Source of the DNA: Candidatus Staskawiczbacteria bacterium
GTDB taxonomy: Bacteria; Patescibacteriota; Minisyncoccia; Minisyncoccales; Staskawiczbacteraceae
Direction: 5' to 3'
Length of the DNA stretch: 64,000 bases
Assembly (NCBI GenBank): GCA_026395215.1
Contig: JAPLZC010000006.1
Location: 8,081 to 72,080, forward strand
Part shown: positions 1 to 64,000 of the stretch, one piece after another
How the letters are laid out: the number at the start of each line of letters is the position of its first letter
Numbering within the stretch: position 1 is the stretch's first letter
Translations under genes and position numbers: made by a program
Notes under the pieces: model-generated
Database searches by the model: none
Told to the model about the DNA's origin: nothing
The model's input: the letters and a program-made list of their open reading frames with translations, nothing else

Positions 1-108
1 GATTTTCCATAATACTAGCCACTTTTTTCACCATCATATAGAAAAGGTGGTTTTTTATTAGGAAATGGTTGTTTTTTGGGATAATTTTGAGTATACTGAA
101 ACAATAAA

Positions 109-441
109 ATGATAAACGGAAAAAAAGATAAAAATTTGAATTTTTCTAAGGTGTCGGTAAACGAGCTGATTTTGTTTTGCATACATTCTATAGTTTTGAA
201 TAACGAGCAGTGCAGTTTTGATAGACTTGTGAAGGAATGTTTTACTTTATTTCCGGATACGCTTAGATTTACAAGATATCCAATTTGGCCCGATTCAAGA
301 AAATTAGATAGGCCGCTGAGGGCGCTTAGAAATGATAAATTAATAGTAGGGGATCCTAAAACGTATTTTATTTTAACAAAAGAAGGAGAGGAAAAAGCCA
401 ATGTTGTCTCAAAAATGTTAAGACAAGGTAAGCTATTATAA
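109..441 (+). CDS. hypothetical protein (110 aa)
   Basis: ATG ORF in backbone AT-rich composition that ends 1 nt before the mltG start. No family recognised. Confidence 0.5.
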   Translation: MINGKKDKNLNFSKVSVNELILFCIHSIVLNNEQCSFDRLVKECFTLFPDTLRFTRYPIWPDSRKLDRPLRALRNDKLIVGDPKTYFILTKEGEEKANVVSKMLRQGKLL

Positions 442-442
442 A

Positions 443-1408
443 ATGAATGATTTTTCTACAATATCTATAGAATATCTAAAAAAAATTACATCAATAATTG
501 GGAGTGTTTTTTTGTTGATAATTTTTTATTTATGTTTTGAAATTTATGTCCCGGTAAATCCGGCCTCTCATGAAACAATTGTCTATACGGTGCAGAAAGG
601 TTGGGGGGATAGTGACATTGCTAATAATCTAAAGCAATTGGGTATAATTAGGAGTAGTTATTTTTTTAAGTTTTATGCGGTGTTGTCTTTAAAACATTCG
701 GGTTTGCAGGCCGGAGAATATAATTTGTCTCCAAGAGATTCTATTCATGAAATTGCCAACAAAATGGCTAATGGGGATGTTATAAGGGATAATGTTGTAA
801 TCTTGGAGGGCTGGGACGTAAGTGATATTGGCCAGTATTTAGAGTCAAAAGGAATATGTAAAAAAGATTATTTTGTTTCTCTTGCAAAAGGTCACGAAGG
901 CTATATTTTTCCGGACACTTATGAGATTGCCAAAGGAGAAACCTGCGAAGGTATTTTGAGTTTGGCGTTGGCTAATTTTGACAAAAAACTAACGCCGGAA
1001 TTAAGAGCTGAAATTATTAGCCAGAAAAAATCAATTTTTGATATTGTTACAATGGCCTCAATGATTGAAAAAGAAGTAAGAAGTTTGGATGACAAAAAAA
1101 TTGTTTCAGGTATTTTGTGGAAAAGGTTAGCCATTGATATGCCTTTGCAACTAGACGCAACAATTGTATATATTACCGGTAACGCCCAGATTACAGCAAA
1201 AGATAAATTAATAAACTCTCCATATAACACCTATAAATATTATGGCCTGCCAAAGGGGCCAATTTCAAATCCGGGCATAGACTCAATTACTGCTGCCATT
1301 TATCCAACAAAAACAAAGTACTGGTATTATTTAACCGACGGCATAACCCATTTTAGTGAAACCCTAGATCAGCACAATGCCGCCAAAGCCAAGTATTTAG
1401 GTAGGTAA
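443..1408 (+). CDS. mltG: endolytic murein transglycosylase MltG (YceG-like)
   Basis: N-terminal TM helix. Motifs HEGYIFPDTYE, ASMIEKE and NSPYNTYKYYGLPKGPISNPG are typical of the YceG/MltG family. Confidence 0.9.
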   Translation: MNDFSTISIEYLKKITSIIGSVFLLIIFYLCFEIYVPVNPASHETIVYTVQKGWGDSDIANNLKQLGIIRSSYFFKFYAVLSLKHSGLQAGEYNLSPRDSIHEIANKMANGDVIRDNVVILEGWDVSDIGQYLESKGICKKDYFVSLAKGHEGYIFPDTYEIAKGETCEGILSLALANFDKKLTPELRAEIISQKKSIFDIVTMASMIEKEVRSLDDKKIVSGILWKRLAIDMPLQLDATIVYITGNAQITAKDKLINSPYNTYKYYGLPKGPISNPGIDSITAAIYPTKTKYWYYLTDGITHFSETLDQHNAAKAKYLGR

Positions 1409-1413
1409 AACGC

Positions 1414-1554
1414 TTGACATATAATTCAAGATAGATTAAGATACAACTACAATTAATTAAAGCCATAGACAATGGGTCGCGAAAGCATAAATCCCATCGA
1501 GGCAACTCAACTAGTTTTATACTAGTTATTGCTGTCTGTGGAGACAGTTTTTTT
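1414..1554 (+). promoter_or_regulatory. rplJ promoter and structured leader with a terminator-like hairpin abutting the start codon (L10-leader-like)
   Basis: TTGACA 1414-1419, 17-nt spacer, TAAGAT 1437-1442. Stems atggg/cccat (1472-1497) and aactagt/actagtt. Hairpin ctgtct/agacag 1532-1547 followed by a T7 run 1548-1554 directly before ATG 1555. The position matches known L10(L12)4 autoregulatory leaders. Confidence 0.5.
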
Positions 1555-2049
1555 ATGGCACTAAATAAAGAACAGAAGACAAAGCAAATAGATAGTATTA
1601 AAGAAAGTGTTGCAAAACAAAAGTCGGTAATTTTTGTTGATTTTGCGAAGGTTCCTTCAAAGGAAATGTTTAGTTTGAGAAAATCTTTGAAAGAAGCTGG
1701 GTGTAAATTAAAAATTGCCAAGAAGACATTGGTTAGAATTGCTTTTGGGCAATCAAACATTTCATTTTGGAACAAAATGAAAGCAGTTATTCCTGGACAA
1801 TTAGCCTTGGTTTTTGGAATTGAAGATGATATAGCTCCAGCAAGAATTGCCAATCAGTTTTCAAAAACAAATGAAAATCTTAAGATTTTGGGAGGAATAT
1901 TTGAGAAGAGATTTATTGATAGAGAAAAGGTATTGGTATTAGCCAATTTACCTACAAGAAACGAGCTATTGGGCAGATTGGTCGGCTCTATATACAGCCC
2001 AGTGTCAAGCTTTGTAAGAGTATTAAATAAAATTAGCGAAAATAAATAA
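1555..2049 (+). CDS. rplJ: 50S ribosomal protein L10
   Basis: 164 aa, directly upstream of L7/L12. Typical L10 N-terminus (KEQKTKQIDSIKESVAKQKSVIFVDF). Confidence 0.9.
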   Translation: MALNKEQKTKQIDSIKESVAKQKSVIFVDFAKVPSKEMFSLRKSLKEAGCKLKIAKKTLVRIAFGQSNISFWNKMKAVIPGQLALVFGIEDDIAPARIANQFSKTNENLKILGGIFEKRFIDREKVLVLANLPTRNELLGRLVGSIYSPVSSFVRVLNKISENK

Positions 2050-2057
2050 ACAAAACA

Positions 2058-2140
2058 CTAATCTACGGAAAATATCCTAATCTACGGAAATACGAATTCG
2101 CATTTTTGTAGATTAGCATAAGATTTGCAGATTAGTATTA
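2058..2140 (+). repeat. intercistronic AT-rich word-palindrome element, family A copy 1
   Basis: 5' arm has 2x ctaatctac (2058, 2077). Core is tacgaattcgca 2091-2102. 3' arm has gtagattag 2108 and gcagattag 2127. The last 30 nt (2111-2140) are identical to 28513-28542. Confidence 0.7.
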
Positions 2141-2147
2141 TAATAAT

Positions 2148-2543
2148 ATGACAGACGAAATGCAAGTACCAGAAAAATTTCAGAAATTAGTAGCTGAAAT
2201 AGAGAAAATGCCAGTTGTAGAATTGGCAGAATTGGTAAAAGTTTTGGAAGCCAAATTTGGTGTTTCTGCAGCAGCTCCAGTAGCAGTTGCCGCAGCAGCC
2301 GCCGGACCAGTTGAGGAAAAGACTTCTTTTAACGTTGAGTTGAAAGAGGTTGGAGCTCAAAAAATTGAGGTTATTAAAGTTGTTAGAGATGTAACAGCCA
2401 AAGGATTGAAAGAATCAAAAGACTTGGTTGATGCAGCCGCAGCCGGAACAGCTCAATTGGTAAAAGAAGGCGTAAAGAAAGAAGAAGCCGCCGAAATTGA
2501 AAAGAAATTCGCCGCCGCCGGCGCCAAAGTAGTTATCAAATAG
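2148..2543 (+). CDS. rplL: 50S ribosomal protein L7/L12
   Basis: 131 aa with an Ala-rich hinge ([14 protein letters not shown]) and a C-terminal domain [19 protein letters not shown]. Confidence 0.95.
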
Positions 2544-2562
2544 GAAATAGAAATTAGAAAAA

Positions 2563-2589
2563 GCAGAGGATTGACTCCTCTGCTTTTTT
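2563..2589 (+). terminator. rho-independent terminator after rplL
   Basis: gcagagga/tcctctgc 8-bp stem, 5-nt loop, T6 run. Confidence 0.8.
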
Positions 2590-2667
2590 GTTGTAAGGTT
2601 ATTGCCGAAGGACGTAATGTGCGTTCTAAAACGGAATGCGGACGTTCTTTGACAAGGAGGATGTGTT

Positions 2668-3165
2668 ATGGCAACAACAAAACTGGCCAGCACGTTCACT
2701 GGGGTTCGGTACAACATTGGCGTGAGACTAGACCAACTTTTGTCGGTTGGAGACTATTTTCGAAAGGCGGGTCTCGCTGGTGATGACGAAAGGGATATTG
2801 TTGATACGTCCGGATGGAATATGAAGAACAAAACGGTAGGTGTTCGCGTTTTCGTTCCATCTGGCAATCACGGTGGAAGAAGTAATTACGAAATCTTCTG
2901 GGAGGAGATGGGCAAATTTGGTGTTACTAAAAAGAATATACGGCATGCTGAAGCAGTAACTCTACGTTGCCCGCCGGCGCCGGAACCGTGCACGGATGAT
3001 GGATATCTTGGGACTTGCTCCATATGTGGGGAAGAACACCCAGTGATTGGTCCTATTGGAGCAGAGAGGAAATTCCTTATGGGGCGTCATACTCCCCATG
3101 GTGATGATTCTAGCCTCTGTAGTGGCACTTCTGCGCTTCCCAATGGTGAAGTGCGGCGTAAATAA
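2668..3165 (+). CDS. hypothetical protein, GC-rich cassette a (165 aa, Cys-containing C-terminal half)
   Basis: ATG preceded by AAGGAGG at 7-nt spacing. GC-richer than its neighbours. Own terminator downstream. No family recognised. Confidence 0.6.
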   Translation: MATTKLASTFTGVRYNIGVRLDQLLSVGDYFRKAGLAGDDERDIVDTSGWNMKNKTVGVRVFVPSGNHGGRSNYEIFWEEMGKFGVTKKNIRHAEAVTLRCPPAPEPCTDDGYLGTCSICGEEHPVIGPIGAERKFLMGRHTPHGDDSSLCSGTSALPNGEVRRK

Positions 3166-3204
3166 CCATAGTACCTGATTTTCAGGTTGTTGCTTTGCAA
3201 CGGC

Positions 3205-3232
3205 GTCCCGATGTCACATCGGGACTTTTTTT
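3205..3232 (+). terminator. rho-independent terminator after cassette a
   Basis: gtcccgatg/catcgggac 9-bp stem, 3-nt loop, T7 run. Confidence 0.8.
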
Positions 3233-3244
3233 ATAAATTGATTG

Positions 3245-3272
3245 TTGACAAATTGGGGACTTCTGGTATACT
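3245..3272 (+). promoter_or_regulatory. sigma70-type promoter of cassette b
   Basis: TTGACA 3245-3250, 16-nt spacer, TATACT 3267-3272. The leader contains a perfect 10-bp hairpin gtagcgattt/aaatcgctac at 3309-3348. Confidence 0.55.
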
Positions 3273-3405
3273 TAAAATATTAAATTGTTCTTTGAAATTT
3301 GATTCTCGGTAGCGATTTGGAAATAAATATTTGTTTTTAAATCGCTACTGAGACAGTGGCCATGTGGGAACAAGTCCCTCATGAACCTGGAACGGGAGAA
3401 CAGAA

Positions 3406-3888
3406 GTGAGCAGGAACAGCAAGAAGGGTGATGTCCAAACAATGTCGTTAAGCCAAGGTGTGATGTTGGCGATCGACATGAACCGTGAAGCCTTGTTGAA
3501 GGTTAACGGTGGAATTCTGCACGGAATGCAGGTTAACATGGAGCTTGGCTCTGAGAGACCGGGTCGTTCGATTTTGGATCTGAGGAAGGATCCGTACTTC
3601 GACGCCGCGACCAAGGACGAGACCATACGGGTGATCACCTTCAACGGCTCAGCCATGGGCCGTAACGGATGGTTCCGTTTTACCAGCATCTGCATAATCA
3701 GTAATTTTGTGCAGAAGATGTGGGACCCGTGGTTCGTCGACGTCAAAATCGAAGACTCCGACAAACTCCGGTTCACATACGTCAGGGACCACGAAGGCTT
3801 GCCGGTTATGATTGACTGGCACGCGGTCTCAGACGATTACCCGCCTCTTTCGGAGGATACGGGCACTGAGGATGCGGACGAGGAGTAA
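3406..3888 (+). CDS. hypothetical protein, GC-rich cassette b (160 aa from GTG 3406; alternative ATG 3442)
   Basis: GGGAG lies 8 nt before GTG 3406, and GAAGGGTGA lies before ATG 3442. GC-rich coding composition with an acidic C-terminus. No family recognised. Confidence 0.55.
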   Translation: MSRNSKKGDVQTMSLSQGVMLAIDMNREALLKVNGGILHGMQVNMELGSERPGRSILDLRKDPYFDAATKDETIRVITFNGSAMGRNGWFRFTSICIISNFVQKMWDPWFVDVKIEDSDKLRFTYVRDHEGLPVMIDWHAVSDDYPPLSEDTGTEDADEE

Positions 3889-3900
3889 TATCCGCTTTAA

Positions 3901-3948
3901 AGCGCCGGAAGAGTGAGAACATCTCACTCAACCGGCGCTGTTTTTTTT
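3901..3948 (+). terminator. rho-independent terminator after cassette b
   Basis: Nested stems agcgccgg/ccggcgct and gagtgag/ctcactc followed by a T8 run. Confidence 0.85.
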
Positions 3949-3977
3949 GCAAAAAGATGGTAGAATTGTTTAATAGG

Positions 3978-4002
3978 TTAGAGGGCAGTTAGTTCACTGG
4001 TA
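3978..4002 (+). repeat. degenerate duplicate of the tRNA-Val 5' end (left direct repeat of the GIY-YIG cassette)
   Basis: ttagagggcagttagttcactggta aligns with ttagagggcacgtagctcagctggtta at 4328-4354, about 21 of 27 positions. Confidence 0.6.
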
Positions 4003-4084
4003 CCCGACCAAAGCCCGCAAGGCGGGCATTGTGACGGGCCCGTCAAAATGCGCAAAGCGCTTTTGTCGGGGAGCATCAAATTTT

Positions 4085-4342
4085 ATGTTTTACACTTACG
4101 CATTTTACGACAAAACTAGAGGAATATTTTATATCGGTTTTACTAATGATTTGAAACGCAGAGTTAAGGAACATCAATTAGGTAAAACTCAAACGACACA
4201 AAGAATGCCGGACAAATTATTAGTTTATTATGAAGCCTGTTTATCTAAGAAAGATGCAGAGGATAGAGAAAGACAATTAAAAACAGGATTTGGTAGGGGG
4301 TACCTAAAACGAAGATTGAAATATTATTTAGAGGGCACGTAG
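4085..4342 (+). CDS. GIY-YIG nuclease-domain protein (small UPF0213/YhbQ-like)
   Basis: The N-terminus FYTYAFYDKTRGIFYIGFTNDLKRRVKEHQ is a classic GIY-YIG block. Start taken at ATG 4085 rather than the GTG 4031 track start. The stop codon lies inside the first 10 nt of tRNA-Val. Confidence 0.75.
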   Translation: MFYTYAFYDKTRGIFYIGFTNDLKRRVKEHQLGKTQTTQRMPDKLLVYYEACLSKKDAEDRERQLKTGFGRGYLKRRLKYYLEGT

Positions 4343-4406
4343 CTCAGCTGGTTAGAGCGCACCATTCACATTGGTGAGGTCTGTGGTTCGAGTCCACACG
4401 CGCCCA
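4333..4406 (+). tRNA. tRNA-Val (anticodon CAC)
   Basis: Manual cloverleaf. Acceptor GGGCACG/CGCGCCC has one A-C mismatch. D arm GCTC..GAGC. Anticodon loop TTCACAT. T arm TGTGG-TTCGAGT-CCACA. Discriminator A. No encoded CCA. Confidence 0.85.
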
Positions 4407-4407
4407 C

Positions 4408-4869
4408 ATGACAGTTCAAGAGTTTAGAGAAAAAATAAAGCCATTAATAAAGTTGTCTATTGAGGGCAAAGATTTTTTGGTCAAAGAAGTTGTTAAATTT
4501 AGATTTGACGACGGAAGTTTTTATATAAAATGCTGGATTAGCGACGATTATGTGTTTGCTGACGATTTAAATGAAAATAATTTTTTATTAGTTAAAGAAG
4601 TAAAGACGCCATTTGTGGCACCGTTTGCCCAAGAATTAGAATTTGATAATAAAAAATTTAGTTTTTTATATTCGGCCCACGCAATAGCCGAAGAAATTCA
4701 GGGAGAGGAAATATTTAAAAAGGGAGAAGGCGAAAGGTTTTGGGATTATAGAGCAGAAGACAATAGTTATCTTAGTCTAGGAACAGAAGATAAAACGGGC
4801 GAAAGAGCAGATTTTTACGGAAAAATTATAGATGTTAACCTAGTGGAAATTCATGATAGCGCAATATAA
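4408..4869 (+). CDS. hypothetical protein (153 aa)
   Basis: ATG lies 1 nt after tRNA-Val. Backbone composition. Overlaps the next ORF by 17 nt. Confidence 0.55.
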   Translation: MTVQEFREKIKPLIKLSIEGKDFLVKEVVKFRFDDGSFYIKCWISDDYVFADDLNENNFLLVKEVKTPFVAPFAQELEFDNKKFSFLYSAHAIAEEIQGEEIFKKGEGERFWDYRAEDNSYLSLGTEDKTGERADFYGKIIDVNLVEIHDSAI

Positions 4870-5236
4870 AAAATTACTTTGGACGGAGCATAGTAAGATT
4901 AAGATGAGGCAGTACGGGTTGTCCAAACAAAAGTTGTTGGGGATACTTTATAAACCGGAAAGAAAAGAACAGGGGATTGTGCCCGGGACTGCCGCCGTAA
5001 TGAAAACCAACAAGACATTTTTCAGGGAAAAACAAATAAGCCTGGATAAAGCCTGGAAAAAGCCGCGTAAAGCTCCCGGAGAAATCTGGTTGATGTATAA
5101 GGATGTAAAAATGGCTATGGTGCCGGTGCGCAAAATAATCAGCGCATGGCGTTATCCGGGCATTTCTAAACCGGGAGAAGCAATTCCAATACCTGACGAT
5201 ATTAAAATTTTCTTAAATAGTGGTACAATAGAGTAA
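4853..5236 (+). CDS. hypothetical protein (127 aa)
   Basis: Overlapping-operon arrangement with both flanking ORFs. No confident family. Confidence 0.5.
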   Translation: MIAQYKKLLWTEHSKIKMRQYGLSKQKLLGILYKPERKEQGIVPGTAAVMKTNKTFFREKQISLDKAWKKPRKAPGEIWLMYKDVKMAMVPVRKIISAWRYPGISKPGEAIPIPDDIKIFLNSGTIE

Positions 5237-5625
5237 TGCAATCATCTGAAAGAAAAAATATCATATCATTGTGGCTAGTTTGGCATTTTGGAGAGATGCC
5301 GAGGTTTTTGGCTGGGGTCTGGAAAAACTATATTTTATTTGCCTCAAACTATTTTTCATTGCCAATCTTGTTAAAATCACTTTTTGCCCCATGGCGAAGG
5401 TACAGATGGAATTATCCTAAGGGTTTTCAGATTGGAGAATTTTTTACCACTCTTGTTTCTAATATTTTTTCCCGTTTGATGGGTGCCATGGTCAGGATTG
5501 TTTTAATTATTTGCGGAATTGTTTTTCAAATTTTTGTTATATTAGCAGGAGCAGTAGTTTTTATATTTTGGATATTGCTCCCTCTTATTATAATAATTGG
5601 TTTGTGGTTTGTTTTTTTCTACTAA
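5236..5625 (+). CDS. hypothetical membrane protein (129 aa)
   Basis: Strongly hydrophobic C-terminal half (IVLIICGIVFQIFVILAGAVVFIFWILLPLIIIIGLWFVFFY). Confidence 0.55.
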   Translation: MQSSERKNIISLWLVWHFGEMPRFLAGVWKNYILFASNYFSLPILLKSLFAPWRRYRWNYPKGFQIGEFFTTLVSNIFSRLMGAMVRIVLIICGIVFQIFVILAGAVVFIFWILLPLIIIIGLWFVFFY

Positions 5626-5640
5626 ACATAAATTAAAAAG

Positions 5641-8181
5641 ATGGATTTTTATTTTAAAAACACAAAGATTTTCTTAGCTTTAAAGAGGGCGCGATTTCCT
5701 TTATTTAGGTTCGCGGGATTTTTGAAAAATCTTTTTTTGGTTTTGTTTGTATTAGAAGCAATATTACTAGTGGTGGCGCAAAGCCATAATGCGGAAAAAA
5801 CGCTAATTTTATTTTTATTGTTGTATCTTGTCTTTTGGAATTTTGAGTTATTTTTGAGGTTGAAAATAAAAAGACCAAGCACTAATTTAAAAATTGAAGG
5901 TGCTGTTTTAAGCCCCAATGATTATAATCTGGCCGAGCTTTTAAGTTTTAATATGGCCACGGTTGTTTTAGAAGCAATAAATTTTTCTAAGAAAAAGAGA
6001 ATTCCAGTTAGTTCAACATCACTTCTTTATTCTGCGGTAAGGTATGGTAGAGATGTAAATCTAATTTGTTTGCGTTTAGGAATAAATCCTAAAAAATTGC
6101 AATCTGATATCAAAAATTATTTAGAAAAAACTGAGAAACATAATGTTACTGGGGAATTGTTTTCAGAAGATTTTAAAAAAGTAATAAGTAACGCGCTTAA
6201 ACTATCTGCGGATAGGGGACATAAATATATTGGGCAAAATGAGGTTTTGGTTGCTTTAGCCAAAGAAGATGATTTTTTTAAAAAAACACTGGTAGAGTTT
6301 GATCTCAAACCCGAAGATGTTGATAACTTAACATTATGGGTATCTTCGGCAGTAGATTTGGCAGATAGTAATAAAAAGTTTTGGACTTATGAAAATTTGG
6401 CGAGAAAAGGGTCGCTGGGTAAGAATTTTTCATCAGGATATACCATAACACTGGATAAATATGCAATTGATTGGAGAAAATATGTTTCGCAATGGAGGTT
6501 TACGGAAATTATTGGTCATGAAAAAGAAATAGACCAAGTTGAGGTAATTTTGGCAAAATCTAGTATGGCCAATGTGTTGATTGTGGGTGACGCGGGGGCA
6601 GATAGAAAAAGTATTGTTAAGGCAATAGCTCACAAATGTTATTTGGGAACAACTTTGCCCGAGTTAAACAACAAAAGGGTTGTGGAGCTAGATGTTGTTT
6701 CATTGGTTACCCAGATTTCTGATTTTGAAAAAGTAGAATATGTGCTAGGCCAGATTTTTTTGGAAGTTGCAATGTCAGGCTCTGTGATTTTAGTAATTGA
6801 TAACTTAGAAAACTTTGTGGGACAGAATGTGCAAAAAGCCGGCGCATTTGATATTTCAGGAGTGCTTTCAAAATATTTGCCTTTGCGTAACTTTCAGCTT
6901 GTTTGTTTGACTTCTCAAGATGGCTTGCACAAAAACATAGAAAAAGAGGCAGGGCTTGCTAATTCATTTGGGAAGGTTGAGGTTGTAGAAGTCACAGAAT
7001 TAGAAACAATAAATATTTTGCAATCAGTTGCTTTGGATTTGGAATACGTGCATAAGGTTTTGGTTTTGTATCCTTCTATTCGTGAGATTGTAAATTTGAC
7101 CGCGCGATATATGCCAAGTTTGCCTTTTCCTAAAAAGGCTTTAGATGTTTTGGAGGAATCAGTTGTCTACGTGCAAAAATTACGCGAAAAAATTGTTTTG
7201 CCCCACCACATAGCTGAAATTATTTCTAAAAAAACAGATATACCTGTTGGAAAAATGGAGGTAAAAGAAAAAGAGGTTTTGCTTAATTTGGAAAATTTAA
7301 TTCATAACAGAATTGTTAACCAAGAAGAAGCGGTTAGCCAAATATCTATTGCAATGAGGCGAGCCAGAATGGGAATTGCCTCAAAAACAAGGCCAATGGG
7401 AACATTTTTATTTTTGGGCCCAACGGGAGTGGGCAAGACTGAAACTGCAAAAGCTTTGGCCCAAATATATTTTGGATCTGAGAAAAAAATGATAAGGCTT
7501 GATATGTCAGAGTTTCAGGCAATTTCAGATATTCCAAGATTATTAGGAGCTACTTCTCCGGTTGAAATGCAAGGACTTTTAACAACACCTGTTAGAGAAG
7601 CACCGTTTTCTCTAATTTTGTTAGATGAAATAGAGAAAGCCCACCCTAATATTTTAAATTTGTTTTTGCAGGTTTTAGATGAAGGCCATATAACCGACGG
7701 GCAGGGCAGGAAAGTTGTTTTTGCAAATACAATTATAATTTGTACATCAAACGCCGGCGCCGATATGATTTTTAAGCAAGTAGAAGCTAGTCAAGCAGTT
7801 GAGAAAGATAAATTACTAAGTTCTCTCTTCGAAAAAAATATTTTCAGACCGGAATTTGTAAACCGTTTTGACGCTACTATAATTTTCCATCCTTTAACAA
7901 AAGACAACTTAATGAAAATTGCTCAGTTGTCTTTGCAGGGTTTACAAAAAGGTTTGAAGGAAAGGGATATAGATTTTATAATTACAGAATCACTCAAAGA
8001 AAGAATTGTAGAATTATCTTATAAGCCCGAGTTCGGCGCCAGAGAAATGCGAAGAGTTGTCCAAGATAAAGTGGAAAATGCGGTTGCCACAGCTCTTCTA
8101 TCTGATAAAATAAAAAAAGGAGATAAGTTTGAAATTAACCCAGAAAATTTTGAAATATTTATAAATCCCCCAAAGCCGTAA
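5641..8181 (+). CDS. Clp/Hsp100-family AAA+ ATPase, membrane-anchored, with a degenerate first nucleotide-binding domain
   Basis: NBD2 has Walker A GPTGVGKT, Walker B LILLDEIEKAH, TSNAG and FRPEFVNRFD. The N-terminus has two hydrophobic helices. The NBD1 P-loop reads GDAGADRKS and its Walker B reads VIDNLE. Confidence 0.8.
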   Translation: MDFYFKNTKIFLALKRARFPLFRFAGFLKNLFLVLFVLEAILLVVAQSHNAEKTLILFLLLYLVFWNFELFLRLKIKRPSTNLKIEGAVLSPNDYNLAELLSFNMATVVLEAINFSKKKRIPVSSTSLLYSAVRYGRDVNLICLRLGINPKKLQSDIKNYLEKTEKHNVTGELFSEDFKKVISNALKLSADRGHKYIGQNEVLVALAKEDDFFKKTLVEFDLKPEDVDNLTLWVSSAVDLADSNKKFWTYENLARKGSLGKNFSSGYTITLDKYAIDWRKYVSQWRFTEIIGHEKEIDQVEVILAKSSMANVLIVGDAGADRKSIVKAIAHKCYLGTTLPELNNKRVVELDVVSLVTQISDFEKVEYVLGQIFLEVAMSGSVILVIDNLENFVGQNVQKAGAFDISGVLSKYLPLRNFQLVCLTSQDGLHKNIEKEAGLANSFGKVEVVEVTELETINILQSVALDLEYVHKVLVLYPSIREIVNLTARYMPSLPFPKKALDVLEESVVYVQKLREKIVLPHHIAEIISKKTDIPVGKMEVKEKEVLLNLENLIHNRIVNQEEAVSQISIAMRRARMGIASKTRPMGTFLFLGPTGVGKTETAKALAQIYFGSEKKMIRLDMSEFQAISDIPRLLGATSPVEMQGLLTTPVREAPFSLILLDEIEKAHPNILNLFLQVLDEGHITDGQGRKVVFANTIIICTSNAGADMIFKQVEASQAVEKDKLLSSLFEKNIFRPEFVNRFDATIIFHPLTKDNLMKIAQLSLQGLQKGLKERDIDFIITESLKERIVELSYKPEFGAREMRRVVQDKVENAVATALLSDKIKKGDKFEINPENFEIFINPPKP

Positions 8182-8200
8182 ATTAAATTCTAAATTAAAA

Positions 8201-8225
8201 CTCGGGCAAACAAGCCCGAGTTTTT
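8201..8225 (+). terminator. rho-independent terminator after the clp-like gene
   Basis: ctcgggc/gcccgag stem, 6-nt loop, T5 run. Confidence 0.8.
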
Positions 8226-8263
8226 AGTTATTGACAAATTCGTAAAATGCTATAAACTGGAGT

Positions 8264-8323
8264 GACAACTCTGGTCTTTGACATTTTACAGTTTTTATCT
8301 TTGCCCGCAAAGCAAAGAGCTGT
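8264..8323 (+). repeat. 60-nt shared 5' leader, copy 1 (upstream of the FucI-like gene)
   Basis: gacaactctggtctttgacattttacagtttttatctttgcccgcaaagcaaagagctgt is identical to 10157-10216 except for one A/G difference. It starts at the predicted +1 of a TGcTATAAA extended -10 (8248-8256). It contains the ctttgc-cc-gcaaag inverted repeat. Confidence 0.85.
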
Positions 8324-8359
8324 TTTTGTGTTGAAGTCCAGAAAGCAGGGGAGTAGGAA

Positions 8360-10015
8360 ATGAGTAGTTCAAAGTTATATCCGCCGATAGTATTCGGCGT
8401 GTTTGGTACATTCGATCCGCGACTGGATGGCGCTGGCCCTCAGGACCGCGAACGGTCGAACTTCATCGTGAAAATGACCGCGGCAATGATTGCGGATCAT
8501 GTGAAAATGCCGGACGGTAATCCGGTGAACGTGTTTGAACCAAAAACCTTGGTTGGTGGTGAAAGGGATGCTGACATTGTCGCCGGAATGTTCAAAGGTG
8601 CCGGCGTGCAAGTTCTTGTTTGCGTTTCCGACACCTGGGCATATCCCGGCAAGACCGCGATTGCACTGGCAAATCACTTCCCAAACGACATGCCCCTGCT
8701 TCTTCTCTGCGGTAACTCGGCGCCCAAACCGGGAGTGGTTTTTGACCACGCCTGCAGCGGTGCCTTTGCGCAGATGGGACGCAAGGCTTATCTCATTGTT
8801 GGTACCTGGGACGATGTTGGCCAGAAACCGGTGATGACCGTAGAGACCGCCAGCGAACTGATTTCCTGGTGCTACGGCATGTTGCCCAAAGCCGGCTGGA
8901 AGGGAAAGCGTCTGCTTTTCCACGGCGCTCATTCCATGGAAATGGAAACTGCGATGGCGCATGTCATTGCTACCCGGAATCAGTTCGGGGTGCATATTTC
9001 CATGAACGACATGACCGAAGTCTCCGACCGTCTCACCAAGCGAGAGTACAGCGATTCCGAGCTTTATAACCTTCGCAGATGGATGGACAGGATGCTCGGC
9101 AAACGCATTCAGATTCGGAATGTCGAAGATGAGGGAAAATTCCAGCAAGAGCTGGCTATGTACCTCATCACGCGTAACCTCATGAACGAGGTCAATGCAA
9201 TCGGCGGCGGGTTTATGTCTCAGCTCTCGTGGGGCTCGGACAAACGCATTTTGCCTCGGCCGGTTGCCGATGCAATGGAAAGTCTTCACAACAGTACATT
9301 TGACCATAACGGCCCCAAAACACCCAGGCCCTATGCAACGGAGTCAGACGCACAAGGCGGGTTGACAATGTTGCTGCAGTTCTGGATCTCCGGCGGTATG
9401 CCTCCGCTTTTCGCGGACTTCCGCAAGGTGTGGGAGGCCAATGATTTGGCTGATGTGGCCGCCAGTCTGAAAGTGGTACTCTCTGATGATGGGTGGGCCA
9501 AGCGAGGAATTGTTGATTACGACAACTCCGGTTCGGCCTCGTTCAACTGGGCTGGAAAACCCGGCATGACGGCCGAGGAATGCACGGCCAAGGTCTCAAT
9601 GCCTTTGGCTGATGAATTTTATTTTCCCGGCGGAGGTAACAGTGTGACATTCATGACTCCTGGCGACATTGACATGTTGACCGGCCGGCTCTGGTATGTT
9701 CAGTCCAAAGACAGGTGGGCGCTTACCTGGGACGACGCAGTTACCTGCGAACTTCCCGCTCCGCTGGCCAACAAACTCGCCAGTCTGTCTTCGCCTGGCT
9801 GGCCACACACATGGGTCATGTTTAAGAACTTTGAGCTGGCGCTGGTCAAGCACATTTCGCCCGCCAACCACTGGCACGCAGTCTGGAACACAGACCGCCG
9901 GCGGCTGATGTATGCCATGGATGCCTTGGGTATCCAGGACCTGCATGCTTCCAAGTTCCCAGCGTACACCCCCGGGCACGACATCCCGCCAACACTGCTT
10001 TCGCTGATCAAGTAG
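8360..10015 (+). CDS. L-fucose isomerase family protein (FucI-like aldose-ketose isomerase), GC-rich cassette c
   Basis: These blocks align with E. coli FucI as I recall it: NSTFDHNG..YATESDAQGG (NSSFDWNG..VATENDSLNG), FADFRKVW (FADVRTYW), DNSGSA (INSGSA), FPGGGNSVTF (FRGGGYSSRF), WPHTW (WPTTW) and ANH. GGGGAG lies 6 nt upstream of the ATG. Confidence 0.8.
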   Translation: MSSSKLYPPIVFGVFGTFDPRLDGAGPQDRERSNFIVKMTAAMIADHVKMPDGNPVNVFEPKTLVGGERDADIVAGMFKGAGVQVLVCVSDTWAYPGKTAIALANHFPNDMPLLLLCGNSAPKPGVVFDHACSGAFAQMGRKAYLIVGTWDDVGQKPVMTVETASELISWCYGMLPKAGWKGKRLLFHGAHSMEMETAMAHVIATRNQFGVHISMNDMTEVSDRLTKREYSDSELYNLRRWMDRMLGKRIQIRNVEDEGKFQQELAMYLITRNLMNEVNAIGGGFMSQLSWGSDKRILPRPVADAMESLHNSTFDHNGPKTPRPYATESDAQGGLTMLLQFWISGGMPPLFADFRKVWEANDLADVAASLKVVLSDDGWAKRGIVDYDNSGSASFNWAGKPGMTAEECTAKVSMPLADEFYFPGGGNSVTFMTPGDIDMLTGRLWYVQSKDRWALTWDDAVTCELPAPLANKLASLSSPGWPHTWVMFKNFELALVKHISPANHWHAVWNTDRRRLMYAMDALGIQDLHASKFPAYTPGHDIPPTLLSLIK

Positions 10016-10052
10016 CGACCAGTTGGTGGTAGTCATACATAAAAATATCCTT

Positions 10053-10096
10053 ATCCTTGTGTAGTCTCTTCGGAGATTGCGCAAGGATTTTTTTTG
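10053..10096 (+). terminator. rho-independent terminator after cassette c
   Basis: 16-bp stem including G-U pairs, with a TTCG tetraloop and a T8 run. Confidence 0.85.
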
Positions 10097-10156
10097 CATA
10101 AAAACTATTGTGCGACAATTTGTTTGACAAAAGAGGAAAATAATGTAAAATAATAA

Positions 10157-10216
10157 GACAACTCTGGTCTTTGACATTTTACAGTTTTTATCTTTGCCCG
10201 CAAAGCAGAGAGCTGT
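10157..10216 (+). repeat. 60-nt shared 5' leader, copy 2 (upstream of the XylA-like gene)
   Basis: Same 60-mer as 8264-8323 with one substitution. Preceded by TTGACA 10124-10129, a 16-nt spacer and TAAAAT 10146-10151. Confidence 0.85.
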
Positions 10217-10252
10217 GTGGTATTTAGGCTAGAGAGAAAGAAGGCAGGAACA

Positions 10253-11386
10253 ATGAAGCGGCAAATGTTTAATCGTGGGCCAGTCACACAAAGGTCAATG
10301 CCTTTTTGGCCGTTGCAGTACCGCGGGACAGATCCTTTTGGCGGTCCGATTTTGGGCGCCATGGATTCATTGGAAACAGCCGATCTGCTGTGTTGGGCGG
10401 GAAAAGAAGGATTCATTGAACTAACCTCGGCCCATGATGATGACTTGGTGCCGTGGAATCCGAAGAGGCCGGAAGACGACCTGGATAAAAGCGGACTAGT
10501 CTACGGACGGCTTATGGAAATCCGTCAAAAACTCGACGCCGCCAACGTGGGTTTTCACATGGTTACCTGTTGTCTGCACGGAGACCCTATGTTCCGGCGC
10601 GGTGGGCTAACCAACCCCGATCCGAAAATTCGTGAACTGGCTAAGCTCAAAGTTCAGCGCACTTTGCGCATTGGCAGTATGCTCGGCGCCAAGCGGTTCA
10701 CCTACTGGGTGGCCCGCGACGGTTTCGAGGTGATGATCACTGTCGATCCGAAGGTGATGGACTGGTTGGCTGAAGGGTTGAATAGCGCAATCAGCTACAT
10801 GACTGAGGCCAGTCTGGACTACGATATGGCCACAATTGAACCCAAACCCAACGAACCGCGCGGACACATGTACCTGCCAACAGCAGGTCATGCCGCGGCC
10901 TTCACTCAAGCTCTCAACGAGCCAGGTTTCTGGAAAGTGAATCCGGAATTAACCCAGCACGAAGGTATGGCTGGGCTTGACCCGATTACTTGCATTCGCC
11001 TGCTCGTCAAGCTCGACAAATTGGGATTCCTACACTTCGGCAACCAGATTAACGGTCAGTTCGACAACGATTTTCCGCCGTTGGTTGGCCCGGAGCATCT
11101 CAAAGAAACAGCCGAGATGTTCCGCGTGCTTGAACAGCTCGGCTGGAAAGGTGTGGTTGAATATGACTGCCACGCATTGCGTTCTGAATTGAATCCGGAT
11201 GATTCGCTCGGATGCAAGAAGGACTTCATTGTAGACTGCACCATGGGCCTTTCCATCTCGCTCAAATTGGCGGAGCGGATTAAAAGCCTTGTGTTCGGCA
11301 TGCGCGAGAGCCAAGCTGATCTCAATTCGATTATGTTGCTTTGCAATCTTTCAGACGAAGATGTTAGTCATTACCTTGTTCGATAA
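10253..11386 (+). CDS. xylose isomerase-like TIM-barrel protein (divergent XylA family), GC-rich cassette d
   Basis: Blocks AHDDDL (XylA FHDxD), YWVARDGFE (FWGGREGYE), IEPKPNEP (EPKPxEP), NPELTQHEGMAGL (NIExNHAxLAGH) and FDNDFPP (WDTDQFP). Start taken at ATG 10253, with GAAGG upstream, rather than GTG 10217. Confidence 0.7.
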   Translation: MKRQMFNRGPVTQRSMPFWPLQYRGTDPFGGPILGAMDSLETADLLCWAGKEGFIELTSAHDDDLVPWNPKRPEDDLDKSGLVYGRLMEIRQKLDAANVGFHMVTCCLHGDPMFRRGGLTNPDPKIRELAKLKVQRTLRIGSMLGAKRFTYWVARDGFEVMITVDPKVMDWLAEGLNSAISYMTEASLDYDMATIEPKPNEPRGHMYLPTAGHAAAFTQALNEPGFWKVNPELTQHEGMAGLDPITCIRLLVKLDKLGFLHFGNQINGQFDNDFPPLVGPEHLKETAEMFRVLEQLGWKGVVEYDCHALRSELNPDDSLGCKKDFIVDCTMGLSISLKLAERIKSLVFGMRESQADLNSIMLLCNLSDEDVSHYLVR

Positions 11387-11413
11387 AAGCAGGAAAACAA
11401 ACATTTGAAATGG

Positions 11414-11443
11414 CCCCGAGTTAACAGCTCGGGGATTTTTTTT
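11414..11443 (+). terminator. rho-independent terminator after cassette d
   Basis: ccccgag/ctcgggg stem, 7-nt loop, T8 run. Confidence 0.85.
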
Positions 11444-11477
11444 ATGTCTATCCGTGGTAGACAGGCGACAGAGGGGC

Positions 11478-11637
11478 TTGACATAAAAGTGTAACGGAGT
11501 AATATAAAGCCATGAATAAAAACTTTGCCCTATTGTTAAGCTTGTTGTTATTGGACAAACAGTCTAGGGGGTTTTTGATAAAATAAACACAAAATAAAAT
11601 TACATATCAAAAAATCCTCCTAGAAAGAGGATTTTTC
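11478..11637 (+). promoter_or_regulatory. promoter plus a leaderless Leu-rich leader peptide and terminator/antiterminator (putative attenuator) of cassette e
   Basis: TTGACA 11478-11483, 16-nt spacer, TAATAT 11500-11505. ATG 11512 sits at the predicted +1. The 24-codon ORF 11512-11586 is MNKNFALLLSLLLLDKQSRGFLIK (8 Leu). Terminator hairpin atcctc/gaggat is at 11614-11632 followed by TTTT. The upstream ctaggggg (11564-11571) can pair with cctcctag (11616-11623). Confidence 0.45.
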
Positions 11638-11687
11638 AGTGTGTAATTTTGTCAGCACTTTCACAACTCAAAGAAAGGACGGATCCT

Positions 11688-11969
11688 ATGTCCATTGTCA
11701 CAACAAAAGAACTTACGCACAAATTCGTCGTTCCAACAACGCGCCACCCAGAGTACGGTTGGTTCTATGCTTTCGTTTTTAGCGTAGATCAAAACGAAAT
11801 CTGCAAACTACTTGCGTGGTGGAGTGCGAATATTTGTAGAGAGATTTGGGTGCCAGTGGGAACAATCGAGTCGTTCACGTTGTTTGATAATGATAAAGAG
11901 GCTAAAGCATGTTTAGAAGAAAGAAAATCGGCCTCATCCAATCCAAAAGGTTGTCGGCTTCGTTGCTGA
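11688..11969 (+). CDS. hypothetical protein, GC-rich cassette e (93 aa)
   Basis: ATG 11688 preceded by AAAGGA at 8-nt spacing. Own terminator. No family recognised. Confidence 0.55.
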   Translation: MSIVTTKELTHKFVVPTTRHPEYGWFYAFVFSVDQNEICKLLAWWSANICREIWVPVGTIESFTLFDNDKEAKACLEERKSASSNPKGCRLRC

Positions 11970-11986
11970 CAGCGTACTAGTCTTGT

Positions 11987-12012
11987 GCCTCACTTCGGTG
12001 GGGCTTTTTTTT
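11987..12012 (+). terminator. rho-independent terminator after cassette e
   Basis: gcctcac/gtggggc stem, TTCG loop, T8 run. Confidence 0.8.
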
Positions 12013-12084
12013 GCTTTGCCTCGCCGAAGCTTTTAGCGTAGGCGGGAGCTGTGCATAACTAAGGGTGTTGACTGGGTAGTGTGA

Positions 12085-12131
12085 AGTGGAGTATAAATAA
12101 GCTACAGTGGGTAAAAGTGGATAACAGTGGG
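12085..12131 (+). promoter_or_regulatory. MraZ-box-like direct repeats in the mraZ promoter/leader
   Basis: AGTGGA 12085, AGTGGG 12106, AGTGGA 12116 and AGTGGG 12126, the last three at exact 10-nt spacing. They overlap and lie downstream of TTGACT 12068-12073 / TATAAA 12092-12097. MraZ is known to bind GTGGG direct repeats in its own promoter. Confidence 0.6.
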
Positions 12132-12141
12132 ATAACTAATT

Positions 12142-12573
12142 ATGCTAATAGGACAATACGAACACACAATTGATATCAAAAAGCGCCTAGCCCTGCCTGC
12201 AAAATTTAGGGGGGAACTTGGTGATAAAGTAATTGTTACAAAAGGAATTGAATCTTGCTTGGTGGTTTATACTGAAAAAGAATTTAAAATAATGTCAGAT
12301 AAAATAAGTAATTTAACAATCAGCCAATCAGAAGCAAGAAGTTTTACCAGAACAATGCTAGCAGGAGCTATGGAAGTAAATTTTGATAAGCTTGGAAGAA
12401 TATTGGTTCCAGACTATTTAAAAAAATACGCTAATTTAAATAAAAATGTTGTTATTTGCGGATTGTCCAATAGACTAGAAATTTGGGATGCAGAAAATTG
12501 GAATGCTTGGACAAAGGAAGCTGAAAAAGGAGTAAGTGATATAGTCTCTAAGCTTGGAGGATTAGGTATATAA
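12142..12573 (+). CDS. mraZ: transcriptional regulator MraZ
   Basis: 143 aa with a duplicated SpoVT/AbrB-like DxxxR pattern (IDIKKRLALPAKFR, FDKLGRILVPDYL). First gene of the dcw cluster. Confidence 0.9.
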   Translation: MLIGQYEHTIDIKKRLALPAKFRGELGDKVIVTKGIESCLVVYTEKEFKIMSDKISNLTISQSEARSFTRTMLAGAMEVNFDKLGRILVPDYLKKYANLNKNVVICGLSNRLEIWDAENWNAWTKEAEKGVSDIVSKLGGLGI

Positions 12574-12658
12574 CATTAACGAATAACGAATCTATTACAA
12601 ATATACGAATTCGTAAATTTGTACGGAATTCGTAATTCGATGATAGAGCAAAGCGATT
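12574..12658 (+). repeat. intercistronic AT-rich word-palindrome element, family B copy 1 (mraZ-rsmH spacer)
   Basis: About 85% identical to 13547-13634. Arms are built from acgaat/attcgt words around the core tacgaattcgta 12604-12615. Ends gagcaaagcgatt directly before the ATG. Confidence 0.75.
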
Positions 12659-13546
12659 ATGATACATACAGCGGTTCTTAAAAAAGAAGTTCTTGAATAT
12701 TTAAACCCGCAACAAAATGAAAATTTTGTTGATTGCACAGTGGGCGAGGGAGGGCATTCTGAAGATATTTTAAATAAAAATGGGCCTGAAGGAAAAGTTT
12801 TGGGAATTGATTTAGACCCACAACAAATTGTGGCTAGCCAATGGTTGCATGTGCAGTTTAAAGAAAGGATAATTTTGGCTAACGATTCTTATATAAATGT
12901 AAGAGAAATTGCTGAAAGGAAAAATTTAGGCCAAGTTAACGGAATATTGTTGGATTTAGGAATGTCATCTGCACAGTTGGTTAGGGCACACAAAGGATTT
13001 TCATTTCAGGTAGATCAGGGTTTGGACATGAGATATAACGACGAGACAGGATATTTGACGGCAGAAAAAATAGTTAATGAATGGCCGGAAGAAAAAATTG
13101 CAGAAATTTTGGAAAATTACGGAGAAGAAAAATTTGCGAAAAAAATTGCCAAAAATATTGTTGAAGAAAGAAAAAAAGGAAGAATAAAAACAACATTCCA
13201 ACTTATAGAAATTATAAAGGACGCCACACCATCTGCATATTGGAGAGGGAAAATTCATTATGCTACCAGAACCTTCCAAGCCTTAAGAATTGCGGTCAAC
13301 GACGAGCTTGAAAGCATTAAGAGAGTTTTGCCAGAGGCAGTTTCACTTTTAGCGCCCGATGGAAGGCTTGTGGTTATATCATTTCATTCTTTAGAGGATA
13401 GAATTGTTAAGAACTTTTTTGCAGAGCAGGCAAAAAAGGGAGTATTAAAAATAATAACAAAAAAGCCTATAACAGCCAGCAGAGATGAACTTGGGAAAAA
13501 TCCCAGAGCCAGGTCTGCAAAACTGAGAGTGGCAGTAAAAATATAA
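12659..13546 (+). CDS. rsmH: 16S rRNA (cytosine1402-N4)-methyltransferase RsmH
   Basis: 295 aa with HTAVLKKEVLEYL, DCTVGEGGHS, ISFHSLEDRIVK and NPRARSAKLR blocks. Located in dcw context. Confidence 0.9.
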   Translation: MIHTAVLKKEVLEYLNPQQNENFVDCTVGEGGHSEDILNKNGPEGKVLGIDLDPQQIVASQWLHVQFKERIILANDSYINVREIAERKNLGQVNGILLDLGMSSAQLVRAHKGFSFQVDQGLDMRYNDETGYLTAEKIVNEWPEEKIAEILENYGEEKFAKKIAKNIVEERKKGRIKTTFQLIEIIKDATPSAYWRGKIHYATRTFQALRIAVNDELESIKRVLPEAVSLLAPDGRLVVISFHSLEDRIVKNFFAEQAKKGVLKIITKKPITASRDELGKNPRARSAKLRVAVKI

Positions 13547-13634
13547 ACCATCAACGAATAACGAATCCAATACGAATATACGAATTCGTAAATTCGTAAC
13601 TAAATTCGTAATTCGATGATGGAGCAAAGCGATT
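13547..13634 (+). repeat. intercistronic AT-rich word-palindrome element, family B copy 2 (rsmH-ftsL spacer)
   Basis: Paralog of 12574-12658. Core tacgaattcgta at 13579-13590. Confidence 0.75.
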
Positions 13635-13994
13635 ATGACAACAGCAGTATTAGGATATTTAAAGGTTCAAAAAAGCATCCAATCTAAAGTAAGATCAATA
13701 AATCTTCCTGTTATTAATTGGAAATCGGTTTGTTTTGTGGGATTTTTTGTCAGCTTATCTTTGCTTGTCTTTTACGTTTGGCAAATTAATAATTTGACAA
13801 GAGGTTCTTTTCTGGTAAATAGCTATGAAACGCAAATTAGCAAGCTTTCGGCAGAGAATAAAAATTTACAGGTTTCATTTGCCGAGAACAGCTTTTTGGG
13901 GCAGGCTATGGAAAAAATTCAAGCATTAAATTTTCAAAAAACAACTTCTGTAAAATATATACAAATTCCTGACAGCTCGGTTGCAATAAAATGA
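13635..13994 (+). CDS. ftsL: cell division protein FtsL-like (single TM plus coiled coil)
   Basis: 119 aa, one TM helix, located between rsmH and ftsI. ATGA overlap with ftsI. Confidence 0.6.
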   Translation: MTTAVLGYLKVQKSIQSKVRSINLPVINWKSVCFVGFFVSLSLLVFYVWQINNLTRGSFLVNSYETQISKLSAENKNLQVSFAENSFLGQAMEKIQALNFQKTTSVKYIQIPDSSVAIK

Positions 13995-15709
13995 AAAAGC
14001 CTAAAAGCTGGCGTGTAAATATAGTATTTATTTTTATATTACTTTTTGGGGCAGCTATAATAAGCCGCCTGTTTTTTCTGCAAATAATTGAAAGAAAGCT
14101 TTACGAGTCGCAAGCGCTTGGTCAACAAACCACATTTAGCAATGTTGTAGGTACAAGGGGACAAATTTTTTGCGAAAATAGTCAAGAAACCAAAGGGGTA
14201 CAAGGATCGGGCGAAGTTAAAAGTCTGGCAATAAATAAAGATAGTTGGACAATATCGGCAAGCCCTAAAGACATACCAGACAAGCAGAAATTTGCAGAGT
14301 TGTTAAGCCAAATTACAAAGCAAACTGTTAAGCAAATACTTACACTGTTAGACGGCTCAAATAGCTATGCTGTTTTGCAAAAAGATTTGTCGGGAGAGCA
14401 ATTAGATGAAATTAAAGCCTTAAATTTAAAAGGGCTGTCTTGGCAGAATATTCCCGATAGATTTTATCCGCAAGGCGAAATGGCTTCGCAGACAATTGGA
14501 TTTTTAGGTGGAGCCGGCTCGGGGCAATATGGCGTTGAGGGATATTATGAAGATGTTTTAAAAGGCAAATCGGGGGTTGTGGTAGAAAAATCCGGGATTG
14601 GTTCCCTTTTTTCAAATAACAGCCAGATATCTTTAAATGGATCTGATTTGTATCTGACAATTGATTATAACATTCAATTTCAGGCAGAAGAATTGTTGAA
14701 GCAAGAGCAGAAAAAAAATGATATAGATTCGGGTCAGATAATTGTTATGAGGCCGGACACCGGCAAGATTTTAGCCTTGGCTGAGTTTCCAAGTTTTAAT
14801 CCAAATCAATATTCTAGAGAGGCAGATTTGAATATTTTTCAAAACTCTGCTGTGCAAAAACTTTTTGAGCCTGGTTCTATTATGAAGCCATTTACAATGG
14901 CAGCAGCTTTAAATGAAGGAAAAATAACGCCTGACACAACCTATACTGACACGGGCGTTGTAGATTTTGGGAAGTATCAGATTCATAATTTTGCCAACGA
15001 AAAATATGGTCTACAGACTATGACACAAGTCCTTGAAAGTTCAATTAATACTGGGGCAGTATATGCTGAACAACAAATTCCTCACAAAACATTTTTCAAT
15101 TATTTGGATAATTTCGGATTTTTTCAAAAAACAGGAGTTGATTTGCAAGGAGAAACTTATTCTAGCAACTATTTGCTGAAAAACGGACCCGATGTAGAAT
15201 ATGCGACTGCTTCATTTGGACAGGGAATTGAATTAACTCCACTTCAAATTGCCAGAGGATTTTGTGCAATTGCTAACGGCGGAAAACTGGTTAAGCCATA
15301 TATGGTTGAAAAAATTATAAATGGGAAAGATGAGGTAAAAACAAGGCCAGATGTTTCTGACCCAATTATTTCTAAGCAGACAGCTTCGCAATTGAATATG
15401 ATGTTAATTAATGTGGTTGATAAGGGTTTCAATAGTGTGGCAAAAATTCCGGGCTATTATTTGGCTGGGAAAACGGGAACAGCCCAAGTTCCATTAAAAA
15501 ATGGAAAAGGATATGAACAAGACAAAACCATCCAGAGTTTTGTGGGCTATGGTCCGGCTTTAAATCCGCAATTTTTAATAATGGTAAAATTAGATAATCC
15601 AAAGGTTCCCAAATCATCTCTCTCGGCAGTTCCTGTTTTCAAAAAACTAGCCCAATACATAATCAACTACTGGCAAATCCCCCCAGACTATGATATAAAT
15701 GCTAAATAA
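13991..15709 (+). CDS. ftsI: penicillin-binding protein 2 / FtsI transpeptidase
   Basis: N-terminal TM helix. Motifs SIMK (SxxK), SIN (SxN) and KTGTA. Confidence 0.9.
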   Translation: MKKPKSWRVNIVFIFILLFGAAIISRLFFLQIIERKLYESQALGQQTTFSNVVGTRGQIFCENSQETKGVQGSGEVKSLAINKDSWTISASPKDIPDKQKFAELLSQITKQTVKQILTLLDGSNSYAVLQKDLSGEQLDEIKALNLKGLSWQNIPDRFYPQGEMASQTIGFLGGAGSGQYGVEGYYEDVLKGKSGVVVEKSGIGSLFSNNSQISLNGSDLYLTIDYNIQFQAEELLKQEQKKNDIDSGQIIVMRPDTGKILALAEFPSFNPNQYSREADLNIFQNSAVQKLFEPGSIMKPFTMAAALNEGKITPDTTYTDTGVVDFGKYQIHNFANEKYGLQTMTQVLESSINTGAVYAEQQIPHKTFFNYLDNFGFFQKTGVDLQGETYSSNYLLKNGPDVEYATASFGQGIELTPLQIARGFCAIANGGKLVKPYMVEKIINGKDEVKTRPDVSDPIISKQTASQLNMMLINVVDKGFNSVAKIPGYYLAGKTGTAQVPLKNGKGYEQDKTIQSFVGYGPALNPQFLIMVKLDNPKVPKSSLSAVPVFKKLAQYIINYWQIPPDYDINAK

Positions 15710-15723
15710 ACAGCTGAATAATT

Positions 15724-15798
15724 GGCCCCATCGTCTAGCCTGGTCTAGGACATTTCCTTCTCAAGGAAGTAACTCGGGTTCGAATCCCGATGGGGCCA
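15724..15798 (+). tRNA. tRNA-Glu (anticodon CTC)
   Basis: Manual cloverleaf. Acceptor GGCCCCA/TGGGGCC. D arm GTCT..GGAC. Anticodon loop TTCTCAA. T arm TCGGG-TTCGAAT-CCCGA. Confidence 0.9.
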
Positions 15799-15801
15799 CA
15801 A

Positions 15802-15832
15802 ACGGGCGGGTTATACACATAGCCCGTTTTTT
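15802..15832 (+). terminator. rho-independent terminator after tRNA-Glu
   Basis: acgggc/gcccgt stem followed by a T6 run. Confidence 0.7.
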
Positions 15833-15850
15833 GTTTTAATGGTAAAATAG

Positions 15851-16999
15851 ATGAATATGTTAAAGGATTTATTTAAGGATTATATTTATCCTGTAGCGGT
15901 GTTTTCGGGGGGGATGGTAGGCGTGGGGTTTTTGTCCCTGCCATATATTGCAGTGCAGACCGGTATTTGGATTATGCTTGGTTATTTTTTGGTTATAACG
16001 GCAATAGTAATTGCGCTTAATTTAATTTTTTGCCAAATAAGTTTAAAGACCCCTGATTACAAAAGATTCCCGGGATTTGTGGGACATTACCTTGGAAAAT
16101 ACGCCAAAGCCTTTTCAATGATATCGGTAATTTTTGCAACCGTTGGAGTACTTCTGGTTTATTTATTAGTTGGTGGCAAGTTTCTAACTACTGTTTTCCA
16201 ACCAATTTTTTCCGGGAGCGTTTTAACCTATGTGCTTATTTATTTTTTCATTGCAAGCATAATTATATATTTTGATATAAAAGTTGTTGCCAGAGCGGAG
16301 TTTTGGATTATAGCCTTACTTTTTTTATCTCTGCTTGTAATTTTTATAGAAGGTTTTTCCCAAGTCAAACTCTCTAATATATTTATTTCAAATTTTAAAC
16401 TTCAAATTTCAAATTATTTCCTGCCTTATGGTCCGCTGTTATTTGCTTTGTGGGGGATTGGGTTAATACCAGAAGTGGAGGAAATGCTTGCCGGCAGAAA
16501 ACATTTACTTAAAAAAACAGTTTTGATTTCAACTATAATAGTTTCTGTTTTTTACTTTTTGTTTATTCTCTTAATAACCGGAATTACCGGAGCAAGAACC
16601 GAGCAGACGGCCTTAATTGGACTTAATAATTTTTTACCAGGTATACTTGTTTCAGTTGCTATTTTTATGGGTATTCTCGCAACTTTTACCGCTTTTATTA
16701 CCCAGGGAATTATTTTTAAAAAAACACTTATGTTTGATTTAAAAATCAAGCATTGGCAGGCCTTTGTAATGACCTGCTTTCCACCGTTGATACTTTTTTT
16801 GCTTGGAATAAACTCTTTTATACCCTTGTTGTCCTTTATTGGAGGAGTTCTTTTAGGAATCAACGGAATTTTAATTTTATTAATGTATAGAAAAATATCT
16901 TGCTTGCCGGCAGAAAAAATAAAAAAGAATATCATAATCTGGGTTTTGTCTTTAGTCTTTTTATTAGGTTTAATTTACGAGATAATATACTTTATTTAA
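15851..16999 (+). CDS. amino-acid-permease-like polytopic membrane protein
   Basis: 382 aa with about 11 hydrophobic helices. The N-terminus resembles aromatic/amino-acid transporter families. The family call is weak. Confidence 0.5.
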   Translation: MNMLKDLFKDYIYPVAVFSGGMVGVGFLSLPYIAVQTGIWIMLGYFLVITAIVIALNLIFCQISLKTPDYKRFPGFVGHYLGKYAKAFSMISVIFATVGVLLVYLLVGGKFLTTVFQPIFSGSVLTYVLIYFFIASIIIYFDIKVVARAEFWIIALLFLSLLVIFIEGFSQVKLSNIFISNFKLQISNYFLPYGPLLFALWGIGLIPEVEEMLAGRKHLLKKTVLISTIIVSVFYFLFILLITGITGARTEQTALIGLNNFLPGILVSVAIFMGILATFTAFITQGIIFKKTLMFDLKIKHWQAFVMTCFPPLILFLLGINSFIPLLSFIGGVLLGINGILILLMYRKISCLPAEKIKKNIIIWVLSLVFLLGLIYEIIYFI

Positions 17000-17006
17000 T
17001 TTTATT

Positions 17007-17981
17007 ATGAATATAATTTTTCAAATTATAATTTTTGGATTTTCTTGTGTGGGGCTATTTCTTGGCGGTAAATTTATGTCAAATTCTGCTATAAGAATTT
17101 CAAAGTTTTTGGGTTGGAAAGAGTTTGTTGTTTCCTTTTTTCTTATTTCTTTTATAGCGTCTTTGCCTGAAATTTCTATTGGTATAACTGCTGCCCTCAA
17201 AGGAATACCAGAATTGTCATTTGGAAATATAATTGGGTCTAATATTATCCACTTTACGCTAGCTATTGGGTTATCTGTTTTAATGCTTGGTGGCGTCACA
17301 ACCAACAGTAGAACAGTACAAATAGGCTCTACTTTTGCAGCCGTTGTCGGAGTTTTTCCTTTATTTATGCTTTGGGATGGAGTTGTGGGTAGAATAGATG
17401 GCGTTATTCTTATGCTTTCATTTATTGTTTATACAGTCTGGATATTTTCAAAAAAAGAACATTTTACAAAAGTTTATAAATTTAAGAAGGGGATTAAAGA
17501 GATAAGCACAGGAGTTGGGAGTTTTTTTAAAGATATAATATTTTTAGCAATTGGTTCTATTTTTATTTTGTTAAGCGCGCAGGGAATTGTTGTTTCAGCT
17601 TCCGATCTTGCGGGCGCCTTAAATGTTCCTGTTGGGCTTATTGGACTTTTAATTGTAGGTATAGGAACTGCCTTGCCAGAGTCATATTTTTCGGCAATGT
17701 CTGCTACCAAAAACCAGTCATGGATGATTTTAGGTAATCTTATGGGATGTGTTGCTATTACAGCAAGCTTTGTTTTGGGTATGGTTGCGGTAATACATCC
17801 AATTGTAATACAAGATCAGTCGCCATATATATTGGCTCGTATATTTTTGATTCTTTCTGCTTTACTATTTCTATTTTTTTCAAAAAATGATAAAAAAATA
17901 AGTCGAAGAGAAGCTATAATTTTAATTTTAATATACGTGGTTTATTTATTAGCAGAAATTTTTATTCGACAAAAATTATAA
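17007..17981 (+). CDS. Ca2+/Na+ antiporter (CaCA / YrbG family)
   Basis: Two alpha-repeat motifs, GNIIGSNIIH and GNLMGCVAIT, and about 10 TM helices. Confidence 0.8.
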   Translation: MNIIFQIIIFGFSCVGLFLGGKFMSNSAIRISKFLGWKEFVVSFFLISFIASLPEISIGITAALKGIPELSFGNIIGSNIIHFTLAIGLSVLMLGGVTTNSRTVQIGSTFAAVVGVFPLFMLWDGVVGRIDGVILMLSFIVYTVWIFSKKEHFTKVYKFKKGIKEISTGVGSFFKDIIFLAIGSIFILLSAQGIVVSASDLAGALNVPVGLIGLLIVGIGTALPESYFSAMSATKNQSWMILGNLMGCVAITASFVLGMVAVIHPIVIQDQSPYILARIFLILSALLFLFFSKNDKKISRREAIILILIYVVYLLAEIFIRQKL

Positions 17982-17986
17982 ATTTT

Positions 17987-20578
17987 GTGAATTTCTCTCA
18001 ATATACAAACATATCGGTTGAAGAAACGTTAAGAAGTCTTAAAACTTCAACTTTTGGTCTTTCTGAAAAAGAGGCAGTATTAAGAATAGAAAAATACGGA
18101 TTAAATGAAATAAAATCAAAAAATATTAACGCCATCAAAGTTCTTTTGAGGCAATTAAAATCTCCTTTTACTTATTTGCTTTTAATTGCCGCCTTAGTGT
18201 CTGTTTTAATAGGCCAATTGGTTGATAGTATTGCGGTTTTTGCCTTTATTGTGATTAATGTAGTTATTGGTTTTGTGCAGGAATACAAAGCAGAGAAAGC
18301 GGTATTTATGTTGCAGGAGTTTATACCAAAAAAAGTAAAAGTTTTGCGTGATTCAAAGGAAGAAATAATAGATGAAAAATTTTTAGTACCCGGAGATATT
18401 GTTTTGTTAGAGGCAGGGGACTTGGTTCCGGCGGATTTGAGGGTAGTAAATATGCACAACTTTTTGGTGAATGAATCGGCACTTACAGGAGAATCGGTTC
18501 CTGTTTCTAAAATTACAGAAGCGTTTAATAGTCAGGAAAGTGAGATATTTAAAGCCAAGAATATTATTTTTTCCGGTTCATTAGTTGTGTCGGGCAAGGC
18601 ACAGGCAATTGCCATAGCCACAGGCAAAGATACTGTTTTTGGTGATATTGTTAAAACAATCTCCGGCATAAGAAGAGAGAGCACCTACGAAAAAAGCATT
18701 TTGTTTTTCTGTAAGCTGATAATGAAAATTGTTGCGACAACAATAATTTTAATTTTTGTTGCAAATATATTAATAAAAGGCGTAAGCAATATTTTTGAGC
18801 TTCTTTTGTTTTCAGTTGCTTTAATAGTGAGTATTTTGCCAGAAGCTTTACCAGCCGTTGTAACTTTTGCGCTTTCGGGCGGAAGTTTACGTATGGCAAA
18901 GCAAAACGTGGTTGTAAAGAGATTATCTGCAATTGAGGATTTGGGAAACATAGAAATTTTGTGCACTGATAAAACAGGAACCTTAACGCAGAATAAACCT
19001 TCTTTAGAAAAAACCGTTTCGTCAGATAAAAAAAAGTGTTTTTTATACGGAATTTTGGCCTCGGGTGGAATTTTTCCCGCCACAGCGGGATCCCGCCCTT
19101 GGCGGGAAAATCCTTTTGACTCGGCCTTATATCAAAGGGCTACGGAAGAAATTTTGAGGGAATCAAAAAAATTTAAAATAGTTTCCGAATTACCATTTGA
19201 TTCATACAGAATGAGGTCGGCTTTTTTGGTAAAGAGTATAAAAAATGAAGCATTTTTAATTGTTAAAGGCGCGCCCGAGTCTATTATAAAAAATTGTAGA
19301 AATTTTTCCGCCCAAGGCGGACCAGCTTCGGGCTGGGATAAAAAAGAAATTCAAGAAGATATTGACAGAGAAGGCGTGGAAGGGAAAAGAGTTTTGGCTA
19401 TAGCATATAAAAAAATAGCAAACGAGAAGCGCGCTACAAACGAGGCCATACGAATAGAAGATGAAAAGGGGCTGACCTTTTTGGGTTATTTTGTTTTTGA
19501 TGATCCAATAAAAACTACTGCAAAAGAGGCGATAAGTTTATCTAAAAAGCTGGGAATTAAAATAAAAATTGTCACAGGAGATTCTAAAGAGGTTGCTTGT
19601 TATGTTGCCAGAAAAACAGGGCTTGTTTCGGGCATTGAAGATACAATTTCTGGTCAGGAATTGGAAAAATTATCAAAGGAAGAATTTGAAGACGCATGTG
19701 AAAGCAAAACTATTTTTGCCCGCATTTCCCCAGACACAAAACACAACATAATAAAATCTCTGCAAAAAAAATGTGAGGTTGGATTTATGGGCGAGGGTGT
19801 TAATGACGCGCCGGCTCTAAAAACAGCCGATGTTGGAATTGCCGTTGTTGAGGCGTCTGACATAGCCAGGGAAGCGGCTGATGTTGTTCTTTTGCAAAAA
19901 GATTTGCGGGTTATTATTAACGGAATTAAGGATGGCCGGACTATTTTTGCAAATATTAATAAATATATTAAATGCGCGCTTGCCAGCAATTTTGGTAATT
20001 TTTATTCAATTGCCGTAATTTCCTTGTTCATAAATTTTTTACCAATGCTTCCGGTACAGATTTTGCTTGGGAATATTTTATCGGATTTTCCATTAATTTC
20101 TATTGCAACTGATTCAGTTGACATAGACGAGCTTAAAAAACCAAAAGCCTACCAGTTGTATAATGTTTTGCCGTTGATTATTTCTCTGGCATTAGTCAGC
20201 ACTGTTTTTGATTTTATTTTCTTTTCTATTTTTCATGCGCAACAACCGGGCGTTATACAAACTTTGTGGTTTATTGAAAGCATTTTAACTGAACTTTTGC
20301 TAATTTACATTATCAGAACACGAGGTATTTTTTACAAAGCAAAAAGACCAGGTTTTTGGCTCATTTTCCTCACTGCAATTGATGGCATATTTGTTGTTGC
20401 CTTGCCGTTTTTGCCAATTGCGCAAAGCTGGTTCCATTTTGCAGTTTTGCCAATTATGCCATTGTTGATTGTTTTTTTCCTAATTGGTATGTATTTTATT
20501 GTCAGCGAAATAGTAAAATTAATCTATTTCCATTACCTGCCTGCCGGCAGGCAGGTTGGAAGCCAAAGATTTCTGTGA
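17987..20578 (+). CDS. cation-transporting P-type ATPase (type II, Ca2+/Mg2+-like)
   Basis: Motifs LTGES, CTDKTGTLT, VTGD and GEGVNDAPAL. GTG start. TGA stop. Confidence 0.9.
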   Translation: MNFSQYTNISVEETLRSLKTSTFGLSEKEAVLRIEKYGLNEIKSKNINAIKVLLRQLKSPFTYLLLIAALVSVLIGQLVDSIAVFAFIVINVVIGFVQEYKAEKAVFMLQEFIPKKVKVLRDSKEEIIDEKFLVPGDIVLLEAGDLVPADLRVVNMHNFLVNESALTGESVPVSKITEAFNSQESEIFKAKNIIFSGSLVVSGKAQAIAIATGKDTVFGDIVKTISGIRRESTYEKSILFFCKLIMKIVATTIILIFVANILIKGVSNIFELLLFSVALIVSILPEALPAVVTFALSGGSLRMAKQNVVVKRLSAIEDLGNIEILCTDKTGTLTQNKPSLEKTVSSDKKKCFLYGILASGGIFPATAGSRPWRENPFDSALYQRATEEILRESKKFKIVSELPFDSYRMRSAFLVKSIKNEAFLIVKGAPESIIKNCRNFSAQGGPASGWDKKEIQEDIDREGVEGKRVLAIAYKKIANEKRATNEAIRIEDEKGLTFLGYFVFDDPIKTTAKEAISLSKKLGIKIKIVTGDSKEVACYVARKTGLVSGIEDTISGQELEKLSKEEFEDACESKTIFARISPDTKHNIIKSLQKKCEVGFMGEGVNDAPALKTADVGIAVVEASDIAREAADVVLLQKDLRVIINGIKDGRTIFANINKYIKCALASNFGNFYSIAVISLFINFLPMLPVQILLGNILSDFPLISIATDSVDIDELKKPKAYQLYNVLPLIISLALVSTVFDFIFFSIFHAQQPGVIQTLWFIESILTELLLIYIIRTRGIFYKAKRPGFWLIFLTAIDGIFVVALPFLPIAQSWFHFAVLPIMPLLIVFFLIGMYFIVSEIVKLIYFHYLPAGRQVGSQRFL

Positions 20579-20593
20579 TAAACTAAATTAAAC

Positions 20594-21643
20594 ATGGATA
20601 TAACAACTATACTTTTAATAGTAATTGCAGTGGGGATAATTATAGCTGTTTTTTTGTTGTTAAGAAGAGAAAAGAAAGATTTGCCTGCGCAGGCAGGGGA
20701 CGGGTCTCTATTAATGCTTCAACAACAGTTGAATCAGGTGGCACAGGCGGTGGACAGTAAGTTATCAGAGTCAAATAAAAATGTGCAGGAGCAATTTAAA
20801 CATTCGGCTGATATAATTAGAAATGTTACTGAGAAGCTGACTAAGTTAGATGAAACAAATAGGCAAGTGGTTGGGTTTGCTGACCAATTAAAAAGTTTGC
20901 AGGATATTTTAAAAAATCCAAAACAGCGTGGAATTCTGGGGGAATACTATTTGGAAACCGTTTTAAAAAATGTTTTACCGCCTTCGTCTTTTCAAATGCA
21001 ATATTCATTTTCCAATGGCGAAATTGTTGATGCGGTTGTTTTTGTAGATAAGCGTATAATCCCAATAGACTCAAAGTTTTCTCTGGATAATTATAACAGA
21101 ATGTTGCAAACCAATGACCCGGTTGAAATAAAAAGATTGGAAACGGCTTTTGTTAATGATTTGAAATTGAGAATAGACGAAACCGCAAAATATGTAAGGC
21201 CGGAAGAAAAAACAATGGATTTTGCTTTTATGTTTATTCCATCAGAAGCCGTATATTATGATTTGTTAATAAATAAAGTCGGGGTTATTGCCGAAGACAC
21301 AAATAATTTAATTTATTACGCCGGAAAGAAAAAAGTTATTGTTGTTTCACCAACTTCATTTTTAGCTTATTTACAGACAGTTTTGCAGGGCTTAAGAAAT
21401 CAAAAAATTTCAGAACAAGCACAGACAATAATAAAAGAGGTAGAACGGCTGGGCAAACACTTATTTACTTACTCGGAGCATTTTAATCGTTTAGGTCAGC
21501 ATTTAGACGAGACAGTAGGTAGTTTTAACAAGGCAAAGGTAGAATTTGCAAAAGTTGATAAAGACGTAATAAAACTGGCCGGTGGGGAGAGTAAGCTGAA
21601 ATTAGAGGAAGTAGAAAGGCCTGCGATTGACAGCGGACAATAG
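20594..21643 (+). CDS. rmuC: DNA recombination protein RmuC
   Basis: N-terminal TM helix, coiled coil and C-terminal nuclease-like blocks (IPIDSKF, FMFIPSEAVY, VVSPTSFLAYLQTV). Confidence 0.85.
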   Translation: MDITTILLIVIAVGIIIAVFLLLRREKKDLPAQAGDGSLLMLQQQLNQVAQAVDSKLSESNKNVQEQFKHSADIIRNVTEKLTKLDETNRQVVGFADQLKSLQDILKNPKQRGILGEYYLETVLKNVLPPSSFQMQYSFSNGEIVDAVVFVDKRIIPIDSKFSLDNYNRMLQTNDPVEIKRLETAFVNDLKLRIDETAKYVRPEEKTMDFAFMFIPSEAVYYDLLINKVGVIAEDTNNLIYYAGKKKVIVVSPTSFLAYLQTVLQGLRNQKISEQAQTIIKEVERLGKHLFTYSEHFNRLGQHLDETVGSFNKAKVEFAKVDKDVIKLAGGESKLKLEEVERPAIDSGQ

Positions 21644-21645
21644 TC

Positions 21646-21774
21646 TTGCTATAATGTCTAATTAACCTAATTATTCTAATTAACCTAATCAAGTTCTAAA
21701 TTTAGAAATTTAAAAATTAGAAATTATTTAGAATAATTAGAGCAATTAGCATAATTAGAATAATTTTAAATATT
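21646..21774 (+). promoter_or_regulatory. rplU promoter and long AT-rich hairpin leader
   Basis: Extended -10 TGcTATAAT at 21647-21655. Perfect 14-bp stem 21669-21682 / 21752-21765 (aattattctaatta / taattagaataatt). Central 14-nt palindrome ttctaaatttagaa at 21694-21707. Confidence 0.6.
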
Positions 21775-22080
21775 ATGATTGCAATTATAAAGACTGGCGG
21801 AAAACAATATGTTGTTAAGCCGGGAGACAAATTAAAAATAGAAAAGTTACTCAAGGAAGTGGGGGAAGAGTTTTCCTTTACAGACGTTTTGTTGACTGAA
21901 AAAGCCGGCAGTGTAGAAGTTGGCGCTCCTTTTGTTAAAGCCGATGTAAAAGCAAAAGTCCTAAGCCACGGAAAAGGAGATAAAGTTGTAGTTTACAAAT
22001 ATAAATCAAAGAAAAGAGAAAGCAGAAAAATCGGCCACAGACAACCCTATACCGAAGTAGAAATTCTCAGCATTAAATAA
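21775..22080 (+). CDS. rplU: 50S ribosomal protein L21
   Basis: 101 aa. MIAIIKTGGKQYVVKPGDKLKIEKL is a typical L21 start. Confidence 0.95.
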   Translation: MIAIIKTGGKQYVVKPGDKLKIEKLLKEVGEEFSFTDVLLTEKAGSVEVGAPFVKADVKAKVLSHGKGDKVVVYKYKSKKRESRKIGHRQPYTEVEILSIK

Positions 22081-22090
22081 ATATTTTAAA

Positions 22091-22112
22091 AACCCGCAAA
22101 AGCGGGTTTTTT
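22091..22112 (+). terminator. rho-independent terminator after rplU
   Basis: aacccgc/gcgggtt stem, 4-nt loop, T run. Confidence 0.85.
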
Positions 22113-22247
22113 GTTGCGCAAGTATTGACAACAATTTAAGAAGGAGTATTGTAAAGGTGAATATAAAAATAACACGATCTATTGTTTTTATTATACAAAT
22201 AAATTAAAATAAATAATTAAAATTTATAAATATAATATTAAAAAATT

Positions 22248-25200
22248 ATGGCAAAAACTATAAAAAGAATTTTTAAGTCACAAGCTGGTAAAATAGCAAT
22301 CGGCGCAAGTGTTATATTAACCATTTCATTGGTCACCGTCGGCGTCTTAACCGGTTTTTTTATCCCCGCCGGAAACGCTTTAGCAGCAAGAACAGTAATG
22401 TCTGTAAACTTAAATGGTGTAGCGATGTCTTCGGGTAATAGTATTATTGTTGGGGGGGGGTGGAGTAACAATTTCTGCACAAATTAACGTTAATAATGAT
22501 GGAGGAAGTGATTGGCAATCAACTGGATGGAGAATTTCTACAACAGCTCCAGGTTCTTATAATTGTATAAATCATACAAACCATAATGGTAATGGTAGTT
22601 ATGCGGAAACTTTTAATGTAGCGGCTCCATCAGGTACAGGGACTTACGATGTTTATTTTAAGGCTTTTAGTGACAACTCTTGTGGTTCTGGCAGTTCTGG
22701 CAGTTTTTCTTACAATGACGGTATTGTTGTTAATCTTAAACAGATAACCTCGGCGACAGTTAATGGAGGTTCGAGCGTGACGGTTGCTCCAGGCGCCTTG
22801 ATCTCGACAGTTGTTAATCTTACCGCAACCGGTACTGGTAACGACAATTATTGGAGCTCGACTTCATGGAGGTTATCAACAACTGCTCCAGGGTCTACAA
22901 CCTGCGTAAACACTTCTCCAGATTCAAACACAGCAGGAAATTATACTTCTAACGCTTTTAATGTTACGGCCCCTGCTAGTTCTGGAACATACAATTTATA
23001 TTTGATCGCAAGAGAAAATAATTCTTGTGGCGGTGCCTCCAGTTCAGTGTATACATTATTAGGCGCAGTAACAGTTGTTACCGATAGTACCCCTCCGACA
23101 GTTTTGAGTATTGTCATGGATGATACTGATTTTAAGATTGGAGACACAGCTCAAGTTGATATTACGTTTTCAGAGGCAGTTACGGGTTTTGATAATAGCG
23201 ACATAACAACAATAGATAACGGTACCTTAACACCAGTATCTTCATCTGATGGCGGAGTAACTTGGTCAGCGGTATTTACTCCCACAAACGATATTGAGGT
23301 TCCTGCAGATCCATTTGGAATACCATCGAAAAACTTAATAGTTGTAACTTTGACTGGCTTAGCTGATTTAGCCGGAAACGCCGGAGTTGGGACAGAAAGA
23401 TCGAGCTATTATTCAATAGACACAAAAGCACCAGTTTTGACTCTACCTTCCAATATTACAGTAGAAGCTACTGGCCCAAGTAGTGCAGTGGTTACATGGG
23501 AGGCATCGGCAACTGATTTAGATCCAGCCAATCCAACGGTAACTTGTGCTCAGAGTTCTGGTTCAACTTTTTACCTTGGATCAGAAGGAGTTAATTGCTC
23601 TGCTACCGATACCGCTGGCAACACAGCCACTGGTGGTTTTAGCGTAACAGTGCAAGATACTACTCCACCAGTATTGACAGCTCCAGCTGATCAAACCTTT
23701 GAGGCAACTGGATCAATTGATTCTTATTCATTAGTTTTGGCAACAGCTACTGATATTGCTGACGCAAGCGTAGATATTGATTCTAATCCAACTAGTTTTC
23801 CATTAGGAACAACCCTTGTTACTTGGACCGCAACTGATGATTCTGGTAATACAGCCACAGCTACTTCTAATGTGACTATTGTTGACACTACCGCACCAAT
23901 AATTGCTTTAATGGGTAACAATCCTTTTGATTTATATATTAACAATGATTACTCTGAACCTGGATTTTCTGCTGTAGATATTGTTGATGGTGATATAACA
24001 GGAAGCGTTACTGTTGAGGGAGAAGATTTTGACAATACTGTTTTGGGAGCACATATTATTACTTATAGTGTTACTGATGCTAATGGAAATAGCACAAGTG
24101 TGACTAGAACAGTAAATATTGTTGATAGAAATAAACCGATTATTTATAGAGTTGGCGCCAGTCCATTAACAGTTGAAGGCGGATCAACTTACACCGATCA
24201 AGGGGCAACAGCCATTGATAGAGACGGGTCTGATATTACTTCATCAATTATTACAGTAAACCCAGTAAATACCGTTGTTTTGGGTGGTTATACCGTGACA
24301 TACGATGTTACTGGAGCTGAATTAGGTGATTTGACTGGGACAAATATTGCAGACCAGGCAAAGAGAATCGTGAATGTTGTTGATACTACTGCGCCGATTA
24401 TCTATGTAGATCCAGGCGCTGTAAATGTTAATGTTGGCGATTCTTATATTGATACTGGAGTAACAGCTTCTGATATTATTGATGGTGATTTAACTTCTTC
24501 AATTGTAAGAAGCGGGACATTCACCGACACGTCAACACCTGGAACCTACACTATTCTTTATGACGTCTCAGATTCTGCTGGAAATCCCGCAATAACGATT
24601 CAACGATCAATCAACGTAGTTGTTCCCGACACCAAGGCCCCAGATCTTACCTCTGCAGATTTGATTGATGGTATAACAATAACAGCCTTCTTTGATGAAA
24701 ATCTCGACGACGATGCATTACAGGCAGGCGACTTTGGAGTTAAAATAAATGATATTGGTGAATTTATTTATCCAATTAGTGCGGTTGATGACAATGGCAC
24801 TGTCACATTAATATTCACTGACAGTTTCGGAACTGCCAATTCTCTTAAACTTTATATTAATCCTAATACACCAATGAGTATTAAGGATATTGCTGGTAAC
24901 GAACAAACAGGTTATTATGGAGTAACCGTAAATGACAAAATTAAGCCAGTTATTACCTTAACCGGTGACGCTACTGTAAATCTATTTGTTGGTGGTTCTT
25001 ATATAGAAACTGGAGCAACTGCTAGTGACATCATTGACGAATTAATTACAGTTACAGTTACGGGTACAGTTGATACAAATACAGTTGGAACATATACTAT
25101 ATATTACAATGCATCTGACTTGGCTGGTAATCCTGCAAATGAAGTAACTAGAACAGTTAATGTTAATTTGCAACCGGTAAATGGTGGGTGGTCGGATTGG

Positions 25201-26001
25201 GGGACTTGTTCGGCAACTTGTGGAGGTGGAACACAGACTAGGACTTGTACAAATCCAACTCCAGCTAATGGAGGTGCTACGTGTGTAGGTGAAACAAGCC
25301 AAACATGTAATCCACAATCGTGTGGTGGAGGTGGAGGGGGAGGAATAACGTTGGCTCCGGAATTGATGATTTCGGGAATTGCTTCTACGGGTGTTACAAC
25401 AGATACATTGACTCTTACATGGACAACTAACTTGCCTGCTAGCAGTTATGTAATTTACTCGGCAGAAGGTGAAAATCATACATTAAATATGGCAGATAAT
25501 GCTGGGACACCGCCATTGTTTGGATATGCTCACGCAACAGCAGAGCTTGATACAGATCCAAAGGTTACATCGCACACAGTAGTAATTACAGGTTTAACAC
25601 CTTTTACAAATTATTACTTTAGAACAGTTTCAAGAGGGTCATTGGCCGTTAGTGGAGAATATAAAGTAACAACTCCAGCGGTATTGGCAGCAGCAACTGT
25701 GGCAGCTGCCTCAGAAGAGGTGAGCGTTGCCCCAGAGGGTGCAGAAAACAATGGTGCAACAATTGCTCCTCAAATTGAAGAGGTGGCAGGGACAGAGGCA
25801 GTTAGTCAAACAGAAGTTCAAACAGAAACTCCAGCAGAAACAGTAGTGGGAGAAAATCAAGCTACAGATGATTCCAATCTATATGCAGCTGGATTTATGG
25901 GAGCTGCTGGTAAATATTTCTGGCCGTTGTTAATTATATTAATAATTGTTATAATAGGGTACGGAGTTTACTACTTTATAATTAAGAGAAAGAAAAAATA
26001 A
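22248..26001 (+). pseudogene. giant surface/adhesin-like protein interrupted by a frameshift at a G9 tract (signal-anchor exon 22248-22487, body 22447-26001)
   Basis: The N-terminal ORF has a signal/TM segment. The body has 2 N-terminal repeat modules, Ig-like, HYR-like and about 5 DUF5011-like Ig repeats, a TSP1 repeat, an FN3-like domain, an Ala/Glu linker and a C-terminal TM plus KRKKK. The repeat-module alignment continues across the frameshift. Confidence 0.75.
22452..22460 (+). repeat. G9 homopolymer at the frameshift point of the giant surface protein
   Basis: Nine consecutive G. Removing one G (or adding two) fuses ..[10 protein letters not shown] to [10 protein letters not shown].. 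in frame. Confidence 0.9.
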
Positions 26002-26005
26002 AAAT

Positions 26006-26176
26006 ATGGAAGAAATACCGGGAAAATATTTTGCGGCGGATTTGGGGGGGGCTGATTTGATGGACGTAGCTTCAAAACACCCTGTGGTGTTTTGGGTAAT
26101 ATTTGTTGTGGTGGTTGTTGTTGGGATAGGATACGGCATTTATTACTTAGCCAAAAGAAAAAAGGCACAAGACTAA
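26006..26176 (+). CDS. small C-terminally anchored protein (56 aa, not in the ORF track)
   Basis: ATG lies 5 nt after the giant gene stop. Sequence MEEIPGKYFAADLGGADLMDVASKHPVVFWVIFVVVVVVGIGYGIYYLAKRKKAQD mirrors the giant protein C-terminus (GKYF...[14 protein letters not shown]). Contains an in-frame G8 tract at 26044-26051. Confidence 0.45.
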   Translation: MEEIPGKYFAADLGGADLMDVASKHPVVFWVIFVVVVVVGIGYGIYYLAKRKKAQD

Positions 26177-26191
26177 TTATTATAAAAAAAG

Positions 26192-26224
26192 ACAGTCCTT
26201 TGACAAGTTCGGGACTGTTTTTTT
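26192..26224 (+). terminator. rho-independent terminator after the surface-protein locus
   Basis: acagtcc/ggactgt stem followed by a T7 run. Confidence 0.75.
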
Positions 26225-26342
26225 GTTTTACGACGTACATCTTGACATAATTTTTAATAAGAGTAGAATTGATGAAAATGCGTTTGTTGTGTTGTTCGTT
26301 GTAAACGGGAAAGTGAGTTAAACTCTACGAAAGGTTAAACCA

Positions 26343-26603
26343 ATGAAAGCAACAGTAGTTAAGTCACGGGAAGAGTTTCTTGAAGCCTATAAAGACGTTT
26401 ATAAAGACGCGGGGGAGCTTATTGAAGGGAGGCGTTGGGTCAAGCTCAAAGAGACTGGCCGAATGTTTCACGTTCTTGCAGACGACAGTCCCGCATATAA
26501 ACAAACCTATACATGGGTTGGAGATTATTCCGAAGGACTCGCTCCAGCCAGAGAGGATATGGATCCATCCCTGATTAACCACAATGGTATAATAACAGAC
26601 TAG
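26343..26603 (+). CDS. hypothetical protein, GC-richer cassette f (86 aa)
   Basis: Promoter TTGACA 26242-26247, 16-nt spacer, TAGAAT 26264-26269. GAAAGG lies 8 nt before the ATG. The C-terminal YSEGLAPAR..INHNGIITD weakly resembles a WG-type repeat. Confidence 0.55.
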   Translation: MKATVVKSREEFLEAYKDVYKDAGELIEGRRWVKLKETGRMFHVLADDSPAYKQTYTWVGDYSEGLAPAREDMDPSLINHNGIITD

Positions 26604-26622
26604 ACGTGTTGTTTAGTAGTTC

Positions 26623-26647
26623 AGGTCCTCAATGAGGACTTTTTTTA
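26623..26647 (+). terminator. rho-independent terminator after cassette f
   Basis: gtcctc/gaggac stem, AAT loop, T7 run. Confidence 0.8.
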
Positions 26648-26674
26648 TTCACAAAATTTTGGTAAGGTTGAGTT

Positions 26675-27316
26675 ATGAAAAAAGAAATTGAGTGGTACCC
26701 ACAGCCTCAAGAATATGCAATTGGATTTGTAGAGTTTTTGGGTTGCAAAATTGATTTATCTAGTAGGCCATTGATTCCGCGTCCTGAAACCGAATTCTGG
26801 GTAGAAAAGGCGATAGAGGTAATACATCATAATATCCACGGCCGTGGGAAATATGATGTAAGAGTTTTAGACATGTTTGCGGGGTCTGGGTGCATTGGCA
26901 TGGCAGTTTTAAAACATGTTAAAAATGCAAAAGTAACTTTTGCCGACAAATATAAATATTTTGATAGTCCAAATTTTATTAAGTCAGATGTTTTTAGCAA
27001 TATAAGAGATAAATACGACTTCATTTTTGCTAACCCGCCATATATTCCAACAAAAAATAAAAGCAAAGTAGGGAAGTCGGTTTTGAAATATGAGCCCAAA
27101 ACAGCATTGTTTGGTGGGCCAGATGGACTTTTTTATATAGATAAATTTTTACGTGGCGTGAAAAAACATTTAAATACTAATGGGCAAATTTTTATGGAGT
27201 TTTCTCCCGAACAAAAAACAGCAGTGGGGAAGTTGACTAAAAAATACGGATATAAGAACTACGAATTTCATAAGGACCAATTCAATAGATGGCGATGGGT
27301 GAGTATCTTTAATTGA
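26675..27316 (+). CDS. prmC: HemK/PrmC-family N5-glutamine methyltransferase (short form)
   Basis: SAM motif DMFAGSGCIG and catalytic NPPY (FIFANPPYIPT). 213 aa. Confidence 0.65.
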   Translation: MKKEIEWYPQPQEYAIGFVEFLGCKIDLSSRPLIPRPETEFWVEKAIEVIHHNIHGRGKYDVRVLDMFAGSGCIGMAVLKHVKNAKVTFADKYKYFDSPNFIKSDVFSNIRDKYDFIFANPPYIPTKNKSKVGKSVLKYEPKTALFGGPDGLFYIDKFLRGVKKHLNTNGQIFMEFSPEQKTAVGKLTKKYGYKNYEFHKDQFNRWRWVSIFN

Positions 27317-27411
27317 CAAGAGTTTTTAAAAAAATTATTCTTACATAATCTCATCAGTTTTTTGGTACACAACAGAGCAACCGCTCGTTGAAAAAGACAG
27401 GAGTTGTCTAA

Positions 27412-27660
27412 ATGCACGAGTACAATACGGAAAGTCATCTGCCTAAAATAATGTCGCATTTGCCGGTAATCCCACAAAGGAAACTGCCGTGTAAATTGTC
27501 GGCGAAAAGTAAGCCACGGCGGAAGAAGTCGAAGGGAAGTAATCTGTTAATTATGGAGCTTTCCTGGGATTCTTTGAAAAATCCCGGCGTGGCTAACGCG
27601 TTGGCAGAAAGCAAATTGTTTGCCGATCGATATGCCATCCGGCCCAAGTCGAAAGACTGA
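27412..27660 (+). CDS. hypothetical basic protein, GC-richer cassette g (82 aa)
   Basis: Promoter TTGACA 27313-27318 overlaps the prmC stop, with a 17-nt spacer and TATTCT. AGGAG lies 8 nt before the ATG. Own terminator. Confidence 0.5.
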   Translation: MHEYNTESHLPKIMSHLPVIPQRKLPCKLSAKSKPRRKKSKGSNLLIMELSWDSLKNPGVANALAESKLFADRYAIRPKSKD

Positions 27661-27664
27661 GCAT

Positions 27665-27702
27665 ATCCTCATATTACTGCACAAGTAATTGAGGATTTTT
27701 TT
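27665..27702 (+). terminator. rho-independent terminator after cassette g
   Basis: Nested stems atcctca/tgaggat and attact/agtaat followed by a T7 run. Confidence 0.8.
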
Positions 27703-27744
27703 GTTTGAAAATTTAAAATTGTAAATTGAAAATTAAATCTTGGC

Positions 27745-28449
27745 ATGGTATTATTAAACAATAATATGGACAAGAAGATACAGTTATCGCCAAACTCACT
27801 CAATCTATTTCTCGAGTGTCCGCAGTGTTTTTGGCTGGATAAAAATTTGGGGATTAAGAGGCCGCCTCCATATCCTTATGCTTTAAATTCGACGGTGGAT
27901 GAATTACTGAAAGAAGAGTTTGACACATATAGGCAGAAAAAAATTCCCCACCCGTTGCTTGCCGAAAATAATATAAAGGCGCATTTATTTGAAAATCAGA
28001 AATTATTAAATCAGTGGAGAAATAATCTAGCGGGTGTAAGATATTTTGATGAAGACTTGGAAGCAACTTTATTTGGTGCGGTTGATGATGTATTAGAGTT
28101 TGGTGATGGGAAAATAGCTCCGTTAGATTACAAATCTACAGGAAGCACTGCAGGTAAGGTTTATGACAGATTTCAATTACAGCTTGATACTTACGCGTTT
28201 TTGTTAGAAAAGAACGGTTATAAAATAAAAAATAAGGGTTATTTAGCTTTTTATATAGTTGATAAGAGCAGGGGATTTATTGACAGACTTCCGTTTAGGA
28301 AAGAAATTGTAGAAATAGATACAAATCCGGCAGATGTTTATGAAATTTTTAAGGATGCGGTTGTGTGTTTAAGAAATTCAACTCCGCCTGCACACAGCTT
28401 TGATTGTCAGTTTAAAAAATGGTTAGACGGAGCAAAAACATTTGTATAA
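27745..28449 (+). CDS. PD-(D/E)XK nuclease family protein (RecB/Cas4-like, four Cys)
   Basis: N-terminal CPQC, the central DDV..APLDYKS pattern, and C-terminal Cys pair (VVCLR..FDCQF). Alternative start at 27766. Confidence 0.55.
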   Translation: MVLLNNNMDKKIQLSPNSLNLFLECPQCFWLDKNLGIKRPPPYPYALNSTVDELLKEEFDTYRQKKIPHPLLAENNIKAHLFENQKLLNQWRNNLAGVRYFDEDLEATLFGAVDDVLEFGDGKIAPLDYKSTGSTAGKVYDRFQLQLDTYAFLLEKNGYKIKNKGYLAFYIVDKSRGFIDRLPFRKEIVEIDTNPADVYEIFKDAVVCLRNSTPPAHSFDCQFKKWLDGAKTFV

Positions 28450-28470
28450 TACTAATTTACTAATTCTATA

Positions 28471-28541
28471 CTAATCTACAGAAACACTAATCTACGAATT
28501 CGTATTTTCGCAGATTAGCATAAGATTTGCAGATTAGTATT
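28471..28541 (+). repeat. AT-rich word-palindrome element, family A copy 2 (upstream of the efflux adaptor gene)
   Basis: ctaatctac words at 28471 and 28487. Core tacgaattcgta at 28493-28504. gcagattag at 28510 and 28529. The 3' 30 nt are identical to copy 1. Confidence 0.75.
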
Positions 28542-29951
28542 ATGTTTATGAAAATCAAAAAAAGTTGGATAGTCATAATAATAATTATTTTGTTGCTTGT
28601 TGGGTACTTTTTTATAAAGCCGCTTTTTAAAAGTCCGACAGATGGGCTGGTTACAGAAAAAATTGTGAAGGGCGAAGTTTTGCAGGAGGTTTCTGAAACC
28701 GGAAGCGTAAAGGCAACTGAAGATGTTGGTTTGGGTTTTAAATCAATTGGGAAAGTTTCAAAAATAAATGTTGAGGTGGGCGATAAGGTAAAAAAGGGAG
28801 ATATTTTGGCATCTTTGGATGCTAGTCAAGTTTTAGCTCAATTACAATCAGCCAAATCTGCCTTAGACTATACAACCAGCCAATATGACAGCGGAGTGTC
28901 TTCGGCTAGAGATGATTTGAGGTCAGCTTACAACAGTGCCCTAAATGTTTTGAACGATACCTATACAAAAATTTATAATTCTTATAATGCCGTGGTTGAT
29001 TTGCAAAATACTTATTTTTTAACCACAGACCAAGAAGGAATCGAAGTCCTAAACAGTAAAAATGACATACAAAAAAAGATGTCTGATGTGAAATCGTATC
29101 TAGATCTGGTGCAGGCAAATTCAAATTCTGCCATTGACTCTGCAGTCTCTGTGGTTTTGACCGATTTAGACAGTATTTATAATGATTTAAAAATTATTCG
29201 GGCTCAGTGCGATAGTGGAATTTATTATAATAATGTTTCTTCAACCAGCAAAATCTCTATTGATACTCAAAAAACAAATATAAATACTGCTATTACAAAC
29301 TTAACAGCCTCGCAAACTAGCATAAGCTCTTATAAAATTGCCTTGCAAAAGGCAGAAGATAGCACGGTGGAACAGGCGCAGGCTGATGTGGACTCTTTGC
29401 AGAGCCAGTTAAATGATAATTACCTTGCCAGTCCAATAGATGGAATAATCACCCAAGTAAATATAAAAAAAGGCCAGGTTGCTTCGCCAACTCAGACGGC
29501 AATTAATATGCTTTCTACTGAGCCGTTTCAAGTAAAAGTAGCTATTTATGAGCAAGATGTTGTAAATGTAAAAGTTGGAGATGCTACAAAAGTAAACTTA
29601 GTGGCTTTTCCAAAGCAGACATTTCTCGGAAAAGTTTTGTCAATTGATCCGGCCGAAACTATAATTGATAATGTTGTTTATTATAAAGTGACTATTGAAT
29701 TTCCAAACCAGCCAGATGGAATTAAATCTGGTATGACTGCCGACATTACAATTGAAACCAATAAAGCAGAAAATGTTTTGCGAATTCCTAAGAACGCTGT
29801 TCTGCAAACAAACGGCACTCAAACAGTTCAAATTGCTAAAAATGGACAAATACAAAACGTCACAATTACCACCGGTCTTGAGGGCAATGACTACTTTGAA
29901 GTTTTGTCCGGGCTTAAGGAAGGCGACGAAATTATCACAGGAAAAAAATAG
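28542..29951 (+). CDS. efflux membrane-fusion/adaptor protein (HlyD/MacA family)
   Basis: N-terminal TM helix, lipoyl-like KKGDILASLD, a long coiled-coil middle and beta-barrel C-terminal blocks. Upstream of a MacB-type ABC pair. Confidence 0.75.
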   Translation: MFMKIKKSWIVIIIIILLLVGYFFIKPLFKSPTDGLVTEKIVKGEVLQEVSETGSVKATEDVGLGFKSIGKVSKINVEVGDKVKKGDILASLDASQVLAQLQSAKSALDYTTSQYDSGVSSARDDLRSAYNSALNVLNDTYTKIYNSYNAVVDLQNTYFLTTDQEGIEVLNSKNDIQKKMSDVKSYLDLVQANSNSAIDSAVSVVLTDLDSIYNDLKIIRAQCDSGIYYNNVSSTSKISIDTQKTNINTAITNLTASQTSISSYKIALQKAEDSTVEQAQADVDSLQSQLNDNYLASPIDGIITQVNIKKGQVASPTQTAINMLSTEPFQVKVAIYEQDVVNVKVGDATKVNLVAFPKQTFLGKVLSIDPAETIIDNVVYYKVTIEFPNQPDGIKSGMTADITIETNKAENVLRIPKNAVLQTNGTQTVQIAKNGQIQNVTITTGLEGNDYFEVLSGLKEGDEIITGKK

Positions 29952-29956
29952 AAATT

Positions 29957-30670
29957 ATGACAGATGTGCTGATAAAATTGGAAAATGTGTGGAAGACTTA
30001 TAAGCTGGGAGAAACTCCACTTTCGGTTTTGAGGGGCGTTAATTTGGAAATTACGCAGGGGTCTTTTGTTACAATAATGGGGCCGTCGGGCTCGGGTAAA
30101 TCAACTTTAATGTATATGCTTGGGCTCCTAGATACGCCGTCTCAGGGCAATATTTTGTTACAAGGGCAAGATACTACAAATTTTTCAGAAGATAAGTTGG
30201 CAGAAGTTCGCGGAAAAAGAATTGGATTTATTTTTCAGCAATTTAATTTGCTACAGAACCTGACCGCTTTAGAAAATGTGATGCTGCCAATGATTTTTCA
30301 GGGAATTTCAGAAGGGAAAAGAAAGGAGAAAGCAAAACAGCTTTTAGAATCGGTAAGTTTGGGACATAGAATAAATCACAAGCCCTCAGAAATGTCCGGA
30401 GGAGAACAGCAAAGAATTGCCATTGCCAGGTCCTTGGTAAATGATCCGGAAATTTTAATTGCCGATGAGCCAACAGGAAACCTAGACTCTACAACCGGAA
30501 AGGCAGTTATGGAAATTTTAACAAAACTGCATAGAGAACAGAAGAAAACAATTGTGGTGGTAACTCACGACCCAAACATTGCCAAATACAGCCAAAATGT
30601 AATTCACATACAAGATGGCTTAATTGTTGCAAATCATTTTCAAGAATCAGAAATTTTATGGCAAAAATAG
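29957..30670 (+). CDS. ABC transporter ATP-binding protein (MacB/LolD type)
   Basis: Walker A GPSGSGKST, signature LSGGEQQRIAIARSL and Walker B ILIADEPTGNLD. Confidence 0.9.
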   Translation: MTDVLIKLENVWKTYKLGETPLSVLRGVNLEITQGSFVTIMGPSGSGKSTLMYMLGLLDTPSQGNILLQGQDTTNFSEDKLAEVRGKRIGFIFQQFNLLQNLTALENVMLPMIFQGISEGKRKEKAKQLLESVSLGHRINHKPSEMSGGEQQRIAIARSLVNDPEILIADEPTGNLDSTTGKAVMEILTKLHREQKKTIVVVTHDPNIAKYSQNVIHIQDGLIVANHFQESEILWQK

Positions 30671-31893
30671 ACATTAACAACCTAAAAGAATATTTAAAGA
30701 TTGCTGTTAAAACAATATCCACCAGGCGGATTAGATCTTGGCTTACAACAATTGGAATTGTAATTGGAGTGTTTTTAATTGTTTCTCTTCTTTCTCTTTC
30801 CCAAGGTTTAAAAAATGCTGTTTTGCAACAGTTGAACATGATGGGCAAGGATTTAATTACAATTATGCCCGGAGATATTACAAATGTTTCTTCCATGATG
30901 AGCGGGCAAAAATTAACAGACGCAGATTTAAAAATAATAAAAGAAACTGAAGGTGTTGATATTATTGTGGCCATGGACTATACATCTGTGGTTGCAAGAT
31001 ACGACAATCAAAAGAAAACTGTTTTAATTTATGGAGCTGATTGGAGGAATGATTTGGATATTTTTAAAAATGATATGGGTTGGTCGGTTTCGCAGGGCCA
31101 ATGGCCAAGTCCGGGGAGGGCTGAGGTGGTTGTGGGCAGTATTGTGGCGTCTGATACATTTGGCGGCCTGAGGGTTGGCAATGAGATTGTCATAAAAGGC
31201 AGAAAATTTATAGTTGCCGGAATTTTAAATTCAGTAGGGTCAAAACAGGATGACTCTATGATAGGTGTTGATTCAAATATTTTTCAATCAATTACCGGTG
31301 AACGCAATGGAGCTAAAATGACAATGGCAAAAATAGAAGCAGGATATTCAGCGGATTTTGTTGCTGAAAAATTAAAAAGTAATTTAAATGAAAATAGAAA
31401 GCGTCAGATTGGTCAAAAAGAAAATGATTCTTCTTACACTGTTTTAACCTCGGCAACATTGTCATCAATAGTGGGTAACGTAATGGGCTTGATACAGGCA
31501 GTTATAATTGGCTTTGCATCTATTGCTATAGTTGTTGGCGGTATTGGAATTATGAACACAATGTACACCTCTGTTTCTGAAAGGACAAAAGAGATTGGAA
31601 TTATGAAGGCTATAGGAGCTAAAAACAGGACAATCATAACTATATTTTTGATAGAGTCGGGAATTTTTGGTATGCTGGGCGGAGTTGGAGGAACCTTATT
31701 GGGGCTGATTTTTGCGAAAACAATTGAAATTTATTTTCAGATACATCCATTATTTTATTTACGGGCCGACGTAAGTCCCGGGTTAATTCTGTTTTCCCTT
31801 TCTTTCTCTTTTGTGATTGGATGCGTTTCCGGATATTTTCCTGCTAGAGCTGCCGCAAAATTAAAGCCAGTTGACGCTTTGCGTTATGAATAG
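30658..31893 (+). CDS. ABC transporter permease (FtsX/MacB type)
   Basis: N-terminal TM helix, a large periplasmic domain and a C-terminal FtsX-like three-helix bundle (ERTKEIGIMKAIGA). Confidence 0.85.
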   Translation: MAKIDINNLKEYLKIAVKTISTRRIRSWLTTIGIVIGVFLIVSLLSLSQGLKNAVLQQLNMMGKDLITIMPGDITNVSSMMSGQKLTDADLKIIKETEGVDIIVAMDYTSVVARYDNQKKTVLIYGADWRNDLDIFKNDMGWSVSQGQWPSPGRAEVVVGSIVASDTFGGLRVGNEIVIKGRKFIVAGILNSVGSKQDDSMIGVDSNIFQSITGERNGAKMTMAKIEAGYSADFVAEKLKSNLNENRKRQIGQKENDSSYTVLTSATLSSIVGNVMGLIQAVIIGFASIAIVVGGIGIMNTMYTSVSERTKEIGIMKAIGAKNRTIITIFLIESGIFGMLGGVGGTLLGLIFAKTIEIYFQIHPLFYLRADVSPGLILFSLSFSFVIGCVSGYFPARAAAKLKPVDALRYE

Positions 31894-31931
31894 ATTATGC
31901 TAAAATATAATAATAATTAATTTTTAAAAAT

Positions 31932-32528
31932 ATGTTCAAATTCAATAGGTCCTCCGGCCAGGCTTCAAGATTACTCTTAGTCTTGGCAGTTGTTATTTTA
32001 GTTGCAGTTATAATTGTCTATTTAGTTATGAGAATGGCGGAAAAACCGCCGGCACCTAACTCTGATCCGGCAACAACAATTCCTCAGCCGGTTTACAAAC
32101 AAACGTTGAACAAAATATTATTTTTGTATGAATCTGCTATTGATAGAGGAAATGTATTAAGAGTTTCGCAAATTGCGAGTGGTCAATACAATTCCTATTA
32201 TCAAAAAGATTTTTTTGTATCTAATACGGGAGCAAAATTTATACAAGTTACAATTGGCGCGCAAAACGTTGGCACTGAAAATATAGGACAGGGTGGGTGG
32301 GGACTGGTGAATATTGTTGACTCAGAGGGTAGAAATTTTGTTCCTCTTGATGGATATTCCGTTTCGGCATGGCTTCCAAATCCGGATATGTGCGGGACTT
32401 TACTAAAGCCGGCATTTGACCCAACTCCATGCACTAGAATTTACGAAGTTTCAAAGGTATCGTCGGGATTTAAAATACAAGTTAAAACCGGGGAAAAAAT
32501 GGCGTTAATAGATTTAATTGTTAAATAA
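31932..32528 (+). CDS. membrane-anchored hypothetical protein (possibly DUF4352-like beta domain)
   Basis: N-terminal TM helix. The central GAKFIQVTIGAQNVGTE..IVDSEGRNFVP pattern is present. The family call is weak. Confidence 0.45.
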   Translation: MFKFNRSSGQASRLLLVLAVVILVAVIIVYLVMRMAEKPPAPNSDPATTIPQPVYKQTLNKILFLYESAIDRGNVLRVSQIASGQYNSYYQKDFFVSNTGAKFIQVTIGAQNVGTENIGQGGWGLVNIVDSEGRNFVPLDGYSVSAWLPNPDMCGTLLKPAFDPTPCTRIYEVSKVSSGFKIQVKTGEKMALIDLIVK

Positions 32529-32529
32529 A

Positions 32530-32910
32530 ATGTCATTACAAGATAAAAAAGAAGAATTAGAATCACAGGAAAAACCAGTTCCTTTTGGTGAACAGGCGGT
32601 TGTTGAGCAAGAAAAAATTCCAGAGTCTAAAGAGGCCATTCGTGACGAAAAAGAAGTTTCCGATGAGTTAAAAAGGGAAATTGAATTGATGCAGGTTGAT
32701 GATAGTCTCAAAAAACAAGCAGAGCAAAAGGCAAATAAAATTAGTTTTTTGGCGGATGATGATAAATTGAAGCAATTAATGGCTGTAGCCAGGGAAAAAG
32801 GTGTTGTTTTTGCAATTAAGGTTGCAAAAACAATGAATGATCCTTTTCTGTTAGACACACTACACGATGCTTTAGCTCGTGAAGGATATTATAAGGATTT
32901 TGTTAAATAA
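32530..32910 (+). CDS. hypothetical acidic protein (126 aa)
   Basis: ATG lies 2 nt after the previous stop and the ORF ends 2 nt before the next gene. Start taken at ATG rather than the TTG track start. Confidence 0.45.
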   Translation: MSLQDKKEELESQEKPVPFGEQAVVEQEKIPESKEAIRDEKEVSDELKREIELMQVDDSLKKQAEQKANKISFLADDDKLKQLMAVAREKGVVFAIKVAKTMNDPFLLDTLHDALAREGYYKDFVK

Positions 32911-32912
32911 AA

Positions 32913-35408
32913 ATGGCGATTATTATTCCGGGTTTAATTTTAGTCTTTTTATTGATAGTCATGGCATTTGTCATGGTTTTAAATGCCGAAACAAATGAAA
33001 AGAATTCAGTTTTTGGTGGTTTGGAAATGACCTTGTTTTTGGTAATGATGCCAAAATACACTCCTAAGAAAGAAGGGGAGCAACAGAAAGAAGAAAAAAT
33101 GTTAATTGCCCAAATGGAGCAGGTTTTTGCAAACTTTCTGTATTTGAAAAAACCAAAAATGTTTCAAACTCCTCCGTCTTGCGCTTTTGAGATTGCGTCT
33201 CAAATTGGAAGTTCTGATATATCTTTTTACGTGGCTGTTCCAAAATATTTGGAAACGGTTTTCGAAAAATATGTGCAGGGAGTTTATCCAAATGCGGTTG
33301 TTGATAAAGTACCGCAAGATTACACAATTTTTGAGCCTCAAGGAGCTACTGCTGCTGCATATCTTAGGCTTTCAGAAAGTTTACTTTTTCCAATTAGCAC
33401 ATATCAGACTTTAGAAACAGATCCTTTGGCTGTGGTCACAAATAATCTTAGCAAAATTTCTGCTGATGAAGGAGGGGCTGTTCAGGTTCTAATTAGACCG
33501 CTGTCTAAATTAAATTTAAGAAGAAAAGGCGAAAAAGCGCTGAAAAAAATAAGAGAGGGAAAAGGAATACGGGAAGCCGTGGTACAAGCATCTCACGGTT
33601 CTTTTAGAGAGGCATTAGAGGATGCATTAAAGGTATTGCTTGGAAAAAGTCAAAAGAAAAAAGAAGAAGAGCTGGGTTTGAGAGAAAAAGAACAAAGCTT
33701 TGATCAAAAAGGGTATGATGCAATTCAAAATAAAATTCAAAAACAACCTTTTGAAGTAAATATAAGAATTGTTTCGTCTGCTCAGTCAGGACAGAGAGCA
33801 GAAGAAATTTTACATCAGCTTACTTCGGCATTCAGCCAGTTTTCTTTGTCAGCCATAAATAGTTTAGAGCCAAAAGAGGTTTATAAAAGAGAATTGCAAA
33901 AATTGGTTTATGATTTTAGTTTCAGAAATTTTAGTGAAAAACAGTCCAATGTGTTGAATCTTGAAGAGTTAGCATCTATTTATCATTTTCCAACGCAATA
34001 TGTTGAAACCCCATATATTAAGGCCGCAAAATCAGTCAGCGCACCTCCGCCTTCAGATTTGCCGGACAAGGGCGTATTGGCAATTGGAAAAGTTACTTAC
34101 AGAAACGAAGATAAAAAAGTTTATTTTGCATCACGCGTAGACAGGCGCAGACACTTTTACTATATTGGACAAACAGGTACTGGAAAATCTTGGTTTATGA
34201 AGGGTATGATTATTCAGGATATTTTAAATGGTGAAGGGGTTGCAGTTATTGATCCGCACGGAGAATTAATAGAAGATATATTGGCATTTATTCCAAAAGA
34301 AAGAATTGATGACGTTGTTATGTTTGAGCCGTTTGATTTGGAAAGGCCATGTGGATTGAATATGCTAGAGTACGACAGTCCCGAGCAGAAAGATTTTGCA
34401 GTGCAAGAAATGATAGCCATATTTATGAAGCTTTTCCCGCCGGAAATTATTGGTCCAATGTTTGAGCACTATATGAGAAACGCAATGTTAGCTTTAATGG
34501 CAGATAAAGATAATCCTGGAACATTGGTTGAGATTCCAAAAATGTTTACCGATCCCGCATTTTTGCAGACACGATTGGCAAAGGTTTCCGACCCTATTGT
34601 GCGATCTTTCTGGACAAAAGAATGGGCGCAAACAACCGGCTCTACAAGGTCTGATATGTTAGGATATGTTGTTTCCAAGCTTGGTAGATTTATTGAAAAC
34701 GAAATGATGAGAAATATTATAGGTCAGTCTCATTCTGGTTTTAATTTGGGCGATATAATGGATGGGAAAAAAATATTTTTGGCAAACTTATCTAAAGGTT
34801 TGACCGGCGAAGTTAACAGTTCGTTGCTTGGATTAATTTTGGTTTCAAAAATGCAAATGGCCGCTATGAGAAGAGCAAGAATTGCCGTAGAAAAAAGAGA
34901 AGACTTTTATTTATATATTGACGAGTTCCAAAACTTCACAACTGATTCAATTGCATCAATTTTATCTGAGGCTAGAAAATATAAGCTGTGCTTAATAATG
35001 GCTCACCAGTATATGCCACAACTAACTGACCAAATTAGGGAAGCGGTTTTAGGAAACGTTGGAACAATGGGGGCATTTAGAATTGGGGCTGAAGATGCAG
35101 AAAAACTAGAAAAGCAATTTGAGCCTGGGTTCTCACGATTTGACCTGGTTAATTTGGATAACTTTACAATGGTAATTAAGATGATGATAAATGATAAAAT
35201 TTCAACTCCGTTTAAAATGAATACTCTTCCTCCGCCAAAAGGCAAGCCAGAAATTGTTGAAGCCATCAAAAAAATATCAAAGTTAAAATACTCCAGAGCC
35301 CGCGCTATTGTAGAACAAGAAATCGCCACCCGTTCTTTCGCCGAACCTCCTCCAGTTGCGCCAGTTGCCCCAACTCCAGTTTCACCCATTATCCCACCTA
35401 AAAAATAA
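32913..35408 (+). CDS. VirD4/TraD/TraG-like (type IV coupling-protein-like) membrane ATPase
   Basis: N-terminal TM helices. Walker A GQTGTGKS, Walker B FYLYIDEFQNF and MAHQY. Pro-rich C-terminal tail. Confidence 0.7.
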   Translation: MAIIIPGLILVFLLIVMAFVMVLNAETNEKNSVFGGLEMTLFLVMMPKYTPKKEGEQQKEEKMLIAQMEQVFANFLYLKKPKMFQTPPSCAFEIASQIGSSDISFYVAVPKYLETVFEKYVQGVYPNAVVDKVPQDYTIFEPQGATAAAYLRLSESLLFPISTYQTLETDPLAVVTNNLSKISADEGGAVQVLIRPLSKLNLRRKGEKALKKIREGKGIREAVVQASHGSFREALEDALKVLLGKSQKKKEEELGLREKEQSFDQKGYDAIQNKIQKQPFEVNIRIVSSAQSGQRAEEILHQLTSAFSQFSLSAINSLEPKEVYKRELQKLVYDFSFRNFSEKQSNVLNLEELASIYHFPTQYVETPYIKAAKSVSAPPPSDLPDKGVLAIGKVTYRNEDKKVYFASRVDRRRHFYYIGQTGTGKSWFMKGMIIQDILNGEGVAVIDPHGELIEDILAFIPKERIDDVVMFEPFDLERPCGLNMLEYDSPEQKDFAVQEMIAIFMKLFPPEIIGPMFEHYMRNAMLALMADKDNPGTLVEIPKMFTDPAFLQTRLAKVSDPIVRSFWTKEWAQTTGSTRSDMLGYVVSKLGRFIENEMMRNIIGQSHSGFNLGDIMDGKKIFLANLSKGLTGEVNSSLLGLILVSKMQMAAMRRARIAVEKREDFYLYIDEFQNFTTDSIASILSEARKYKLCLIMAHQYMPQLTDQIREAVLGNVGTMGAFRIGAEDAEKLEKQFEPGFSRFDLVNLDNFTMVIKMMINDKISTPFKMNTLPPPKGKPEIVEAIKKISKLKYSRARAIVEQEIATRSFAEPPPVAPVAPTPVSPIIPPKK

Positions 35409-35442
35409 TTATATACAAATATAATATTAAAATAATAAAAAT

Positions 35443-36783
35443 ATGAAAAACGAAAGAAATATCGGAGAAGGTAGTGACGTTATTCCACAACCACAAGAAA
35501 CCGGTGTTGTTACTCCACCGGAGGCTGTTGTTGCACCGCCTGAAAAAGGTGGTAAATTATCAGCTGAGGAAAAGTTGGCTGCGCTAGAGCAGGGTATAAA
35601 AGATAGAGAAACAAAAAAAAGAGGCAGAAAGAAGAAAATGGCAGAAGACGTTGTGGATATGGAAGAAGGAAATAAAAAATTGGCGGAAAAAGTTAAAACT
35701 ATTAGCAAAAAGCCAGGTTTTGAGAGCGCAGTGGAATCAGAAACAAAAGGTCTGCGTGCGCAACAAGCGAAGTTAGAACAAGAGGCAGAAGATCTTTCTA
35801 AAAGAGCCAAGGAAATTAAAATTAAGGTTGGACGACTTCGTGGAAATGTAACACGCGGAGAAGAAAAAGACCTAGATGAAGCTCTTGCCGGCGTCGAAGA
35901 AATGGAAAATGAGGTAGCGGTAAAAAAGTCAAATGCTGAAGGTATAAAATACCAAATTTCTGATATAGCAAATAGACACCGCGAGGTGGAAATACAACAA
36001 CAAGTAACCGGTTATAACGCGGAGGAATTTGCTATAGATCAAGTTGCTTTAGCTAACGACCCGGAAAGATTTAATGCAGGTATTGAAGTACCAGAAGATG
36101 AAAAGAAAGAACTTGGAAGAGATGTTAAAGTAGAAGAAACGCGTAGGAAAGAAGAGGGCTGGGCAGAAGATGCGCACAGGGTTTTGAGCGAGTTTAGTGA
36201 GAAGTCGGAAAAAGAATTTCCAGAAGCCGTAGCTCAATTTGAGCAAATACTAAAAACTTTAAATTTTGAAGGTGGTGCAGGCCAGCAGTTATCGGCCAAA
36301 ATTGAAGCGGTAAAACAGGCTGACTCTAAATTAAAGCAAGCTGAGGGCGCATTTTTATTCAGAGATAAGAAACTTGCTAAAGCATATGAGGTTGAGACCG
36401 CTGCAAAAAATATCTTAGCTGAAGCACTTAATGGGTTAATGCAAGAGATAAGGAATGCTTCTCAGTATAGAATTAAGACTGATAAAGGTAGATACTCAAC
36501 GAGGATGTTTGGCTATGATATGTCAAAGGGTGCAATTTCTCCTGCTGAAGCTGACAGGAGCATTGCTTATATAAAGGATACTGTTTCGTCCGGGTCCAGT
36601 GATTATGATAAAAAGCTGGGCCAAACATTGCAAAATCCTGAAATTGCAAATACAATCGAGCAAGAAAGGGCTAAGGTGGTTAGTGAAGCAAAAGTAAAAA
36701 TTGCAGACGTCTCTCAAAGAGAACAGCAGGCTAGGGGAATATTGCAGAAAATTGCTACAGAATGCGGGATAAGAGTGGAATAG
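35443..36783 (+). CDS. hypothetical highly charged coiled-coil protein (446 aa)
   Basis: Long ORF with no TM helix and Lys/Glu-rich heptad-like sequence. Last gene of the four-gene cluster. Confidence 0.5.
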   Translation: MKNERNIGEGSDVIPQPQETGVVTPPEAVVAPPEKGGKLSAEEKLAALEQGIKDRETKKRGRKKKMAEDVVDMEEGNKKLAEKVKTISKKPGFESAVESETKGLRAQQAKLEQEAEDLSKRAKEIKIKVGRLRGNVTRGEEKDLDEALAGVEEMENEVAVKKSNAEGIKYQISDIANRHREVEIQQQVTGYNAEEFAIDQVALANDPERFNAGIEVPEDEKKELGRDVKVEETRRKEEGWAEDAHRVLSEFSEKSEKEFPEAVAQFEQILKTLNFEGGAGQQLSAKIEAVKQADSKLKQAEGAFLFRDKKLAKAYEVETAAKNILAEALNGLMQEIRNASQYRIKTDKGRYSTRMFGYDMSKGAISPAEADRSIAYIKDTVSSGSSDYDKKLGQTLQNPEIANTIEQERAKVVSEAKVKIADVSQREQQARGILQKIATECGIRVE

Positions 36784-36791
36784 ATTTAAAC

Positions 36792-36826
36792 AAAAAAACA
36801 CTCCGATGTACATCGGAGTGTTTTTG
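36792..36826. terminator. bidirectional terminator between the coiled-coil gene and efp
   Basis: acactccgatg/catcggagtgt stem flanked by an A run and a T run. Confidence 0.8.
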
Positions 36827-36833
36827 TTTTAAG

Positions 36834-37403
36834 TTATTCTTTTTCTACGCGTTTTACGTATTTGCCGTCTTCGGTGTTGATTTCAATAACGTCGCCTTCT
36901 TCAATGAAGAGGGGGACTTGTACAACTGCGCCAGATTCTAGTACGGCTTCTTTGGTTCCGGCCTGGGCTCGGTCGCCTTTAACTCCGGCGGCGGCTTCCT
37001 TAACTTTTAGCTGAACTTTTATTGGAAGTTTGAAAGTAATAATTTTTTCCTCAAAGACAATTCCGGTAACAATCTCGTTTGGTCTTAAATATTTTGCTTG
37101 TACTCCAATTTGAGCTTCTGTAAAGGAAAGCCTTTTTGACGGGTCATTTGGTTCACAGAAAAAACATTGGCCTTTTGTTTGGTAAAGGAATTTTATTTCT
37201 TTTTTCTCCAAATTAGCTTCGTCAAACATATCTCCCTGTTGGAAGCTTTGTTCTTGAACTCTGCCGTCAACCAAATTTCTTATTTTGGTTCTTACAACCG
37301 GCCGTCTTTGCGCCATTTTCATAGAGTTGGCGTCTAAAACCTCCCAAGGTTGCCCCTCAAAAATAAATTGCGTCCCCGGTTTTAAATCTGTATGGTATAA
37401 CAT
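36834..37403 (-). CDS. efp: elongation factor P
   Basis: 189 aa. LKPGTQFIFEGQPWEVLD start and three OB/KOW-like domain length. Confidence 0.9.
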   Translation of the reverse strand: MLYHTDLKPGTQFIFEGQPWEVLDANSMKMAQRRPVVRTKIRNLVDGRVQEQSFQQGDMFDEANLEKKEIKFLYQTKGQCFFCEPNDPSKRLSFTEAQIGVQAKYLRPNEIVTGIVFEEKIITFKLPIKVQLKVKEAAAGVKGDRAQAGTKEAVLESGAVVQVPLFIEEGDVIEINTEDGKYVKRVEKE

Positions 37404-37419
37404 TTTAACTACTGATTGA

Positions 37420-37495
37420 CACAGATTCTTAACGGATTTTCACGGATCACAGATTTTAGTATCCGTGATATGTGTAAATCCGTAATTTATCTGTG
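37420..37495. repeat. nested inverted-repeat (word-palindrome) element between the HhH gene and efp
   Basis: cacagat 37420 pairs with atctgtg 37489. acggattt 37432 pairs with aaatccgt 37476. tcacggat 37440 pairs with atccgtga 37461. Confidence 0.7.
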
Positions 37496-37509
37496 CAAAT
37501 TTGTTTTAT

Positions 37510-38178
37510 TTATTGTACTATTTTCCATTCTATTTCTTCTTTTTTTCCGGCGTATTCTAGCCATTCGCCGTCTTTTATTACAAACCATTTCTTTTTGGTT
37601 TCGGAGAAAATCATTGGATCGCCTCTATAAAATGGTTTTTTAACTATTTCTTTTGGCTTTAATCTATCTAGTTCAAGCCATTTTTTGAAAACAGTCTCAA
37701 TAGTATAATCTAGTTTTCTAGAATTTGCCCAATTGGCAATCTTGGTTATTGCTTCTTTTGAAGCCTCAACCGAACCTGCTAAATCCAGCAATTGCTTTGC
37801 GGGTTTAGTATACCTAGAATATATTATCTTCCTCTTTTTAGCATTTTCTTTTAATTCTTGCAACCCCAACCCCTTTGTCTGGAAAAAGTGCGCAATTACA
37901 TTCTGTATAGCCGTTTCCTCGTTTAGCTCTTCAAATTCTTTAATTCTTTCATGTTTTATATACTCCTCAATCTTCTTGGCATTCTTCTCCCCAATGCCCA
38001 ATTCCCGTATTCCCTTAAGTCCTTTCTCTTTATATATATCACTAATATCAACCTTCAAATGATTCAAAATATTGATGGCATTCCTATAAGCCCTAATTTT
38101 GTAACTCAAAGCCTTATCTCCCTTAATCTCCAGAAGCCTAATAGTCTCCCCAAATATTTCCGCTATTTCTTTGTTCAT
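37510..38178 (-). CDS. helix-hairpin-helix domain protein (PolX N-terminal-like)
   Basis: The N-terminus NKEIAEIFGETIRLLEIKGD..YRNAINIL..IRELGIGEKNAKKIEEYI resembles the 8-kDa/HhH region of family X polymerases. No polymerase domain is present. Confidence 0.45.
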   Translation of the reverse strand: MNKEIAEIFGETIRLLEIKGDKALSYKIRAYRNAINILNHLKVDISDIYKEKGLKGIRELGIGEKNAKKIEEYIKHERIKEFEELNEETAIQNVIAHFFQTKGLGLQELKENAKKRKIIYSRYTKPAKQLLDLAGSVEASKEAITKIANWANSRKLDYTIETVFKKWLELDRLKPKEIVKKPFYRGDPMIFSETKKKWFVIKDGEWLEYAGKKEEIEWKIVQ

Positions 38179-38359
38179 GCACCTTCATTTTATCACAAGC
38201 GCAGGGAAGTGGCACTATTGACATTGTCATATTATATTGTAATATAAGAATAATTCTTATTCGGATGGATAAGTCGTCCTTAGCGAGAGCGAAGGATAAG
38301 GAGGTTCTAGTCTTGCCTCAACTCAAGACTGATTAGTACAAATACAAAGGAGGTGCCGT

Positions 38360-38698
38360 ATGGCACGCTTCACAATCACAAACGGTCCCAGCAAATGGGA
38401 GTTTATCTTGGCTATCTTCGACGGGGATTCCCGTGCCCGGAGAGCCGTCACATTCGTTCTTAATGATCCCCGACGTGAACTGTCAGAGGATTATGGAGAG
38501 GTGGTATTGGATGATGCCAATCCTCCTTATCTTACCTTTGTCATCAACGGGGCTGAGAGGGTAGATGGTAGCGATGACAACTGGCATTTCAAGGGTTTTT
38601 ACCCTCACGCCACGGGTCACATCTTTGCGAGGGGTACCTTCTCTACCAAAGACCGCAAAGGATGGGTGGAGTGGGATTGTGACTACTCGAACTCCTAA
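38360..38698 (+). CDS. hypothetical protein, GC-rich cassette h (112 aa)
   Basis: Promoter TTGACA 38218-38223, 16-nt spacer, TAATAT. Strong AAGGAGGTG 4 nt before the ATG. Own terminator. No family recognised. Confidence 0.6.
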   Translation: MARFTITNGPSKWEFILAIFDGDSRARRAVTFVLNDPRRELSEDYGEVVLDDANPPYLTFVINGAERVDGSDDNWHFKGFYPHATGHIFARGTFSTKDRKGWVEWDCDYSNS

Positions 38699-38728
38699 GT
38701 CCTAGATGGTCAGAAGATCAATTCTTTA

Positions 38729-38767
38729 CCTCAGTCAGTATGGAAGCTGATTGGGGTTCTTTTTTTG
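38729..38767 (+). terminator. rho-independent terminator after cassette h
   Basis: 10-bp stem cctcagtcag/ctgattgggg including G-U pairs, followed by a T-rich run. Confidence 0.7.
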
Positions 38768-38797
38768 GAGAAATATGGTAACATTAAAAAATAAATT

Positions 38798-38899
38798 ATG
38801 GAAAAACGACACAGAATATTTGTGGCGATTAATTTGCCGGGGGAGAGTTTGTTCGACGTCCGACATCGAACAAACTTAAAATTTTGGTATAATAAATAA
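38798..38899 (+). pseudogene. displaced 5' fragment of thpR fused to element sequence (33 codons)
   Basis: MEKRHRIFVAINLP matches the thpR N-terminus MEKRHRVFVAINLP. The reading frame runs through hairpin H1. Its TAA stop abuts the ATG of the HUH gene. Confidence 0.6.
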
Positions 38900-39667
38900 A
38901 TGGCTTATATACGTCCACAATTAATTAATGATGAATATTATCATATTGTAAGCAAAACTGTTGGTGATACGGTTGTATTTGAGAAGGAGGACGATTTTTT
39001 TCGAGGTATTTTTTCTATTTATGAATTTAATAATGCTAACCCCGTAAGCATATCTCGGAGACGGCGTGATCGTAAAACGGAAAAGAAACTAGAAAAACAA
39101 AATGTTCAACGTCCGACGTCGAACAATTTAGTTGATAAAAGAGATAGATTTGTAGATATTCTTGCTTTTTCTTTTATGCCGAATCATTTGCATTTAATTT
39201 TGAAACAGTTAAAGGACAACGGAATAACTGAATTCATGAAGAAGGTTAACGGTGGGTACGCAAAGTATTTTAATGAAAGATATAAAAGGCAAGGGCATTT
39301 ATTTAATAAGTTTCGAGCAGTGCACATTGAGGATGACAATCAACTGGAAACCGCCTTCGTGTATGTGCATACGAATTTGATATCTATGATAAAGCCTGGT
39401 TGGAAAGAAAAAGGAATAAATAATTCTGATAAAGTAATAAAATTTTTAGAGAATAATAAGCGGCATAGCTATATGGACTATCTTGGGAAAAAAGCCTTTC
39501 CGTCCGTAACACAAAGAGAATTTTTTCTGGAAGCTATGGGCGGGGTAGATGGATGTAAAACATTTGTTGATGCACGGATAAATCATAAAAAAGAATTAAA
39601 AGACTGGAGTGATATTGTTCTAGAATAATTAAAATTGTTCAACGTCGGACGTCGAACAACTATATTT
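38839..39667 (+). mobile_element. HUH/RAYT-like element with REP-like terminal hairpins inserted in the 5' end of thpR
   Basis: Bounded by 41-bp imperfect direct repeats (38798-38838 / 39668-39708). Hairpin H1 is at 38846-38876 and H3 at 39635-39659, with their loops inverted (tccga versus tcgga). The internal copy H2 is at 39103-39125. Confidence 0.6.
38900..39628 (+). CDS. HUH Y1 transposase-like protein (IS200/RAYT family)
   Basis: HUH motif in FMPNHLHLILKQ and a Tyr motif in FVYVHTNLI. 242 aa. Confidence 0.65.
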   Translation: MAYIRPQLINDEYYHIVSKTVGDTVVFEKEDDFFRGIFSIYEFNNANPVSISRRRRDRKTEKKLEKQNVQRPTSNNLVDKRDRFVDILAFSFMPNHLHLILKQLKDNGITEFMKKVNGGYAKYFNERYKRQGHLFNKFRAVHIEDDNQLETAFVYVHTNLISMIKPGWKEKGINNSDKVIKFLENNKRHSYMDYLGKKAFPSVTQREFFLEAMGGVDGCKTFVDARINHKKELKDWSDIVLE

Positions 39668-40246
39668 ATGGAAAAGAGACATCGAGTATTTGTGGCGATT
39701 AATTTGCCTCATGAGATTAGGAAGGAGCTTTTTGAGTATTCGGAAAAGCATTTGGATTTGCCGGCAAAATGGACTGCAAAAGACAATTTGCATATTACGT
39801 TGGAATTTTTGGGAGCGTTGACTGATGAGGAAGCTGGGGAAGTTTGTTTAGCCGTAAAAGAAGTTGCTGAAAGACATAGCAGTTTTTCTTTGAATTTGAA
39901 TAAAATTTTATATGGGCCTCCTAATCTAAAAGCTGGTCAGGCGCCAAAGTTTGTTTGGGCCGAGGGGGATAAATCAGAAGAGTTGTCAGCACTGCGCGAA
40001 GATTTGGAAAATTCTTTAGCTGAGAAAGTTGCTTTTGTCCCAGAAAACAGAGTTTTTGCTCCGCATATTACGTTGGCCCGCATCAGCTCATGGGAATGGA
40101 AAGCAATTGAACCTGAAGAAAGACCCGAAATAAACGAAAATCTAGATTTACTTTTTACTGTAGAATCCATTGAAGTTATGGAATCGGAAAAAAGAAAAGA
40201 TGGGCAGGTTTACACGGTTTTAGAATCTCATCAATTAAATAATTAA
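39668..40246 (+). CDS. thpR: RNA 2',3'-cyclic phosphodiesterase / 2'-5' RNA ligase family (ThpR/LigT)
   Basis: Two HxT motifs (HITLEFLG, HITLARI). Start taken at ATG 39668 rather than the track start at 39635. Confidence 0.85.
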   Translation: MEKRHRVFVAINLPHEIRKELFEYSEKHLDLPAKWTAKDNLHITLEFLGALTDEEAGEVCLAVKEVAERHSSFSLNLNKILYGPPNLKAGQAPKFVWAEGDKSEELSALREDLENSLAEKVAFVPENRVFAPHITLARISSWEWKAIEPEERPEINENLDLLFTVESIEVMESEKRKDGQVYTVLESHQLNN

Positions 40247-40267
40247 TATAATAATAATTTTAAAAAT

Positions 40268-40486
40268 ATGTTTGAAGAATTAAAAACGCGAGAACCTGGA
40301 GACAATCCAGACAAAAAATTTACAATTAAAATTATTTGTAGCTGGTGTGAAAAAGATATGGGCACAAAAGAGGCAGAGGAACCAGGGGAGACTCATAGTA
40401 TCTGTCCAGATTGCAAGAAGAAATTTGTCGATGAATTTGAAGAAAACAAAAACACCAATAATCCTGAAAAGGAAGAAGCAGCATAA
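40268..40486 (+). CDS. small zinc-ribbon protein (72 aa)
   Basis: CSWC..CPDC pairs. Backbone composition. Confidence 0.5.
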   Translation: MFEELKTREPGDNPDKKFTIKIICSWCEKDMGTKEAEEPGETHSICPDCKKKFVDEFEENKNTNNPEKEEAA

Positions 40487-40493
40487 TTTTAAA

Positions 40494-41786
40494 ATGAAGA
40501 TACATTTGATTGGAATTGGGGGGATAGGGGTGTCGGCGTTGGCACAATACTATTTGGCAAAGGGGCACGAGGTTAGTGGCTCTGATTTGGTTGCTTCGGA
40601 AATTACGGAATTTTTGAAAAAAAGGGGTGTTGAGATTTTTATTGGAAATTCTGCTGAAAATATAAAACAGGATTTAGATTTAGTGGTGTACAGCCCAGCA
40701 GTAAAGTCTGATAATCCAGAGTATAAAAAGGCAAAAGAGCTGGAAATAAAAACCCAGAGTTATCCTGAAGCGCTGGGGGATTTAACTAGGGAATATTTTA
40801 CAATTGCGGTTTCGGGAGCGCATGGAAAAAGCACAACAACTGCAATGATTGCTTTAATTTTATCAGCGGCGGGGTTAGATCCAACGGTTATTGTTGGCAC
40901 AAAATTAAAGGAATTTGGGAATAGTAATTTTAGAATAGGAAAAGGTAGATTTTTAGTTATAGAGGCTTGTGAATATGATTCTTCATTTTTAAATTATTCG
41001 CCAAAAATAATTGTAGTAACAAATGTTGATAAAGAACATTTGGATTATTTTAAAACTTTTGAAAACGTGAAGAAAGCTTTTGAGAATTTTATTGTGCGAC
41101 TACCAGCGGATGGGTTTTTAGTTTTTAACAAAGACGACAAAAATATTTTATTACCTAAGAAATTTGATTTTAAGGTTTCCAGTTTTTTCTTAAAACAGAA
41201 GGAAGCTAAAAAGGTTAAAATAATGTTGCAGGTGCCCGGTCAACATAATATCTCAAACGCGTTGGCAGCTTTGCAGGTAGCAAGAATTATGCGAATTCCC
41301 GATATTATTTCTTTTAAAGCGCTTTCTGAGTTTCAAGGAACATGGAGGAGATTTGAAGTAAGAGAGGCTAATATAAATGGGAAAAAAGTAACAGTTATTT
41401 CTGACTATGCGCATCACCCTAACGAAATTTCGGCAACCTTACAGGCTGCACGAGAAAAATATGGGAAAGAAAGAATTTGGTGTATTTTCCAACCGCATCA
41501 ACATCAAAGAACGTTTTATTTATTTGATGACTTTGTTAAAACTTTTAGAAAAGCCAAAATAGACAAAATAATTATTACAGACATCTACGACGTAGCCGGT
41601 AGAGAAGAGAAAAGTATAAATGAAGAAGTAAGTTCAGAAAAATTAGTAAAAAAAATAAACCGAAAGAATGTTTCATATTTACCAATGAATAGTTTAGAAA
41701 AATATATCACAGAGAATGTCAAAAGCGGGGAAGTGCTAATAATAATGGGCGCCGGAGACATTTATAAACTTGCTGATAAGTTTTAG
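40494..41786 (+). CDS. murC: UDP-N-acetylmuramate--L-alanine ligase
   Basis: MKIHLIGIGGIGVSALA Rossmann start and P-loop GAHGKSTTT. Start taken at ATG 40494 rather than 40347. Confidence 0.9.
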   Translation: MKIHLIGIGGIGVSALAQYYLAKGHEVSGSDLVASEITEFLKKRGVEIFIGNSAENIKQDLDLVVYSPAVKSDNPEYKKAKELEIKTQSYPEALGDLTREYFTIAVSGAHGKSTTTAMIALILSAAGLDPTVIVGTKLKEFGNSNFRIGKGRFLVIEACEYDSSFLNYSPKIIVVTNVDKEHLDYFKTFENVKKAFENFIVRLPADGFLVFNKDDKNILLPKKFDFKVSSFFLKQKEAKKVKIMLQVPGQHNISNALAALQVARIMRIPDIISFKALSEFQGTWRRFEVREANINGKKVTVISDYAHHPNEISATLQAAREKYGKERIWCIFQPHQHQRTFYLFDDFVKTFRKAKIDKIIITDIYDVAGREEKSINEEVSSEKLVKKINRKNVSYLPMNSLEKYITENVKSGEVLIIMGAGDIYKLADKF

Positions 41787-41829
41787 GGCCGGATATTGAC
41801 ACAGGATCCTGTTGTGATATGATTAACAT

Positions 41830-42078
41830 ACATTGAAAATTACAAAACCGTTGAGTTAGGTCCTTTGGTTCCCAAGACCAGAGGGTGGGCCTAATTCGCC
41901 CCGTCATCCGACAGGGCAAGGTGATTCTTGCGTAAGTGAGAGTCCGGCTTCCTCCGTAATCATAGGATAACTGCTTCTATAAGAGTCAGTGAGAACAAAC
42001 AAAGGTGGTACCACGAGATAATTCCTCGTCCTTTGCGCTCCGACATTACGTCGGAGTCCAGAGGACGGGGATTTTTTT
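41830..42078 (+). ncRNA. T-box riboswitch leader (antiterminator/terminator resolved, Stem I not resolved)
   Basis: Promoter TTGACA 41796-41801, 16-nt spacer, TGaTATGAT 41815-41823. T-box core AAAGGUGGUACCACGAG at 42001-42017. The antiterminator is aaagg/ccttt plus acgag/ctcgt with a UGGUACC bulge. The competing terminator pairs 42024-42035 with 42059-42070, with the inner stem ctccgac/gtcggag, followed by a T7 run. Confidence 0.75.
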
Positions 42079-42107
42079 GTACATTCACAACTAATTAGGA
42101 GAGTGCC

Positions 42108-42296
42108 ATGGCTGAGAAAGAAAAACCAAAAGAAATTTGCCAGCAATGCGGAAAAACGTTGCCTATTTTGGATGACAAAGGGCGACCCAATTTTCGTACG
42201 GTTGGAGGCGAAGGTTTTGGTGCCGTAAGGAAACGTATTTGCAGGTACTGCCCAGATGAACCAAGGCGGATGAAGCCTGTTGGATTTGGGCAGTAA
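42108..42296 (+). CDS. zinc-ribbon mini-protein, GC-rich cassette i (62 aa)
   Basis: AGGAGA lies 6 nt before the ATG. CQQC..CRYC pairs. Sits immediately downstream of the T-box terminator and has its own terminator. Confidence 0.55.
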   Translation: MAEKEKPKEICQQCGKTLPILDDKGRPNFRTVGGEGFGAVRKRICRYCPDEPRRMKPVGFGQ

Positions 42297-42316
42297 AACT
42301 CTCCATACATGCAAAA

Positions 42317-42351
42317 AAGCGAGTACTCACAGGGTCTCGCTTTCTTTTTTT
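42317..42351 (+). terminator. rho-independent terminator after cassette i, upstream of tyrS
   Basis: aagcgag/ctcgctt stem, 12-nt loop, T-rich run. Confidence 0.7.
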
Positions 42352-42395
42352 GGGAAAAGTTGGTATTATTGAATAATGTTTTAAATTATAAAATC

Positions 42396-43604
42396 ATGAT
42401 AAATACAGACCCTAATAAAATAGAGGAAATTTTAACTCGTGGAGTAGAGGAGGTAATAGATAAGCAGAATTTAGAAAAGAAACTGAAATCAGGTAAAGTT
42501 CTACGCGTTAAACTTGGAATTGATCCTACAAGTCCAAATTTGCATTTGGGTAGGGCTATACCGTTGCTAAAGCTTAGAGATTTTCAGTTGGCCGGTCACA
42601 AAATTGTTTTAATAATAGGTGATTTTACCGGAGTTATTGGAGACACTTCCGATAAAGATTCTGAAAGGCCTATGTTAGATGAAAAGACTGTAAAAGCTAA
42701 TATGAAAAGCTATGTTAATCAGGCCGGAAAAGTTTTGGATATTAAAAAGTGTGAGATAAAATATAATTCTAGGTGGTTAAAAAAACTTGGCTTTGGTGAA
42801 ATAGGCAAACAGGCGGATAATTTTTCTCTAAATGAGTTTATTTCCCGAGAAAATATCAGCAAAAGGATGGATTCTGGAACAAGGGTCTCTTTAAGAGAAC
42901 TTTTGTATCCGTTAATGCAGGGGTATGATTCGGTTGCAGTTAAAGCTGATGTTGAAATTGGTGGAACTGATCAAAAATTTAATTTATTGGCGGGCAGGCA
43001 ATTGCAAAGGTATTATAAACAAGAACCTCAAGATATACTTATGAATCCTTTGGTGGAAGGTTTAGATGGTAGAAAAATGAGTTCTTCTTGGGGAAATACA
43101 GTAAATCTTTTAGACAGCCCAACAAATATGTTTGGAAAAATAATGTCCCTAAAAGATGAATATATAATAAAATATTTTGTCTTGGCGACAAGGATTGGAA
43201 TGGAAAAAATAAAAGAATATGAAACTGAACTAAAAGCTGGAAAAAACCCGCGTGATATTAAAGTTCTATTGGCCAAGGAAATTGTAAAAATGTATCACGG
43301 CGAAAAAGAGGCTAACAAGGCAGAAGAGGAATTTAACAAAGTACACCGCGATAAAGAATTGCCGACAGATATTCCGGTTTTTGAAACCGATAAGAAAAAT
43401 TATTTTATTGCGGATTTGTTAGTTGATACAAAATTAGTTTTATCAAAAAATGAAGCCAAAAGATTAGTAGAAGGCGGGGGAGTAGAAACTATTCTTGGCG
43501 AGAAAAAGGAAAGAATTACTGATTGGCGAAAAGAGGTCGTTTTGGAAGATAGCATGATAATAAAAGTTGGTAACAGAAAATTTGTTAAAATTAAACTTAA
43601 ATAA
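42396..43604 (+). CDS. tyrS: tyrosine--tRNA ligase
   Basis: HIGH-type HLGR, the KMSSS (KMSKS) motif and a C-terminal S4-like domain. Start taken at ATG 42396 rather than 42309. Confidence 0.9.
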   Translation: MINTDPNKIEEILTRGVEEVIDKQNLEKKLKSGKVLRVKLGIDPTSPNLHLGRAIPLLKLRDFQLAGHKIVLIIGDFTGVIGDTSDKDSERPMLDEKTVKANMKSYVNQAGKVLDIKKCEIKYNSRWLKKLGFGEIGKQADNFSLNEFISRENISKRMDSGTRVSLRELLYPLMQGYDSVAVKADVEIGGTDQKFNLLAGRQLQRYYKQEPQDILMNPLVEGLDGRKMSSSWGNTVNLLDSPTNMFGKIMSLKDEYIIKYFVLATRIGMEKIKEYETELKAGKNPRDIKVLLAKEIVKMYHGEKEANKAEEEFNKVHRDKELPTDIPVFETDKKNYFIADLLVDTKLVLSKNEAKRLVEGGGVETILGEKKERITDWRKEVVLEDSMIIKVGNRKFVKIKLK

Positions 43605-43605
43605 T

Positions 43606-45045
43606 ATGCAAAGATTTTTAATAAAGGATACGGCAAAACATGTAGGGGAGAAGGTTAGGGTTTGCGGGTGGGTGAACACATATAGGGCCCATGGGAAAAT
43701 TTTGTTTATTGATTTACGCGATATTAGCGGAGTTATTCAGGTGGTTTTTGTGCCTTCAAACAAAGAAGCTTATGAATTGGCGCAAACTTTAAGAACAGAG
43801 TGGGTTGTAGAAATAATCGGGACAATTGTAAAAAGGCCCGAGAATATGATTAATGCTAAAATTGAAACCGGAAGTGTTGAACTTTCTGTTGAAAGCTTGA
43901 AGGTTTTGTCACAGTCGGAAACCTTGCCATTGTCCATTGAAGGTGACGGTTATGAAATAAATGAGGAGGTAAGAATGAAATATAGGTACTTGGATTTACG
44001 CAGAGAAAGGCTGAAAAACAATATGTTAATGAGGCATAAAGTGATAAAGTTTTTCCGAGATTTTTTAGATGCAGAAGGATTTGCCGAAATTGAAACTCCA
44101 ATGCTGACAAAATCAACCCCCGAAGGGTCTAGAGATTTTATTGTTCCTTCAAGACTGCAGGCTGGTAAATTTTATGCGCTTCCACAATCTCCTCAGCAAT
44201 ATAAGCAACTCATAATGGCTTCCGGTTTGGAAAAATATTTTCAGGTTGCAAGATGTTTTCGAGATGAAGATTCAAGAGGGGACAGGCAGTTTGAACACAC
44301 CCAGCTTGATATGGAAATGAGTTTTGTGGAAAGAGAAGACATTTTGGAATTGGTTGAAAGAATGTTTATAAAATTGGTTGAAACGTTGTATCCTAATAAA
44401 AAAATTCAGGAAATTCCTTTTCCAAGAATCCCTTATGCCGAAGCTATGGAAAAATATAATTCAGATAAGCCAGATTTGAGAAAAGATAAAAACGACCCAA
44501 ATCTTCTGGCCTTTTGTTGGATTATTGATTTCCCATTTTTTGAGAAGACAGAAGAAGGCGGGTGGACATTTGTGCATAATCCATTTTCCGCGCAAAGGCC
44601 TGAATTTGTTCAGGATGTTTTGGACAAAAAGAATCTGGGTGATATTGTAGCAAACCAATATGACATTGTCCTTAATGGAATGGAGTTGGCCAGCGGCGGG
44701 ATTAGAAGCCACGACCCAAAAATTTTAGAAAAAGTTTTTGAAATAATGGGATATAAAAAAGAGGAGATCTGGGAAAAATTTGGGCATATGCTTACCGCTT
44801 TTACCTATGGTACACCTCCTCATGGCGGGATTGCTCCGGGAATTGATAGAATACTTTCAATTTTACAAAACGAGCCAAATATAAGGGAGGTTATTGCCTT
44901 TCCAAAAACTGGCGACGGTAGAGACTTTATGATGAATGCTCCATCAGAAGTTAGCAAAAAACAGTTGGAAGAACTTCATATAAAGATAGATTCAGCTAAA
45001 ACAAAGTTAGATCATAAGAAGCCCGCTAAAACTAGTAAGAAATAA
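43606..45045 (+). CDS. aspS: aspartate--tRNA ligase (bacterial-type core without the GAD insertion domain)
   Basis: OB-fold N-terminus, motif 2 FRDEDSRGDRQFEHTQLD, DKPDLR followed directly by FCWIIDFPFFE, and motif 3 GIAPGIDR. 479 aa. Confidence 0.9.
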   Translation: MQRFLIKDTAKHVGEKVRVCGWVNTYRAHGKILFIDLRDISGVIQVVFVPSNKEAYELAQTLRTEWVVEIIGTIVKRPENMINAKIETGSVELSVESLKVLSQSETLPLSIEGDGYEINEEVRMKYRYLDLRRERLKNNMLMRHKVIKFFRDFLDAEGFAEIETPMLTKSTPEGSRDFIVPSRLQAGKFYALPQSPQQYKQLIMASGLEKYFQVARCFRDEDSRGDRQFEHTQLDMEMSFVEREDILELVERMFIKLVETLYPNKKIQEIPFPRIPYAEAMEKYNSDKPDLRKDKNDPNLLAFCWIIDFPFFEKTEEGGWTFVHNPFSAQRPEFVQDVLDKKNLGDIVANQYDIVLNGMELASGGIRSHDPKILEKVFEIMGYKKEEIWEKFGHMLTAFTYGTPPHGGIAPGIDRILSILQNEPNIREVIAFPKTGDGRDFMMNAPSEVSKKQLEELHIKIDSAKTKLDHKKPAKTSKK

Positions 45046-45062
45046 AAAATATCTAATATAAA

Positions 45063-46124
45063 ATGACAACAGATGTCCTTGATGTTATTAAGGTTTTTGT
45101 ACTCGCAGCTATAACTTCAGTTGTGGCCATTTTGTGGTGTCCCTTGCTTACCAATTTTTTGTATAAGCATCAGCTCTGGAAAAAAATAGCCAGGCAAAAG
45201 GCAATGTCGGGCGAGGACGCCGTGGTTTTTAATAGTTTGCACAAGGAAAAAGAAGTTGGCACACCTCGCATGGGTGGACTACTTATTTGGGTAACAGTTG
45301 TATTTATTACTTTGGTATTTTTTGTTTTGTCGCTGGTTTTTCCAGATTCATGGGTTGCTCAATTTAATTTCTTATCAAGAAGCCAAACATGGTTGCCAAT
45401 TTTTACATTAATTATTGCGTCGATTGTTGGCTTGGTTGATGATTTTCTTGTTGTTAAAGGATGGGGAAAATATATTGGCGGGGGAATCTCATTCAGAAAA
45501 CGTTTGCTAATAGTAATTTTAATAGGTTTAATAGGTAGCATTTGGTTTTACCAAAAACTTGGCTGGGACACTGTGTTTATCCCATTTATAGGTGATATAT
45601 CCATTGGTCTGTGGTATATACCTCTATTCATAGGTGTAACTGTTGCTTGCTGGTCTGGAGGCATTATAGACGGCCTAGATGGCCTTGCAGGAGGTACATT
45701 TGCTTCAATATTTGGCGGATTCTCAATTATTGCTTTTTCTGCCGGTAAAATTGACCTCGCAGCATTTTGCGCGGTTGTAGCAGGAGCAATATTTGCTTTC
45801 TTGTGGTTTAATATTCCACCGGCAAGATTTTATATGGGAGAGACGGGGATTCTTGGTTTAACAACAGTTTTATCTGTCATAGCCTTTTTAACTGATTCGG
45901 TTTATATCCTGCCAATAATTGCCGGGCTTTTAGTGATAGAGGTTTTGTCGGTAATTATACAGCTTTTGTCTAAAAAATTCCTTAAGAAAAAAGTTTTCCT
46001 TTCTACTCCAATCCACCATCACTTTGAGGCGCTTGGCTGGCCCGCTTACAAAGTCACAATGCGCGCCTGGATTATAGGAATAGTCTTAGCCTTCATCGCA
46101 GTTGCAATAAGGCTTCTTAAATAG
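45063..46124 (+). CDS. mraY: phospho-N-acetylmuramoyl-pentapeptide-transferase
   Basis: GLVDDF, IIDGLDGLAGG and HHHFE motifs. 10 TM helices. Confidence 0.9.
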   Translation: MTTDVLDVIKVFVLAAITSVVAILWCPLLTNFLYKHQLWKKIARQKAMSGEDAVVFNSLHKEKEVGTPRMGGLLIWVTVVFITLVFFVLSLVFPDSWVAQFNFLSRSQTWLPIFTLIIASIVGLVDDFLVVKGWGKYIGGGISFRKRLLIVILIGLIGSIWFYQKLGWDTVFIPFIGDISIGLWYIPLFIGVTVACWSGGIIDGLDGLAGGTFASIFGGFSIIAFSAGKIDLAAFCAVVAGAIFAFLWFNIPPARFYMGETGILGLTTVLSVIAFLTDSVYILPIIAGLLVIEVLSVIIQLLSKKFLKKKVFLSTPIHHHFEALGWPAYKVTMRAWIIGIVLAFIAVAIRLLK

Positions 46125-46172
46125 TATAATGGAAAATTAAATAGTTTTGCCCCGTGATAAACACAGGGCTTT

Positions 46173-46243
46173 GGGCCCATAGTAAATCGGTATTATGCCT
46201 CCATGGCATGGAGGAGGGCGGGGTTCGACTCCCCGTGGGTCCA
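46173..46243 (+). tRNA. tRNA-Ala (anticodon GGC)
   Basis: Manual cloverleaf. Acceptor GGGCCCA/TGGGTCC with the G3-U70 Ala identity pair. Anticodon loop ATGGCAT. T arm CGGGG-TTCGACT-CCCCG. Confidence 0.85.
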
Positions 46244-46245
46244 CT

Positions 46246-47043
46246 ATGAAAAATATGGAAACAATGCACAATTCAAATAGTGAAAAAATAGTAGCTTTTG
46301 AAAATCAACAGGAGATTATGGGAAAAATCCGTGAAGACGGTTTTGCAGAATATGCTAAAACATTGCCAAATATGGCTGACGCTTTTGATTTGGAAAAAAA
46401 TAAGGCATCATCAGAACTTCATCGCTGTATTTGTTGTATGGATGGAAGAACTCCCTGCGGAATACATTCAGCCGGTAGTGGGATGCTTTTGTCAGATGCG
46501 GAATTTAATAAATTATTTGAAGAGTCGGAAGCTGATTCTATTTCCAGCCATACAGGTTGCGGAGCTGCAAAAATTTATGCGGAGAGAAACGGCCTTAGCG
46601 GAGACCCTGACGAGATAGCCAAACAATGGGCACAGGAAAAAGCCAAGGAATTGGGGGTTCCTTATGTTCATCTTGAAGTTGATAAACCTTTTCATTATGA
46701 GCGAGTTTGCTACTACGATGGCACAGGCAATTTTAATTACAAAGGAGTCAAAGGTTTACCACCTGGATTTGTTGTCGGAAGAAAATTTATGGAAAAAGGT
46801 GCATCTCTTGCCGAAGTTGGCGTTGCAATTAATATAATTTTTGGAGACCATGGTCTTGGAGGACTTCTTAACGAGGAGAATCCGTTTGTTTTAGCGGTTG
46901 TGGCGGATAATCAAAAGGAAATGGAAGAATTAAAAAAAGAACTGGAAGAAGTTGTAAAAACATTAGGAAAAAAAGTGACAATTAATGGATTTATTTCTCC
47001 AAAAGAGGAGGAAGAAACTAAAATCAGCCGTATAGCCGCCTAA
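46246..47043 (+). CDS. hypothetical protein with a beta-carbonic-anhydrase-like CxDxR / HxxC motif pair
   Basis: CCMDGR and SHTGCGAAK. Start taken at ATG 46246, after tRNA-Ala, not the track start at 46195. Confidence 0.55.
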   Translation: MKNMETMHNSNSEKIVAFENQQEIMGKIREDGFAEYAKTLPNMADAFDLEKNKASSELHRCICCMDGRTPCGIHSAGSGMLLSDAEFNKLFEESEADSISSHTGCGAAKIYAERNGLSGDPDEIAKQWAQEKAKELGVPYVHLEVDKPFHYERVCYYDGTGNFNYKGVKGLPPGFVVGRKFMEKGASLAEVGVAINIIFGDHGLGGLLNEENPFVLAVVADNQKEMEELKKELEEVVKTLGKKVTINGFISPKEEEETKISRIAA

Positions 47044-47092
47044 CAATTTTTCTGTTGTTGCTTTGCAAAATATAATTTGTTAAAATGTTTAT

Positions 47093-48274
47093 ATGAACTA
47101 TAAAAAAATAATTTATCCGATTATTTTAATTGTGGCTTTTGCCGCTTTTTTTGGTTTAGGAGCCTGGGTTGGCGTAACTAAAATGGCCTATCATGTTCCT
47201 CAGCCGGGGACAATTGATTTTTCTCTTTTCTGGGATGCTTATAGCAATCTCCAGAATAATTTTATAAATCCGTCAAAAATTACTGACAAAAAAGTGCTTT
47301 ATGGCGCCATAGAAGGAATGGCAAGTTCGTTGGGAGATCCCTACACCAGTTTTTTTGATCCAGAACAAGCAAAAATGTTTCAGCAGGATTTAAACGGATC
47401 ATTTGAAGGAATAGGAGTGGAGATTGGAATTAAAAAAGATTTAATTACTGTTATTGCTCCGCTGAAAGACACGCCGGGAGAGGCAGCTGGACTGAAGTCG
47501 GGAGATATAATTGTCAAAATTGACGGAAAAGACGCGACAAACATGACTACCGAAGAGGCTGTAAATTTAATAAGAGGGCCAAAGGGTACGTCGGTGACGC
47601 TAAATATTTTTAGAAGTAATTGGAACAGTGCAAAAGACATTAAAATTACCAGAGGCATTATTAATGTTCCGTCTATTGAATGGTCCTTAAAGCAAGGTGA
47701 TGTGGCTTATATACAAATTTATCAATTTGGCGGGTCACTGCCGACTGATTTTGAAAAAGTTGCGCTTGAGATTTTACAAAGCCCGGCAAAAAAGATAATA
47801 TTAGATTTGAGAAATAATCCTGGAGGATATCTTGATGCTGCCCAAAATATTGCAGGGTGGTTTATTGAAAAAGATAAAATTGTAACTATAGAAGATTTTG
47901 GAGAAGGTAAAGACCAACAAATTTATAAAACACAAGGAAATGCTAATCTTTCAGGTTATCCAATGGTTGTTTTAATTAACGAAGGCTCGGCTTCGGCATC
48001 GGAGATTTTAGCGGGAGCTTTGCGTGACAACAGAAATATCAAATTAGTTGGAGTAAAATCATTTGGAAAAGGATGCGTGCAGGAAGTTTTAGATTTGCCA
48101 GGAGGGTCATTTCTTAAGATAACCATTGCCAATTGGCTTACTCCAAAAGGAGGTTCTATATCAGACGTAGGATTAACCCCGGATATTAAAGTTGAAATTA
48201 CAGAAAAGGACGCAGAAACCAAAAAAGACCCTCAACTAGACAAAGCCCTTGAAATTGTTGGTGGTTTAAAGTAG
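47093..48274 (+). CDS. S41 family carboxy-terminal processing peptidase
   Basis: N-terminal TM helix, PDZ region (GLKSGDIIVKIDG), catalytic GSASASEILAGAL and the KSFGKG block. Confidence 0.85.
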   Translation: MNYKKIIYPIILIVAFAAFFGLGAWVGVTKMAYHVPQPGTIDFSLFWDAYSNLQNNFINPSKITDKKVLYGAIEGMASSLGDPYTSFFDPEQAKMFQQDLNGSFEGIGVEIGIKKDLITVIAPLKDTPGEAAGLKSGDIIVKIDGKDATNMTTEEAVNLIRGPKGTSVTLNIFRSNWNSAKDIKITRGIINVPSIEWSLKQGDVAYIQIYQFGGSLPTDFEKVALEILQSPAKKIILDLRNNPGGYLDAAQNIAGWFIEKDKIVTIEDFGEGKDQQIYKTQGNANLSGYPMVVLINEGSASASEILAGALRDNRNIKLVGVKSFGKGCVQEVLDLPGGSFLKITIANWLTPKGGSISDVGLTPDIKVEITEKDAETKKDPQLDKALEIVGGLK

Positions 48275-48328
48275 AATACAAATATTGTAATAATCAAAAA
48301 AATATAAATAAAAAGAAAAATAAATAAT

Positions 48329-48796
48329 ATGAAGGTTATATTACTGCAAGACGTTGAAGGTCTTGGAAAAAAATACGAAGTAAAAGAAGTAAAAAATGGT
48401 CATGCCAGAAATCTTTTGTTGCCTGAGAAAAAGGCTAGGGCCGCAACAAAAGAAGCATTAAAATGGTTGGCTGATCAGAAAGGTGTTATAGAGAAGGAAG
48501 TTGAAGAAGATTTAAAGAAGGCGCAGGAATTGGCTTCACAATTAGATGGTTTAGAAGTAGGTATTACTGTAAAGGTTGGCGATGAAGGACAACTTTTTGA
48601 ATCAATTAATAGCCAGAAAATTGTTGAGAAATTAAAAGAGATGGGTTTTGAGGTCAAAAAATCTCAAGTTAAACTTGAAAGTCCCATAAAAGAAACAGGA
48701 GAATTCGCGGTAAGCATAAACCTAGATCATAATTTAGAAGCAGAAGTTAAGGTTGTAATAAGCGGAGAAAAATCAGAGGAAAAAATAGAAGAATAA
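48329..48796 (+). CDS. rplI: 50S ribosomal protein L9
   Basis: MKVILLQDVEGLGKKYEVKEVKNGHARNLLLP is a typical L9 N-terminal domain. Confidence 0.9.
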   Translation: MKVILLQDVEGLGKKYEVKEVKNGHARNLLLPEKKARAATKEALKWLADQKGVIEKEVEEDLKKAQELASQLDGLEVGITVKVGDEGQLFESINSQKIVEKLKEMGFEVKKSQVKLESPIKETGEFAVSINLDHNLEAEVKVVISGEKSEEKIEE

Positions 48797-48805
48797 AATT
48801 ATAAT

Positions 48806-50437
48806 ATGCCAACAAAATACATTTTCGTCACTGGGGGCGTAATGTCGGGGGTGGGCAAGGGTGTCGCAACAGCTTCAATAGCAAAGCTTCTCCAATCGCG
48901 CGGTTTTAGTGTCACTGCTATCAAAATTGATCCTTATGTCAATGTTGATGCCGGGACAATGAATCCAACCGAACATGGGGAAGTTTTTGTTTTGGACGAC
49001 GGAATGGAGTGCGACCAAGATATGGGAAATTACGAAAGATTTTTGGATGTAAGCCTTTCAAAGGCAAACTATATGACAACTGGAAGTATTTACCTTTCAG
49101 TTATACAAAAAGAGAGAAATCTTGAGTATAAAGGAAAGTGTGTTGAGGTTGTTCCACAAATTCCACTTGAAGTAATTAACAGAATTGATAATGCGGCCAA
49201 GGAAAGCAAAGCAGATATTGTTATGATAGAGGTTGGCGGGACAGTAGGGGAATATCAAAACGTTTTGTTTTTAGAAACAATCCGTATGCTTAAAATAAAG
49301 AAGCCAAAGGATGTTCTTTTGGCCTTGGTCAGCTTTATTCCCGTATTGGGCGCCGGTGGCACAGAGCTTAAAACAAAGCCTACACAGTATGCTGTGAGAA
49401 CATTAAACTCGGCAGGACTACAGCCGGATATAATTTTAGCTAGAGCCACAGTTCCGCTGGATGAAAAAAGAAAACAGACTATTTCACTAAATTGTAATAT
49501 AGATAAAGAATTTATTATTTCAGCACCAAATGTTGAGAGTATTTATGACGTACCTATTAATTTTGAAAAAGATAATTTTAGCGATAAAATTCTAAAGAAG
49601 CTTTCATTACGTTCAAAAACAAAAAATTTGCAGGAATGGAATACACTTGCTAATAGCATAAAGAATTTTACCGGAGAGGTAAAAATTGGGATAGTGGGAA
49701 AGTATTTTGGAAGCGGAGATTTTGTTTTAACCGACTCATATATTTCTGTTTTAGAGTCTGTAAAACACGCTGCGTATTCCTTGAAAAAGAAGCCGGTAAT
49801 AAGCTGGCTTGATGCAGATTCTTACGAATCTTCACCGGCAAAGTTAAGTGAACTGAAATCTTTTGACGGTATAATTGTTCCCGGCGGATTTGGAAACAGA
49901 GGAATAGAAGGCAAAATAAAAGCCATTGAGTATTGCAGAGTAAATAAAATTCCTTATTTTGGACTTTGCTATGGTATGCAATTAGCTTGTATAGAATTTG
50001 CCAGAAATGTGGCTGGGCTAAAAGATGCCAATACTACAGAAATAGACAGGAAAACTAAAAACCCCGTTATAGACTTAATGCCCGAGCAGAAAATTTTAAT
50101 CGAAGAAAAACGCTATGGCGGGTCTATGCGTCTTGGGGCTTATCCTTGTAAGTTAATAAAAGGGACTAATGCATTTAAAGCCTATGGCCAAGAAAATATT
50201 TCAGAAAGGCACAGGCATAGATTTGAATTTAATAATAATTACAGGGAAGTTTTATCCAGCAAGGGTTTAATAATTTCAGGAATAAATGCAGATAGAGACT
50301 TGGTGGAAATAGTGGAGATAAAAGACCACCCATTCTTTGTAGGCACACAGTTTCATCCGGAGTTTAAATCTAGGCCGTTAAAACCGCACCCATTGTTTAA
50401 GGAGTTTATAAAGGCGGCAATCAAGAAACACGCATAA
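48806..50437 (+). CDS. pyrG: CTP synthase
   Basis: KYIFVTGGVMSGVGKG start and the GATase block GLCYGMQ..HRHRFE. 543 aa. Confidence 0.95.
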   Translation: MPTKYIFVTGGVMSGVGKGVATASIAKLLQSRGFSVTAIKIDPYVNVDAGTMNPTEHGEVFVLDDGMECDQDMGNYERFLDVSLSKANYMTTGSIYLSVIQKERNLEYKGKCVEVVPQIPLEVINRIDNAAKESKADIVMIEVGGTVGEYQNVLFLETIRMLKIKKPKDVLLALVSFIPVLGAGGTELKTKPTQYAVRTLNSAGLQPDIILARATVPLDEKRKQTISLNCNIDKEFIISAPNVESIYDVPINFEKDNFSDKILKKLSLRSKTKNLQEWNTLANSIKNFTGEVKIGIVGKYFGSGDFVLTDSYISVLESVKHAAYSLKKKPVISWLDADSYESSPAKLSELKSFDGIIVPGGFGNRGIEGKIKAIEYCRVNKIPYFGLCYGMQLACIEFARNVAGLKDANTTEIDRKTKNPVIDLMPEQKILIEEKRYGGSMRLGAYPCKLIKGTNAFKAYGQENISERHRHRFEFNNNYREVLSSKGLIISGINADRDLVEIVEIKDHPFFVGTQFHPEFKSRPLKPHPLFKEFIKAAIKKHA

Positions 50438-50444
50438 CAAAAAA

Positions 50445-50471
50445 ACCGTCCCGATGTAACGTCGGGGCGGT
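50445..50471. terminator. bidirectional terminator between pyrG and rpmA
   Basis: accgtcccgatg/cgtcggggcggt stem flanked by an A run and a T run. Confidence 0.8.
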
Positions 50472-50480
50472 TTTTAATAA

Positions 50481-50789
50481 TTACTTTGTCTTTGCTACCT
50501 TGGCCTTTTCTACAGCAGGTATTACTGAAACAATCTTGGCAACTCTTGTTGCTCCGTTAAAAATCTTTTTGGATTTTGAGCCAAATTCTACCACACCATC
50601 CTTCATAGCGTAAATAGTGTTATCGGAACCCATTTTGACATTTTTGCCCAAAAGGTATTTTGTTCCGCGTTGTCTGACAATAATCATTCCAATTCTGACT
50701 TTTTCGCCGGCCGAAACTTTTATTCCAAGCCTTTGAGCAGCCGAATCTCTCCCTAGCCTAGATGAACCTCCTTGTTTAGATGTTGACAT
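50481..50789 (-). CDS. rpmA: 50S ribosomal protein L27
   Basis: [27 protein letters not shown] blocks. Confidence 0.9.
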
Positions 50790-50883
50790 GTGAATTTTTG
50801 AACGAAGTGAGAAAAATTCATCCCGAGCCAGTAGGCGAGGGAATGCCTTTCACGTTCTTTCTTAATTTTGTTATAATAATAGT

Positions 50884-51036
50884 ATGTTATCAGAAATAAG
50901 AGACTTTGTCAAAGTTCATTTTAGTGATATAATGCTATTTATAATAGTTGTGCTTTTGGTTATGCTAGCATTTGCTACAGGATACATAACCGCCAAGTAC
51001 CAAATAAAAACACCAATTACCATAGAACAAAAATAA
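50884..51036 (+). CDS. small membrane protein (50 aa, not in the ORF track)
   Basis: MLSEIRDFVKVHFSDIMLFIIVVLLVMLAFATGYITAKYQ.. contains one TM helix. TAATG overlap with the uppS start. Confidence 0.4.
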   Translation: MLSEIRDFVKVHFSDIMLFIIVVLLVMLAFATGYITAKYQIKTPITIEQK

Positions 51037-51725
51037 TGACAAACAAAATACCAAATCATATAGTTTTATTTCCAGACGGCAACAGACGCTGGGCAAAGCA
51101 AAACGGATTAAAATCATTGGAAGGTCACAAAAAAGGTTACGAAAATCTCTTGGACTTTTCTGATTGGTGCAGAAATAAAGGCGTAAAAGTGCTCACGGCT
51201 TTTGGTTTTTCAACAGAAAACTGGAATAGAAGCGAAGAGGAAGTAAATTACTTAATGAAGCTTTTAGAAGGTTGTTTGGTGGATAATTTGGGCAGATATG
51301 AAAAAGATGGCGTTAGAGTCAGAGTAATAGGCCAAAAAGAGCGTTTACCAAAATCCTTACAGGAAGCAATTATAAAAGTAGAAGATTTAACAAAAAATAA
51401 TTCTAATTTGTTTTTAAATTTGGCAATAAGCTACGGTGGTAAGTGGGATATTTTAAACGCCGTAAAAAATATTGTAAAAGAGGGGATTAGCCCAGGTCAA
51501 ATTACTGAAGAAGTTATGGAATCTCATTTATCTACAGCCGGTTTGCCTTCACCAGACTTTATTATTCGCGCCGGCGGAGAAATGCGTATGTCCAACTTTG
51601 TCCTATGGCAATCCGCATACGCTGAACTATACTTTTCTCCAAAATACTGGCCAGAATTCACCGAACAAGACCTAGACATAGCTCTAACCGAATTCGACAA
51701 GCGCACCCGTAGATTCGGCAAATAA
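51036..51725 (+). CDS. uppS: isoprenyl transferase (undecaprenyl diphosphate synthase)
   Basis: HIVLFPDGNRRWA, FSTENWNR and RAGGEMRMSNF blocks. Confidence 0.9.
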   Translation: MTNKIPNHIVLFPDGNRRWAKQNGLKSLEGHKKGYENLLDFSDWCRNKGVKVLTAFGFSTENWNRSEEEVNYLMKLLEGCLVDNLGRYEKDGVRVRVIGQKERLPKSLQEAIIKVEDLTKNNSNLFLNLAISYGGKWDILNAVKNIVKEGISPGQITEEVMESHLSTAGLPSPDFIIRAGGEMRMSNFVLWQSAYAELYFSPKYWPEFTEQDLDIALTEFDKRTRRFGK

Positions 51726-51730
51726 AAAAA

Positions 51731-51753
51731 ACAGGGCCTTAGCCCTGTTTTTT
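51731..51753. terminator. bidirectional terminator between uppS and the LAGLIDADG gene
   Basis: acagggc/gccctgt stem flanked by an A run and a T run. Confidence 0.8.
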
Positions 51754-51758
51754 AGTAG

Positions 51759-52253
51759 TTAGTTAGTTTTTGATAACGTCTTGGCCATATCTAACCATTT
51801 GGGTTCTCTTGGTTTATTTTTATATTTGGCAGAAGATTTGTGAATTTCTATTAGGGTGCAAATGTCGTTCTTTTTCCATTCGGCTAAATGTTTTCCTTTG
51901 TTTTTGTGGATTACCTCAACTCCTTTTGCCCAAAGCTCAAAATCTTTTTTCTTTTTATCTGACAAAAGATTTTTTTTGAAAAAGGGAACAACAATTCCGG
52001 CAATGTCATCAATTTTTTGCACAGAAAATCTTGCCTGGTCTTTTGATATATTAACTTCTCCACAAGCTAATTCTTTTTTAATTTTCTCTAAAACCTTAAC
52101 ATTGTCCTTTGGTCCTGTCACCACAAATTGCGCCTTCCACCTATAATAAGTAGGTGACCCAGTTCTTTCCCGCCTAACATCCTTCCTAAACTGCAAATCA
52201 AAACATCCATCCTGATTAGTTAATACTGCAACGTTAAATTTTTTTTCTGCCAT
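51759..52253 (-). CDS. free-standing LAGLIDADG-family homing-endonuclease-like protein
   Basis: 164 aa. Degenerate motif VAVLTNQDGCF. The characteristic VLEKIKKELACGEV..IVVPFFKKNLLSDKKKKDFELW layout is present. Confidence 0.6.
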   Translation of the reverse strand: MAEKKFNVAVLTNQDGCFDLQFRKDVRRERTGSPTYYRWKAQFVVTGPKDNVKVLEKIKKELACGEVNISKDQARFSVQKIDDIAGIVVPFFKKNLLSDKKKKDFELWAKGVEVIHKNKGKHLAEWKKNDICTLIEIHKSSAKYKNKPREPKWLDMAKTLSKTN

Positions 52254-52419
52254 AAATTTTATTAATTATATTTTATTATATATCAATTGTGCGACAAAGT
52301 ACAAGCCCCAATTGCTTCGCCCGTCCGAAGCTCGTAGAGCGTAGGAGAATGCGACAAAATGTGAAAAATAAGAGAGAATTTTGGATAAAATGTCAAGCGG
52401 TAAAAAACGGAAAATTTGC

Positions 52420-52544
52420 TTGACTGGGGGGCGGGGACTGGTAAAATAGGGGGTATAGTATAATTAACATAAAAATACTATGCCAAAACCAGAATTTGCA
52501 CCAAAACCATAGTGCTCAAAAAAAGCCCCTCTCGGGGCTTTTTT
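52420..52544 (+). promoter_or_regulatory. self-contained micro-transcription unit (promoter, 10-codon ORF, terminator)
   Basis: TTGACT 52420-52425, a G-rich 16-nt spacer and TAAAAT 52442-52447. ORF ATG 52480..TAG 52512 encodes MPKPEFAPKP. Terminator gcccc-tctc-ggggc at 52525-52538 followed by a T6 run. Confidence 0.35.
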
Positions 52545-52549
52545 GATTG

Positions 52550-53521
52550 TTATTTTTTGTCAGGGTCGGAGTGGAATTGGTGGTGGATGTCGCGTAACCT
52601 TTTGTTGGTTACGTGGGTGTAGATTTGGGTAGTGGCGATGTTGCTGTGGCCAAGAAATTCTTGGATACTGCGGAGGTCTACGCCTTGGTTTAGTAAATCA
52701 GTGGCGTAACTGTGGCGGAGGGTGTGTGGGGTGGTGAAAATTGGGACACCAGATAGTAAGGCATATTTTTTGACCATACGTTCTATTGAACGTGGTGTGA
52801 GTCTGGAGTCTTCATCGTCTTTTTTATCGCGAAAGTTTATAAACAAAGCTTTTTGATTGATGTGTTTAGAATCATTTCTTATTTCTAAATATTTTCTGAT
52901 GAAGTTTAGCGCGCGTTCAGAAAAATAAACAACTCTTGGTTTGCCACCTTTTCCAATAACTCCAAGTTCCATATCCTTTTTATCTTTTAAACTGTTGAAC
53001 TGTTCAAGGTTTAGGGCGGTGAGTTCGGCAATGCGCAAGCCGGTTGAGAAAAAGGCCTCTAAAATGGCTCGATCCCTAATACTTCCATCATCTTTTGGGT
53101 TTATTGAGGCTAAAAGCTTGCCAACTTGGTCTAGGTTAAGGAATTTGATGCTTTTTTGGCCTTTATCTGCCTTAGGAAGGACGATTTTTCCTGGGGGTAT
53201 CGAAGGCACGTCTTTGGATACAAAATACGCTAGAAAGCCTCTTAGAGCGACTAAATAGTAGTTCTGGGTGCCTTTGGACAACAATTTACCTGTTGCAGGG
53301 CTAGGAGTCCTAGAAAGGTAAACTCTATAGGCCCAAATATGCTCTGGAGTCAGTTGATGGGGAAGTAGAGAGCCCAATTTAGCCTCATCCATCCAATGGA
53401 AAAACTTTTCCAAATATTTTCTATAATTTTCCTGAGTATTTTTTCTTAAACCTTTTTCTATTTCACAATAATCTAAAAAGTCTTGAATATGTTCTTTAAT
53501 TGGTTTTGTTGAATTTTGCAT
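52550..53521 (-). CDS. tyrosine recombinase (XerC/XerD-like)
   Basis: HTLRHSYATDLL, LGHSNIATTQIYTHV and an N-terminal SAM-like domain. 323 aa. Confidence 0.85.
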   Translation of the reverse strand: MQNSTKPIKEHIQDFLDYCEIEKGLRKNTQENYRKYLEKFFHWMDEAKLGSLLPHQLTPEHIWAYRVYLSRTPSPATGKLLSKGTQNYYLVALRGFLAYFVSKDVPSIPPGKIVLPKADKGQKSIKFLNLDQVGKLLASINPKDDGSIRDRAILEAFFSTGLRIAELTALNLEQFNSLKDKKDMELGVIGKGGKPRVVYFSERALNFIRKYLEIRNDSKHINQKALFINFRDKKDDEDSRLTPRSIERMVKKYALLSGVPIFTTPHTLRHSYATDLLNQGVDLRSIQEFLGHSNIATTQIYTHVTNKRLRDIHHQFHSDPDKK

Positions 53522-53671
53522 TGTTTTGAAGTTTCTTAAGAGGCCCCCTTATGGTACGCCTGTTTACCTACATTTTGCGACATACCTTATATCTATATAA
53601 TAGGCTCCCCTTGGGCCTTGGTCAACCCCCAAATATCCACAGGTACAAAAAAGACGATGTTTGGGTCGTCT

Positions 53672-54229
53672 TTATTGGCCGGTCGGACATTGGCAACTGC
53701 CAGAATTATTTTCTTTTCCTTGAATTGCATTAGAAATTCCGGAAATATAATTTTCAATATTATTTTTTGTGTCAGAAATTTTTTGTGTAGTTTGATTAAC
53801 CGAATTTTGTACAACCTCTCCCCCATTTTTGATGGTTTCACCCACTTTTTGAGATACCCCGGAAACCGCTTCTACGCCCTTGGCAACATAGTCTCCAATA
53901 CTAAGTGGACTGGCTGGTTTGATACCTGTAGTGTCAATTAATTGCTGTGAGGCGGCGTTAGTAGCACTGAATGCGTCGATAGTATTTGATGAATTAGTAT
54001 TTGATGAATTGCTAGATGCTGTGTCAGTCTTAGGTACAGTATCTGTTGAGGTTTTGGTATCTTCCGAATTAAGATTGTTTACCCCACCCAGTAAGCTGGC
54101 ACCAGCGTATTTTTGAATCATGGAAAGAATATTTTTAAAGACATCTCGTGAATACGCCTGCTGACTAAAAAACACAGCCACCAATATAACAATTATTATA
54201 ACTATATAAATTATTATTTTCTTATTCAT
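53672..54229 (-). CDS. membrane-anchored Ser/Thr/Asn-rich hypothetical protein
   Basis: N-terminal TM helix and low-complexity STN-rich segments. ATGA overlap with the gltX stop. Confidence 0.5.
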   Translation of the reverse strand: MNKKIIIYIVIIIVILVAVFFSQQAYSRDVFKNILSMIQKYAGASLLGGVNNLNSEDTKTSTDTVPKTDTASSNSSNTNSSNTIDAFSATNAASQQLIDTTGIKPASPLSIGDYVAKGVEAVSGVSQKVGETIKNGGEVVQNSVNQTTQKISDTKNNIENYISGISNAIQGKENNSGSCQCPTGQ

Positions 54230-55722
54230 GAAAGCATTTTGATGGCGTCGGAGATGCGTTTTAGGGTTTTTTCTTTGCCTAATATATTGGCTATTTCAAA
54301 CGGGCTTGGTGAGGTGCTTTTTCCAGATAATGCTACGCGTAATGGCCATAACATGTATCCTTTGTTTTTCTCCGGATAACCCTTTTCTATGTTAAATTTT
54401 TCAGATGCAGAAAACATTTCTGTTTCCAAACTTTTTAAAGTCCATTCTTTGACGTTAGATAATATTTTTTCTGAAAAAGCCAAGGAATCTTTTACTTCCC
54501 CACTTCCCATCTTTGCCCAGGTTAATAAATCTTTTTCATAAACAAGTTTGTCACCAAAAAAGAAATCAGATAAGCCAGCTATGTCAGATAATTTTTTCAT
54601 TCTGGTTTTTGATATTTCAACTATTTCTTGTAGCTTATTCTGTGAAATCTGTCCTTGGACCAAAAGTCCGGCCTCCTTAAGATATGGCACACAAAGTTCC
54701 GTAAGTTTTTCAATTGATTTTTCTCTAATATAAAGCCCGTTTAAAAAATCCAGTCTTTGTGTATTAAATACAGCTCCGGCTTTCTGCACCTTTTCTATGG
54801 AAAACTCTTTTATCAACTGCGCCAGCGTAAACATTTCTCGTTCTGTGCCAGGGTTCCAACCAAGTAAAACCATAAAGTTAATTAAAGCCTCAGGTAAATA
54901 GCCATTTTTGTGATAATCAGAAATAGCAACATCGCCTTGGCGCTTAGACATTTTGCTTCTATCCATGTTTAGCATTAAAGGTAAATGTGCATATATAGGT
55001 TGGTAAAATCCCAACGCTTCCTGAATTAATATTTGTCGCGGTGTGTTTGATAAATGCTCCTCTCCTCTTATTACGTGGCTTATTTGCATTAAAAAGTCAT
55101 CAACCACAACTGCAAAGTGATATAAAGGGCTGTTTAGGTCTTTGGCAATAACAACGTCCCCCAATAATCCGGTGTCAAACTCTACTTCTCCGCGGATTAA
55201 ATCATTAAATTTTACTTTTTTATTTTGTACTTTAAATCTTATTACGCAAGATTTATTTTCAGCGATGTTTTTGTTAATTTCGGCATCTGATAAATGTGCG
55301 CATTTGCCATCGTATTTAGGAGCCAATCCCCTGCTCATTTGCTCTTGGCGTTTATTTTCCAATTCTTCTTCCGTGCAGAAACAGAAATATGCTTTCTTTT
55401 CTTCCAGAAGTTGTTTTAAATATTTTTCGTAAATATCTAATCTTTGTGATTGCTTATATGGTTCACAATTTCCACCAATATCTGGCCCTTCATTCCACTC
55501 AATTCCCAACCATTTTAATTGCTCAATAACTTCATCGGTCCATCTTTGTTCTGACCTTTGAGTATCAGTATCTTCAATTCTTAGCAAAAAATCACCATTG
55601 TTTTGTTTCGCAAATAAGTAGTTAAACAAAGCTGTTCTTGCGGTTCCAATGTGCGCCGGTCCTGTTGGTGATGGTGCTATTCTGGTTCGTACTTTTTTAA
55701 TTTCTATTGTTTTTTTTGTCAT
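54226..55722 (-). CDS. gltX: glutamate--tRNA ligase
   Basis: HIGTARTALFNYLFA (HIGH) and the KMSKRQG (KMSKS) motif. 498 aa. Confidence 0.9.
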   Translation of the reverse strand: MTKKTIEIKKVRTRIAPSPTGPAHIGTARTALFNYLFAKQNNGDFLLRIEDTDTQRSEQRWTDEVIEQLKWLGIEWNEGPDIGGNCEPYKQSQRLDIYEKYLKQLLEEKKAYFCFCTEEELENKRQEQMSRGLAPKYDGKCAHLSDAEINKNIAENKSCVIRFKVQNKKVKFNDLIRGEVEFDTGLLGDVVIAKDLNSPLYHFAVVVDDFLMQISHVIRGEEHLSNTPRQILIQEALGFYQPIYAHLPLMLNMDRSKMSKRQGDVAISDYHKNGYLPEALINFMVLLGWNPGTEREMFTLAQLIKEFSIEKVQKAGAVFNTQRLDFLNGLYIREKSIEKLTELCVPYLKEAGLLVQGQISQNKLQEIVEISKTRMKKLSDIAGLSDFFFGDKLVYEKDLLTWAKMGSGEVKDSLAFSEKILSNVKEWTLKSLETEMFSASEKFNIEKGYPEKNKGYMLWPLRVALSGKSTSPSPFEIANILGKEKTLKRISDAIKMLS

Positions 55723-55726
55723 GTTT

Positions 55727-56863
55727 TTAGTCTAGCATTAAAAATTCTAAAATTTCGCGGGCAATTGCTCGGGCAGCCAGTGGTTTTGCAAAAGCTAAAG
55801 CTGCTTGTTTCATTTCTTCTAATCTTTCTGGGTGTAAAAATAATAATTGAACATTTTCTAGAAAGAAATTAGGAGTAAGGTTTTCTTGTTCAAAAACAAT
55901 TGCGGCTCCAGTCTCTGAATAAATATAGGCATTTTTAGACTGATGGTCGCCCGCTGCGCTTGGCAGAGGAATTAAAATGCTTGGCTTACCGTTTGCAGCA
56001 ATTTCAAAAATTGAGCCCGACCCCGAACGCGAAACAATAATGTCGGCGGCCTTGTACGCGTGTTTTAACTTTTCTTCGTTCAAATATCCAATTGGATGAT
56101 AATATATGTCCTCGCCCTTGTCCTCTACAACCTGAGCTTCAGCCGACTCTTCTTTTAAATTGGCTACGCCTGTGACATGGATTATTTCATAATCTCTTAA
56201 TAATTTTTCTAAAATAAGCAAAATAAAATCATTTATGGCTTCGGCTCCCTGCGACCCTCCAATCACTAAAATTATTGGCTTTGAAAGAGTTAAATTGAAA
56301 ATTTCTACGGCTCTCGCTTTGTCGCCTTCTATTACCTCTTTTCTTATTGGATTACCTGTTAAAATTATTTTTTCTTGGTCAAAATATTCTGTTTTTGGAA
56401 ATGAAACAAATATTTTCTTTGCCCATTTTGCGGTTGCCTGATTTGAAAGTCCCGGCACAACATCAGACTCGTGAATAAACACCGGAATTTTTAGAATTTT
56501 TGCTGCAAAAGTTACGGCAATAGACCCCGAACCTCCCTTACTAAAAACTAAATCTGGCCTGTTAATTAAAAGTAAGAAAAAGCTTTGGACAAAGCCAAAT
56601 GGGATTTTAAATAAAATATCAACAAAATTCTGCAGAGCAAAATATCTCCTTATTTTTCCAGATATAATTGTTTTTATAATAAAATCTTCCTGCGACAGCA
56701 AAGCCAGGCTGAAATCATCTTTAGGCCCAAGATAATAAAACTCCAGATCCCTGCCCGCCGATGAGGAGGGCTTATTTGGATAGATTCTTCGTATTTCTCT
56801 GGCAATGGCAACTAGCGGATAAACGTGTCCCCCAGTCCCCGCCCCCGTAAATAATATTTTCAT
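55727..56863 (-). CDS. murG: UDP-N-acetylglucosamine--N-acetylmuramyl-(pentapeptide) pyrophosphoryl-undecaprenol GlcNAc transferase
   Basis: GAGTGGHVYP G-loop, GGSQGA and SRSGSGSIFE blocks. Confidence 0.9.
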   Translation of the reverse strand: MKILFTGAGTGGHVYPLVAIAREIRRIYPNKPSSSAGRDLEFYYLGPKDDFSLALLSQEDFIIKTIISGKIRRYFALQNFVDILFKIPFGFVQSFFLLLINRPDLVFSKGGSGSIAVTFAAKILKIPVFIHESDVVPGLSNQATAKWAKKIFVSFPKTEYFDQEKIILTGNPIRKEVIEGDKARAVEIFNLTLSKPIILVIGGSQGAEAINDFILLILEKLLRDYEIIHVTGVANLKEESAEAQVVEDKGEDIYYHPIGYLNEEKLKHAYKAADIIVSRSGSGSIFEIAANGKPSILIPLPSAAGDHQSKNAYIYSETGAAIVFEQENLTPNFFLENVQLLFLHPERLEEMKQAALAFAKPLAARAIAREILEFLMLD

Positions 56864-56881
56864 ATACTTATAATAGCAAAA

Positions 56882-58009
56882 TTAAGTGTTTTTTGAAATA
56901 TTTAGTAAGAGGCCTACGCCAATTAGTTCAGCTAGTAGGTGCGAACCTCCGTAGGAGAAAAATGGCAGTGGAATACCGGCCAGAGGAAAAATTCCCGCAA
57001 CAGATGAAATATTTATAAATGCTTGAAGGGTTATCCAAAAAACAATTCCAATGGCAGTTAATTTTGAAAACCTGTCGTCTGAATTTTTGGCTATTTGTAG
57101 GCCAAGCCAAAAAAATAAAATAAATAATGCAATTAGAGCAATACATCCTAAAGCCCCAATTTCCTCTCCTATAATTCCAAAAATAGAGTCAGACATTGCT
57201 TGTGGTAAAAAGTTAAACTTTTGGACAGACATTCCTAGTCCATTGCCAAAAATTCCACCCGATCCTAAAGAAATTAACGACTGTCTAAGCTGGTATCCTG
57301 TGCCTAGCGGGTCGGCGTTTGGGTCTAAAAATATCAGCCAGCGTTGAAGTCTGTAGGCCTCAAATCTTACCATAAAAAGCAAAAGTCCCAGTCCTCCGGC
57401 AATTATTACAATGGTGTGCCAGACAGGAGTTTTTGCTGAAAAATACATGGCAAGTAAAGTAAGCGCAATAATTCCCAGTGTACTGGCATCTCGCTGAAAA
57501 TATAAAGCCACAAAAAGTAAACCTAAAAAAATCAAAAATGGGAAGAAAATATATACTACGTTGTGATAACCTTTTTTGGTGATGGCTTTCCAGTCTGAAG
57601 CATTTTCATCTGATAATTTTGAGGCAATCCACGCAGATAAATATAAAATAGCGGTAATTTTTAAAAATTCTGAAGGCTGTATTGTAAATCCTCCCAAATG
57701 AATCCACCTGCTTGCGCCGTAAATTTTCATTCCAATACCCGGCATGAAGACAATAAATAAGGCTGCAAAGTTAAGCAATACTAGTAATGGAGACCATTTT
57801 TTCAGCCATTTCAAGGAAATTTTATAGGCAATAATACCTCCGATAATTCCCGGCAACAGCCCAAAAAATAATTGATGGAATAGATAATAATTTGTATTGC
57901 CAAATCTCTGCAGAGATGCAGATGATGATAAACAGGCAAAAAACAAAAAACTAAAACCTAGCAAAAAAGTAACAACAAAAAATAAAAAATAATTGAACTT
58001 ACTCTCCAT
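56882..58009 (-). CDS. ftsW: SEDS-family peptidoglycan polymerase FtsW/RodA
   Basis: 10 TM helices, the IQPSEFLKI block and the GIPLPFFSYGGS C-terminal block. Located between murD and murG. Confidence 0.8.
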   Translation of the reverse strand: MESKFNYFLFFVVTFLLGFSFLFFACLSSSASLQRFGNTNYYLFHQLFFGLLPGIIGGIIAYKISLKWLKKWSPLLVLLNFAALFIVFMPGIGMKIYGASRWIHLGGFTIQPSEFLKITAILYLSAWIASKLSDENASDWKAITKKGYHNVVYIFFPFLIFLGLLFVALYFQRDASTLGIIALTLLAMYFSAKTPVWHTIVIIAGGLGLLLFMVRFEAYRLQRWLIFLDPNADPLGTGYQLRQSLISLGSGGIFGNGLGMSVQKFNFLPQAMSDSIFGIIGEEIGALGCIALIALFILFFWLGLQIAKNSDDRFSKLTAIGIVFWITLQAFINISSVAGIFPLAGIPLPFFSYGGSHLLAELIGVGLLLNISKNT

Positions 58010-59317
58010 TTATTTTAAATTATTAACGGCTTTAGTAAATTGGTCGCCCCTGTCAAATTCGTTTTTAAATAAATTAAAACTTGAGCCACCGGGAGATAAT
58101 ATAACTATGTCTTTTTTTTCTGCTAGGTCCTTGGCTTTTTTTACTGCTTCTTGCATAGAGGAAACATTGTGTACTCGCGTGTATCCGCCAAGCCCTTCTT
58201 TTATTTTATCAGACGCTGTGCCTGGTAGCATAATAACCTCATCAACTCGTTCTCCTATTATTCTGGCCAAGTCATTGTATTTTAGTCCCTTGTTCATGCC
58301 ACCGCATATTAAAATTAGCCTTGAATCAGGGAAATTTTCTAGAAAAGTATTAATTGCCACTATTACGGCATCGGGCATTGTGGCGGTTGTATCGTTAAAG
58401 TATTTTACACCCCTCACTTCTCTTATAAACTCTTGTCGACTAGAAACTCCCTTAAAAGTTTTTAGTGATTTTTCTATGACCTTAGTTGGAATTTTTAGCA
58501 CCTTGGCAACTTCCAGCGCAGCAGAAAGATTATATAGATTATGCTCGCCAAGTAATTTAAAACTGTCAGTTTCTTCTGCCTTTGAAAAATAAATGACTTT
58601 TCCTTTAGACTGGCCTGCAAACTGTCGCACAATATAATCGTCTGCGTTTAGAACTAAAATGTCATTTTTCTTTTGATATTTAAAAATTATTTTCTTGGCC
58701 TCAGTGTATTCCGCCATAGTTGCATATCTATTCAAATGGTCGGGCATTATATTTGTAATTACAGCTATGTTTGGACTTTGAGTTAACCCTTCTAACTCAA
58801 AACTGGAAAGCTCTAAGACGACTTTATCATTTTTTTTAATTTTAGGCAGAAGCTCTAGTGGTGAAACGCCATTGTTTCCAGCAAAAAATGCTTTTTTATA
58901 TTTTGTTTTTAAAATATGGTAAATTAAGCCAGAAGTAGTTGATTTTCCTTTTGTGCCGGTAACGCCTATTATAAATGCACCAGATAATTTGAAAAACAAA
59001 CTAATATCAGTTTCAATTTGTTTGCCATTTTTTCTGGCAATTTCTAAATATGGAGATGTGTCCGGAACATCGGGATTTTTCATTATTAAATTTGCCCAAA
59101 GAAAATCCTTCTCTTCGTGTTTACCCAGGGCATATTTGATTTTTTTGAATTCCTTTAGCTTTCCAAGGGATTCTTGTAGTTTATCCTCGGTTTTTAAATC
59201 TGTAACCAAAACCTCCGCGCCTTGCTCGCAGAAAAATTTCGCCACTCCAACTCCCCCGCCATGCAGTCCCAGCCCCATTACCAAAACTTTTTTATTTTTG
59301 AATAAATTTTTAGACAT
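58010..59317 (-). CDS. murD: UDP-N-acetylmuramoylalanine--D-glutamate ligase
   Basis: GLGLHGGG Rossmann start and P-loop GVTGTKGKSTT. Confidence 0.9.
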   Translation of the reverse strand: MSKNLFKNKKVLVMGLGLHGGGVGVAKFFCEQGAEVLVTDLKTEDKLQESLGKLKEFKKIKYALGKHEEKDFLWANLIMKNPDVPDTSPYLEIARKNGKQIETDISLFFKLSGAFIIGVTGTKGKSTTSGLIYHILKTKYKKAFFAGNNGVSPLELLPKIKKNDKVVLELSSFELEGLTQSPNIAVITNIMPDHLNRYATMAEYTEAKKIIFKYQKKNDILVLNADDYIVRQFAGQSKGKVIYFSKAEETDSFKLLGEHNLYNLSAALEVAKVLKIPTKVIEKSLKTFKGVSSRQEFIREVRGVKYFNDTTATMPDAVIVAINTFLENFPDSRLILICGGMNKGLKYNDLARIIGERVDEVIMLPGTASDKIKEGLGGYTRVHNVSSMQEAVKKAKDLAEKKDIVILSPGGSSFNLFKNEFDRGDQFTKAVNNLK

Positions 59318-60107
59318 TGAATGGATCTTTTACTATTGGATTTATTTTTTTACTAAAACAAAAGTGGCTTATTTTTGCTAGATTATATGGCTCATCGGAA
59401 AAAAAGAATTTATGAACGTTTCCCCGCTTTATTTTTTTATCTATTACAGAATTATTTTCTAAATAAATCTTAACTTCTTTGGCCAAACTTTCCGCAGGAT
59501 TTATAACTTTTATTCCAGAGTCTATTGTTTTTTCTATTATATCCTTAAGCAATGGATAATGTGTGCATCCCAATATTAAAGTGTCTATTCCCTTGTCTTT
59601 AAGCGGTTCTATATATTTTTTAATGACTTCTATTGTTATTTTATCATCTAACATTCCTTCCTCAACCAGCGGAACAAGTAATGCGCATGGTTGTGAAAAT
59701 ACTTTAAGGTTTGAATCTGCTTTTAAAAGTTTTTTTTGGTAAACTCCGCTTTTAATTGTTCCCGGGGTTCCTATTATGCCTATTTTTTTGTTTTTGGTAG
59801 TTGCCAGCGCTTCAGCCACGGCTGGGTTTATCATTTCAAAAATAGGAGTTGGGCTAAATTTTTTCTTTAATGAATCAGATGCCCAAGCTGAAGAAGTGTT
59901 ACAGGCAATAACTATAATTTTTGCGTTTTTACGTAAAAGCCAATCTGTAATTTTTTCAGAATATTTTTTAACAAAATTCTCTCCCTTTGTTCCATAAGGA
60001 AGTCTTGCAGTATCTCCAAAATAAATTATTTGGTAGCCAGGTAAATATTTAAAGATTTCTTTAACTATTGTCAGGCCTCCAACCCCAGAATCAAAAATGC
60101 CTATCAT
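59310..60107 (-). CDS. murI: glutamate racemase
   Basis: IGIFDSGVGGLT, ACNTSSA and GCTHYP motifs. Confidence 0.9.
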   Translation of the reverse strand: MIGIFDSGVGGLTIVKEIFKYLPGYQIIYFGDTARLPYGTKGENFVKKYSEKITDWLLRKNAKIIVIACNTSSAWASDSLKKKFSPTPIFEMINPAVAEALATTKNKKIGIIGTPGTIKSGVYQKKLLKADSNLKVFSQPCALLVPLVEEGMLDDKITIEVIKKYIEPLKDKGIDTLILGCTHYPLLKDIIEKTIDSGIKVINPAESLAKEVKIYLENNSVIDKKIKRGNVHKFFFSDEPYNLAKISHFCFSKKINPIVKDPFNV

Positions 60108-60144
60108 AATAGTTTATGATAGCTTTTTTTTTAAGATAATTCAA

Positions 60145-60945
60145 TTATACTTCGGAAGAGAATCTTTTAAATACAATAACAAACAGGAATATTAGAATGA
60201 GAATTCCTAAAATCCATAAATACCAGCGTTTTAAAAATCCCATAAAACCGGTAGATTCTGAAACAGATTCAGAAACAGGAGCCACGGCTGCAGCGACAGC
60301 GACAGCGTCTGGAATAGCAGGCTCTTGAATTATTTTGCAATCATTTGAGCAATTATCATTTGTTTCGCCTAAATTGGGTTCGCACAATCCGTTTCCGCAA
60401 TTTTGATTAACTGCCGGGATGGGGGGGACACTTGGCTGGACTGGCTGGACTGGCTGAACTTGCTGAGCTGGGGCACAATAGATATTGTAATCGGCAGAAC
60501 TTGTGGCGCAAGTTGATCCATCACATTTAAATGTGTTTAAGCATTTGCTGGCAGAACATTCATCTAATGTACAACTGTTGCTGTCTGCGCAATTTTTGTA
60601 TAATCCGCTTTCAACTCCTTTTGAGTCAAACCAGTGTATAGAACCGCCATAGCATGCTTTTGTAGAATAAGGATTATAGGTGTTAACCTGTTGCACTTGA
60701 GGCAAAATTGGGTTGTATGTGCATTGCCCATATTGGCAAGTCTGTCCGTTGTAGCAACCAGTGTATAAATCTTGCTGAGTTCCGCAGGAATCATACCAAT
60801 AAATATTGCTACCTACGCAGAGCTTGTAAGCGTGATAGGTGCAATTGCCATATGAATTATATTGAGCGTTAGCAAAACCGGGCAATACTATTGCCAGCGC
60901 ACAAAACATCACTATAAATATCCCAAAAACAAGTATTTTATTCAT
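60145..60945 (-). CDS. Cys-rich secreted protein with a C-terminal membrane anchor
   Basis: Signal peptide. Repeated Cys-rich Y(W/H)(Y/F)DSxG modules, a QPV x3 tandem repeat (9-nt DNA repeat near 60437-60463), then GFMG followed by a TM helix. Confidence 0.6.
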   Translation of the reverse strand: MNKILVFGIFIVMFCALAIVLPGFANAQYNSYGNCTYHAYKLCVGSNIYWYDSCGTQQDLYTGCYNGQTCQYGQCTYNPILPQVQQVNTYNPYSTKACYGGSIHWFDSKGVESGLYKNCADSNSCTLDECSASKCLNTFKCDGSTCATSSADYNIYCAPAQQVQPVQPVQPSVPPIPAVNQNCGNGLCEPNLGETNDNCSNDCKIIQEPAIPDAVAVAAAVAPVSESVSESTGFMGFLKRWYLWILGILILIFLFVIVFKRFSSEV

Positions 60946-61002
60946 ATACTTATTATAGCATTTAGAAAGTAAATGTCAATATCTGTGCCCTTGTCGAGAC
61001 TC

Positions 61003-61044
61003 GCCAGGTGATTAACACCTGGCGCCCAGTGTTCATCACTGGGC
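61003..61044. repeat. tandem twin GC-rich hairpins (2 x 21 nt)
   Basis: gccaggtg-attaa-cacctggc at 61003-61023 is immediately followed by gcccagtg-ttcat-cactgggc at 61024-61044. Flanked by 9-nt direct repeats tgtgccctt at 60984-60992 and 61061-61069. Confidence 0.75.
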
Positions 61045-61365
61045 GAACTCATTTATTATTTGTGCCCTTAATCTTACACGATTGGAACGGAATTGTCCAC
61101 GAGATAAAAGAATATGCCGAAATTGCCAGGGCCTACAATGAAAGTCAGCTTTCAGCTTGTTAGGATATATAGTAGTAAAACTAAACTACCTATATAATAT
61201 CACATTAACTCAAAACATAAAGATGGCCGCATCCCCCACTCTTAAGGTGTGGACTTTTTATTTACCACTTAATTGTTGCGGCGACAATTAAGTTTTTTTG
61301 TGCTTGAAAAGAAGCTTGACAAATGGTAAATTAAAATAATAAACGGGAGTAAAAAATAGTTGAAA

Positions 61366-61539
61366 ATGCTTACAGACGAACAACTGGAGGAGTTTAGGAA
61401 AATTTATAAGGCAAAGTTTGGGAAAGAAATAACGAAGGCTGAAGCTCTGGCTAAGGGCCTACCTTTGGTTAATATGATGAAGACGATTTTACTGGAAAAT
61501 GAGAGACAAGACAATTTAGAAAATAACAAAAATAAATAA
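61366..61539 (+). CDS. small helical hypothetical protein (57 aa, not in the ORF track)
   Basis: MLTDEQLEEFRKIYKAKFGKEITKAEALAKGLPLVNMMKTILLENERQ.. ends 4 nt before the hsdM ATG. Promoter-like TTGACA at 61315-61320. Confidence 0.4.
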   Translation: MLTDEQLEEFRKIYKAKFGKEITKAEALAKGLPLVNMMKTILLENERQDNLENNKNK

Positions 61540-61543
61540 AATT

Positions 61544-63121
61544 ATGACTGACGAACAAAAAAAGATATTAGAAAGGCAGTTGTGGGGCGTAGCAAATGCG
61601 CTTCGTGGAAAAATGAATGCTGATGAATATAAAAATTATATCCTCGGTTTTATTTTCTACAAATACCTTTCTGAAAAACTTGAGCAGTATGTGAATAAAA
61701 AATTGCTCGTCCGTGAAAAATTTACTTTTGCGGAGATAAAAGAAAATACGCAGGAAGGTAAAAAATATCTGGAACACATTAAAACCGCATGTGTCGGCCA
61801 TCTTGGATTTTTTTTGAAGCCAATAGAGCTTTTTTCATATCTGGTTAAAAAGGGTAAGGGAGAAATAAAAGATAAAGATACATTTATTCTTGAAGATTTA
61901 AAAAATGTTCTTAATGCCATAGAAAAAACTTCTGCCGGAACTGCAAGCGAAGACGACTTTAAGGGACTTTTTGATGACGTGGATTTAACATCTTCAAAGC
62001 TTGGCTCAAGAGAGAAAGAGAAAAACGAGGTTGTGGTTGAAGTTCTCTCACTATTGGACGGCATTGATTTTCAACTTGAAAATGCCAAAAGTGATTTGCT
62101 TGGCGATGCTTACGAATACTTAATTGGTGAATTTGCAGCCGGCTCGGGCAAAAAAGGCGGTGAATTTTACACGCCTGCGCAAGTGTCCCGACTGCTTGCT
62201 CAAATCGCCTCAAATGATAAAAAGCGTGTGCGTTCGGTTTATGATGCTGCTTGCGGTTCGGGTTCGCTCCTGCTTCGTCTTGGCGAGTTTACCGAAGTTA
62301 CAAATTACTACGGACAAGAGCTAAATCCTACTACCTACAACCTTGCAAGAATGAATATGATTTTGCATGGCGTGCAATTTGATCGTTTTTCTCTTCTACG
62401 GGGCGACACTTTAACCGAAGACATGCACCCTGACCTTAAGGCGGAAATAATCGTCGCAAATCCACCTTTTTCATTGCAATGGAAGGGGGAAAGCGATCCT
62501 GTGCTGGCTCATGACGACAGATTCTCGCAATATGGCAGACTTGCTCCAAAAAGTGCCGCAGATTATGCCTTTGTGACTCATATGCTATACCATTTGGCAG
62601 ATAACGGCACTATGGCAATTGTATTGCCTCACGGAGCGCTTTTTCGCTCCGGCGCCGAAGGCCAAATCAGAAAATACATAATTGAAAAGCAAAACTATCT
62701 TGATGCGGTTATTGGCTTGCCATCAAACCTATTTTATGGGACAACAATTCCGGCCACAATTTTAGTTTTCAAGAAATGCAGAAAAGATGACGAAGACATT
62801 TTGTTTATTGACGCCTCAAAGGAATTTGAAAAAGTTGGTAACCAAAACAAACTAACTGACGAAAATATCAAGAAAATTTTTGAAACTTACAAAAACCGCA
62901 AAGAGGTTGAAAAATATTCTCACAAAGCAGGCATAGAAGAAATAAAGGAAAACGACTTTAACCTTAATATTCCAAGATATGTGGACACATTTGAAGAAGA
63001 AACTCTGGTTGATATTGAAGCCGTGGCAAAAAATTTGAAAAAATTGCACACAGACGAGACTGATTTGGAAAGCAAAATTGAGAAGTTTTGCAAAGAATTA
63101 AAAATTGATAAGCCGTTTTAA
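61544..63121 (+). CDS. hsdM: type I restriction-modification system methyltransferase subunit
   Basis: HsdM N-terminal block LWGVANALRG..YKNYILGFIFYKYLSEK, SAM motif DAACGSGSLLL and catalytic NPPF. Confidence 0.9.
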   Translation: MTDEQKKILERQLWGVANALRGKMNADEYKNYILGFIFYKYLSEKLEQYVNKKLLVREKFTFAEIKENTQEGKKYLEHIKTACVGHLGFFLKPIELFSYLVKKGKGEIKDKDTFILEDLKNVLNAIEKTSAGTASEDDFKGLFDDVDLTSSKLGSREKEKNEVVVEVLSLLDGIDFQLENAKSDLLGDAYEYLIGEFAAGSGKKGGEFYTPAQVSRLLAQIASNDKKRVRSVYDAACGSGSLLLRLGEFTEVTNYYGQELNPTTYNLARMNMILHGVQFDRFSLLRGDTLTEDMHPDLKAEIIVANPPFSLQWKGESDPVLAHDDRFSQYGRLAPKSAADYAFVTHMLYHLADNGTMAIVLPHGALFRSGAEGQIRKYIIEKQNYLDAVIGLPSNLFYGTTIPATILVFKKCRKDDEDILFIDASKEFEKVGNQNKLTDENIKKIFETYKNRKEVEKYSHKAGIEEIKENDFNLNIPRYVDTFEEETLVDIEAVAKNLKKLHTDETDLESKIEKFCKELKIDKPF

Positions 63122-63123
63122 TT

Positions 63124-64000
63124 ATGCCAACAGCTACGACTTTAAAATTAGAAACTAAAAAATTACCGAAATTACGCTTTCCGGGATTTTCTGATAGATG
63201 GCAAAAAAGAAAGCTGGGTGAAGTTGCTAAATTTTGGAATGGGAAAGCACATGAACAAGATATTTCTGAAAATGGAAAATATATTGTTGTTAATTCAAAA
63301 TTCATTTCACAAAATGGACAGGTTAGGAAATATTCTGATAACCAGAGTTCCCCGCTGAAAAAAGGCGACATTACTATCGTTATGAGCGACATTCCAAATG
63401 GAAAAGCCATAGGGAAATGTTTTTTGGTTGATAAAGATGGTGCATATAGTTTGAACCAAAGAATTGGTGGAATCAAATCAAAAGAGATTGTAAGTCCATT
63501 CTTATTTAGAATAATAAATCGCAATAAATATTTCTTGAAATTTGATAATGGCGTAAGTCAAACAAATCTGCGGAAAAATGATGTTTCGGAATGTCCGGTT
63601 ATTTTTCCATCCACAGATGAGCAACAAAAAATTGCAGATTTTTTGAGTTCAATTGATACTTGGATTGGAAGTTTACAAGCGCAAAAAGAAAATTTTGCAT
63701 CGTACAAAAAAGGAATTATGCAAAAAATCTTTTCACAAGAACTTCGCTTTAAGGATGCTAATGGAAATAATTTTCCGGAATGGGAAGAGAAACAATTGGA
63801 AGACATTTGTGAATATAAAAATGGAGGAGCTTTTGAAAATAATTTAGTTAATAATGGAAAATATAACCTGATTAATTTGAATAGCATTGATATAACTGGG
63901 AAATTAAAAAATAATAATAAAACCGTTGACCATGCAGATTGGTATTTAGAAAAGGATGATTTGATTATGGTTTTAAGCGACGTTGCACACGGATATTTTT
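63124..64000 (+). CDS. hsdS: type I restriction-modification system specificity subunit (partial, runs off the window)
   Basis: ATG lies 2 nt after the hsdM stop and the frame stays open to the window end. Layout is TRD1, then a conserved central helix (EQQKIADFLSSIDTWIGSLQAQKENFASYKKGIMQKIF), then the start of TRD2. Confidence 0.8.
   Translation, partial: MPTATTLKLETKKLPKLRFPGFSDRWQKRKLGEVAKFWNGKAHEQDISENGKYIVVNSKFISQNGQVRKYSDNQSSPLKKGDITIVMSDIPNGKAIGKCFLVDKDGAYSLNQRIGGIKSKEIVSPFLFRIINRNKYFLKFDNGVSQTNLRKNDVSECPVIFPSTDEQQKIADFLSSIDTWIGSLQAQKENFASYKKGIMQKIFSQELRFKDANGNNFPEWEEKQLEDICEYKNGGAFENNLVNNGKYNLINLNSIDITGKLKNNNKTVDHADWYLEKDDLIMVLSDVAHGYF

Follow-up and report, generated by a model that had tools for sequence, protein, structure and literature searches.

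To our knowledge, selfish palindromes within genes are textbook matter only for Rickettsia and for organelles. The double-hairpin elements of mitochondria are reportedly 26–79 nt in length, and we know of no enzyme that has been established for them. As summarised in PMC10969869, the RPEs are palindromic selfish repeats located in-frame in Rickettsia protein-coding genes (Ogata et al. 2000/2002). Short GC-rich hairpins in an AT-rich genome are represented by the GC clusters of yeast mitochondria and the 'byp' inserts of Magnusiomyces capitatus (PMC4478555; PMC5009743), and the accounts in PMC7218506 and PMC4478555 add the double-hairpin elements of Allomyces and other mitochondria and the PstI palindromes of Neurospora (Paquin et al. 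2000). The REP, BIME and REPIN sequences with their RAYT transposases are GC-rich palindromes of 20–40 nt, often in doublets, that leave no target duplication (PMC3733652).

Three GC-rich palindromic sites in one gene of Candidatus Staskawiczbacteria are compared here with these systems. The gene (17987..20578, + strand) lies in a 64-kb window, the whole stretch of DNA that was analysed, and is an ORF of 863 aa and 36% GC for a magnesium pump, an MgtA-like P-type ATPase, identified as such by the DKTGT phosphorylation motif, TGES, five Pfam domains and full-length similarity to MgtA. The closest solved structure is E. coli MgtA, 8uy7 (E=7e-138). The product is a 100% match to a Candidatus Staskawiczbacteria protein and is recorded in Logan, a collection of public assemblies, as well as in an NCBI MAG; its orthologs are mostly 843–846 aa, against the 863 aa here. 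The three sites are best explained as recent insertions of 14–33-nt GC-rich, perfectly palindromic selfish DNA, of which several families would be present in Candidatus Staskawiczbacteria and filtered by selection, a reading given a probability of about 0.8. Because the repeat families recur at other sites in relatives, the elements would be a bacterial counterpart of the hairpin elements of Rickettsia and mitochondria.

Site 1 (19075..19107, + strand), found by hairpin search, is a tandem twin hairpin of 33 nt with the layout A-x-A'-A-y-A' (TCCCGC-CACA-GCGGGA followed by TCCCGCC-CTT-GGCGGGA) and encodes FPATAGSRPWR. Site 2 (19307..19336, + strand), delimited by excision against orthologs, is a 30-nt pair of unlike hairpins (TCCGCC-CAA-GGCGGA and CCAGC-TTCGG-GCTGG) encoding SAQGGPASGW. 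Site 3 (20536..20555, + strand), downstream of which the old frame is still readable, is the perfect 20-nt palindrome CCTGCCTGCC/GGCAGGCAGG of family C; it encodes LPAGRQ and reaches 22 nt when the flanking A/T is counted (20535–20556). The coordinates, sequences and translations given for the three sites in the initial annotation were all reproduced, and GC is 76% at site 1 and 73% at site 2, against 36% for the gene. If translated, the candidate peptides across the inserts are FPATAGSRPWR, SAQGGPASGW and LPAGRQVGSQRFL. The RNA folds of sites 1, 2 and 3 are at -27.7, -18.3 and -21.7 kcal/mol (z = -4.5, -2.6 and -4.2), and an Rfam search found no family at any hairpin.

With a stem of at least 6 and a GC fraction of at least 0.8, and dinucleotide-preserving block shuffles as controls, the window has 10 GC-rich hairpins versus about 2 in shuffles, and the ATPase gene has 6 versus 0.09–0.17, a number reached by 0 of 300 shuffles, 60-nt blocks included. 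The comparison with shuffles that had been proposed as a check thus leaves the observed palindromes far above expectation. Where the window is AT-rich, and among its 14-nt stretches with 12 or more G+C, the hairpin sites are almost the only palindromic ones. Over some 83 kb of this genome the palindromes are bunched in 1.65 kb (p ~ 3.5e-5), which is not obviously expected of a freely transposing element and counts against a mobile element. Across genomes, the concentration of hairpins in the ATPase gene is partly ascertainment, because the related loci (L-numbers) were all obtained through this gene, and the sample is skewed to in-frame survivors, because only intact ORFs were compared. An apparent early stop in L008 was discounted, as multiple frameshifts there are probably long-read (Nanopore-type) assembly errors.

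Site 1 sits between ATTTT and AAAT, and excision of its 33 nt gives ATT TTA AAT CCT TTT GAC, restoring the ILNPFD that is present in all orthologs. Excision of the 30 nt of site 2 gives AAT TTT GAT AAA AAA, or NFDKK, where the orthologs have GNFDKK. The segments of both sites are missing from the orthologs and are therefore lineage-specific insertions, as had been suggested, but not with a net size of 11 and 10 aa. Six codons upstream of site 1 (DKINEK) and four codons adjacent to site 2 have also been lost, so that the net gain is 5 and 6 aa respectively, and the absence of these codons means that neither event was a simple insertion. Site 3 is a frame-shifting insert of 20 nt, 9 codons ahead of the ancestral stop, and the last 9 residues of the protein are replaced. 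Past the insert the old frame reads TGG AAG CCA AAG ATT TCT GTG ATA AAC TAA (WKPKISVIN-stop), which matches the ortholog tails HYWKPK..VV.-stop. The proposal that the palindromes invade without breaking frames does not survive this site, with its new C-terminus. Translational bypass at site 3 is not suggested by the sequence, in which no matching take-off and landing codons flank the insert.

Exact excision also restores conserved sequence for a 22-nt palindrome in the ATPase tail of L006 and the target of a 20-mer in a tRNA-Met variable loop. The elements insert precisely and leave no target-site duplication, none being seen on exact excision at sites 1–3, L006 or L121. Flanking direct repeats are seen in L099, L105 and L115. 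Internal inserts are 33, 30, 24, 21 and 18 nt long, and those at the C-terminus measure 20 and 22 nt. Element length is unrelated to the reading frame; internal copies are multiples of three, sometimes by way of a compensating 1-nt slip. That the internal inserts have such lengths and the C-terminal ones do not makes frame preservation a matter of survivorship. The multiples of three pointed out earlier are real for sites 1 and 2, but are not a property of the element, since the same 20-mer occupies 21 nt internally with a compensating extra base.

Surviving copies are found in surface loops, linkers, C-terminal tails and intergenic DNA. In the predicted structure the pLDDT is below 50 at residues 362–373 (site 1) and 442–448 (site 2), as it is at all ATPase sites, and the alignment to MgtA 8uy7 agrees with the N-domain loop positions first proposed for sites 1 and 2. 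The loops at residues 357–370 and 439–453 differ in length across the ATPase family.

The family-C 20-mer of site 3, CCTGCCTGCCGGCAGGCAGG, is present at ATPase residue ~453 in L090/L091 and L092, and with 2 substitutions in L137, the L090 and L091 inserts being derived from two different JGI samples. The ATPases of the three lineages with this insert are 63–71% identical to each other, and their nearest relatives, at 83–87% identity, are without it. These internal copies are 21 nt with different compensating bases, A versus G, which suggests that the same site gained the insert independently. The 20-mer is read in different frames at different sites (LPAGRQ, CLPAGR).

Ortholog comparison reveals a shortened family-C copy, (G)CCTGC/GCAGGCAGG (20683..20697, + strand), in the N-terminal linker of RmuC (ORF 20594..21643), where the KKPEPEKKEE of orthologs is swapped for REKKDLPAQAGD; the same linker holds other GC-rich inserts in L002 and L010. 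A decayed copy, CTTGCTTGCCGGCAGAAAAAA (16899..16919, + strand), forms a 7-aa insert, CLPAEKI, in a Trp/Tyr-permease-like gene (15851..16999). This insert is missing from 12 of 12 orthologs and departs from the 20-mer by GC-to-AT changes. Further copies or variants are in the permease of L010, the L002 homolog of window ORF 26675, and a PDDEXK gene of L096. The native CAGGCAGG in RmuC was rejected as a template, its 8-mer count being consistent with chance, as was a DNA uptake sequence, the half-site showing no over-representation.

The 20-mer is also in 35 stretches of viral contigs, in one case exactly within the variable loop of a tRNA, and since two composition-matched control palindromes had 0 matches in these contigs, the 35 matches are not generic to GC-rich palindromes. 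The site-2 20-mer has 0 matches in the viral contigs, and the 18-mer of L006 has 2, which is about chance level. In the 20-mer-rich phage contigs L117 and L103 the copies are intergenic, and Pfam annotates structural genes but no transposase. In collections of cultured phages and plasmids, the matches listed for the 20-mer were all imperfect, and neither the exact 20-mer nor the 18-mer was found in the searchable literature. That viral contigs of unrelated hosts, GC-rich as they are, have the very same 20-mer is difficult to square with an element restricted to one lineage.

Site 2 belongs to other kin, being related to the 29-mer CCCGCCTCCGCCAAGGCT[T/A]CGGCGGGCAA of L093 and L096. This second family, of near-identical 29-mers, is in the ATPase gene of both L093 and L096, at different sites, and in a further gene of L006. 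The initial annotation had proposed one small hairpin family invading genes; the dispersed repeats at non-homologous coding sites uphold the invasion, but there are several families and not one. In the DNA sampled, each family has few copies.

Free-standing GIY-YIG homing endonuclease genes occur in tRNA gene clusters, as with SegB of phage T4. In the window, a GIY-YIG nuclease gene of 85 aa (4085..4342, + strand; Pfam PF01541, E=3e-14) abuts tRNA-Val (4333–4407), and between it and a degenerate tRNA-Val 5' fragment (3983–4002) is a GC-rich twin hairpin of about 70 nt (4003..4071, + strand; fold -42 kcal/mol, z = -3.7) that includes GCCCGC-AAG-GCGGGC (4013–4027). The 4003–4071 module is kept with covariation in L160 and L164, and model R3 found no further copies of the leader module. 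GIY-YIG homologs adjoin hairpins and tRNA fragments in L009, L128, L025, L160 and L164, with the ORF of L128 flanked by the family-C 20-mer itself.

A further intergenic twin (61002..61045, + strand) has two 9-bp stems with loops ATTAA and TTCAT, and covariance model R2 finds copies with compensatory changes at L006 7678–7730 and L009 7785–7835. Both are directly 3' of tRNA-Glu, that of L009 coming after a GIY-YIG ORF. This twin, placed at 61003–61044 in the initial annotation and likened there to the ATPase sites, does share their layout but not their sequence family; it belongs with the tRNA- and GIY-YIG-associated elements. At the tRNA-Glu locus the element is complete in L009 and present as a solo hairpin in L006, and in the window the site is empty. 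In this presence and absence, and as a small ORF next to or in tRNA genes, the candidate resembles SegB-type genes, but unlike them it has partial tRNA duplicates and GC-rich twin hairpins at its borders. Physical linkage to GIY-YIG genes with presence and absence is seen for the twin-hairpin modules only (window 3983–4407, L160, L164, L009 and L128), and the ATPase inserts are tied to these modules by partial stem similarity only, site 2 being kin to the GCCAGC-TTY-GCTGGC of the GIY-YIG leaders. Distant GIY-YIG genes in phage and viral contigs have no general hairpin association. On the strength of about six loci and the partial stem similarity, the 85-aa protein is a candidate mobilising or associated enzyme.

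The likeness to RPEs is one of layout and location, and none of sequence would be expected. In both, palindromic repeats of several families are in-frame at structurally tolerant sites of unrelated genes in a reduced, AT-rich bacterial genome, where they would add translated segments to the proteins, but RPEs are about 100–150 bp and encode a conserved peptide module, whereas those here are 14–33 nt with no frame preference of their own, and the host is a member of the CPR/Patescibacteria, not Rickettsia. The dispersed GC-rich hairpins, variable between relatives and present in the coding DNA of an AT-rich genome, fit the description of mitochondrial GC clusters and double-hairpin elements; with GC clusters and byps they also share rapid turnover, the merger and shuffling of units, and a proposed link to endonucleases that other parts of the genome encode. 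The hosts of GC clusters are however organelles, and here a bacterium. GC42-type clusters of yeast have putative AG target duplications (PMC4478555), and the yeast M class is marked by AG/TAG duplications, of which there are none here. Byps disrupt the reading frame and the ribosome passes over them, whereas the internal copies here are in frame. As in double-hairpin elements, which are mitochondrial, the unit at sites 1, 2, 4003–4071 and 61002–61045 is two adjacent GC-rich hairpins, and presence or absence between close relatives, as in the secondary accounts of those elements, is taken as evidence of mobility. A MITE is not indicated, there being no target-site duplication at the sites listed above and no parental IS found.

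Other origins have to be set against insertion of selfish palindromes. An HUH (Y1) transposase could act by cut and paste on hairpins extruded in single-stranded DNA, without target duplication, as in REP/RAYT or IS200/IS605 systems. Precise insertion, a size of 20–33 nt and doublets that recall REP/BIME would all agree with this, as would the T-run (ATTT^) that ends many 5' flanks and GTAG, the REP tag, ahead of the 20-mer copies in viral contig L117. However, the 5' GTAG/CGTC tag of REPs, which are imperfect palindromes, is on none of the Staskawiczbacteria copies, REPs are extragenic and high-copy while the copies here are largely in coding DNA, and Pfam annotation of the loci obtained and of the window ORFs scanned has no Y1 transposase domain; this origin is considered unlikely. 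A local origin without a mobile element, in which pre-existing quasi-palindromes undergo template switching, snap-back synthesis or slippage, is favoured by the location of the inserts of sites 1 and 3 at or beside the centre of AT-rich quasi-palindromes (GGAATTTT/AAATCC and TTCCATTA/TTGGAA), by twins resembling tandem duplications, that of L009 including ancestral TTAAGC codons, and by same-family copies 150 nt (window), 846 nt (L006) and 220 nt (L092) apart. It could not yield an identical 20-mer and 29-mer at non-homologous sites in genomes with ATPases 63–78% identical, or start from AT-rich targets with no GC-rich seed, and it does not fit with the same palindromes at unrelated loci within one genome, which has in part been seen already. 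Such an origin has a slim chance of being correct.

That the hairpins are selected mRNA or DNA structures (pause, processing or binding sites) might be supposed from their strong, significantly stable folds, perfect stems and the conservation of the 20-mer to the base in distant lineages. Nearly all orthologs are without them, though, the occupied positions vary by genome, decayed copies occur, and copies are also in a tRNA variable loop and unrelated genes, which makes selected function very improbable. Ordinary variation of ancestral loops, palindromic by chance, would be in keeping with the variable lengths of loops 357–370 and 439–453, but is refuted by the shuffles, by the ortholog codons given back on excision and by sequence identity with copies at other loci, and is given almost no credence. 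Just as little is given to an artefact of sequencing or assembly, such as a palindrome from an adaptor or linker or a fold-back made by the assembler, even with the 20-mer in many unrelated metagenome-derived contigs, Logan contigs ending at palindromes and no exact 20-mer among the matches listed for 2.3 Gb of cultured-phage records. Flanks are contiguous, ORFs are intact, the same protein is in Logan and an NCBI MAG, one insert is in two JGI samples, the frame-restoring base of internal copies differs by lineage, decayed copies are present, and the searchable literature makes no mention of the 20-mer.

If the elements are selfish palindromes, copies that destroyed genes would have been lost, while those inserted elsewhere would be translated as additional loop residues and decay under the AT-biased mutation of the genome. 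Hairpins may duplicate in tandem to form twins and recombine to form hybrids. Among the loci and window ORFs examined no transposase or other proven mobilising enzyme was identified, and movement would most likely be through a nuclease-initiated break, repaired by copying of the hairpin module. The nuclease could be the small, putatively tRNA-targeting GIY-YIG protein, the gene for which is flanked by twin hairpins of the same stems. It is a speculative extension, and a doubtful one, that ~20-nt palindromes such as CCTGCCTGCCGGCAGGCAGG, in genes, tRNA loops and intergenic DNA of CPR bacteria and in GC-rich phages, are the smallest mobile DNA yet described, mobilised in trans by tRNA-targeting GIY-YIG nucleases with the twin modules as autonomous partner.

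Protein remodelling by palindromes would thereby extend to another reduced, AT-rich lineage, the CPR, in a much shorter and GC-rich form; no paper on palindromic inserts in CPR or Parcubacteria was found in the literature. This may account for some, at least, of the unusual G/A/P/R-rich loops and of the variation in length of CPR proteins, which hamper alignment, annotation and structure prediction, and the inserts provide natural data on the positions of proteins that tolerate insertion. The 20-mer, the twin-hairpin modules and the 85-aa GIY-YIG nuclease are candidates for how hairpin elements without a transposase move, a question shared with mitochondrial GC clusters and REPs. Palindromes also break short-read assemblies, which has a bearing on the quality of metagenome-assembled genomes.

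Of 38 lineage-specific inserts in syntenic genes, 29 have a GC content of 50% or more, compared to 11–24% of random windows (p = 1.5e-11). A separate element of ~60 nt, with the peptide VKYRKAVI..KLFN, is present in the relatives L094 and L096 and is nearer to RPEs in size than are the palindromes.

Three GC-rich palindromic features lie on the forward strand of the MgtA-like P-type ATPase gene (ORF 17987..20578 (+), 863 aa, 36% GC), with the positions and, from the translated ORF, the peptides that the initial annotation had described. Site 1 (19075-19107, 33 nt, 76% GC) is TCCCGC-CACA-GCGGGA followed directly by TCCCGCC-CTT-GGCGGGA, site 2 (19307-19336, 30 nt, 73% GC) is TCCGCC-CAA-GGCGGA then CCAGC-TTCGG-GCTGG, and site 3 (20536-20555) is the perfect palindrome CCTGCCTGCC/GGCAGGCAGG, 22 nt with its flanking A/T pair. 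The palindromes are well above shuffled controls, the check that had been proposed. At thresholds of stem >=6 and GC >=0.8, the window has 10 hairpins against ~2 in dinucleotide-preserving shuffles and the ATPase gene has 6 against 0.09-0.17; 0/300 shuffles reach 6 in the gene, including those confined to 60-nt blocks, which retain local GC spikes. RNA fold energies for sites 1, 2, and 3 are -27.7, -18.3, and -21.7 kcal/mol (z = -4.5, -2.6, and -4.2).

Aligned at protein and codon level with orthologs that are 72-78% identical, all three sites prove to be insertions. Excision of exactly 33 nt at site 1 leaves ATT TT[..]A AAT CCT TTT GAC, encoding ILNPFD as in every ortholog; the six codons directly upstream (D-K-I-N-E-K) are also missing from the window, which leaves a net gain of +5 aa. 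Excision of 30 nt at site 2 leaves AAT TTT GAT AAA AAA, or NFDKK against the ortholog GNFDKK, and since four upstream codons are missing here too, the net gain is +6 aa. The suggestion that the palindromes are in frame holds for these two sites, but not for site 3, where the 20 nt insert is not a multiple of three and shifts the frame. In the old frame past this insert, TGG AAG CCA AAG ATT TCT GTG ATA AAC TAA still reads WKPKISVIN-stop, in agreement with the ortholog tails HYWKPK..VV.-stop, which makes the present tail, LPAGRQVGSQRFL, a frameshift product. Among the related loci compared, the ATPase tail of L006 has a 22 nt palindrome whose excision brings back KIAVV-stop, with a second copy 846 nt away; in L009 the ATPase loop of site 1 holds a twin hairpin, and in L092 two related palindromes lie 220 nt from each other.

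A 'Candidatus Staskawiczbacteria' MAG protein matches the 863 aa protein at 100% identity, and Logan, a collection of public assemblies, also records the identical sequence. Among solved structures, E. coli MgtA (8uy7, E=7e-138) is the nearest relative. The protein is ~17-20 residues longer than most of the best 120 orthologs, which are 843-846 aa. In an AlphaFold model (31 sequences), pLDDT is <50 at residues 362-373, 442-448, 481-483, and 852-863, coinciding with sites 1-3 and a fourth small insert, with further low-confidence stretches elsewhere, among them a long segment (residues 148-218). The first two segments bear out the placing of sites 1 and 2 in insertion-tolerant loops. The fourth insert (19428-19441; RATN, 12 nt), at residues 481-483, contains AGCGCGCT, has AACGAG repeats on its flanks, and is also present in ortholog P0097.

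The 20-mer of site 3 recurs at another position in ATPase orthologs. A table of rare inserts across 120 ATPase orthologs includes, at residue ~453, the peptide SLPAGRQ in P0025 and P0081 and GLPADRQ in P0120. The DNA of all of these (L090/L091, L092, L137) has the 20-mer between AAA and GAA ATT, with a central G-to-A change in L137, and a single added base restores the frame (A in L090 and L092, G in L137). The three carrier proteins have 63-71% mutual identity, their closest neighbours, at 83-87% identity, do not have the insert, and the smallest clades uniting carriers hold 25/120 and 99/120 sequences. The simplest reading is independent, repeated 20 nt insertion at one hot position, followed by differing +1 corrections.

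Other copies of this family are a shortened CCTGC/GCAGGCAGG in the window RmuC linker, a decayed CTTGCTTGCCGGCAGAAAAAA in the window permease gene, forming a 7 aa insert missing from 12 orthologs, and, in related loci, CCTGCCTGCGCAAGCAGG (the L010 permease), CCTGaCTGCCGGCAGGCAGG (the L002 gene homologous to window ORF 26675), and CCTGCCTGC/GCAGGCAGG (a PDDEXK gene of L096). A second family, the 29-mer CCCGCCTCCGCCAAGGCT[T/A]CGGCGGGCAA, is at residue 412 in L093 and residue 440 in L096, with a relative in a different gene of L006, and has TCCGCC-AAGGC and TTCGG in common with site 2. The initial annotation proposed one hairpin family invading coding DNA; the dispersed insertions stand, but they belong to several families (20-mer, 29-mer, and others).

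Further repeats were seen in these loci. The GC-rich insert motif CCTTCG[GA]CGGGCTCAGG[GA] recurs in unrelated genes of L004, L002, L096, and L090, encoding PSAGSGS, SPSTGSGQ, and SSARLR. A ~60 nt imperfect palindrome with two inner hairpins, GTTAAATACCGC..GCGG..AAATTATTTAAC, is present at L094 3154, at L096 4937 and 15269, and in proteins P0064 and P0067, in frame in different genes with the peptide (P)VKYRKAVI..KLFN; it resembles Rickettsia palindromic elements (RPEs) in size, and the window has no copy. In loci of more distant Parcubacteria (L013 6207, L019 3241, L026 8425), a recurrent long nested hairpin, (TT)GCCAGCCCGCC-GAA-GGCGGGCTGGC, unites the stems standing in tandem at site 2.

The exact 20-mer is also present in 35 IMG/VR stretches (47 copies), on contigs mostly of 54-68% GC; two composition-matched control palindromes had no matches. 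Its per-base frequency in the Staskawiczbacteria loci is ~10,000 times that in IMG/VR, a rough figure for which IMG/VR size was assumed. Removing the 20-mer from viral contig L121 leaves a perfect 72 nt tRNA-Met, in L103 it is between phage structural genes, and in L117 it is preceded by GTAG. Several viral copies have flanking direct repeats of 7-14 nt (L099 1660, CACAGAGA, 8 nt; L105 8396, TCTCGTCTCTCGCT, 14 nt; L115 3391, TTGCGGA, 7 nt), which may be read as target duplications of variable size or as the context of tandem repeats; none of that kind surround the Staskawiczbacteria copies.

An 85 aa GIY-YIG nuclease ORF (4085-4342; Pfam E=3e-14) adjoins an intact tRNA-Val in the window. Upstream of it come, in this order, a promoter-like site (TTGCAA..TAGAAT); the first 20 nt of tRNA-Val in degenerate form, with GGTA as their last bases; a twin hairpin, GC-rich and ~70 nt long (fold -42 kcal/mol, z = -3.7), within which is GCCCGC-AAG-GCGGGC; and GAGC. 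The whole cassette spans 3948-4407, the twin hairpin interrupting the D-loop at GGTA^GAGC, and looks like a putative tRNA-targeting mobile nuclease gene. The layout is the same in L160 and L164 (79-83% identity), where the stems covary, and L160 has an additional solo module without an ORF (1345-1441). In viral contig L128, a tRNA 5' fragment with the 20-mer in its D-loop, at GGTA^GAGC, precedes a GIY-YIG homolog, and a duplicate fragment without the 20-mer lies downstream.

The tRNA-Glu locus is a presence/absence series. In L009 a GIY-YIG homolog is directly 3' of tRNA-Glu, with a twin hairpin of the type at window 61002 behind it and then the tRNA 3' end, duplicated exactly; in L006 only the twin hairpin, directly 3' of tRNA-Glu, and a duplicate that has diverged are present; and the window site (15724-15830) is empty. 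GIY-YIG homologs in the protein database are mostly on 0.5-2 kb contigs, in line with repeats that interrupt assembly. The module stems CCCGCC/GGCGGG, GCCAGC-TTY-GCTGGC, and GCCCGC/GCGGGC reappear at ATPase sites 1 and 2, and modules and sites share the A-x-A'-A-y-A' layout, which suggests, without proving, a tie between the ATPase inserts and the GIY-YIG modules.

The twin hairpin at window 61002-61045, L006 7678-7730, and L009 7785-7835 keeps its loops (AUUAA, UUYAU) while its stems change in compensatory fashion, and Rfam has no match for it. The window copy has TGTGCCCTT direct repeats on its flanks, and one Logan contig ends within it. A single hairpin at 46148-46168, GCCCCGTG-ATAAA-CACAGGGC, just upstream of tRNA-Ala (46173-46244), is like one half of this twin and weakly matches its covariance model, R2. 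In L164 (1323-1462), tRNA-Ile is followed by a ~120 nt insert and then its 3' end once more (AGTCCTAGTGCGCCCACA), a further small element that makes use of a tRNA 3' end.

Inserts of this composition are general. In ten syntenic genes from up to 19 genomes, all reached via the ATPase gene and with intact ORFs alone compared, 29/38 lineage-specific inserts are at least 50% GC, as against 24% of 12-nt and 11% of 21-nt background windows (binomial p = 1.5e-11). Internal inserts are 33, 30, 24, 21, and 18 nt, and the two C-terminal inserts are 20 and 22 nt, which indicates that length in multiples of three is survivorship and not a property of the element. No target duplication or strong target consensus was seen at the inserts, and T-runs are often 5'. 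In ~83 kb of this genome (the window and additional sequence), four palindromic inserts are within 1.65 kb (p ~ 3.5e-5), with a fifth, decayed copy 3.6 kb upstream. Permissiveness can explain part of this clustering, since the ATPase evolves faster than its neighbours (mean identity 72% versus 85% for RmuC).

Short GC-rich palindromes from recurrent families have been inserted precisely, are kept only at positions tolerated by the proteins, and decay via GC-to-AT change. Purely local generation of the palindromes would leave identical sequences at unrelated sites unexplained. Evidence from orthologs, from decay, and across assemblies contradicts function-driven conservation, ancestral sequence, and artefact alike. 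The initial interpretation is essentially correct, bar the frame of site 3, survivorship, and the number of families.

The inserted palindromes are most likely hairpin elements of a non-autonomous kind. The break would come from a nuclease specific for a structure or a site, its repair would copy a hairpin module, and tandem duplication and recombination of hairpins would give the twins and hybrids. The GIY-YIG protein is the best candidate for this nuclease, if a tentative one; the main alternative, that an HUH transposase makes the break, is improbable, and no such transposase was observed in the Pfam annotations of the related loci or in the window ORFs scanned.

RPEs, in-frame palindromes of ~150 bp in Rickettsia genes (PMC10969869), are closest in concept, but the present inserts do not have the size that defines them. 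Mitochondrial GC clusters, double-hairpin elements, and frame-breaking Magnusiomyces inserts (PMC4478555, PMC7218506, PMC5009743) are closest in anatomy. The inserts lack the target duplication of MITEs and yeast GC clusters; REP/RAYT elements (PMC3733652) are alike in size but unlike in tag and location, the inserts having no REP tag. A literature search for palindromic inserts of such kind in CPR bacteria found no description.

Elsewhere in the window, a GC-rich island at 8360-11386 (52-57% versus 36% GC), encoding L-fucose-isomerase-like and xylose-isomerase-like TIM-barrel proteins, lies between ClpB and MraZ; it is not at that position in L090 and L094 and was therefore probably acquired horizontally. 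A second GC-rich stretch (2400-4000, 44-52% GC), after rplL, contains ORFs 2668-3165 and 3406-3888, which have no Pfam match, and terminates in a long terminator hairpin (~3900-3947). At the end of the window (61544-64000) and in L136 there is a Type I restriction-modification operon (HsdM, HsdS, PIN-domain protein, HsdR), which starts at the window end.

Follow-up and report, generated by a model that had tools for sequence, protein, structure and literature searches.

A giant adhesin-like gene split by one surplus G in a Staskawiczbacteria genome: a possible phase-variable locus

Described systems and the present locus

Intragenic contingency loci, in which slipped-strand mispairing at poly-G or poly-C tracts causes translational phase variation, are described in Campylobacter jejuni, Helicobacter pylori, Neisseria and Haemophilus. 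Once a poly-G tract in an AT-rich genome, for example that of C. jejuni, has reached 8 nucleotides, its length changes at about 1e-4 to 1e-3 per division, which is far faster than the arrival of a second disabling mutation in 3.5 kb of sequence. The locus described here lies in a 64-kb window, that is, the whole stretch of DNA that was analysed (37.6% GC), from an uncultured Candidatus Staskawiczbacteria bacterium (Patescibacteria or Candidate Phyla Radiation, CPR). It resembles the known loci in that a G run of at least 8 nucleotides occurs in an AT-rich genome, in that the tract is located in the 5' coding part of a gene for a probable surface structure, where the gain or loss of one nucleotide flips a long open reading frame (ORF) ON or OFF, and in that a second tract-bearing gene belongs to the same cluster. 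The key differences are that the tract length was uniform in three assemblies, that a tract-bearing orthologue was not found, and that, in comparison to genome-wide tract sets, one operon was identified in 64 kb with an enrichment P of about 0.1. The hosts of the known loci are host-adapted pathogens, whereas the present organism, a CPR bacterium sampled in an environmental metagenome, lives freely or as an episymbiont.

Two other groups of described systems are also relevant. Reduced genomes carry homopolymer-frameshifted pseudogenes, as at the poly(A) tracts of Buchnera and Blochmannia, and slippage during transcription partially rescues them. Similar to these pseudogenes, a single-base homopolymer indel here splits an otherwise intact gene in the small AT-rich genome of a likely symbiont, and leaky rescue is conceivable; however, the tracts in Buchnera and Blochmannia are poly-A/T in core functions, while the tract here is poly-G in an accessory, putative surface protein. 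The protein itself is comparable to the large multi-Ig-domain surface adhesins with Big_12, HYR and DUF5011 domains, since it likewise carries these domains together with a signal peptide and a C-terminal anchor. It differs from them in its two N-terminal modules of about 115 aa, for which neither Pfam nor NCBIfam holds a model, in a TSP_1 repeat, and in an anchor that lacks an LPXTG motif and consists of a plain transmembrane (TM) segment followed by a KRKKK tail, adjoined by a free-standing 56-aa paralogue.

A life attached to host cells is presumed for CPR bacteria, and little has been described of the regulation and variation of their attachment proteins; variation of CPR surface proteins has so far been tied mainly to diversity-generating retroelements. 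Literature searches returned no paper on Patescibacteria with phase variation or on homopolymeric tracts in the Candidate Phyla Radiation, and nothing useful on Staskawiczbacteria, on mismatch repair or mutS in Patescibacteria, or on metagenomic poly-G phase variation. If the operon is a true contingency locus, it would be the first described case of homopolymer phase variation in the CPR, and if the tract switches, a classic pathogen strategy, here the stochastic ON/OFF of a giant adhesin, would be extended to an uncultured environmental episymbiont. The present study covers one organism, two sequencing runs and the one 64-kb window, and the features of the locus are presented in Table 1.

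Table 1. Features of the interrupted gene, its partner gene and their flanks, with coordinates in the 64-kb window.
Feature	Coordinates	Strand	Remarks
Intrinsic terminator of rplU (L21), left island flank	22093..22112	+	CCCGC-AAAA-GCGGG, then T run; conserved in relatives, aligning with hairpin 3' of L21 in L007 and L009
Promoter-like site of island	22125..22152	+	TTGACA, 16 nt, TATTGT; 10/12 matches
Signal peptide	22248..22385	+	Residues 1-46; K/R-rich n-region, hydrophobic core, A-L-A before A-R-T (probable cleavage site)
ORF1 as sequenced	22248..22487	+	79 aa; signal peptide and the first two beta-strands of module 1, followed by 9 codons out of frame and TAA; GenBank hypothetical protein MCX6720408.1
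Ig-like module 1	22377..22740	+	Fused residues 44-164, frameshift-interrupted
ORF2, gene body	22447..26001	+	1184 codons, 0 internal stops; +1 frame; GenBank MCX6720409.1, "DUF5011 domain-containing protein"
G9 homopolymer	22452..22460	+	Encodes the turn, rich in Gly, that joins beta-strands 2 and 3 of module 1 (by structure model of module 2)
Ig-like module 2	22729..23085	+	Fused residues 161-279, intact paralogue of module 1
Seven-glycine run	25324..25344	+	GGT GGA GGT GGA GGG GGA GGA
C-terminal transmembrane anchor and KRKKK tail	25915..25998	+	Within ORF2
56-codon small TM-protein gene	26006..26176	+	In frame as sequenced; GenBank MCX6720410.1
G8 homopolymer	26044..26051	+	Codons 13-16 of the 56-codon gene (TTG GGG GGG GCT), in frame
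Terminator hairpin of island operon	26192..26225	+	ACAGTCC ... GGACTGT, then T7; read from sequence
Promoter of downstream 86-codon ORF, right island flank	26242..26269	+	TTGACA, 16 nt, TAGAAT; common to relatives

One gene interrupted at a G9 tract

The results showed that positions 22248 to 26001 are a single gene, with a product of about 1,250 aa, which is split by one surplus G. Owing to this additional base, a ribosome that starts at the ATG reaches a stop after 79 codons, at a TAA located 27 nt past the tract, and the body is left out of frame. The in-frame tract lengths are G8, G11 or G5, so that removal of one G or addition of two restores a fused ORF of 1,250 codons, while G9 is out of frame. 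Since the tract is 5'-proximal (codons 68-71 of 1,250), a change in its length amounts to a full ON/OFF switch. The tract is also the sole lesion in 3.75 kb, the 1,184 codons downstream being free of stops and of a second frameshift. The original prediction, made from the sequence before this analysis, had described an ORF1 with a signal/TM segment, a 1184-aa ORF open in the other frame from 22447, and a fusion product obtained with one G fewer or two more. The coordinates, the position of the stop and the fused sequence were all reproduced, with the amendment that ORF1 also holds a signal peptide of the cleavable type and the first two beta-strands of module 1.

The same prediction held that homology runs straight across the break, and this was borne out in several ways. 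Over 104 aa that include the break, fused module 1 and module 2 shared 42% identity (E 1e-21). The module profile matched fused residues 44-164 over HMM positions 2-117 with an E-value of 6.5e-52, in comparison to 4.8e-53 for module 2, and did so only with one G removed; residues that are invariant among the homologues were found on either side of the tract. In the structure model of module 2 (pLDDT 82), a turn with the sequence APGA (residues 19-22) is located between strands E16-18 and E23-32, and APGA is also the family consensus at the turn equivalent to the G9 site. By this model, the G9 tract interrupts module 1 in the turn that links beta-strands 2 and 3. With G8 the turn exceeds the family consensus by one residue, which fits past growth of the tract. 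A fold search with module 2 against the PDB returned generic Ig-like or E-set sandwiches alone, with E-values no better than 1e-3, and no informative relative.

Beyond the remainder of module 1 and the whole of module 2, ORF2 encodes a Big_12 domain, two HYR domains, four Bact_surface_Ig-like/DUF5011 domains, a TSP_1 repeat, an fn3-like domain, a linker and the TM anchor. The Pfam matches were above the gathering scores for Big_12 (94.2 bits, cut-off 27), HYR (73, cut-off 21.7), Bact_surface_Ig-like (188, cut-off 27) and TSP_1 (29.9, cut-off 21.6), with E-values of 6e-27 for Big_12, 2.5e-20 for the two HYR and 2.5e-56 for the four Bact_surface_Ig-like domains. The leaders of family members end as the signal peptide here does, directly before (A/S)RTINSxTLNG. 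With its signal peptide, Ig-like, HYR, DUF5011, TSP1 and fn3 domains and C-terminal TM anchor, the giant product looks like a secreted, C-terminally membrane-anchored, adhesin-like protein with many Ig-like domains, an architecture in agreement with the surface protein that had been proposed and from which a surface localisation seems probable.

The 56-codon gene begins 4 nt past the stop of the giant gene. Its product is 41% identical to the giant C-terminus over 44 aa and is thus a paralogue of the anchor, and the second G run that had been pointed out in a small downstream ORF was confirmed inside this apparently co-transcribed gene. As judged from the sequence layout, the two genes form a 4.1-kb lineage-specific operon inserted behind rplU. 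In four close relatives, whose RmuC proteins are 90-92% identical, the giant gene is absent from the interval between L21 and the methyltransferase. The -35 hexamer of the promoter-like site at 22125 duplicates that at 26242, while the relatives have a single TTGACA here. The hairpin behind the operon was missed by the automated scan, possibly because its loop exceeds the 8-nt limit of the scan. The partner gene, the promoter-like site and the terminator are all intact.

The N-terminal module family and tract statistics

An exhaustive profile search placed modules 1 and 2 in a family that is unannotated and has, when clustered at 50%, at least 723 representatives; Pfam and NCBIfam likewise hold no model for ORF1 or for the 56-aa ORF. 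Among the 150 best family representatives, the module begins within the first 60 residues in 84, and 65 of the 71 early-module proteins with an M start carry a hydrophobic leader; the family is usually placed directly behind a signal peptide. The module is continuous in all homologues examined, whereas module 1 is disrupted here by the frameshift. In a word-index search with the first 395 fused residues, Big_12 matches dominated and the protein itself was not recovered, while the modules alone gave four distant matches. The N-terminus shares 41% identity with its best homologue, and a single-protein query returned no orthologue of it in GTDB genomes or JGI metagenomes; the organism and the gene are rare. 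One pair of proteins (P0001 and P0020) was considered as a second split giant gene and was rejected, since it comes from a 1x long-read contig full of frameshifts and represents an unrelated Big_12 protein.

Apart from the G9 and G8 tracts, the window contains no G/C run of at least 8 nucleotides, and both tracts fall in the one operon of the putative surface protein. The G8 and two G7 runs at 15907 and 60421 are all in frame, and about 62 kb of sequence from related Staskawiczbacteria contained no G/C run of 7 or more. By base composition alone a G9 run is very unlikely. In a fairer null, in which synonymous codons in the coding sequence of the window were shuffled with proteins and codon usage kept, 0.49 G runs of 8 or more were expected in comparison to 2 observed, and the probability of 2 or more was 0.095. 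Because this null gives a P of about 0.1, the tracts are unusual but statistically not compelling, and the enrichment is weak.

Tract length in separate assemblies and explanations of the split gene

Logan contigs from runs SRR20698644 and SRR20698641 agreed with the window at 100% identity, over 6,797 and 3,640 nt, respectively, G9 included, and both pass straight through the tract. For the G8 tract, coverage comes from the same SRR20698644 contig and, in SRR20698641, from a second contig (L005). Together with the metagenome-assembled genome (MAG), all three consensus sequences show G9 and G8, and no variation in tract length was found among the three assemblies. Exact-protein look-ups with ORF1, L21, the 56-aa ORF and RmuC placed the organism in these two Logan runs only, both with G9/G8, and the fused ON protein was absent from a collection of 15 billion proteins, as judged from the cluster membership of three proteins.

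Reversible on/off switching is the most likely explanation of the split gene, yet it is unproven. Under this explanation, G9 would have been derived from G8 via slipped-strand mispairing at replication, and the G8/G9 run would be far more mutable than the remainder of the gene; with such mutability the tract should keep toggling between in-frame and out-of-frame lengths, giving a stochastic ON/OFF phase variation. The OFF length would be the dominant one in the sampled populations, and the G8 of the small gene would act as a second switch that is currently ON. We consider it possible, at a little less than even chances, that the slip from G8 to G9 is real and that the gene is now OFF and revertible by the same mispairing. 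Further points in favour are that GGG is the rarest Gly codon, while a seven-glycine run elsewhere in the gene is encoded without a homopolymer, and that both long G runs of the window belong to one operon. Switching itself may be an evolved contingency function or a mere by-product of a Gly-rich loop.

The original prediction went further and proposed a contingency locus, which the results support in part. In its favour, one gene is broken at a slippable G run, the run would act as a 5'-proximal frame switch, the architecture of the product points to surface exposure, and a second tract is found in the operon; on the other hand, the three assemblies share one tract length, the enrichment is weak, and positional conservation of the tract in orthologues, which is typical of contingency genes, was not observed. 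Absence of a tract at this position from related genomes had been named, together with a uniform G9 in the reads, as evidence against phase variation, and as far as testable this is what the comparison returned: GGG occurs at the equivalent turn in 2 of 173 family modules, the giant protein's own module included, and 0 of 33 homologous genomic loci have a G/C run of at least 7 within the module. That the operon is a true contingency locus, in which poly-G switches would set the strain-specific giant adhesin (G9, OFF) and its small membrane partner (G8, ON) independently, is a tentative reading and rather unlikely.

The same slip could instead have produced a recent pseudogene, in which a dispensable and recently acquired accessory gene was inactivated, the OFF state is fixed and decaying, and reversion would be without biological consequence; we regard this as a tentative alternative that is rather unlikely. 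The gene lies in a lineage-specific island and is missing in the four relatives; being dispensable, it may just be in decay. The OFF length in 3 of 3 assemblies, the non-significant tract enrichment, the tract without conservation in the family and an ORF disrupted relative to intact homologues point in the same direction. However, several independent lesions were not found, the single one in 3.75 kb being the tract, and the partner gene, promoter-like site and terminator have stayed intact. A G9 tract also reverts much faster than second lesions build up, and a permanent OFF state is therefore hard to tell from an OFF phase.

A sequencing or consensus error, with a true tract of G8 and an intact, constitutively ON gene, appears improbable, and this alternative, which had been raised together with the original prediction, was weakened by the read data. 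Homopolymers are classic sites of indel errors, and the MAG and the two Logan assemblies may share project and chemistry, in which case a systematic error would be shared by all three. A random assembly error can be set aside, though, because two separate runs, assembled with a different pipeline, match the window base for base over 3.6-6.8 kb with the same G9. Such contigs point to accurate short reads, in which consensus errors at a 9-nt homopolymer would be rare, and the G8 nearby is in frame, as are both G7 tracts. If the tract switches, a simple read-count assay of switching in metagenomes would be at hand; reads with a fixed G9 or a fixed G8 would indicate an ordinary pseudogene or a consensus error, respectively.

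Still less probable is recoding, in which G9 is the working state and slippage of RNA polymerase, or +1/-2 ribosomal slippage on GGG GGG GGG, yields a low constitutive level of the full-length protein. Within the run, a shift to the +1 or -2 frame would leave tRNA-Gly perfectly paired, three successive rarest Gly codons could pause ribosomes (GGG makes up 17% of Gly codons in other genes and 13% in the giant gene), and the body ORF is intact. Against this, folding 3' of the tract gave no stimulatory RNA structure (z = 0.47 and 0.10), the shift site has no stop or known hungry-codon context, the 0-frame stop lying 27 nt downstream, a Shine-Dalgarno-like element was not found, and the slippery site is conserved in no homologue examined; ORF1 alone, a signal peptide with two beta-strands, would also make no sense as a second product.

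The reading of GenBank, which annotates the locus as separate CDS (three with MCX6720410.1) and no pseudogene flag, namely a 79-aa membrane protein followed by a protein of 1,183/1,184 aa starting within the overlap, is hardly credible and already contradicted by the domain continuity seen in the sequence, since the break cuts one beta-sandwich domain between strands 2 and 3, ORF2 lacks a signal peptide despite its extracellular domains and TM anchor, and its TTG at 22447 lacks the AT-rich leader that typifies starts in this genome. The annotated 79-aa "hypothetical protein" and the leaderless 1,183-aa "DUF5011 protein" are frameshift artefacts and are to be read as one gene.

The seven-glycine run of the giant protein is poly-Gly without a homopolymer because its codons are mixed GGT, GGA and GGG. 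The Logan contigs of SRR20698641 break beside this run, at 25330-25359.

The tract and the split reading frame

Only two G/C runs of 8 nt or longer, a G9 and a G8, are present in the 64-kb window, whose GC content is 37.6%. The first ORF of the giant gene (ORF1, 79 codons) crosses the G9 and ends 27 nt beyond it, the second (ORF2, 1,184 codons) has its open frame at +1, and deletion of one G or addition of two Gs fuses them into a single 1,250-codon ORF. The G8 is located in the 56-codon gene, which begins 4 nt past the stop of the giant gene, and codes in frame for L-G-G-A. Both tracts, both ORFs and the two ways of repairing the frame are as described in the original prediction. Two G7 runs were also noted, one (15907-15913) in frame at about codons 19-21 of an amino-acid permease gene (15851-16999) and the other (60421-60427) in a minus-strand ORF of 266 aa that has no annotation. 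The DNA retrieved for relatives L007, L009/L010 and L013, orthologous permease gene included, showed no G/C run of at least 7.

Coordinates of the tracts, reading frames and island features
Feature	Position	Strand	Content	Basis
ORF1	22248-22487
ORF2	22447-26001
56-codon gene	26006-26176
G9 homopolymer	22452-22460	+		read from sequence
G8 homopolymer	26044-26051	+		read from sequence
Lineage-specific 4.1-kb island	22113-26241		giant gene and 56-codon gene	alignment with relatives
Island promoter-like site	22125-22152	+		sequence scan
Island terminator hairpin	26192-26225	+		read from sequence

One gene with an N-terminal module of a widespread family

A profile built from the two N-terminal modules of the giant protein and two distant homologues (P0045 and P0057) was searched against 1.84 billion proteins and hit no fewer than 723 representatives of 50% clusters with E 1e-3 or better, and the module of about 115 residues therefore represents a real and widespread domain family, for which no Pfam or NCBIfam model was found. 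The module started within the first 60 residues in 84 of the best 150 representatives, and a hydrophobic leader preceded it in 65 of the 71 proteins that begin with M and carry the module in that region. These leaders typically end in A-x-A and the module then opens with (A/S)RTINSxTLNG; a second family motif is WxSTxWRIxTTAPG. The modules are Ig-like, often tandem and usually follow the signal peptide as the first domain (window 22377-23085; proteins P0192-P0339; loci L015-L047), and their hosts include Betaproteobacteria (Curvibacter, Rhodoferax and Dechloromonas), Chloroflexia, Acidobacteriota, Gaiellaceae and Saccharibacteria.

Four lines of evidence, drawn from sequence comparison and structure modelling, indicate that ORF1 and ORF2 are one frameshifted gene. 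First, module 1 in the fused reading shares 42% identity with module 2 across 104 aligned residues (E 1e-21), and this alignment begins 5' of the break. Second, the module belongs to the widespread family described above. Third, the hydrophobic leader of ORF1 ends in A-L-A and is followed by ARTVMSVNLNG; read against the family pattern, ORF1 therefore supplies the signal peptide and the start of the domain and ORF2 the remainder. In line with this, fused residues 44-164 matched HMM positions 2-117 of the profile with E 6.5e-52 (4.8e-53 for module 2), an end-to-end match obtained for module 1 in the fused reading only. The homology across the break claimed originally is borne out by both the module alignment and the profile match. 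Fourth, the AlphaFold model of module 2 (pLDDT 82, pTM 0.78) is an eight-stranded beta-sandwich in which strands 2 and 3 are joined by a turn made of the residues equivalent to the tract (APGA, 19-22), and on this model the two halves of module 1 could not fold separately. At the locus GenBank annotates three proteins, of 79 aa (hypothetical), 1,183 aa (DUF5011) and 56 aa (hypothetical); given the continuity of module 1, the first two are halves of one frameshifted gene and the third is a neighbour.

That ORF2 is instead an independent gene starting at its TTG is unlikely, as this codon has no AT-rich leader of the kind found before other genes and before the ATG at 22248, and a protein of extracellular type would then be made with no signal peptide. 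An SD-like motif was found upstream of about 10 of 50 long ORFs in the window, most starts following A/T-rich leaders, which suggests that initiation in this genome is largely SD-independent.

A predicted surface protein on a lineage-specific island

After the two modules, the giant protein carries Big_12, two HYR, four Bact_surface_Ig-like (DUF5011), a thrombospondin type 1 repeat and fn3-like domains, followed by a Thr/Glu/Ala-rich linker and a C-terminal TM helix with a KRKKK tail, an architecture that from its domains points to a cell-surface adhesin. The thrombospondin type 1 domain is mostly known in extracellular proteins of eukaryotes; in this CPR bacterial surface protein the repeat (25189-25323) scored 29.9 bits against a Pfam cut-off of 21.6. 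The 56-aa product has no Pfam or NCBIfam match; it is a paralogue, encoded on its own, of the giant protein's C-terminal membrane anchor, to which it shows 41% identity over 44 residues (GKYF...GYGxYY...KRKK).

RmuC is encoded two genes before the giant gene, rplU (L21) lying in between, and shows 100% identity with a protein from an NCBI MAG named Candidatus Staskawiczbacteria bacterium. The gene order ATPase-RmuC-L21-(small ORF)-methyltransferase is kept in four relatives with RmuC 90-92% identical, all four of which lack both the giant gene and the 56-codon gene. In the alignment the inserted DNA falls between the terminator of L21 and the next gene's promoter, and a TTGACA hexamer (-35) occurs at both island ends, at 22125 and 26242. 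Among the relatives, the interval from L21 to the methyltransferase holds an 81/83-aa ORF (L007, L009), an OTCase (L013) or no called gene (P0132 contig).

Several other features of the window were recorded. Between rmuC and rplU, positions 21660-21760 are AT-rich and of low complexity, with reiterated AATTAGAA and TTTAGAA motifs; one SRR20698644 contig ends at 21686 and the next begins at 21720, leaving 33 nt uncovered, and the SRR20698641 locus contig likewise starts at 21720. Positions 8001-12000, with GC of 47-52% compared with about 36% for the genome, encode an L-fucose-isomerase-like protein (8360-10015) and a xylose-isomerase-like TIM barrel (10217-11386) and may be horizontally acquired. 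The window further encodes an ATPase of 831 aa with resemblance to T4SS coupling proteins or HerA (32913-35408), and a type I restriction-modification methylase, HsdM (61544-63121).

Proposed tract slippage and its alternatives

Exact-protein look-ups found the locus in two public runs only, SRR20698644 and SRR20698641, and the locus-spanning contigs, assembled independently by Logan, agreed with the window at each position of 6,797 and 3,640 nt, with G9 in both; the G8 was seen in the SRR20698644 contig and in a second SRR20698641 contig (L005). The same G9 in contigs of two separate read sets makes a random assembly or polishing error unlikely, and although an error systematic to the chemistry is conceivable, a sequencing error as a whole is quite improbable. 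The original observation is upheld and made more precise: the giant adhesin-like protein is encoded by one gene, on a strain-specific island, broken by one extra nucleotide in a G run that at least two read sets show to be real.

The most likely mechanism, put forward tentatively, is slipped-strand mispairing, by which the G run would slip and the gene would presently be at an OFF length. By analogy with the poly-G loci of Campylobacter and Neisseria, a G8 or G9 run should change length at a rate orders of magnitude above that at which 3.5 kb would acquire a second disabling mutation, which makes it probable that the gene can switch in practice; no second lesion was found in the 1,184 codons of its body. 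The contingency locus proposed originally is supported in so far as the tract is long, 5'-proximal, where its length decides between full-length protein and nothing, and shares one operon with the other long G run of the window. The G9 is made of the rarest Gly codon, GGG, which accounts for 13% of the Gly codons of the giant gene and 17% of those in other genes, and a 7-Gly run of the giant gene is written so as to avoid a homopolymer. Also in favour, about 62 kb of related Staskawiczbacteria DNA held no G/C run of at least 7. With eight Gs the turn exceeds the family consensus, APGA, by one residue, which suggests that the tract has grown earlier by slippage. Against this reading, the G-tract enrichment is suggestive only, as shuffling with every protein sequence and codon usage kept gave 0.49 expected G runs of at least 8 compared with 2 seen (P of 2 or more = 0.095). 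The available assemblies show no variation in tract length, their contigs being continuous through the tract, and no fused, in-frame protein was found among 15 billion public sequences. Nor is the tract shared by the family: three Gly residues stand at the equivalent turn in only 2 of 173 aligned modules, and none of the 33 homologous loci (Betaproteobacteria, Chloroflexia, Acidobacteriota, Gaiellaceae and one Saccharibacteria) had a G/C run of at least 7 within the module. No homologue closer than 41% identity was found. The G9 might alternatively be the first step in the loss of an accessory gene rather than an evolved contingency switch, a less likely but serious competitor. Unprogrammed low-level slippage of RNA polymerase or ribosomes on GGG GGG GGG may also occur. 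The evidence gives no support to a programmed site of frameshifting or slippage: no RNA structure was found 3' of the tract (z = 0.47 and 0.10), the shift site has neither a stop nor a special codon, and homologues do not conserve it.

As no literature report of phase variation in Patescibacteria or of homopolymeric tracts in the Candidate Phyla Radiation was found, switching by slipped-strand mispairing, if true, would extend a well-known kind of phase variation to a new lineage.

A 7-Gly run in the giant gene (25324-25344) is encoded as GGT GGA GGT GGA GGG GGA GGA and thus contains no homopolymer, forming a short hexanucleotide-like repeat. The SRR20698644 assembly is continuous across it, while that of SRR20698641 breaks exactly there, with two contigs sharing 30 nt at 25330-25359, which could reflect in-frame heterogeneity of repeat length in that population or merely low coverage.

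Follow-up and report, generated by a model that had tools for sequence, protein, structure and literature searches.

The window, by which we mean the whole 64-kb stretch of DNA analysed, comes from a metagenome-assembled genome and carries one HUH/Y1 (RAYT-like) gene with three hairpins in a segment (38839-39667) that lies between two copies of the start of thpR (Table 1). As an earlier note on this DNA had stated, the first 41 nt of thpR are present twice, 870 nt apart. Direct reading and repeat finding give a direct repeat of 43 nt (38796-38838 and 39666-39708) with 88% identity and a spacing of 870, which stands at z=18.8 against shuffled flanks. The upstream copy (copy A) begins a 33-aa ORF that stays open through the left hairpin, its TAA directly abutting the ATG of the HUH gene, as the note had it. 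The downstream copy (copy B) is the 5' end of an intact thpR that is full length relative to its orthologues, scores 121.7 bits against TIGR02258 (cutoff 65.7) and contains HITL twice in translation. Farther upstream, the 112-aa ORF has a GC content of ~48% versus ~35% in the surroundings and has no homologue at the same position in any relative.

Table 1. Coordinates of the features of the polX-thpR interval, as positions in the window.
Feature	Position	Strand	Basis
222-aa PolX-N-terminal-like gene, synteny anchor	37510..38178	-	ORF list, relatives
112-aa ORF without family match, cargo of the variable polX-thpR hot spot	38360..38698	+	
Terminator-like stem and T-run ending the 112-aa ORF; 3' part (ggggttcttttttt) common to L081	38728..38766	+	
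Native thpR promoter/leader	38750..38797	+	comparison with L081
Predicted extended -10 TGGTAACAT of the thpR promoter	38776-38784	+	
Copy A, thpR 5' fragment, codons 1-14, MEKRHRIFVAINLP	38798..38838	+	direct reading, repeat finding
33-aa ORF with copy A at its start	38798..38899	+	ORF list
Hairpin 1, 5' cassette flank; 14-bp stem, one C/A mismatch, core GACGTCCGACATC	38846..38876		repeat finding, ssDNA folding
Predicted extended -10 box TGGTATAAT, 6 nt before the RAYT ATG	38885..38893	+	
242-aa HUH/Y1 (RAYT-like) gene	38900..39628	+	ORF list, profile, fold
Hairpin 2, in-frame within the RAYT-like ORF, encodes NVQRPTSN (VQRPTS)	39102..39126		repeat finding
HUH motif	39185-39193	+	
Catalytic Tyr155 codon	39362-39364	+	
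Hairpin 3, 3' cassette flank; 6 nt past the stop, 8 nt before the thpR ATG	39635..39659		
Copy B, 5' end of intact thpR	39668..39708	+	repeat finding, copy comparison
thpR, RNA 2',3'-cyclic phosphodiesterase, 192 aa, both H-x-T motifs	39668..40246	+	profile

The protein encoded between the copies is an HUH/Y1 enzyme, in agreement with the earlier note. It scores 33.6 bits against Pfam PF01797 (Y1_Tnp), above the gathering cutoff of 23, with the match limited to residues 83-158. The HLH motif comprises H96 and H98, the tyrosine of YVHTN is Y155, and all three residues are invariant among 70 homologues. A sequence-profile search of the PDB returned a marginal ISDra2 match alone (E=0.036), so a fold search was needed. 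In the AF2 model (pLDDT 84), Y155 lies within a helix spanning residues 146-163, and a fold comparison ranks the E. coli RAYT plus REP hairpin first (E=7e-6), followed by ISDra2 and IS608 TnpA (fold matches 4ER8, 2XMA and 2VJV). A helical C-terminal extension of ~80 aa is specific to the Patescibacteria family. The RAYT equivalog of NCBIfam, NF047646, gives 32.6 bits, far below its cutoff of 80; what is shown is membership at the superfamily level.

The family is large and restricted to Patescibacteria. Among the best 120 of 907 matches, this genome's own copy aside, mostly singleton clusters are found, 62-76% identical. The RAYT-like gene has one copy in the window, while several genomes carry 2-3 diverged paralogues, with hairpins that differ between the paralogues of one genome; JAPLZF has two, 68% and 50% identical to the window protein. 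Each cassette comprises a single gene, often with a promoter of its own, and a locus-specific hairpin repeated three times: upstream, in-frame in a disordered loop of the protein and shortly past the stop codon. Identical copies are absent among the matches listed, some loci occupy orthologous positions in different genomes, and dispersed hairpins are few; in these respects the cassette family behaves like a domesticated RAYT and not like an active IS.

The three hairpins proposed earlier, at the left flank, inside the coding region and at the right flank, are all present. Hairpin 1 spans 38849-38873, or 38846-38876 with its extended stem, and hairpin 2 maps to a variable, low-confidence loop of the protein (residues 69-76). 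Folded as single-stranded DNA, hairpins 1, 2 and 3 reach -10.5, -6.0 and -6.3 kcal/mol, respectively. The sequences flanking them include GGGGGAG and CTATATTT, and the order at the left junction is copy A, GGGGGAG, hairpin 1. The terminal hairpins had been described as oppositely oriented, which is not established: the orientation rests on the central base only, and hairpin 3 has 3 mismatches to hairpin 1 when read directly and 2 when reverse-complemented. The dispersed population implied by the term 'REP-like' is likewise not borne out, as the window holds no copies beyond the three (0 expected by chance) and the relatives only 7 dispersed copies in 276 kb of flanks from 45 loci. No Rfam family covers the hairpins or the leader.

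Most of 63 loci of the family carry the same locus-specific hairpin upstream, in-frame within the ORF and downstream. The internal 17-nt core matches the hairpin of its own flank with at most 3 mismatches in 53 of the 63 loci, and both flanks in 42, versus 25 of 613 against the flanks of other loci. Around a conserved GAnnnCnGnnnTC core the outer stem co-varies, with each of the four Watson-Crick pair types represented, and the internal palindrome occupies one fixed position, mostly in one codon phase (43/52). REPIN-like hairpin doublets occur in L012, L028, L049, L051 and L077. By analogy with the solved complexes of RAYT and IS200/IS605 TnpA, the hairpins are probably the single-strand DNA recognition sites of the enzyme.

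Over the 41 coding nt, copies A and B differ at five positions (9, 10, 15, 16 and 19) rather than the six first counted. Four differences are synonymous (K, R, H and R) and one exchanges I and V, a synonymous bias with P=0.009; two of the changes are first-position Arg codon swaps, a rare type. The final 22 nt (nt 20-41) are identical, and the copies differ at 5/19 nt before this block and at 5/10 nt after it. An identical nt 20-41 block is found in 25 of 1104 thpR orthologue pairs, counted among pairs with at least 4 differences in nt 1-19. Copy A possibly reaches 38846, 'PGE' being present in many orthologues. Neither the window nor 169 loci contained an ectopic donor that could account for the diverged patch in copy A. 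A candidate homology arm, DKRDRFVDI after the internal hairpin, was compared with the thpR start EKRHRVFVAI and rejected, the similarity not being significant (P~0.08).

An empty counterpart of the site exists in L081, the closest thpR relative (89% aa identity), which has no cassette. Relative to L081, the insertion falls within the first ~41-49 nt of thpR, placing it in the 5' end of the gene as originally claimed. The promoter of L081 and the sequence preceding copy A are homologous, with 4 differences over 45 nt; the upstream copy stands in the native promoter context, also as proposed. L081 agrees with copy B at all 5 A/B differences. Codons differing synonymously from L081 number 6/14 in A and 3/14 in B, both within the expectation of ~4.4/14 (~32%), and the comparison favours neither copy as the native one. 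Three states derived relative to L081 (positions 18, 21 and 30) are common to A and B.

The polX-thpR interval is variable among relatives, with a compact gap of 44-77 nt between the PolX-like gene and the thpR start in 23/54 and 0.4-2.1 kb of varied cargo in 31/54. Among relatives, identity at polX does not track identity at thpR, which points to frequent recombination at this spot. Three genomes have a cassette at the 5' end of thpR. In L084, such a cassette lies directly upstream of thpR without a duplication; in L114, the 3' end of a cassette with its hairpin lies directly upstream of thpR, on a contig that begins inside the RAYT gene, leaving a duplication uncheckable. A doubled thpR start occurs in 0 of 76 relatives.

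The TGGTATAAT box is predicted to be the cassette's own promoter, of the leaderless type; several relatives lacking any thpR fragment also have an extended -10 box before the RAYT ATG. The TAA that precedes this ATG belongs to a short A/T-rich stretch of the cassette's own, downstream of the -10 box, and is not thpR-derived. Translational coupling of the RAYT gene to copy A, proposed from the sequence, is possible, and the gene's own extended -10 box makes it unnecessary.

A second, independent gene-end repeat occurs at L023, where 90 nt of a gene end are duplicated; of the codon changes between the copies, 11 are synonymous and 2 non-synonymous (P=7e-6). The L023 repeat closes with 13 identical nt, on the side where the thpR repeat has its identical block, and its junction lies ~70 nt from hairpin 1, compared with 0-7 nt at thpR. 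The loci L023, L024 and L057 are orthologous, with both flanks in common and the cassette beside the same gene, and the extra diverged fragment is present in L023 only; the adjacency of cassette and gene shared by L024 and L057 pre-dates the L023 fragment. Gene-end repeats are absent from about 76 other cassettes of the family, so that any generalisation rests on two cases among about 78. A six-frame protein-level search for more such repeats was dominated by hairpins and returned none beyond the window and L023. L162, considered as a third case, was rejected as tandem 77-79-aa paralogues with repeated terminators. Of two further loci, L059 contains a terminator-like repeat of 36 nt and L022 a 20-nt match.

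The reading that we favour, with a probability of roughly one half, is that two diverged haplotypes of the locus, one 'empty' and one 'filled', recombined and left a joint at which the thpR start is doubled. The 'empty' haplotype would have supplied the native promoter and copy A, and the 'filled' one, in which a cassette immediately precedes an intact thpR (the situation in L084 and L114), the cassette and copy B. One crossover would have been homologous, and the other junction illegitimate, joining thpR nt 41-49 to the foot of hairpin 1, a site that could be break-prone if nicked by the HUH nuclease. The synonymous-only differences would then reflect ordinary divergence of two functional thpR alleles, and thpR would owe its integrity either to never having been cut in the filled haplotype or to restoration by the homologous crossover. 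Events of this type, which pair a homologous crossover on one side with an illegitimate join on the opposite side, are documented as homology-facilitated illegitimate recombination (PMC3240628); here the process would have followed DNA uptake, and natural transformation in this host is an assumption. The 22-nt identity amid divergent flanks makes two independent alleles an imperfect fit, and a crossover or gene-conversion tract inside the repeat must be added. No donor haplotype was found, the closest RAYT homologues (76-77% identity) lying in other genomic contexts. Both the recombination route and the present expression route of thpR are ones that we infer.

The model of the earlier note, in which a mobile element carries its own thpR 5' end, can be spelled out as entry by an att-like or Campbell-type crossover in the 22-nt block that leaves the host start (A) upstream and supplies a replacement (B); it is unlikely in our view, yet deserves to be kept in mind. 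It fits the geometry exactly: the differences are confined to nt 9-19, the 22-nt block is followed directly by the left junction in copy A and by the gene body in copy B, and copy A retains its native promoter context. The rarity of nt 20-41 identity among independent alleles (25/1104 pairs), the comparable identical block closing the L023 repeat and the recurrence of cassettes at the start of thpR, seen in three genomes, also speak for it. However, ORF list and profiles reveal no integrase or recombinase ORF besides the Y1 enzyme in 38700-39700, and Y1 enzymes, as established for IS200/IS605, are not known for such joints. About 76 cassettes, including L084 at thpR itself as well as L024 and L057, do without a gene-end copy, so that an element-borne target mimic is not a general design, and the differing distances from junction to hairpin 1 at thpR and L023 reveal no fixed element end. 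L081 moreover agrees with B, the supposedly foreign copy, at 5/5 differences, a point that is not statistically decisive. A slightly more doubtful proposal casts the whole as a hitch-hiking HUH element: the cassette may spread between related Patescibacteria with the adjacent end of a conserved gene as homology arm, the Y1 enzyme may nick at hairpin 1 and so make the illegitimate joint, the target gene may thereby always be regenerated, and the internal hairpin may be a self-recognition site that limits or regulates the enzyme's own gene.

Duplication in situ at insertion, through a ~43-nt target duplication or a repair-synthesis copy that then diverged in place, appears improbable. The derived states that A and B share against L081 and their identity over 22 nt would follow from it, and a 33-aa ORF open through hairpin 1 and ending TAA-ATG in frame with the RAYT gene would suit its corollary, that selection kept copy A as a translated leader coupling ribosomes to the RAYT start. 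A leader needs openness and not thpR residues, yet 4/5 differences are synonymous with one I/V, and they include the rare Arg codon swaps; the RAYT gene has its own -10 box; and Y1 transposition makes no target duplication. The L023 fragment shows the same synonymous excess, and there the adjacency of cassette and gene is older than the fragment. Neutral drift of a target duplication was rejected, being unlikely given the synonymous bias at both thpR and L023. An assembly chimera of two strains, conceivable in a metagenome-assembled genome and with a 22-nt shared block near the smallest k-mer size of assemblers, is very improbable. Independent assemblies of two other sequencing runs (L168 and L169) contain the identical 1.9-kb arrangement, which makes a one-off artefact unlikely, and joining via a shared 22-mer would not yield the junction of A, GGGGGAG and hairpin 1. 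A by-product of recombination explains the gene-end repeats better than an element-borne target mimic, and the most likely origin of the doubled thpR start is recombination between genome versions with and without the cassette, of which it would be the scar, and not a new transposition trick.

RAYTs are domesticated transposases whose host function is a long-standing puzzle. The Patescibacteria family represents a compact variant, composed of one gene and three cognate hairpins with almost no dispersed REPs, that could be intermediate between IS200-like elements and classical REP/RAYT systems, and its three-hairpin cassette offers a simple substrate set for biochemistry. The synonymous-only repeats at thpR and L023 are useful markers of inter-lineage recombination in unculturable organisms, and a 'recoded target duplication' need not signal a new transposition mechanism.

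Comparison with RAYT/TnpA_REP (E. coli YafM, 4ER8) reveals a common HUH and single-Tyr Y1 fold with a Y-x-H-x-N motif, and cognate palindromic hairpins on either side of the gene, which in some cases form REPIN-like doublets. RAYTs are single-copy genes in vertically inherited positions; of the cassette loci, L023, L024 and L057 share both flanks, several genomes hold 2-3 diverged paralogues, and the closest homologues of the window protein occupy different contexts. Classical RAYTs coexist with tens to hundreds of dispersed REP/REPINs in the same genome and have a conserved 5' GTAG/CGTC guide tetranucleotide beside the hairpin, whereas the cassette family is almost without a dispersed REP/REPIN population in the window and flanks scanned. 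The window protein differs further in its 242 aa, with the ~80-aa helical C-terminal extension and a hairpin-encoded loop, and the family in a third cognate hairpin inside the ORF; the RAYT literature searched contained no mention of RAYT-internal hairpins. With the IS200/IS605 TnpA proteins (IS608, ISDra2 and IS200), the cassette shares Y1_Tnp, the fold and a small gene between subterminal hairpins. These elements typically have several near-identical copies per genome and insert 3' of a fixed short target without target duplication. The cassette, in contrast, lacks multiple near-identical copies in the 64-kb window and among the family matches listed, is flanked at thpR by a 41-43 nt direct repeat of a kind that IS200/IS605 do not make and that about 76 other loci do not have, has no conserved target tetranucleotide identified, and carries near-perfect palindromes with the GAnnnCnGnnnTC core.

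Homology-facilitated illegitimate recombination in Acinetobacter, S. pneumoniae and E. coli, as that source describes it (PMC3240628), combines the same two events, a homologous crossover and an illegitimate junction, and thereby explains how a gene fragment of a foreign allele comes to abut non-homologous DNA; here it is deduced from sequence, and the junction lies at a hairpin foot. Integrative elements such as phages and islands at tRNA/tmRNA 3' ends likewise have repeats that consist of a diverged gene end and an identical core and leave the target gene intact; they depend on a tyrosine or serine integrase and a defined att core, whereas the cassette has no integrase and most members of its family have no gene-end repeat. 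Rickettsia palindromic elements are palindromes found in-frame inside ORFs. They share with the cassette an in-frame palindrome tolerated in a permissive loop of a protein-coding gene, but the cassette palindrome occupies a fixed position in the enzyme's own gene and matches the hairpins that flank it.

The window contains a 43-nt direct repeat, with a spacing of 870 nt, that includes the first 41 nt of thpR and lies far above chance when compared with shuffled flanks (z = 18.8), confirming the duplication described in an earlier note. Copy A, the thpR 5′ fragment upstream of the cassette, and copy B, the start of intact thpR, differ at five of the 41 coding nucleotides, not six as previously counted: AAA/AAG, CGA/AGA, CAC/CAT, AGA/CGA, and ATA/GTA. 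Four of these changes are synonymous, two of all five being Arg codon swaps at the first position, and one exchanges Ile for Val; the final 22 nt are the same in both copies. At least four synonymous changes out of five would be expected under random substitution with P = 0.009. A one-off assembly error is unlikely as the source of the structure, since 1.9 kb with the duplication recurs, identical at every base, in two further assemblies built from different sequencing runs.

Window positions of the thpR direct repeat and the three cassette hairpins
Feature	Position	Location or content
Direct repeat, copy A	38796-38838	thpR 5′ fragment, upstream of cassette
Hairpin 1	38849-38873	upstream of RAYT-like ORF
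Hairpin 2	39102-39126	in-frame inside ORF, encodes NVQRPTSN
Hairpin 3	39635-39659	8 nt before thpR ATG
Direct repeat, copy B	39666-39708	start of intact thpR

The cassette, from a metagenome-derived genome of Candidatus Staskawiczbacteria (Patescibacteria), encodes a 242-aa protein whose HUH/Y1 assignment holds, with 33.6 bits against Pfam Y1_Tnp (cutoff 23) over a match limited to residues 83-158. All 70 homologues compared retain H96 and H98 of the HUH motif as well as Y155. The AlphaFold model (pLDDT 84, pTM 0.82) places Y155 on a helix, and its top solved-structure match is 4ER8, the E. coli RAYT with a REP hairpin (E = 7e-6), followed by ISDra2 TnpA and IS608 TnpA. The curated RAYT model, a check proposed earlier, gave 32.6 bits, well under its cutoff of 80. 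The gene downstream is a full-length ThpR/LigT (TIGR02258, 121.7 bits), in agreement with the intact thpR previously proposed.

Greater novelty attaches to a feature seen across the family: the gene for the enzyme retains the cognate hairpin in-frame within its own sequence, an arrangement for which no description was found in the RAYT literature searched. The protein has 907 detectable homologues; all those with a source name, and all 80 fetched genome loci, originate from Patescibacteria. The best 120 of the 907 are 62-76% identical (the genome's own copy aside) and mostly form singleton clusters, and the closest RAYT homologues (76-77% identity) occupy quite different genomic contexts. Most of the 80 cassette loci, taken from species-representative genomes, share the three-hairpin layout, with hairpins 30-100 nt upstream, at ORF nt ~190-230, and 1-30 nt past the stop. 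Stems differ from locus to locus, yet are common to the three positions within one locus: the internal 17-nt core, allowing ≤3 mismatches, matches a hairpin in its own flanks at 53 of the 63 loci compared and in both flanks at 42, versus 25/613 for flanks of other loci. Around a conserved palindromic core, GAnnnCnGnnnTC, the outer stems of 50 distinct internal hairpins use all four Watson-Crick pair types; because these hairpins were picked as palindromes, the percent paired is inflated, and what carries the real signal is that they recur at one ORF position. Of 52 loci, 43 share the same codon phase at the palindrome centre. In the protein alignment, the segment that the internal hairpin codes for is the variable 'RPTS' loop (residues 69-76), the sole low-confidence stretch in the model's core.

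Paralogues of one genome bear different hairpins. REPIN-like doublets occur in the flanks of some loci and can even lie within the ORF (cassette loci L012, L064, and L075; protein P0118). Family ORFs with their own cognate hairpin in-frame occur among L001-L080, e.g., L001 (4001-4729), L041, and L080. The hairpin search proposed earlier returned cognate flank hairpins but few dispersed copies: 7 in 276 kb of relatives' flanks and none elsewhere in the 64-kb window, where none was expected by chance. Because one base at the centre is all that supports the opposite orientation claimed for the terminal hairpins, that claim is not established.

The target site was sampled in 80 thpR loci from metagenomes, with gap layout counted in 54. 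A PolX-N-terminal-like gene faces thpR across 44-77 nt in 23 of these, which is the ancestral target layout; in the other 31 the gap holds 0.4-2.1 kb of unrelated cargo with small ORFs, marking it as an insertion hot spot. Identities of polX and thpR are incongruent among relatives. The window gap (38179-38797) holds a GC-rich (48%) 112-aa ORF without a family match, and that of L081, the closest thpR relative (89% aa, 83% nt identity), a different GC-rich ORF. L081 lacks the cassette, and the 45 nt upstream of its thpR show 4 differences from the copy A flank, so copy A stands in its native promoter context and L081 represents the empty site sought by the earlier note. At the A/B differences L081 equals copy B (5/5), and both copies lie within the expected synonymous divergence from it. 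The duplication is not common to all relatives, a second thpR start being found in 0/76 with a readable start. In L084 (700-1560) a family cassette separates the canonical thpR -10 box, TGTGATAATATT, from the ATG, with no duplication, and another lies directly upstream of thpR in L114 (1-110), whose contig begins inside the RAYT gene; each carries a different hairpin. This recurrence suggests either site preference or an old presence/absence polymorphism. Between thpR and murC, a 72-aa zinc-ribbon ORF (40268-40486), present in the thpR loci L084, L087, L100, and L104 and absent from L081, constitutes another small presence/absence difference.

Only one other gene-end repeat was found among about 78 cassettes. 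L023 supplies this second, independent case: a convergent gene (C-terminus ...KDEIRNKVGDFLGTKTSRRPMILPVVIEV) has 90 nt of its 3′ end present on both cassette sides (2833-2922 and 3823-3912). The two copies differ at 14 positions spread over 13 codons, of which 11 change synonymously and 2 conservatively (P = 7e-6). Two orthologous loci, L024 and L057, have the same gene adjoining the cassette (left-flank gene 80-95% identity, RAYT ~70% identical to that of L023) and lack the fragment; at L023, cassette-gene adjacency is therefore older than the fragment, which until recently belonged to a functional allele. A candidate flanking duplication at L162 (1722-3511) is actually a paralogue array around a RAYT cassette, made up of three paralogous genes of 77-79 aa in tandem, with one 58-nt terminator-like repeat recurring after each. 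Elsewhere in the window, a perfect GC-rich palindrome, ACCTGCCTGCCGGCAGGCAGGT (20535-20556), is read in-frame as LPAGRQ close to the 3′ terminus of an 863-aa ORF (17987-20578). The peptide 'ALPAGRQ' is also inserted in the thpR orthologues P0140 and P0235, and 'LRQGSAGQAP' or 'SRPSRGSSM' in others; in-frame palindromic inserts thus seem common in these genomes.

An extended -10 box, TGGTATAAT, ends 6 nt upstream of the RAYT ATG, and the same leaderless-type arrangement occurs without a thpR fragment at the cassette loci L008, L009, L023, L036, and L057 and, by reading of the sequence, at L084. Copy A is the start of a 33-aa ORF and, as noted before, the TAA of this ORF directly precedes the ATG of the 242-aa ORF; this TAA belongs to a short A/T-rich stretch of the cassette itself, located between -10 box and ATG. 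With these elements supplied by the cassette, translational coupling from the 33-aa ORF to RAYT is possible without being required. The thpR ATG lies just 8 nt beyond hairpin 3, and thpR is probably now read through from upstream.

The synonymous bias, the L023/L024/L057 comparison, and the rarity of gene-end repeats among cassettes favour a recombinant joint between empty and filled haplotypes as the explanation of the duplication, and argue against both drift of an in-situ target duplication and a gene-end copy built into the element. The empty haplotype would have supplied the flank and gene-end fragment and the filled haplotype the cassette and intact gene, with one junction, near hairpin 1, being illegitimate; either haplotype may have been the recipient. 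Beyond the 41-nt repeat, copy A runs on as GGGGGAGA (38839-38846), in frame Pro-Gly-Glu, as in many thpR orthologues (e.g., L085 and L103), and copy B reads Pro-His-Glu. Copy A may therefore span 49 nt and derive from a different allele, its end falling precisely at the foot of hairpin 1; coincidence, with odds of about 1 in 16 down to 1 in 64, could also account for this continuation.

The A/B differences by segment (5 in nt 1-19, 0 in nt 20-41, and 5 in nt 42-51) fit a simple recombinant-joint model poorly. Among 1104 orthologue pairs that differ at 4 or more positions in nt 1-19, just 25 are identical over nt 20-41; a crossover or conversion tract within the repeat is therefore likely. The same identical block between diverged segments keeps alive, as a rival, the att-like picture of the earlier note, in which the cassette integrates at thpR carrying a recoded target end of its own; that only the window and L023 have a gene-end repeat speaks against it, and an element-borne end combined with translational coupling is not the best-supported mechanism. 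The original observation is confirmed, and its interpretation was partly right: the unit is an HUH/RAYT-like cassette with cognate hairpins, it is an insertion when compared with an empty site, and it leaves thpR intact. For the favoured recombinant joint between haplotypes, the same outcome is described for homology-facilitated illegitimate recombination in PMC3240628.
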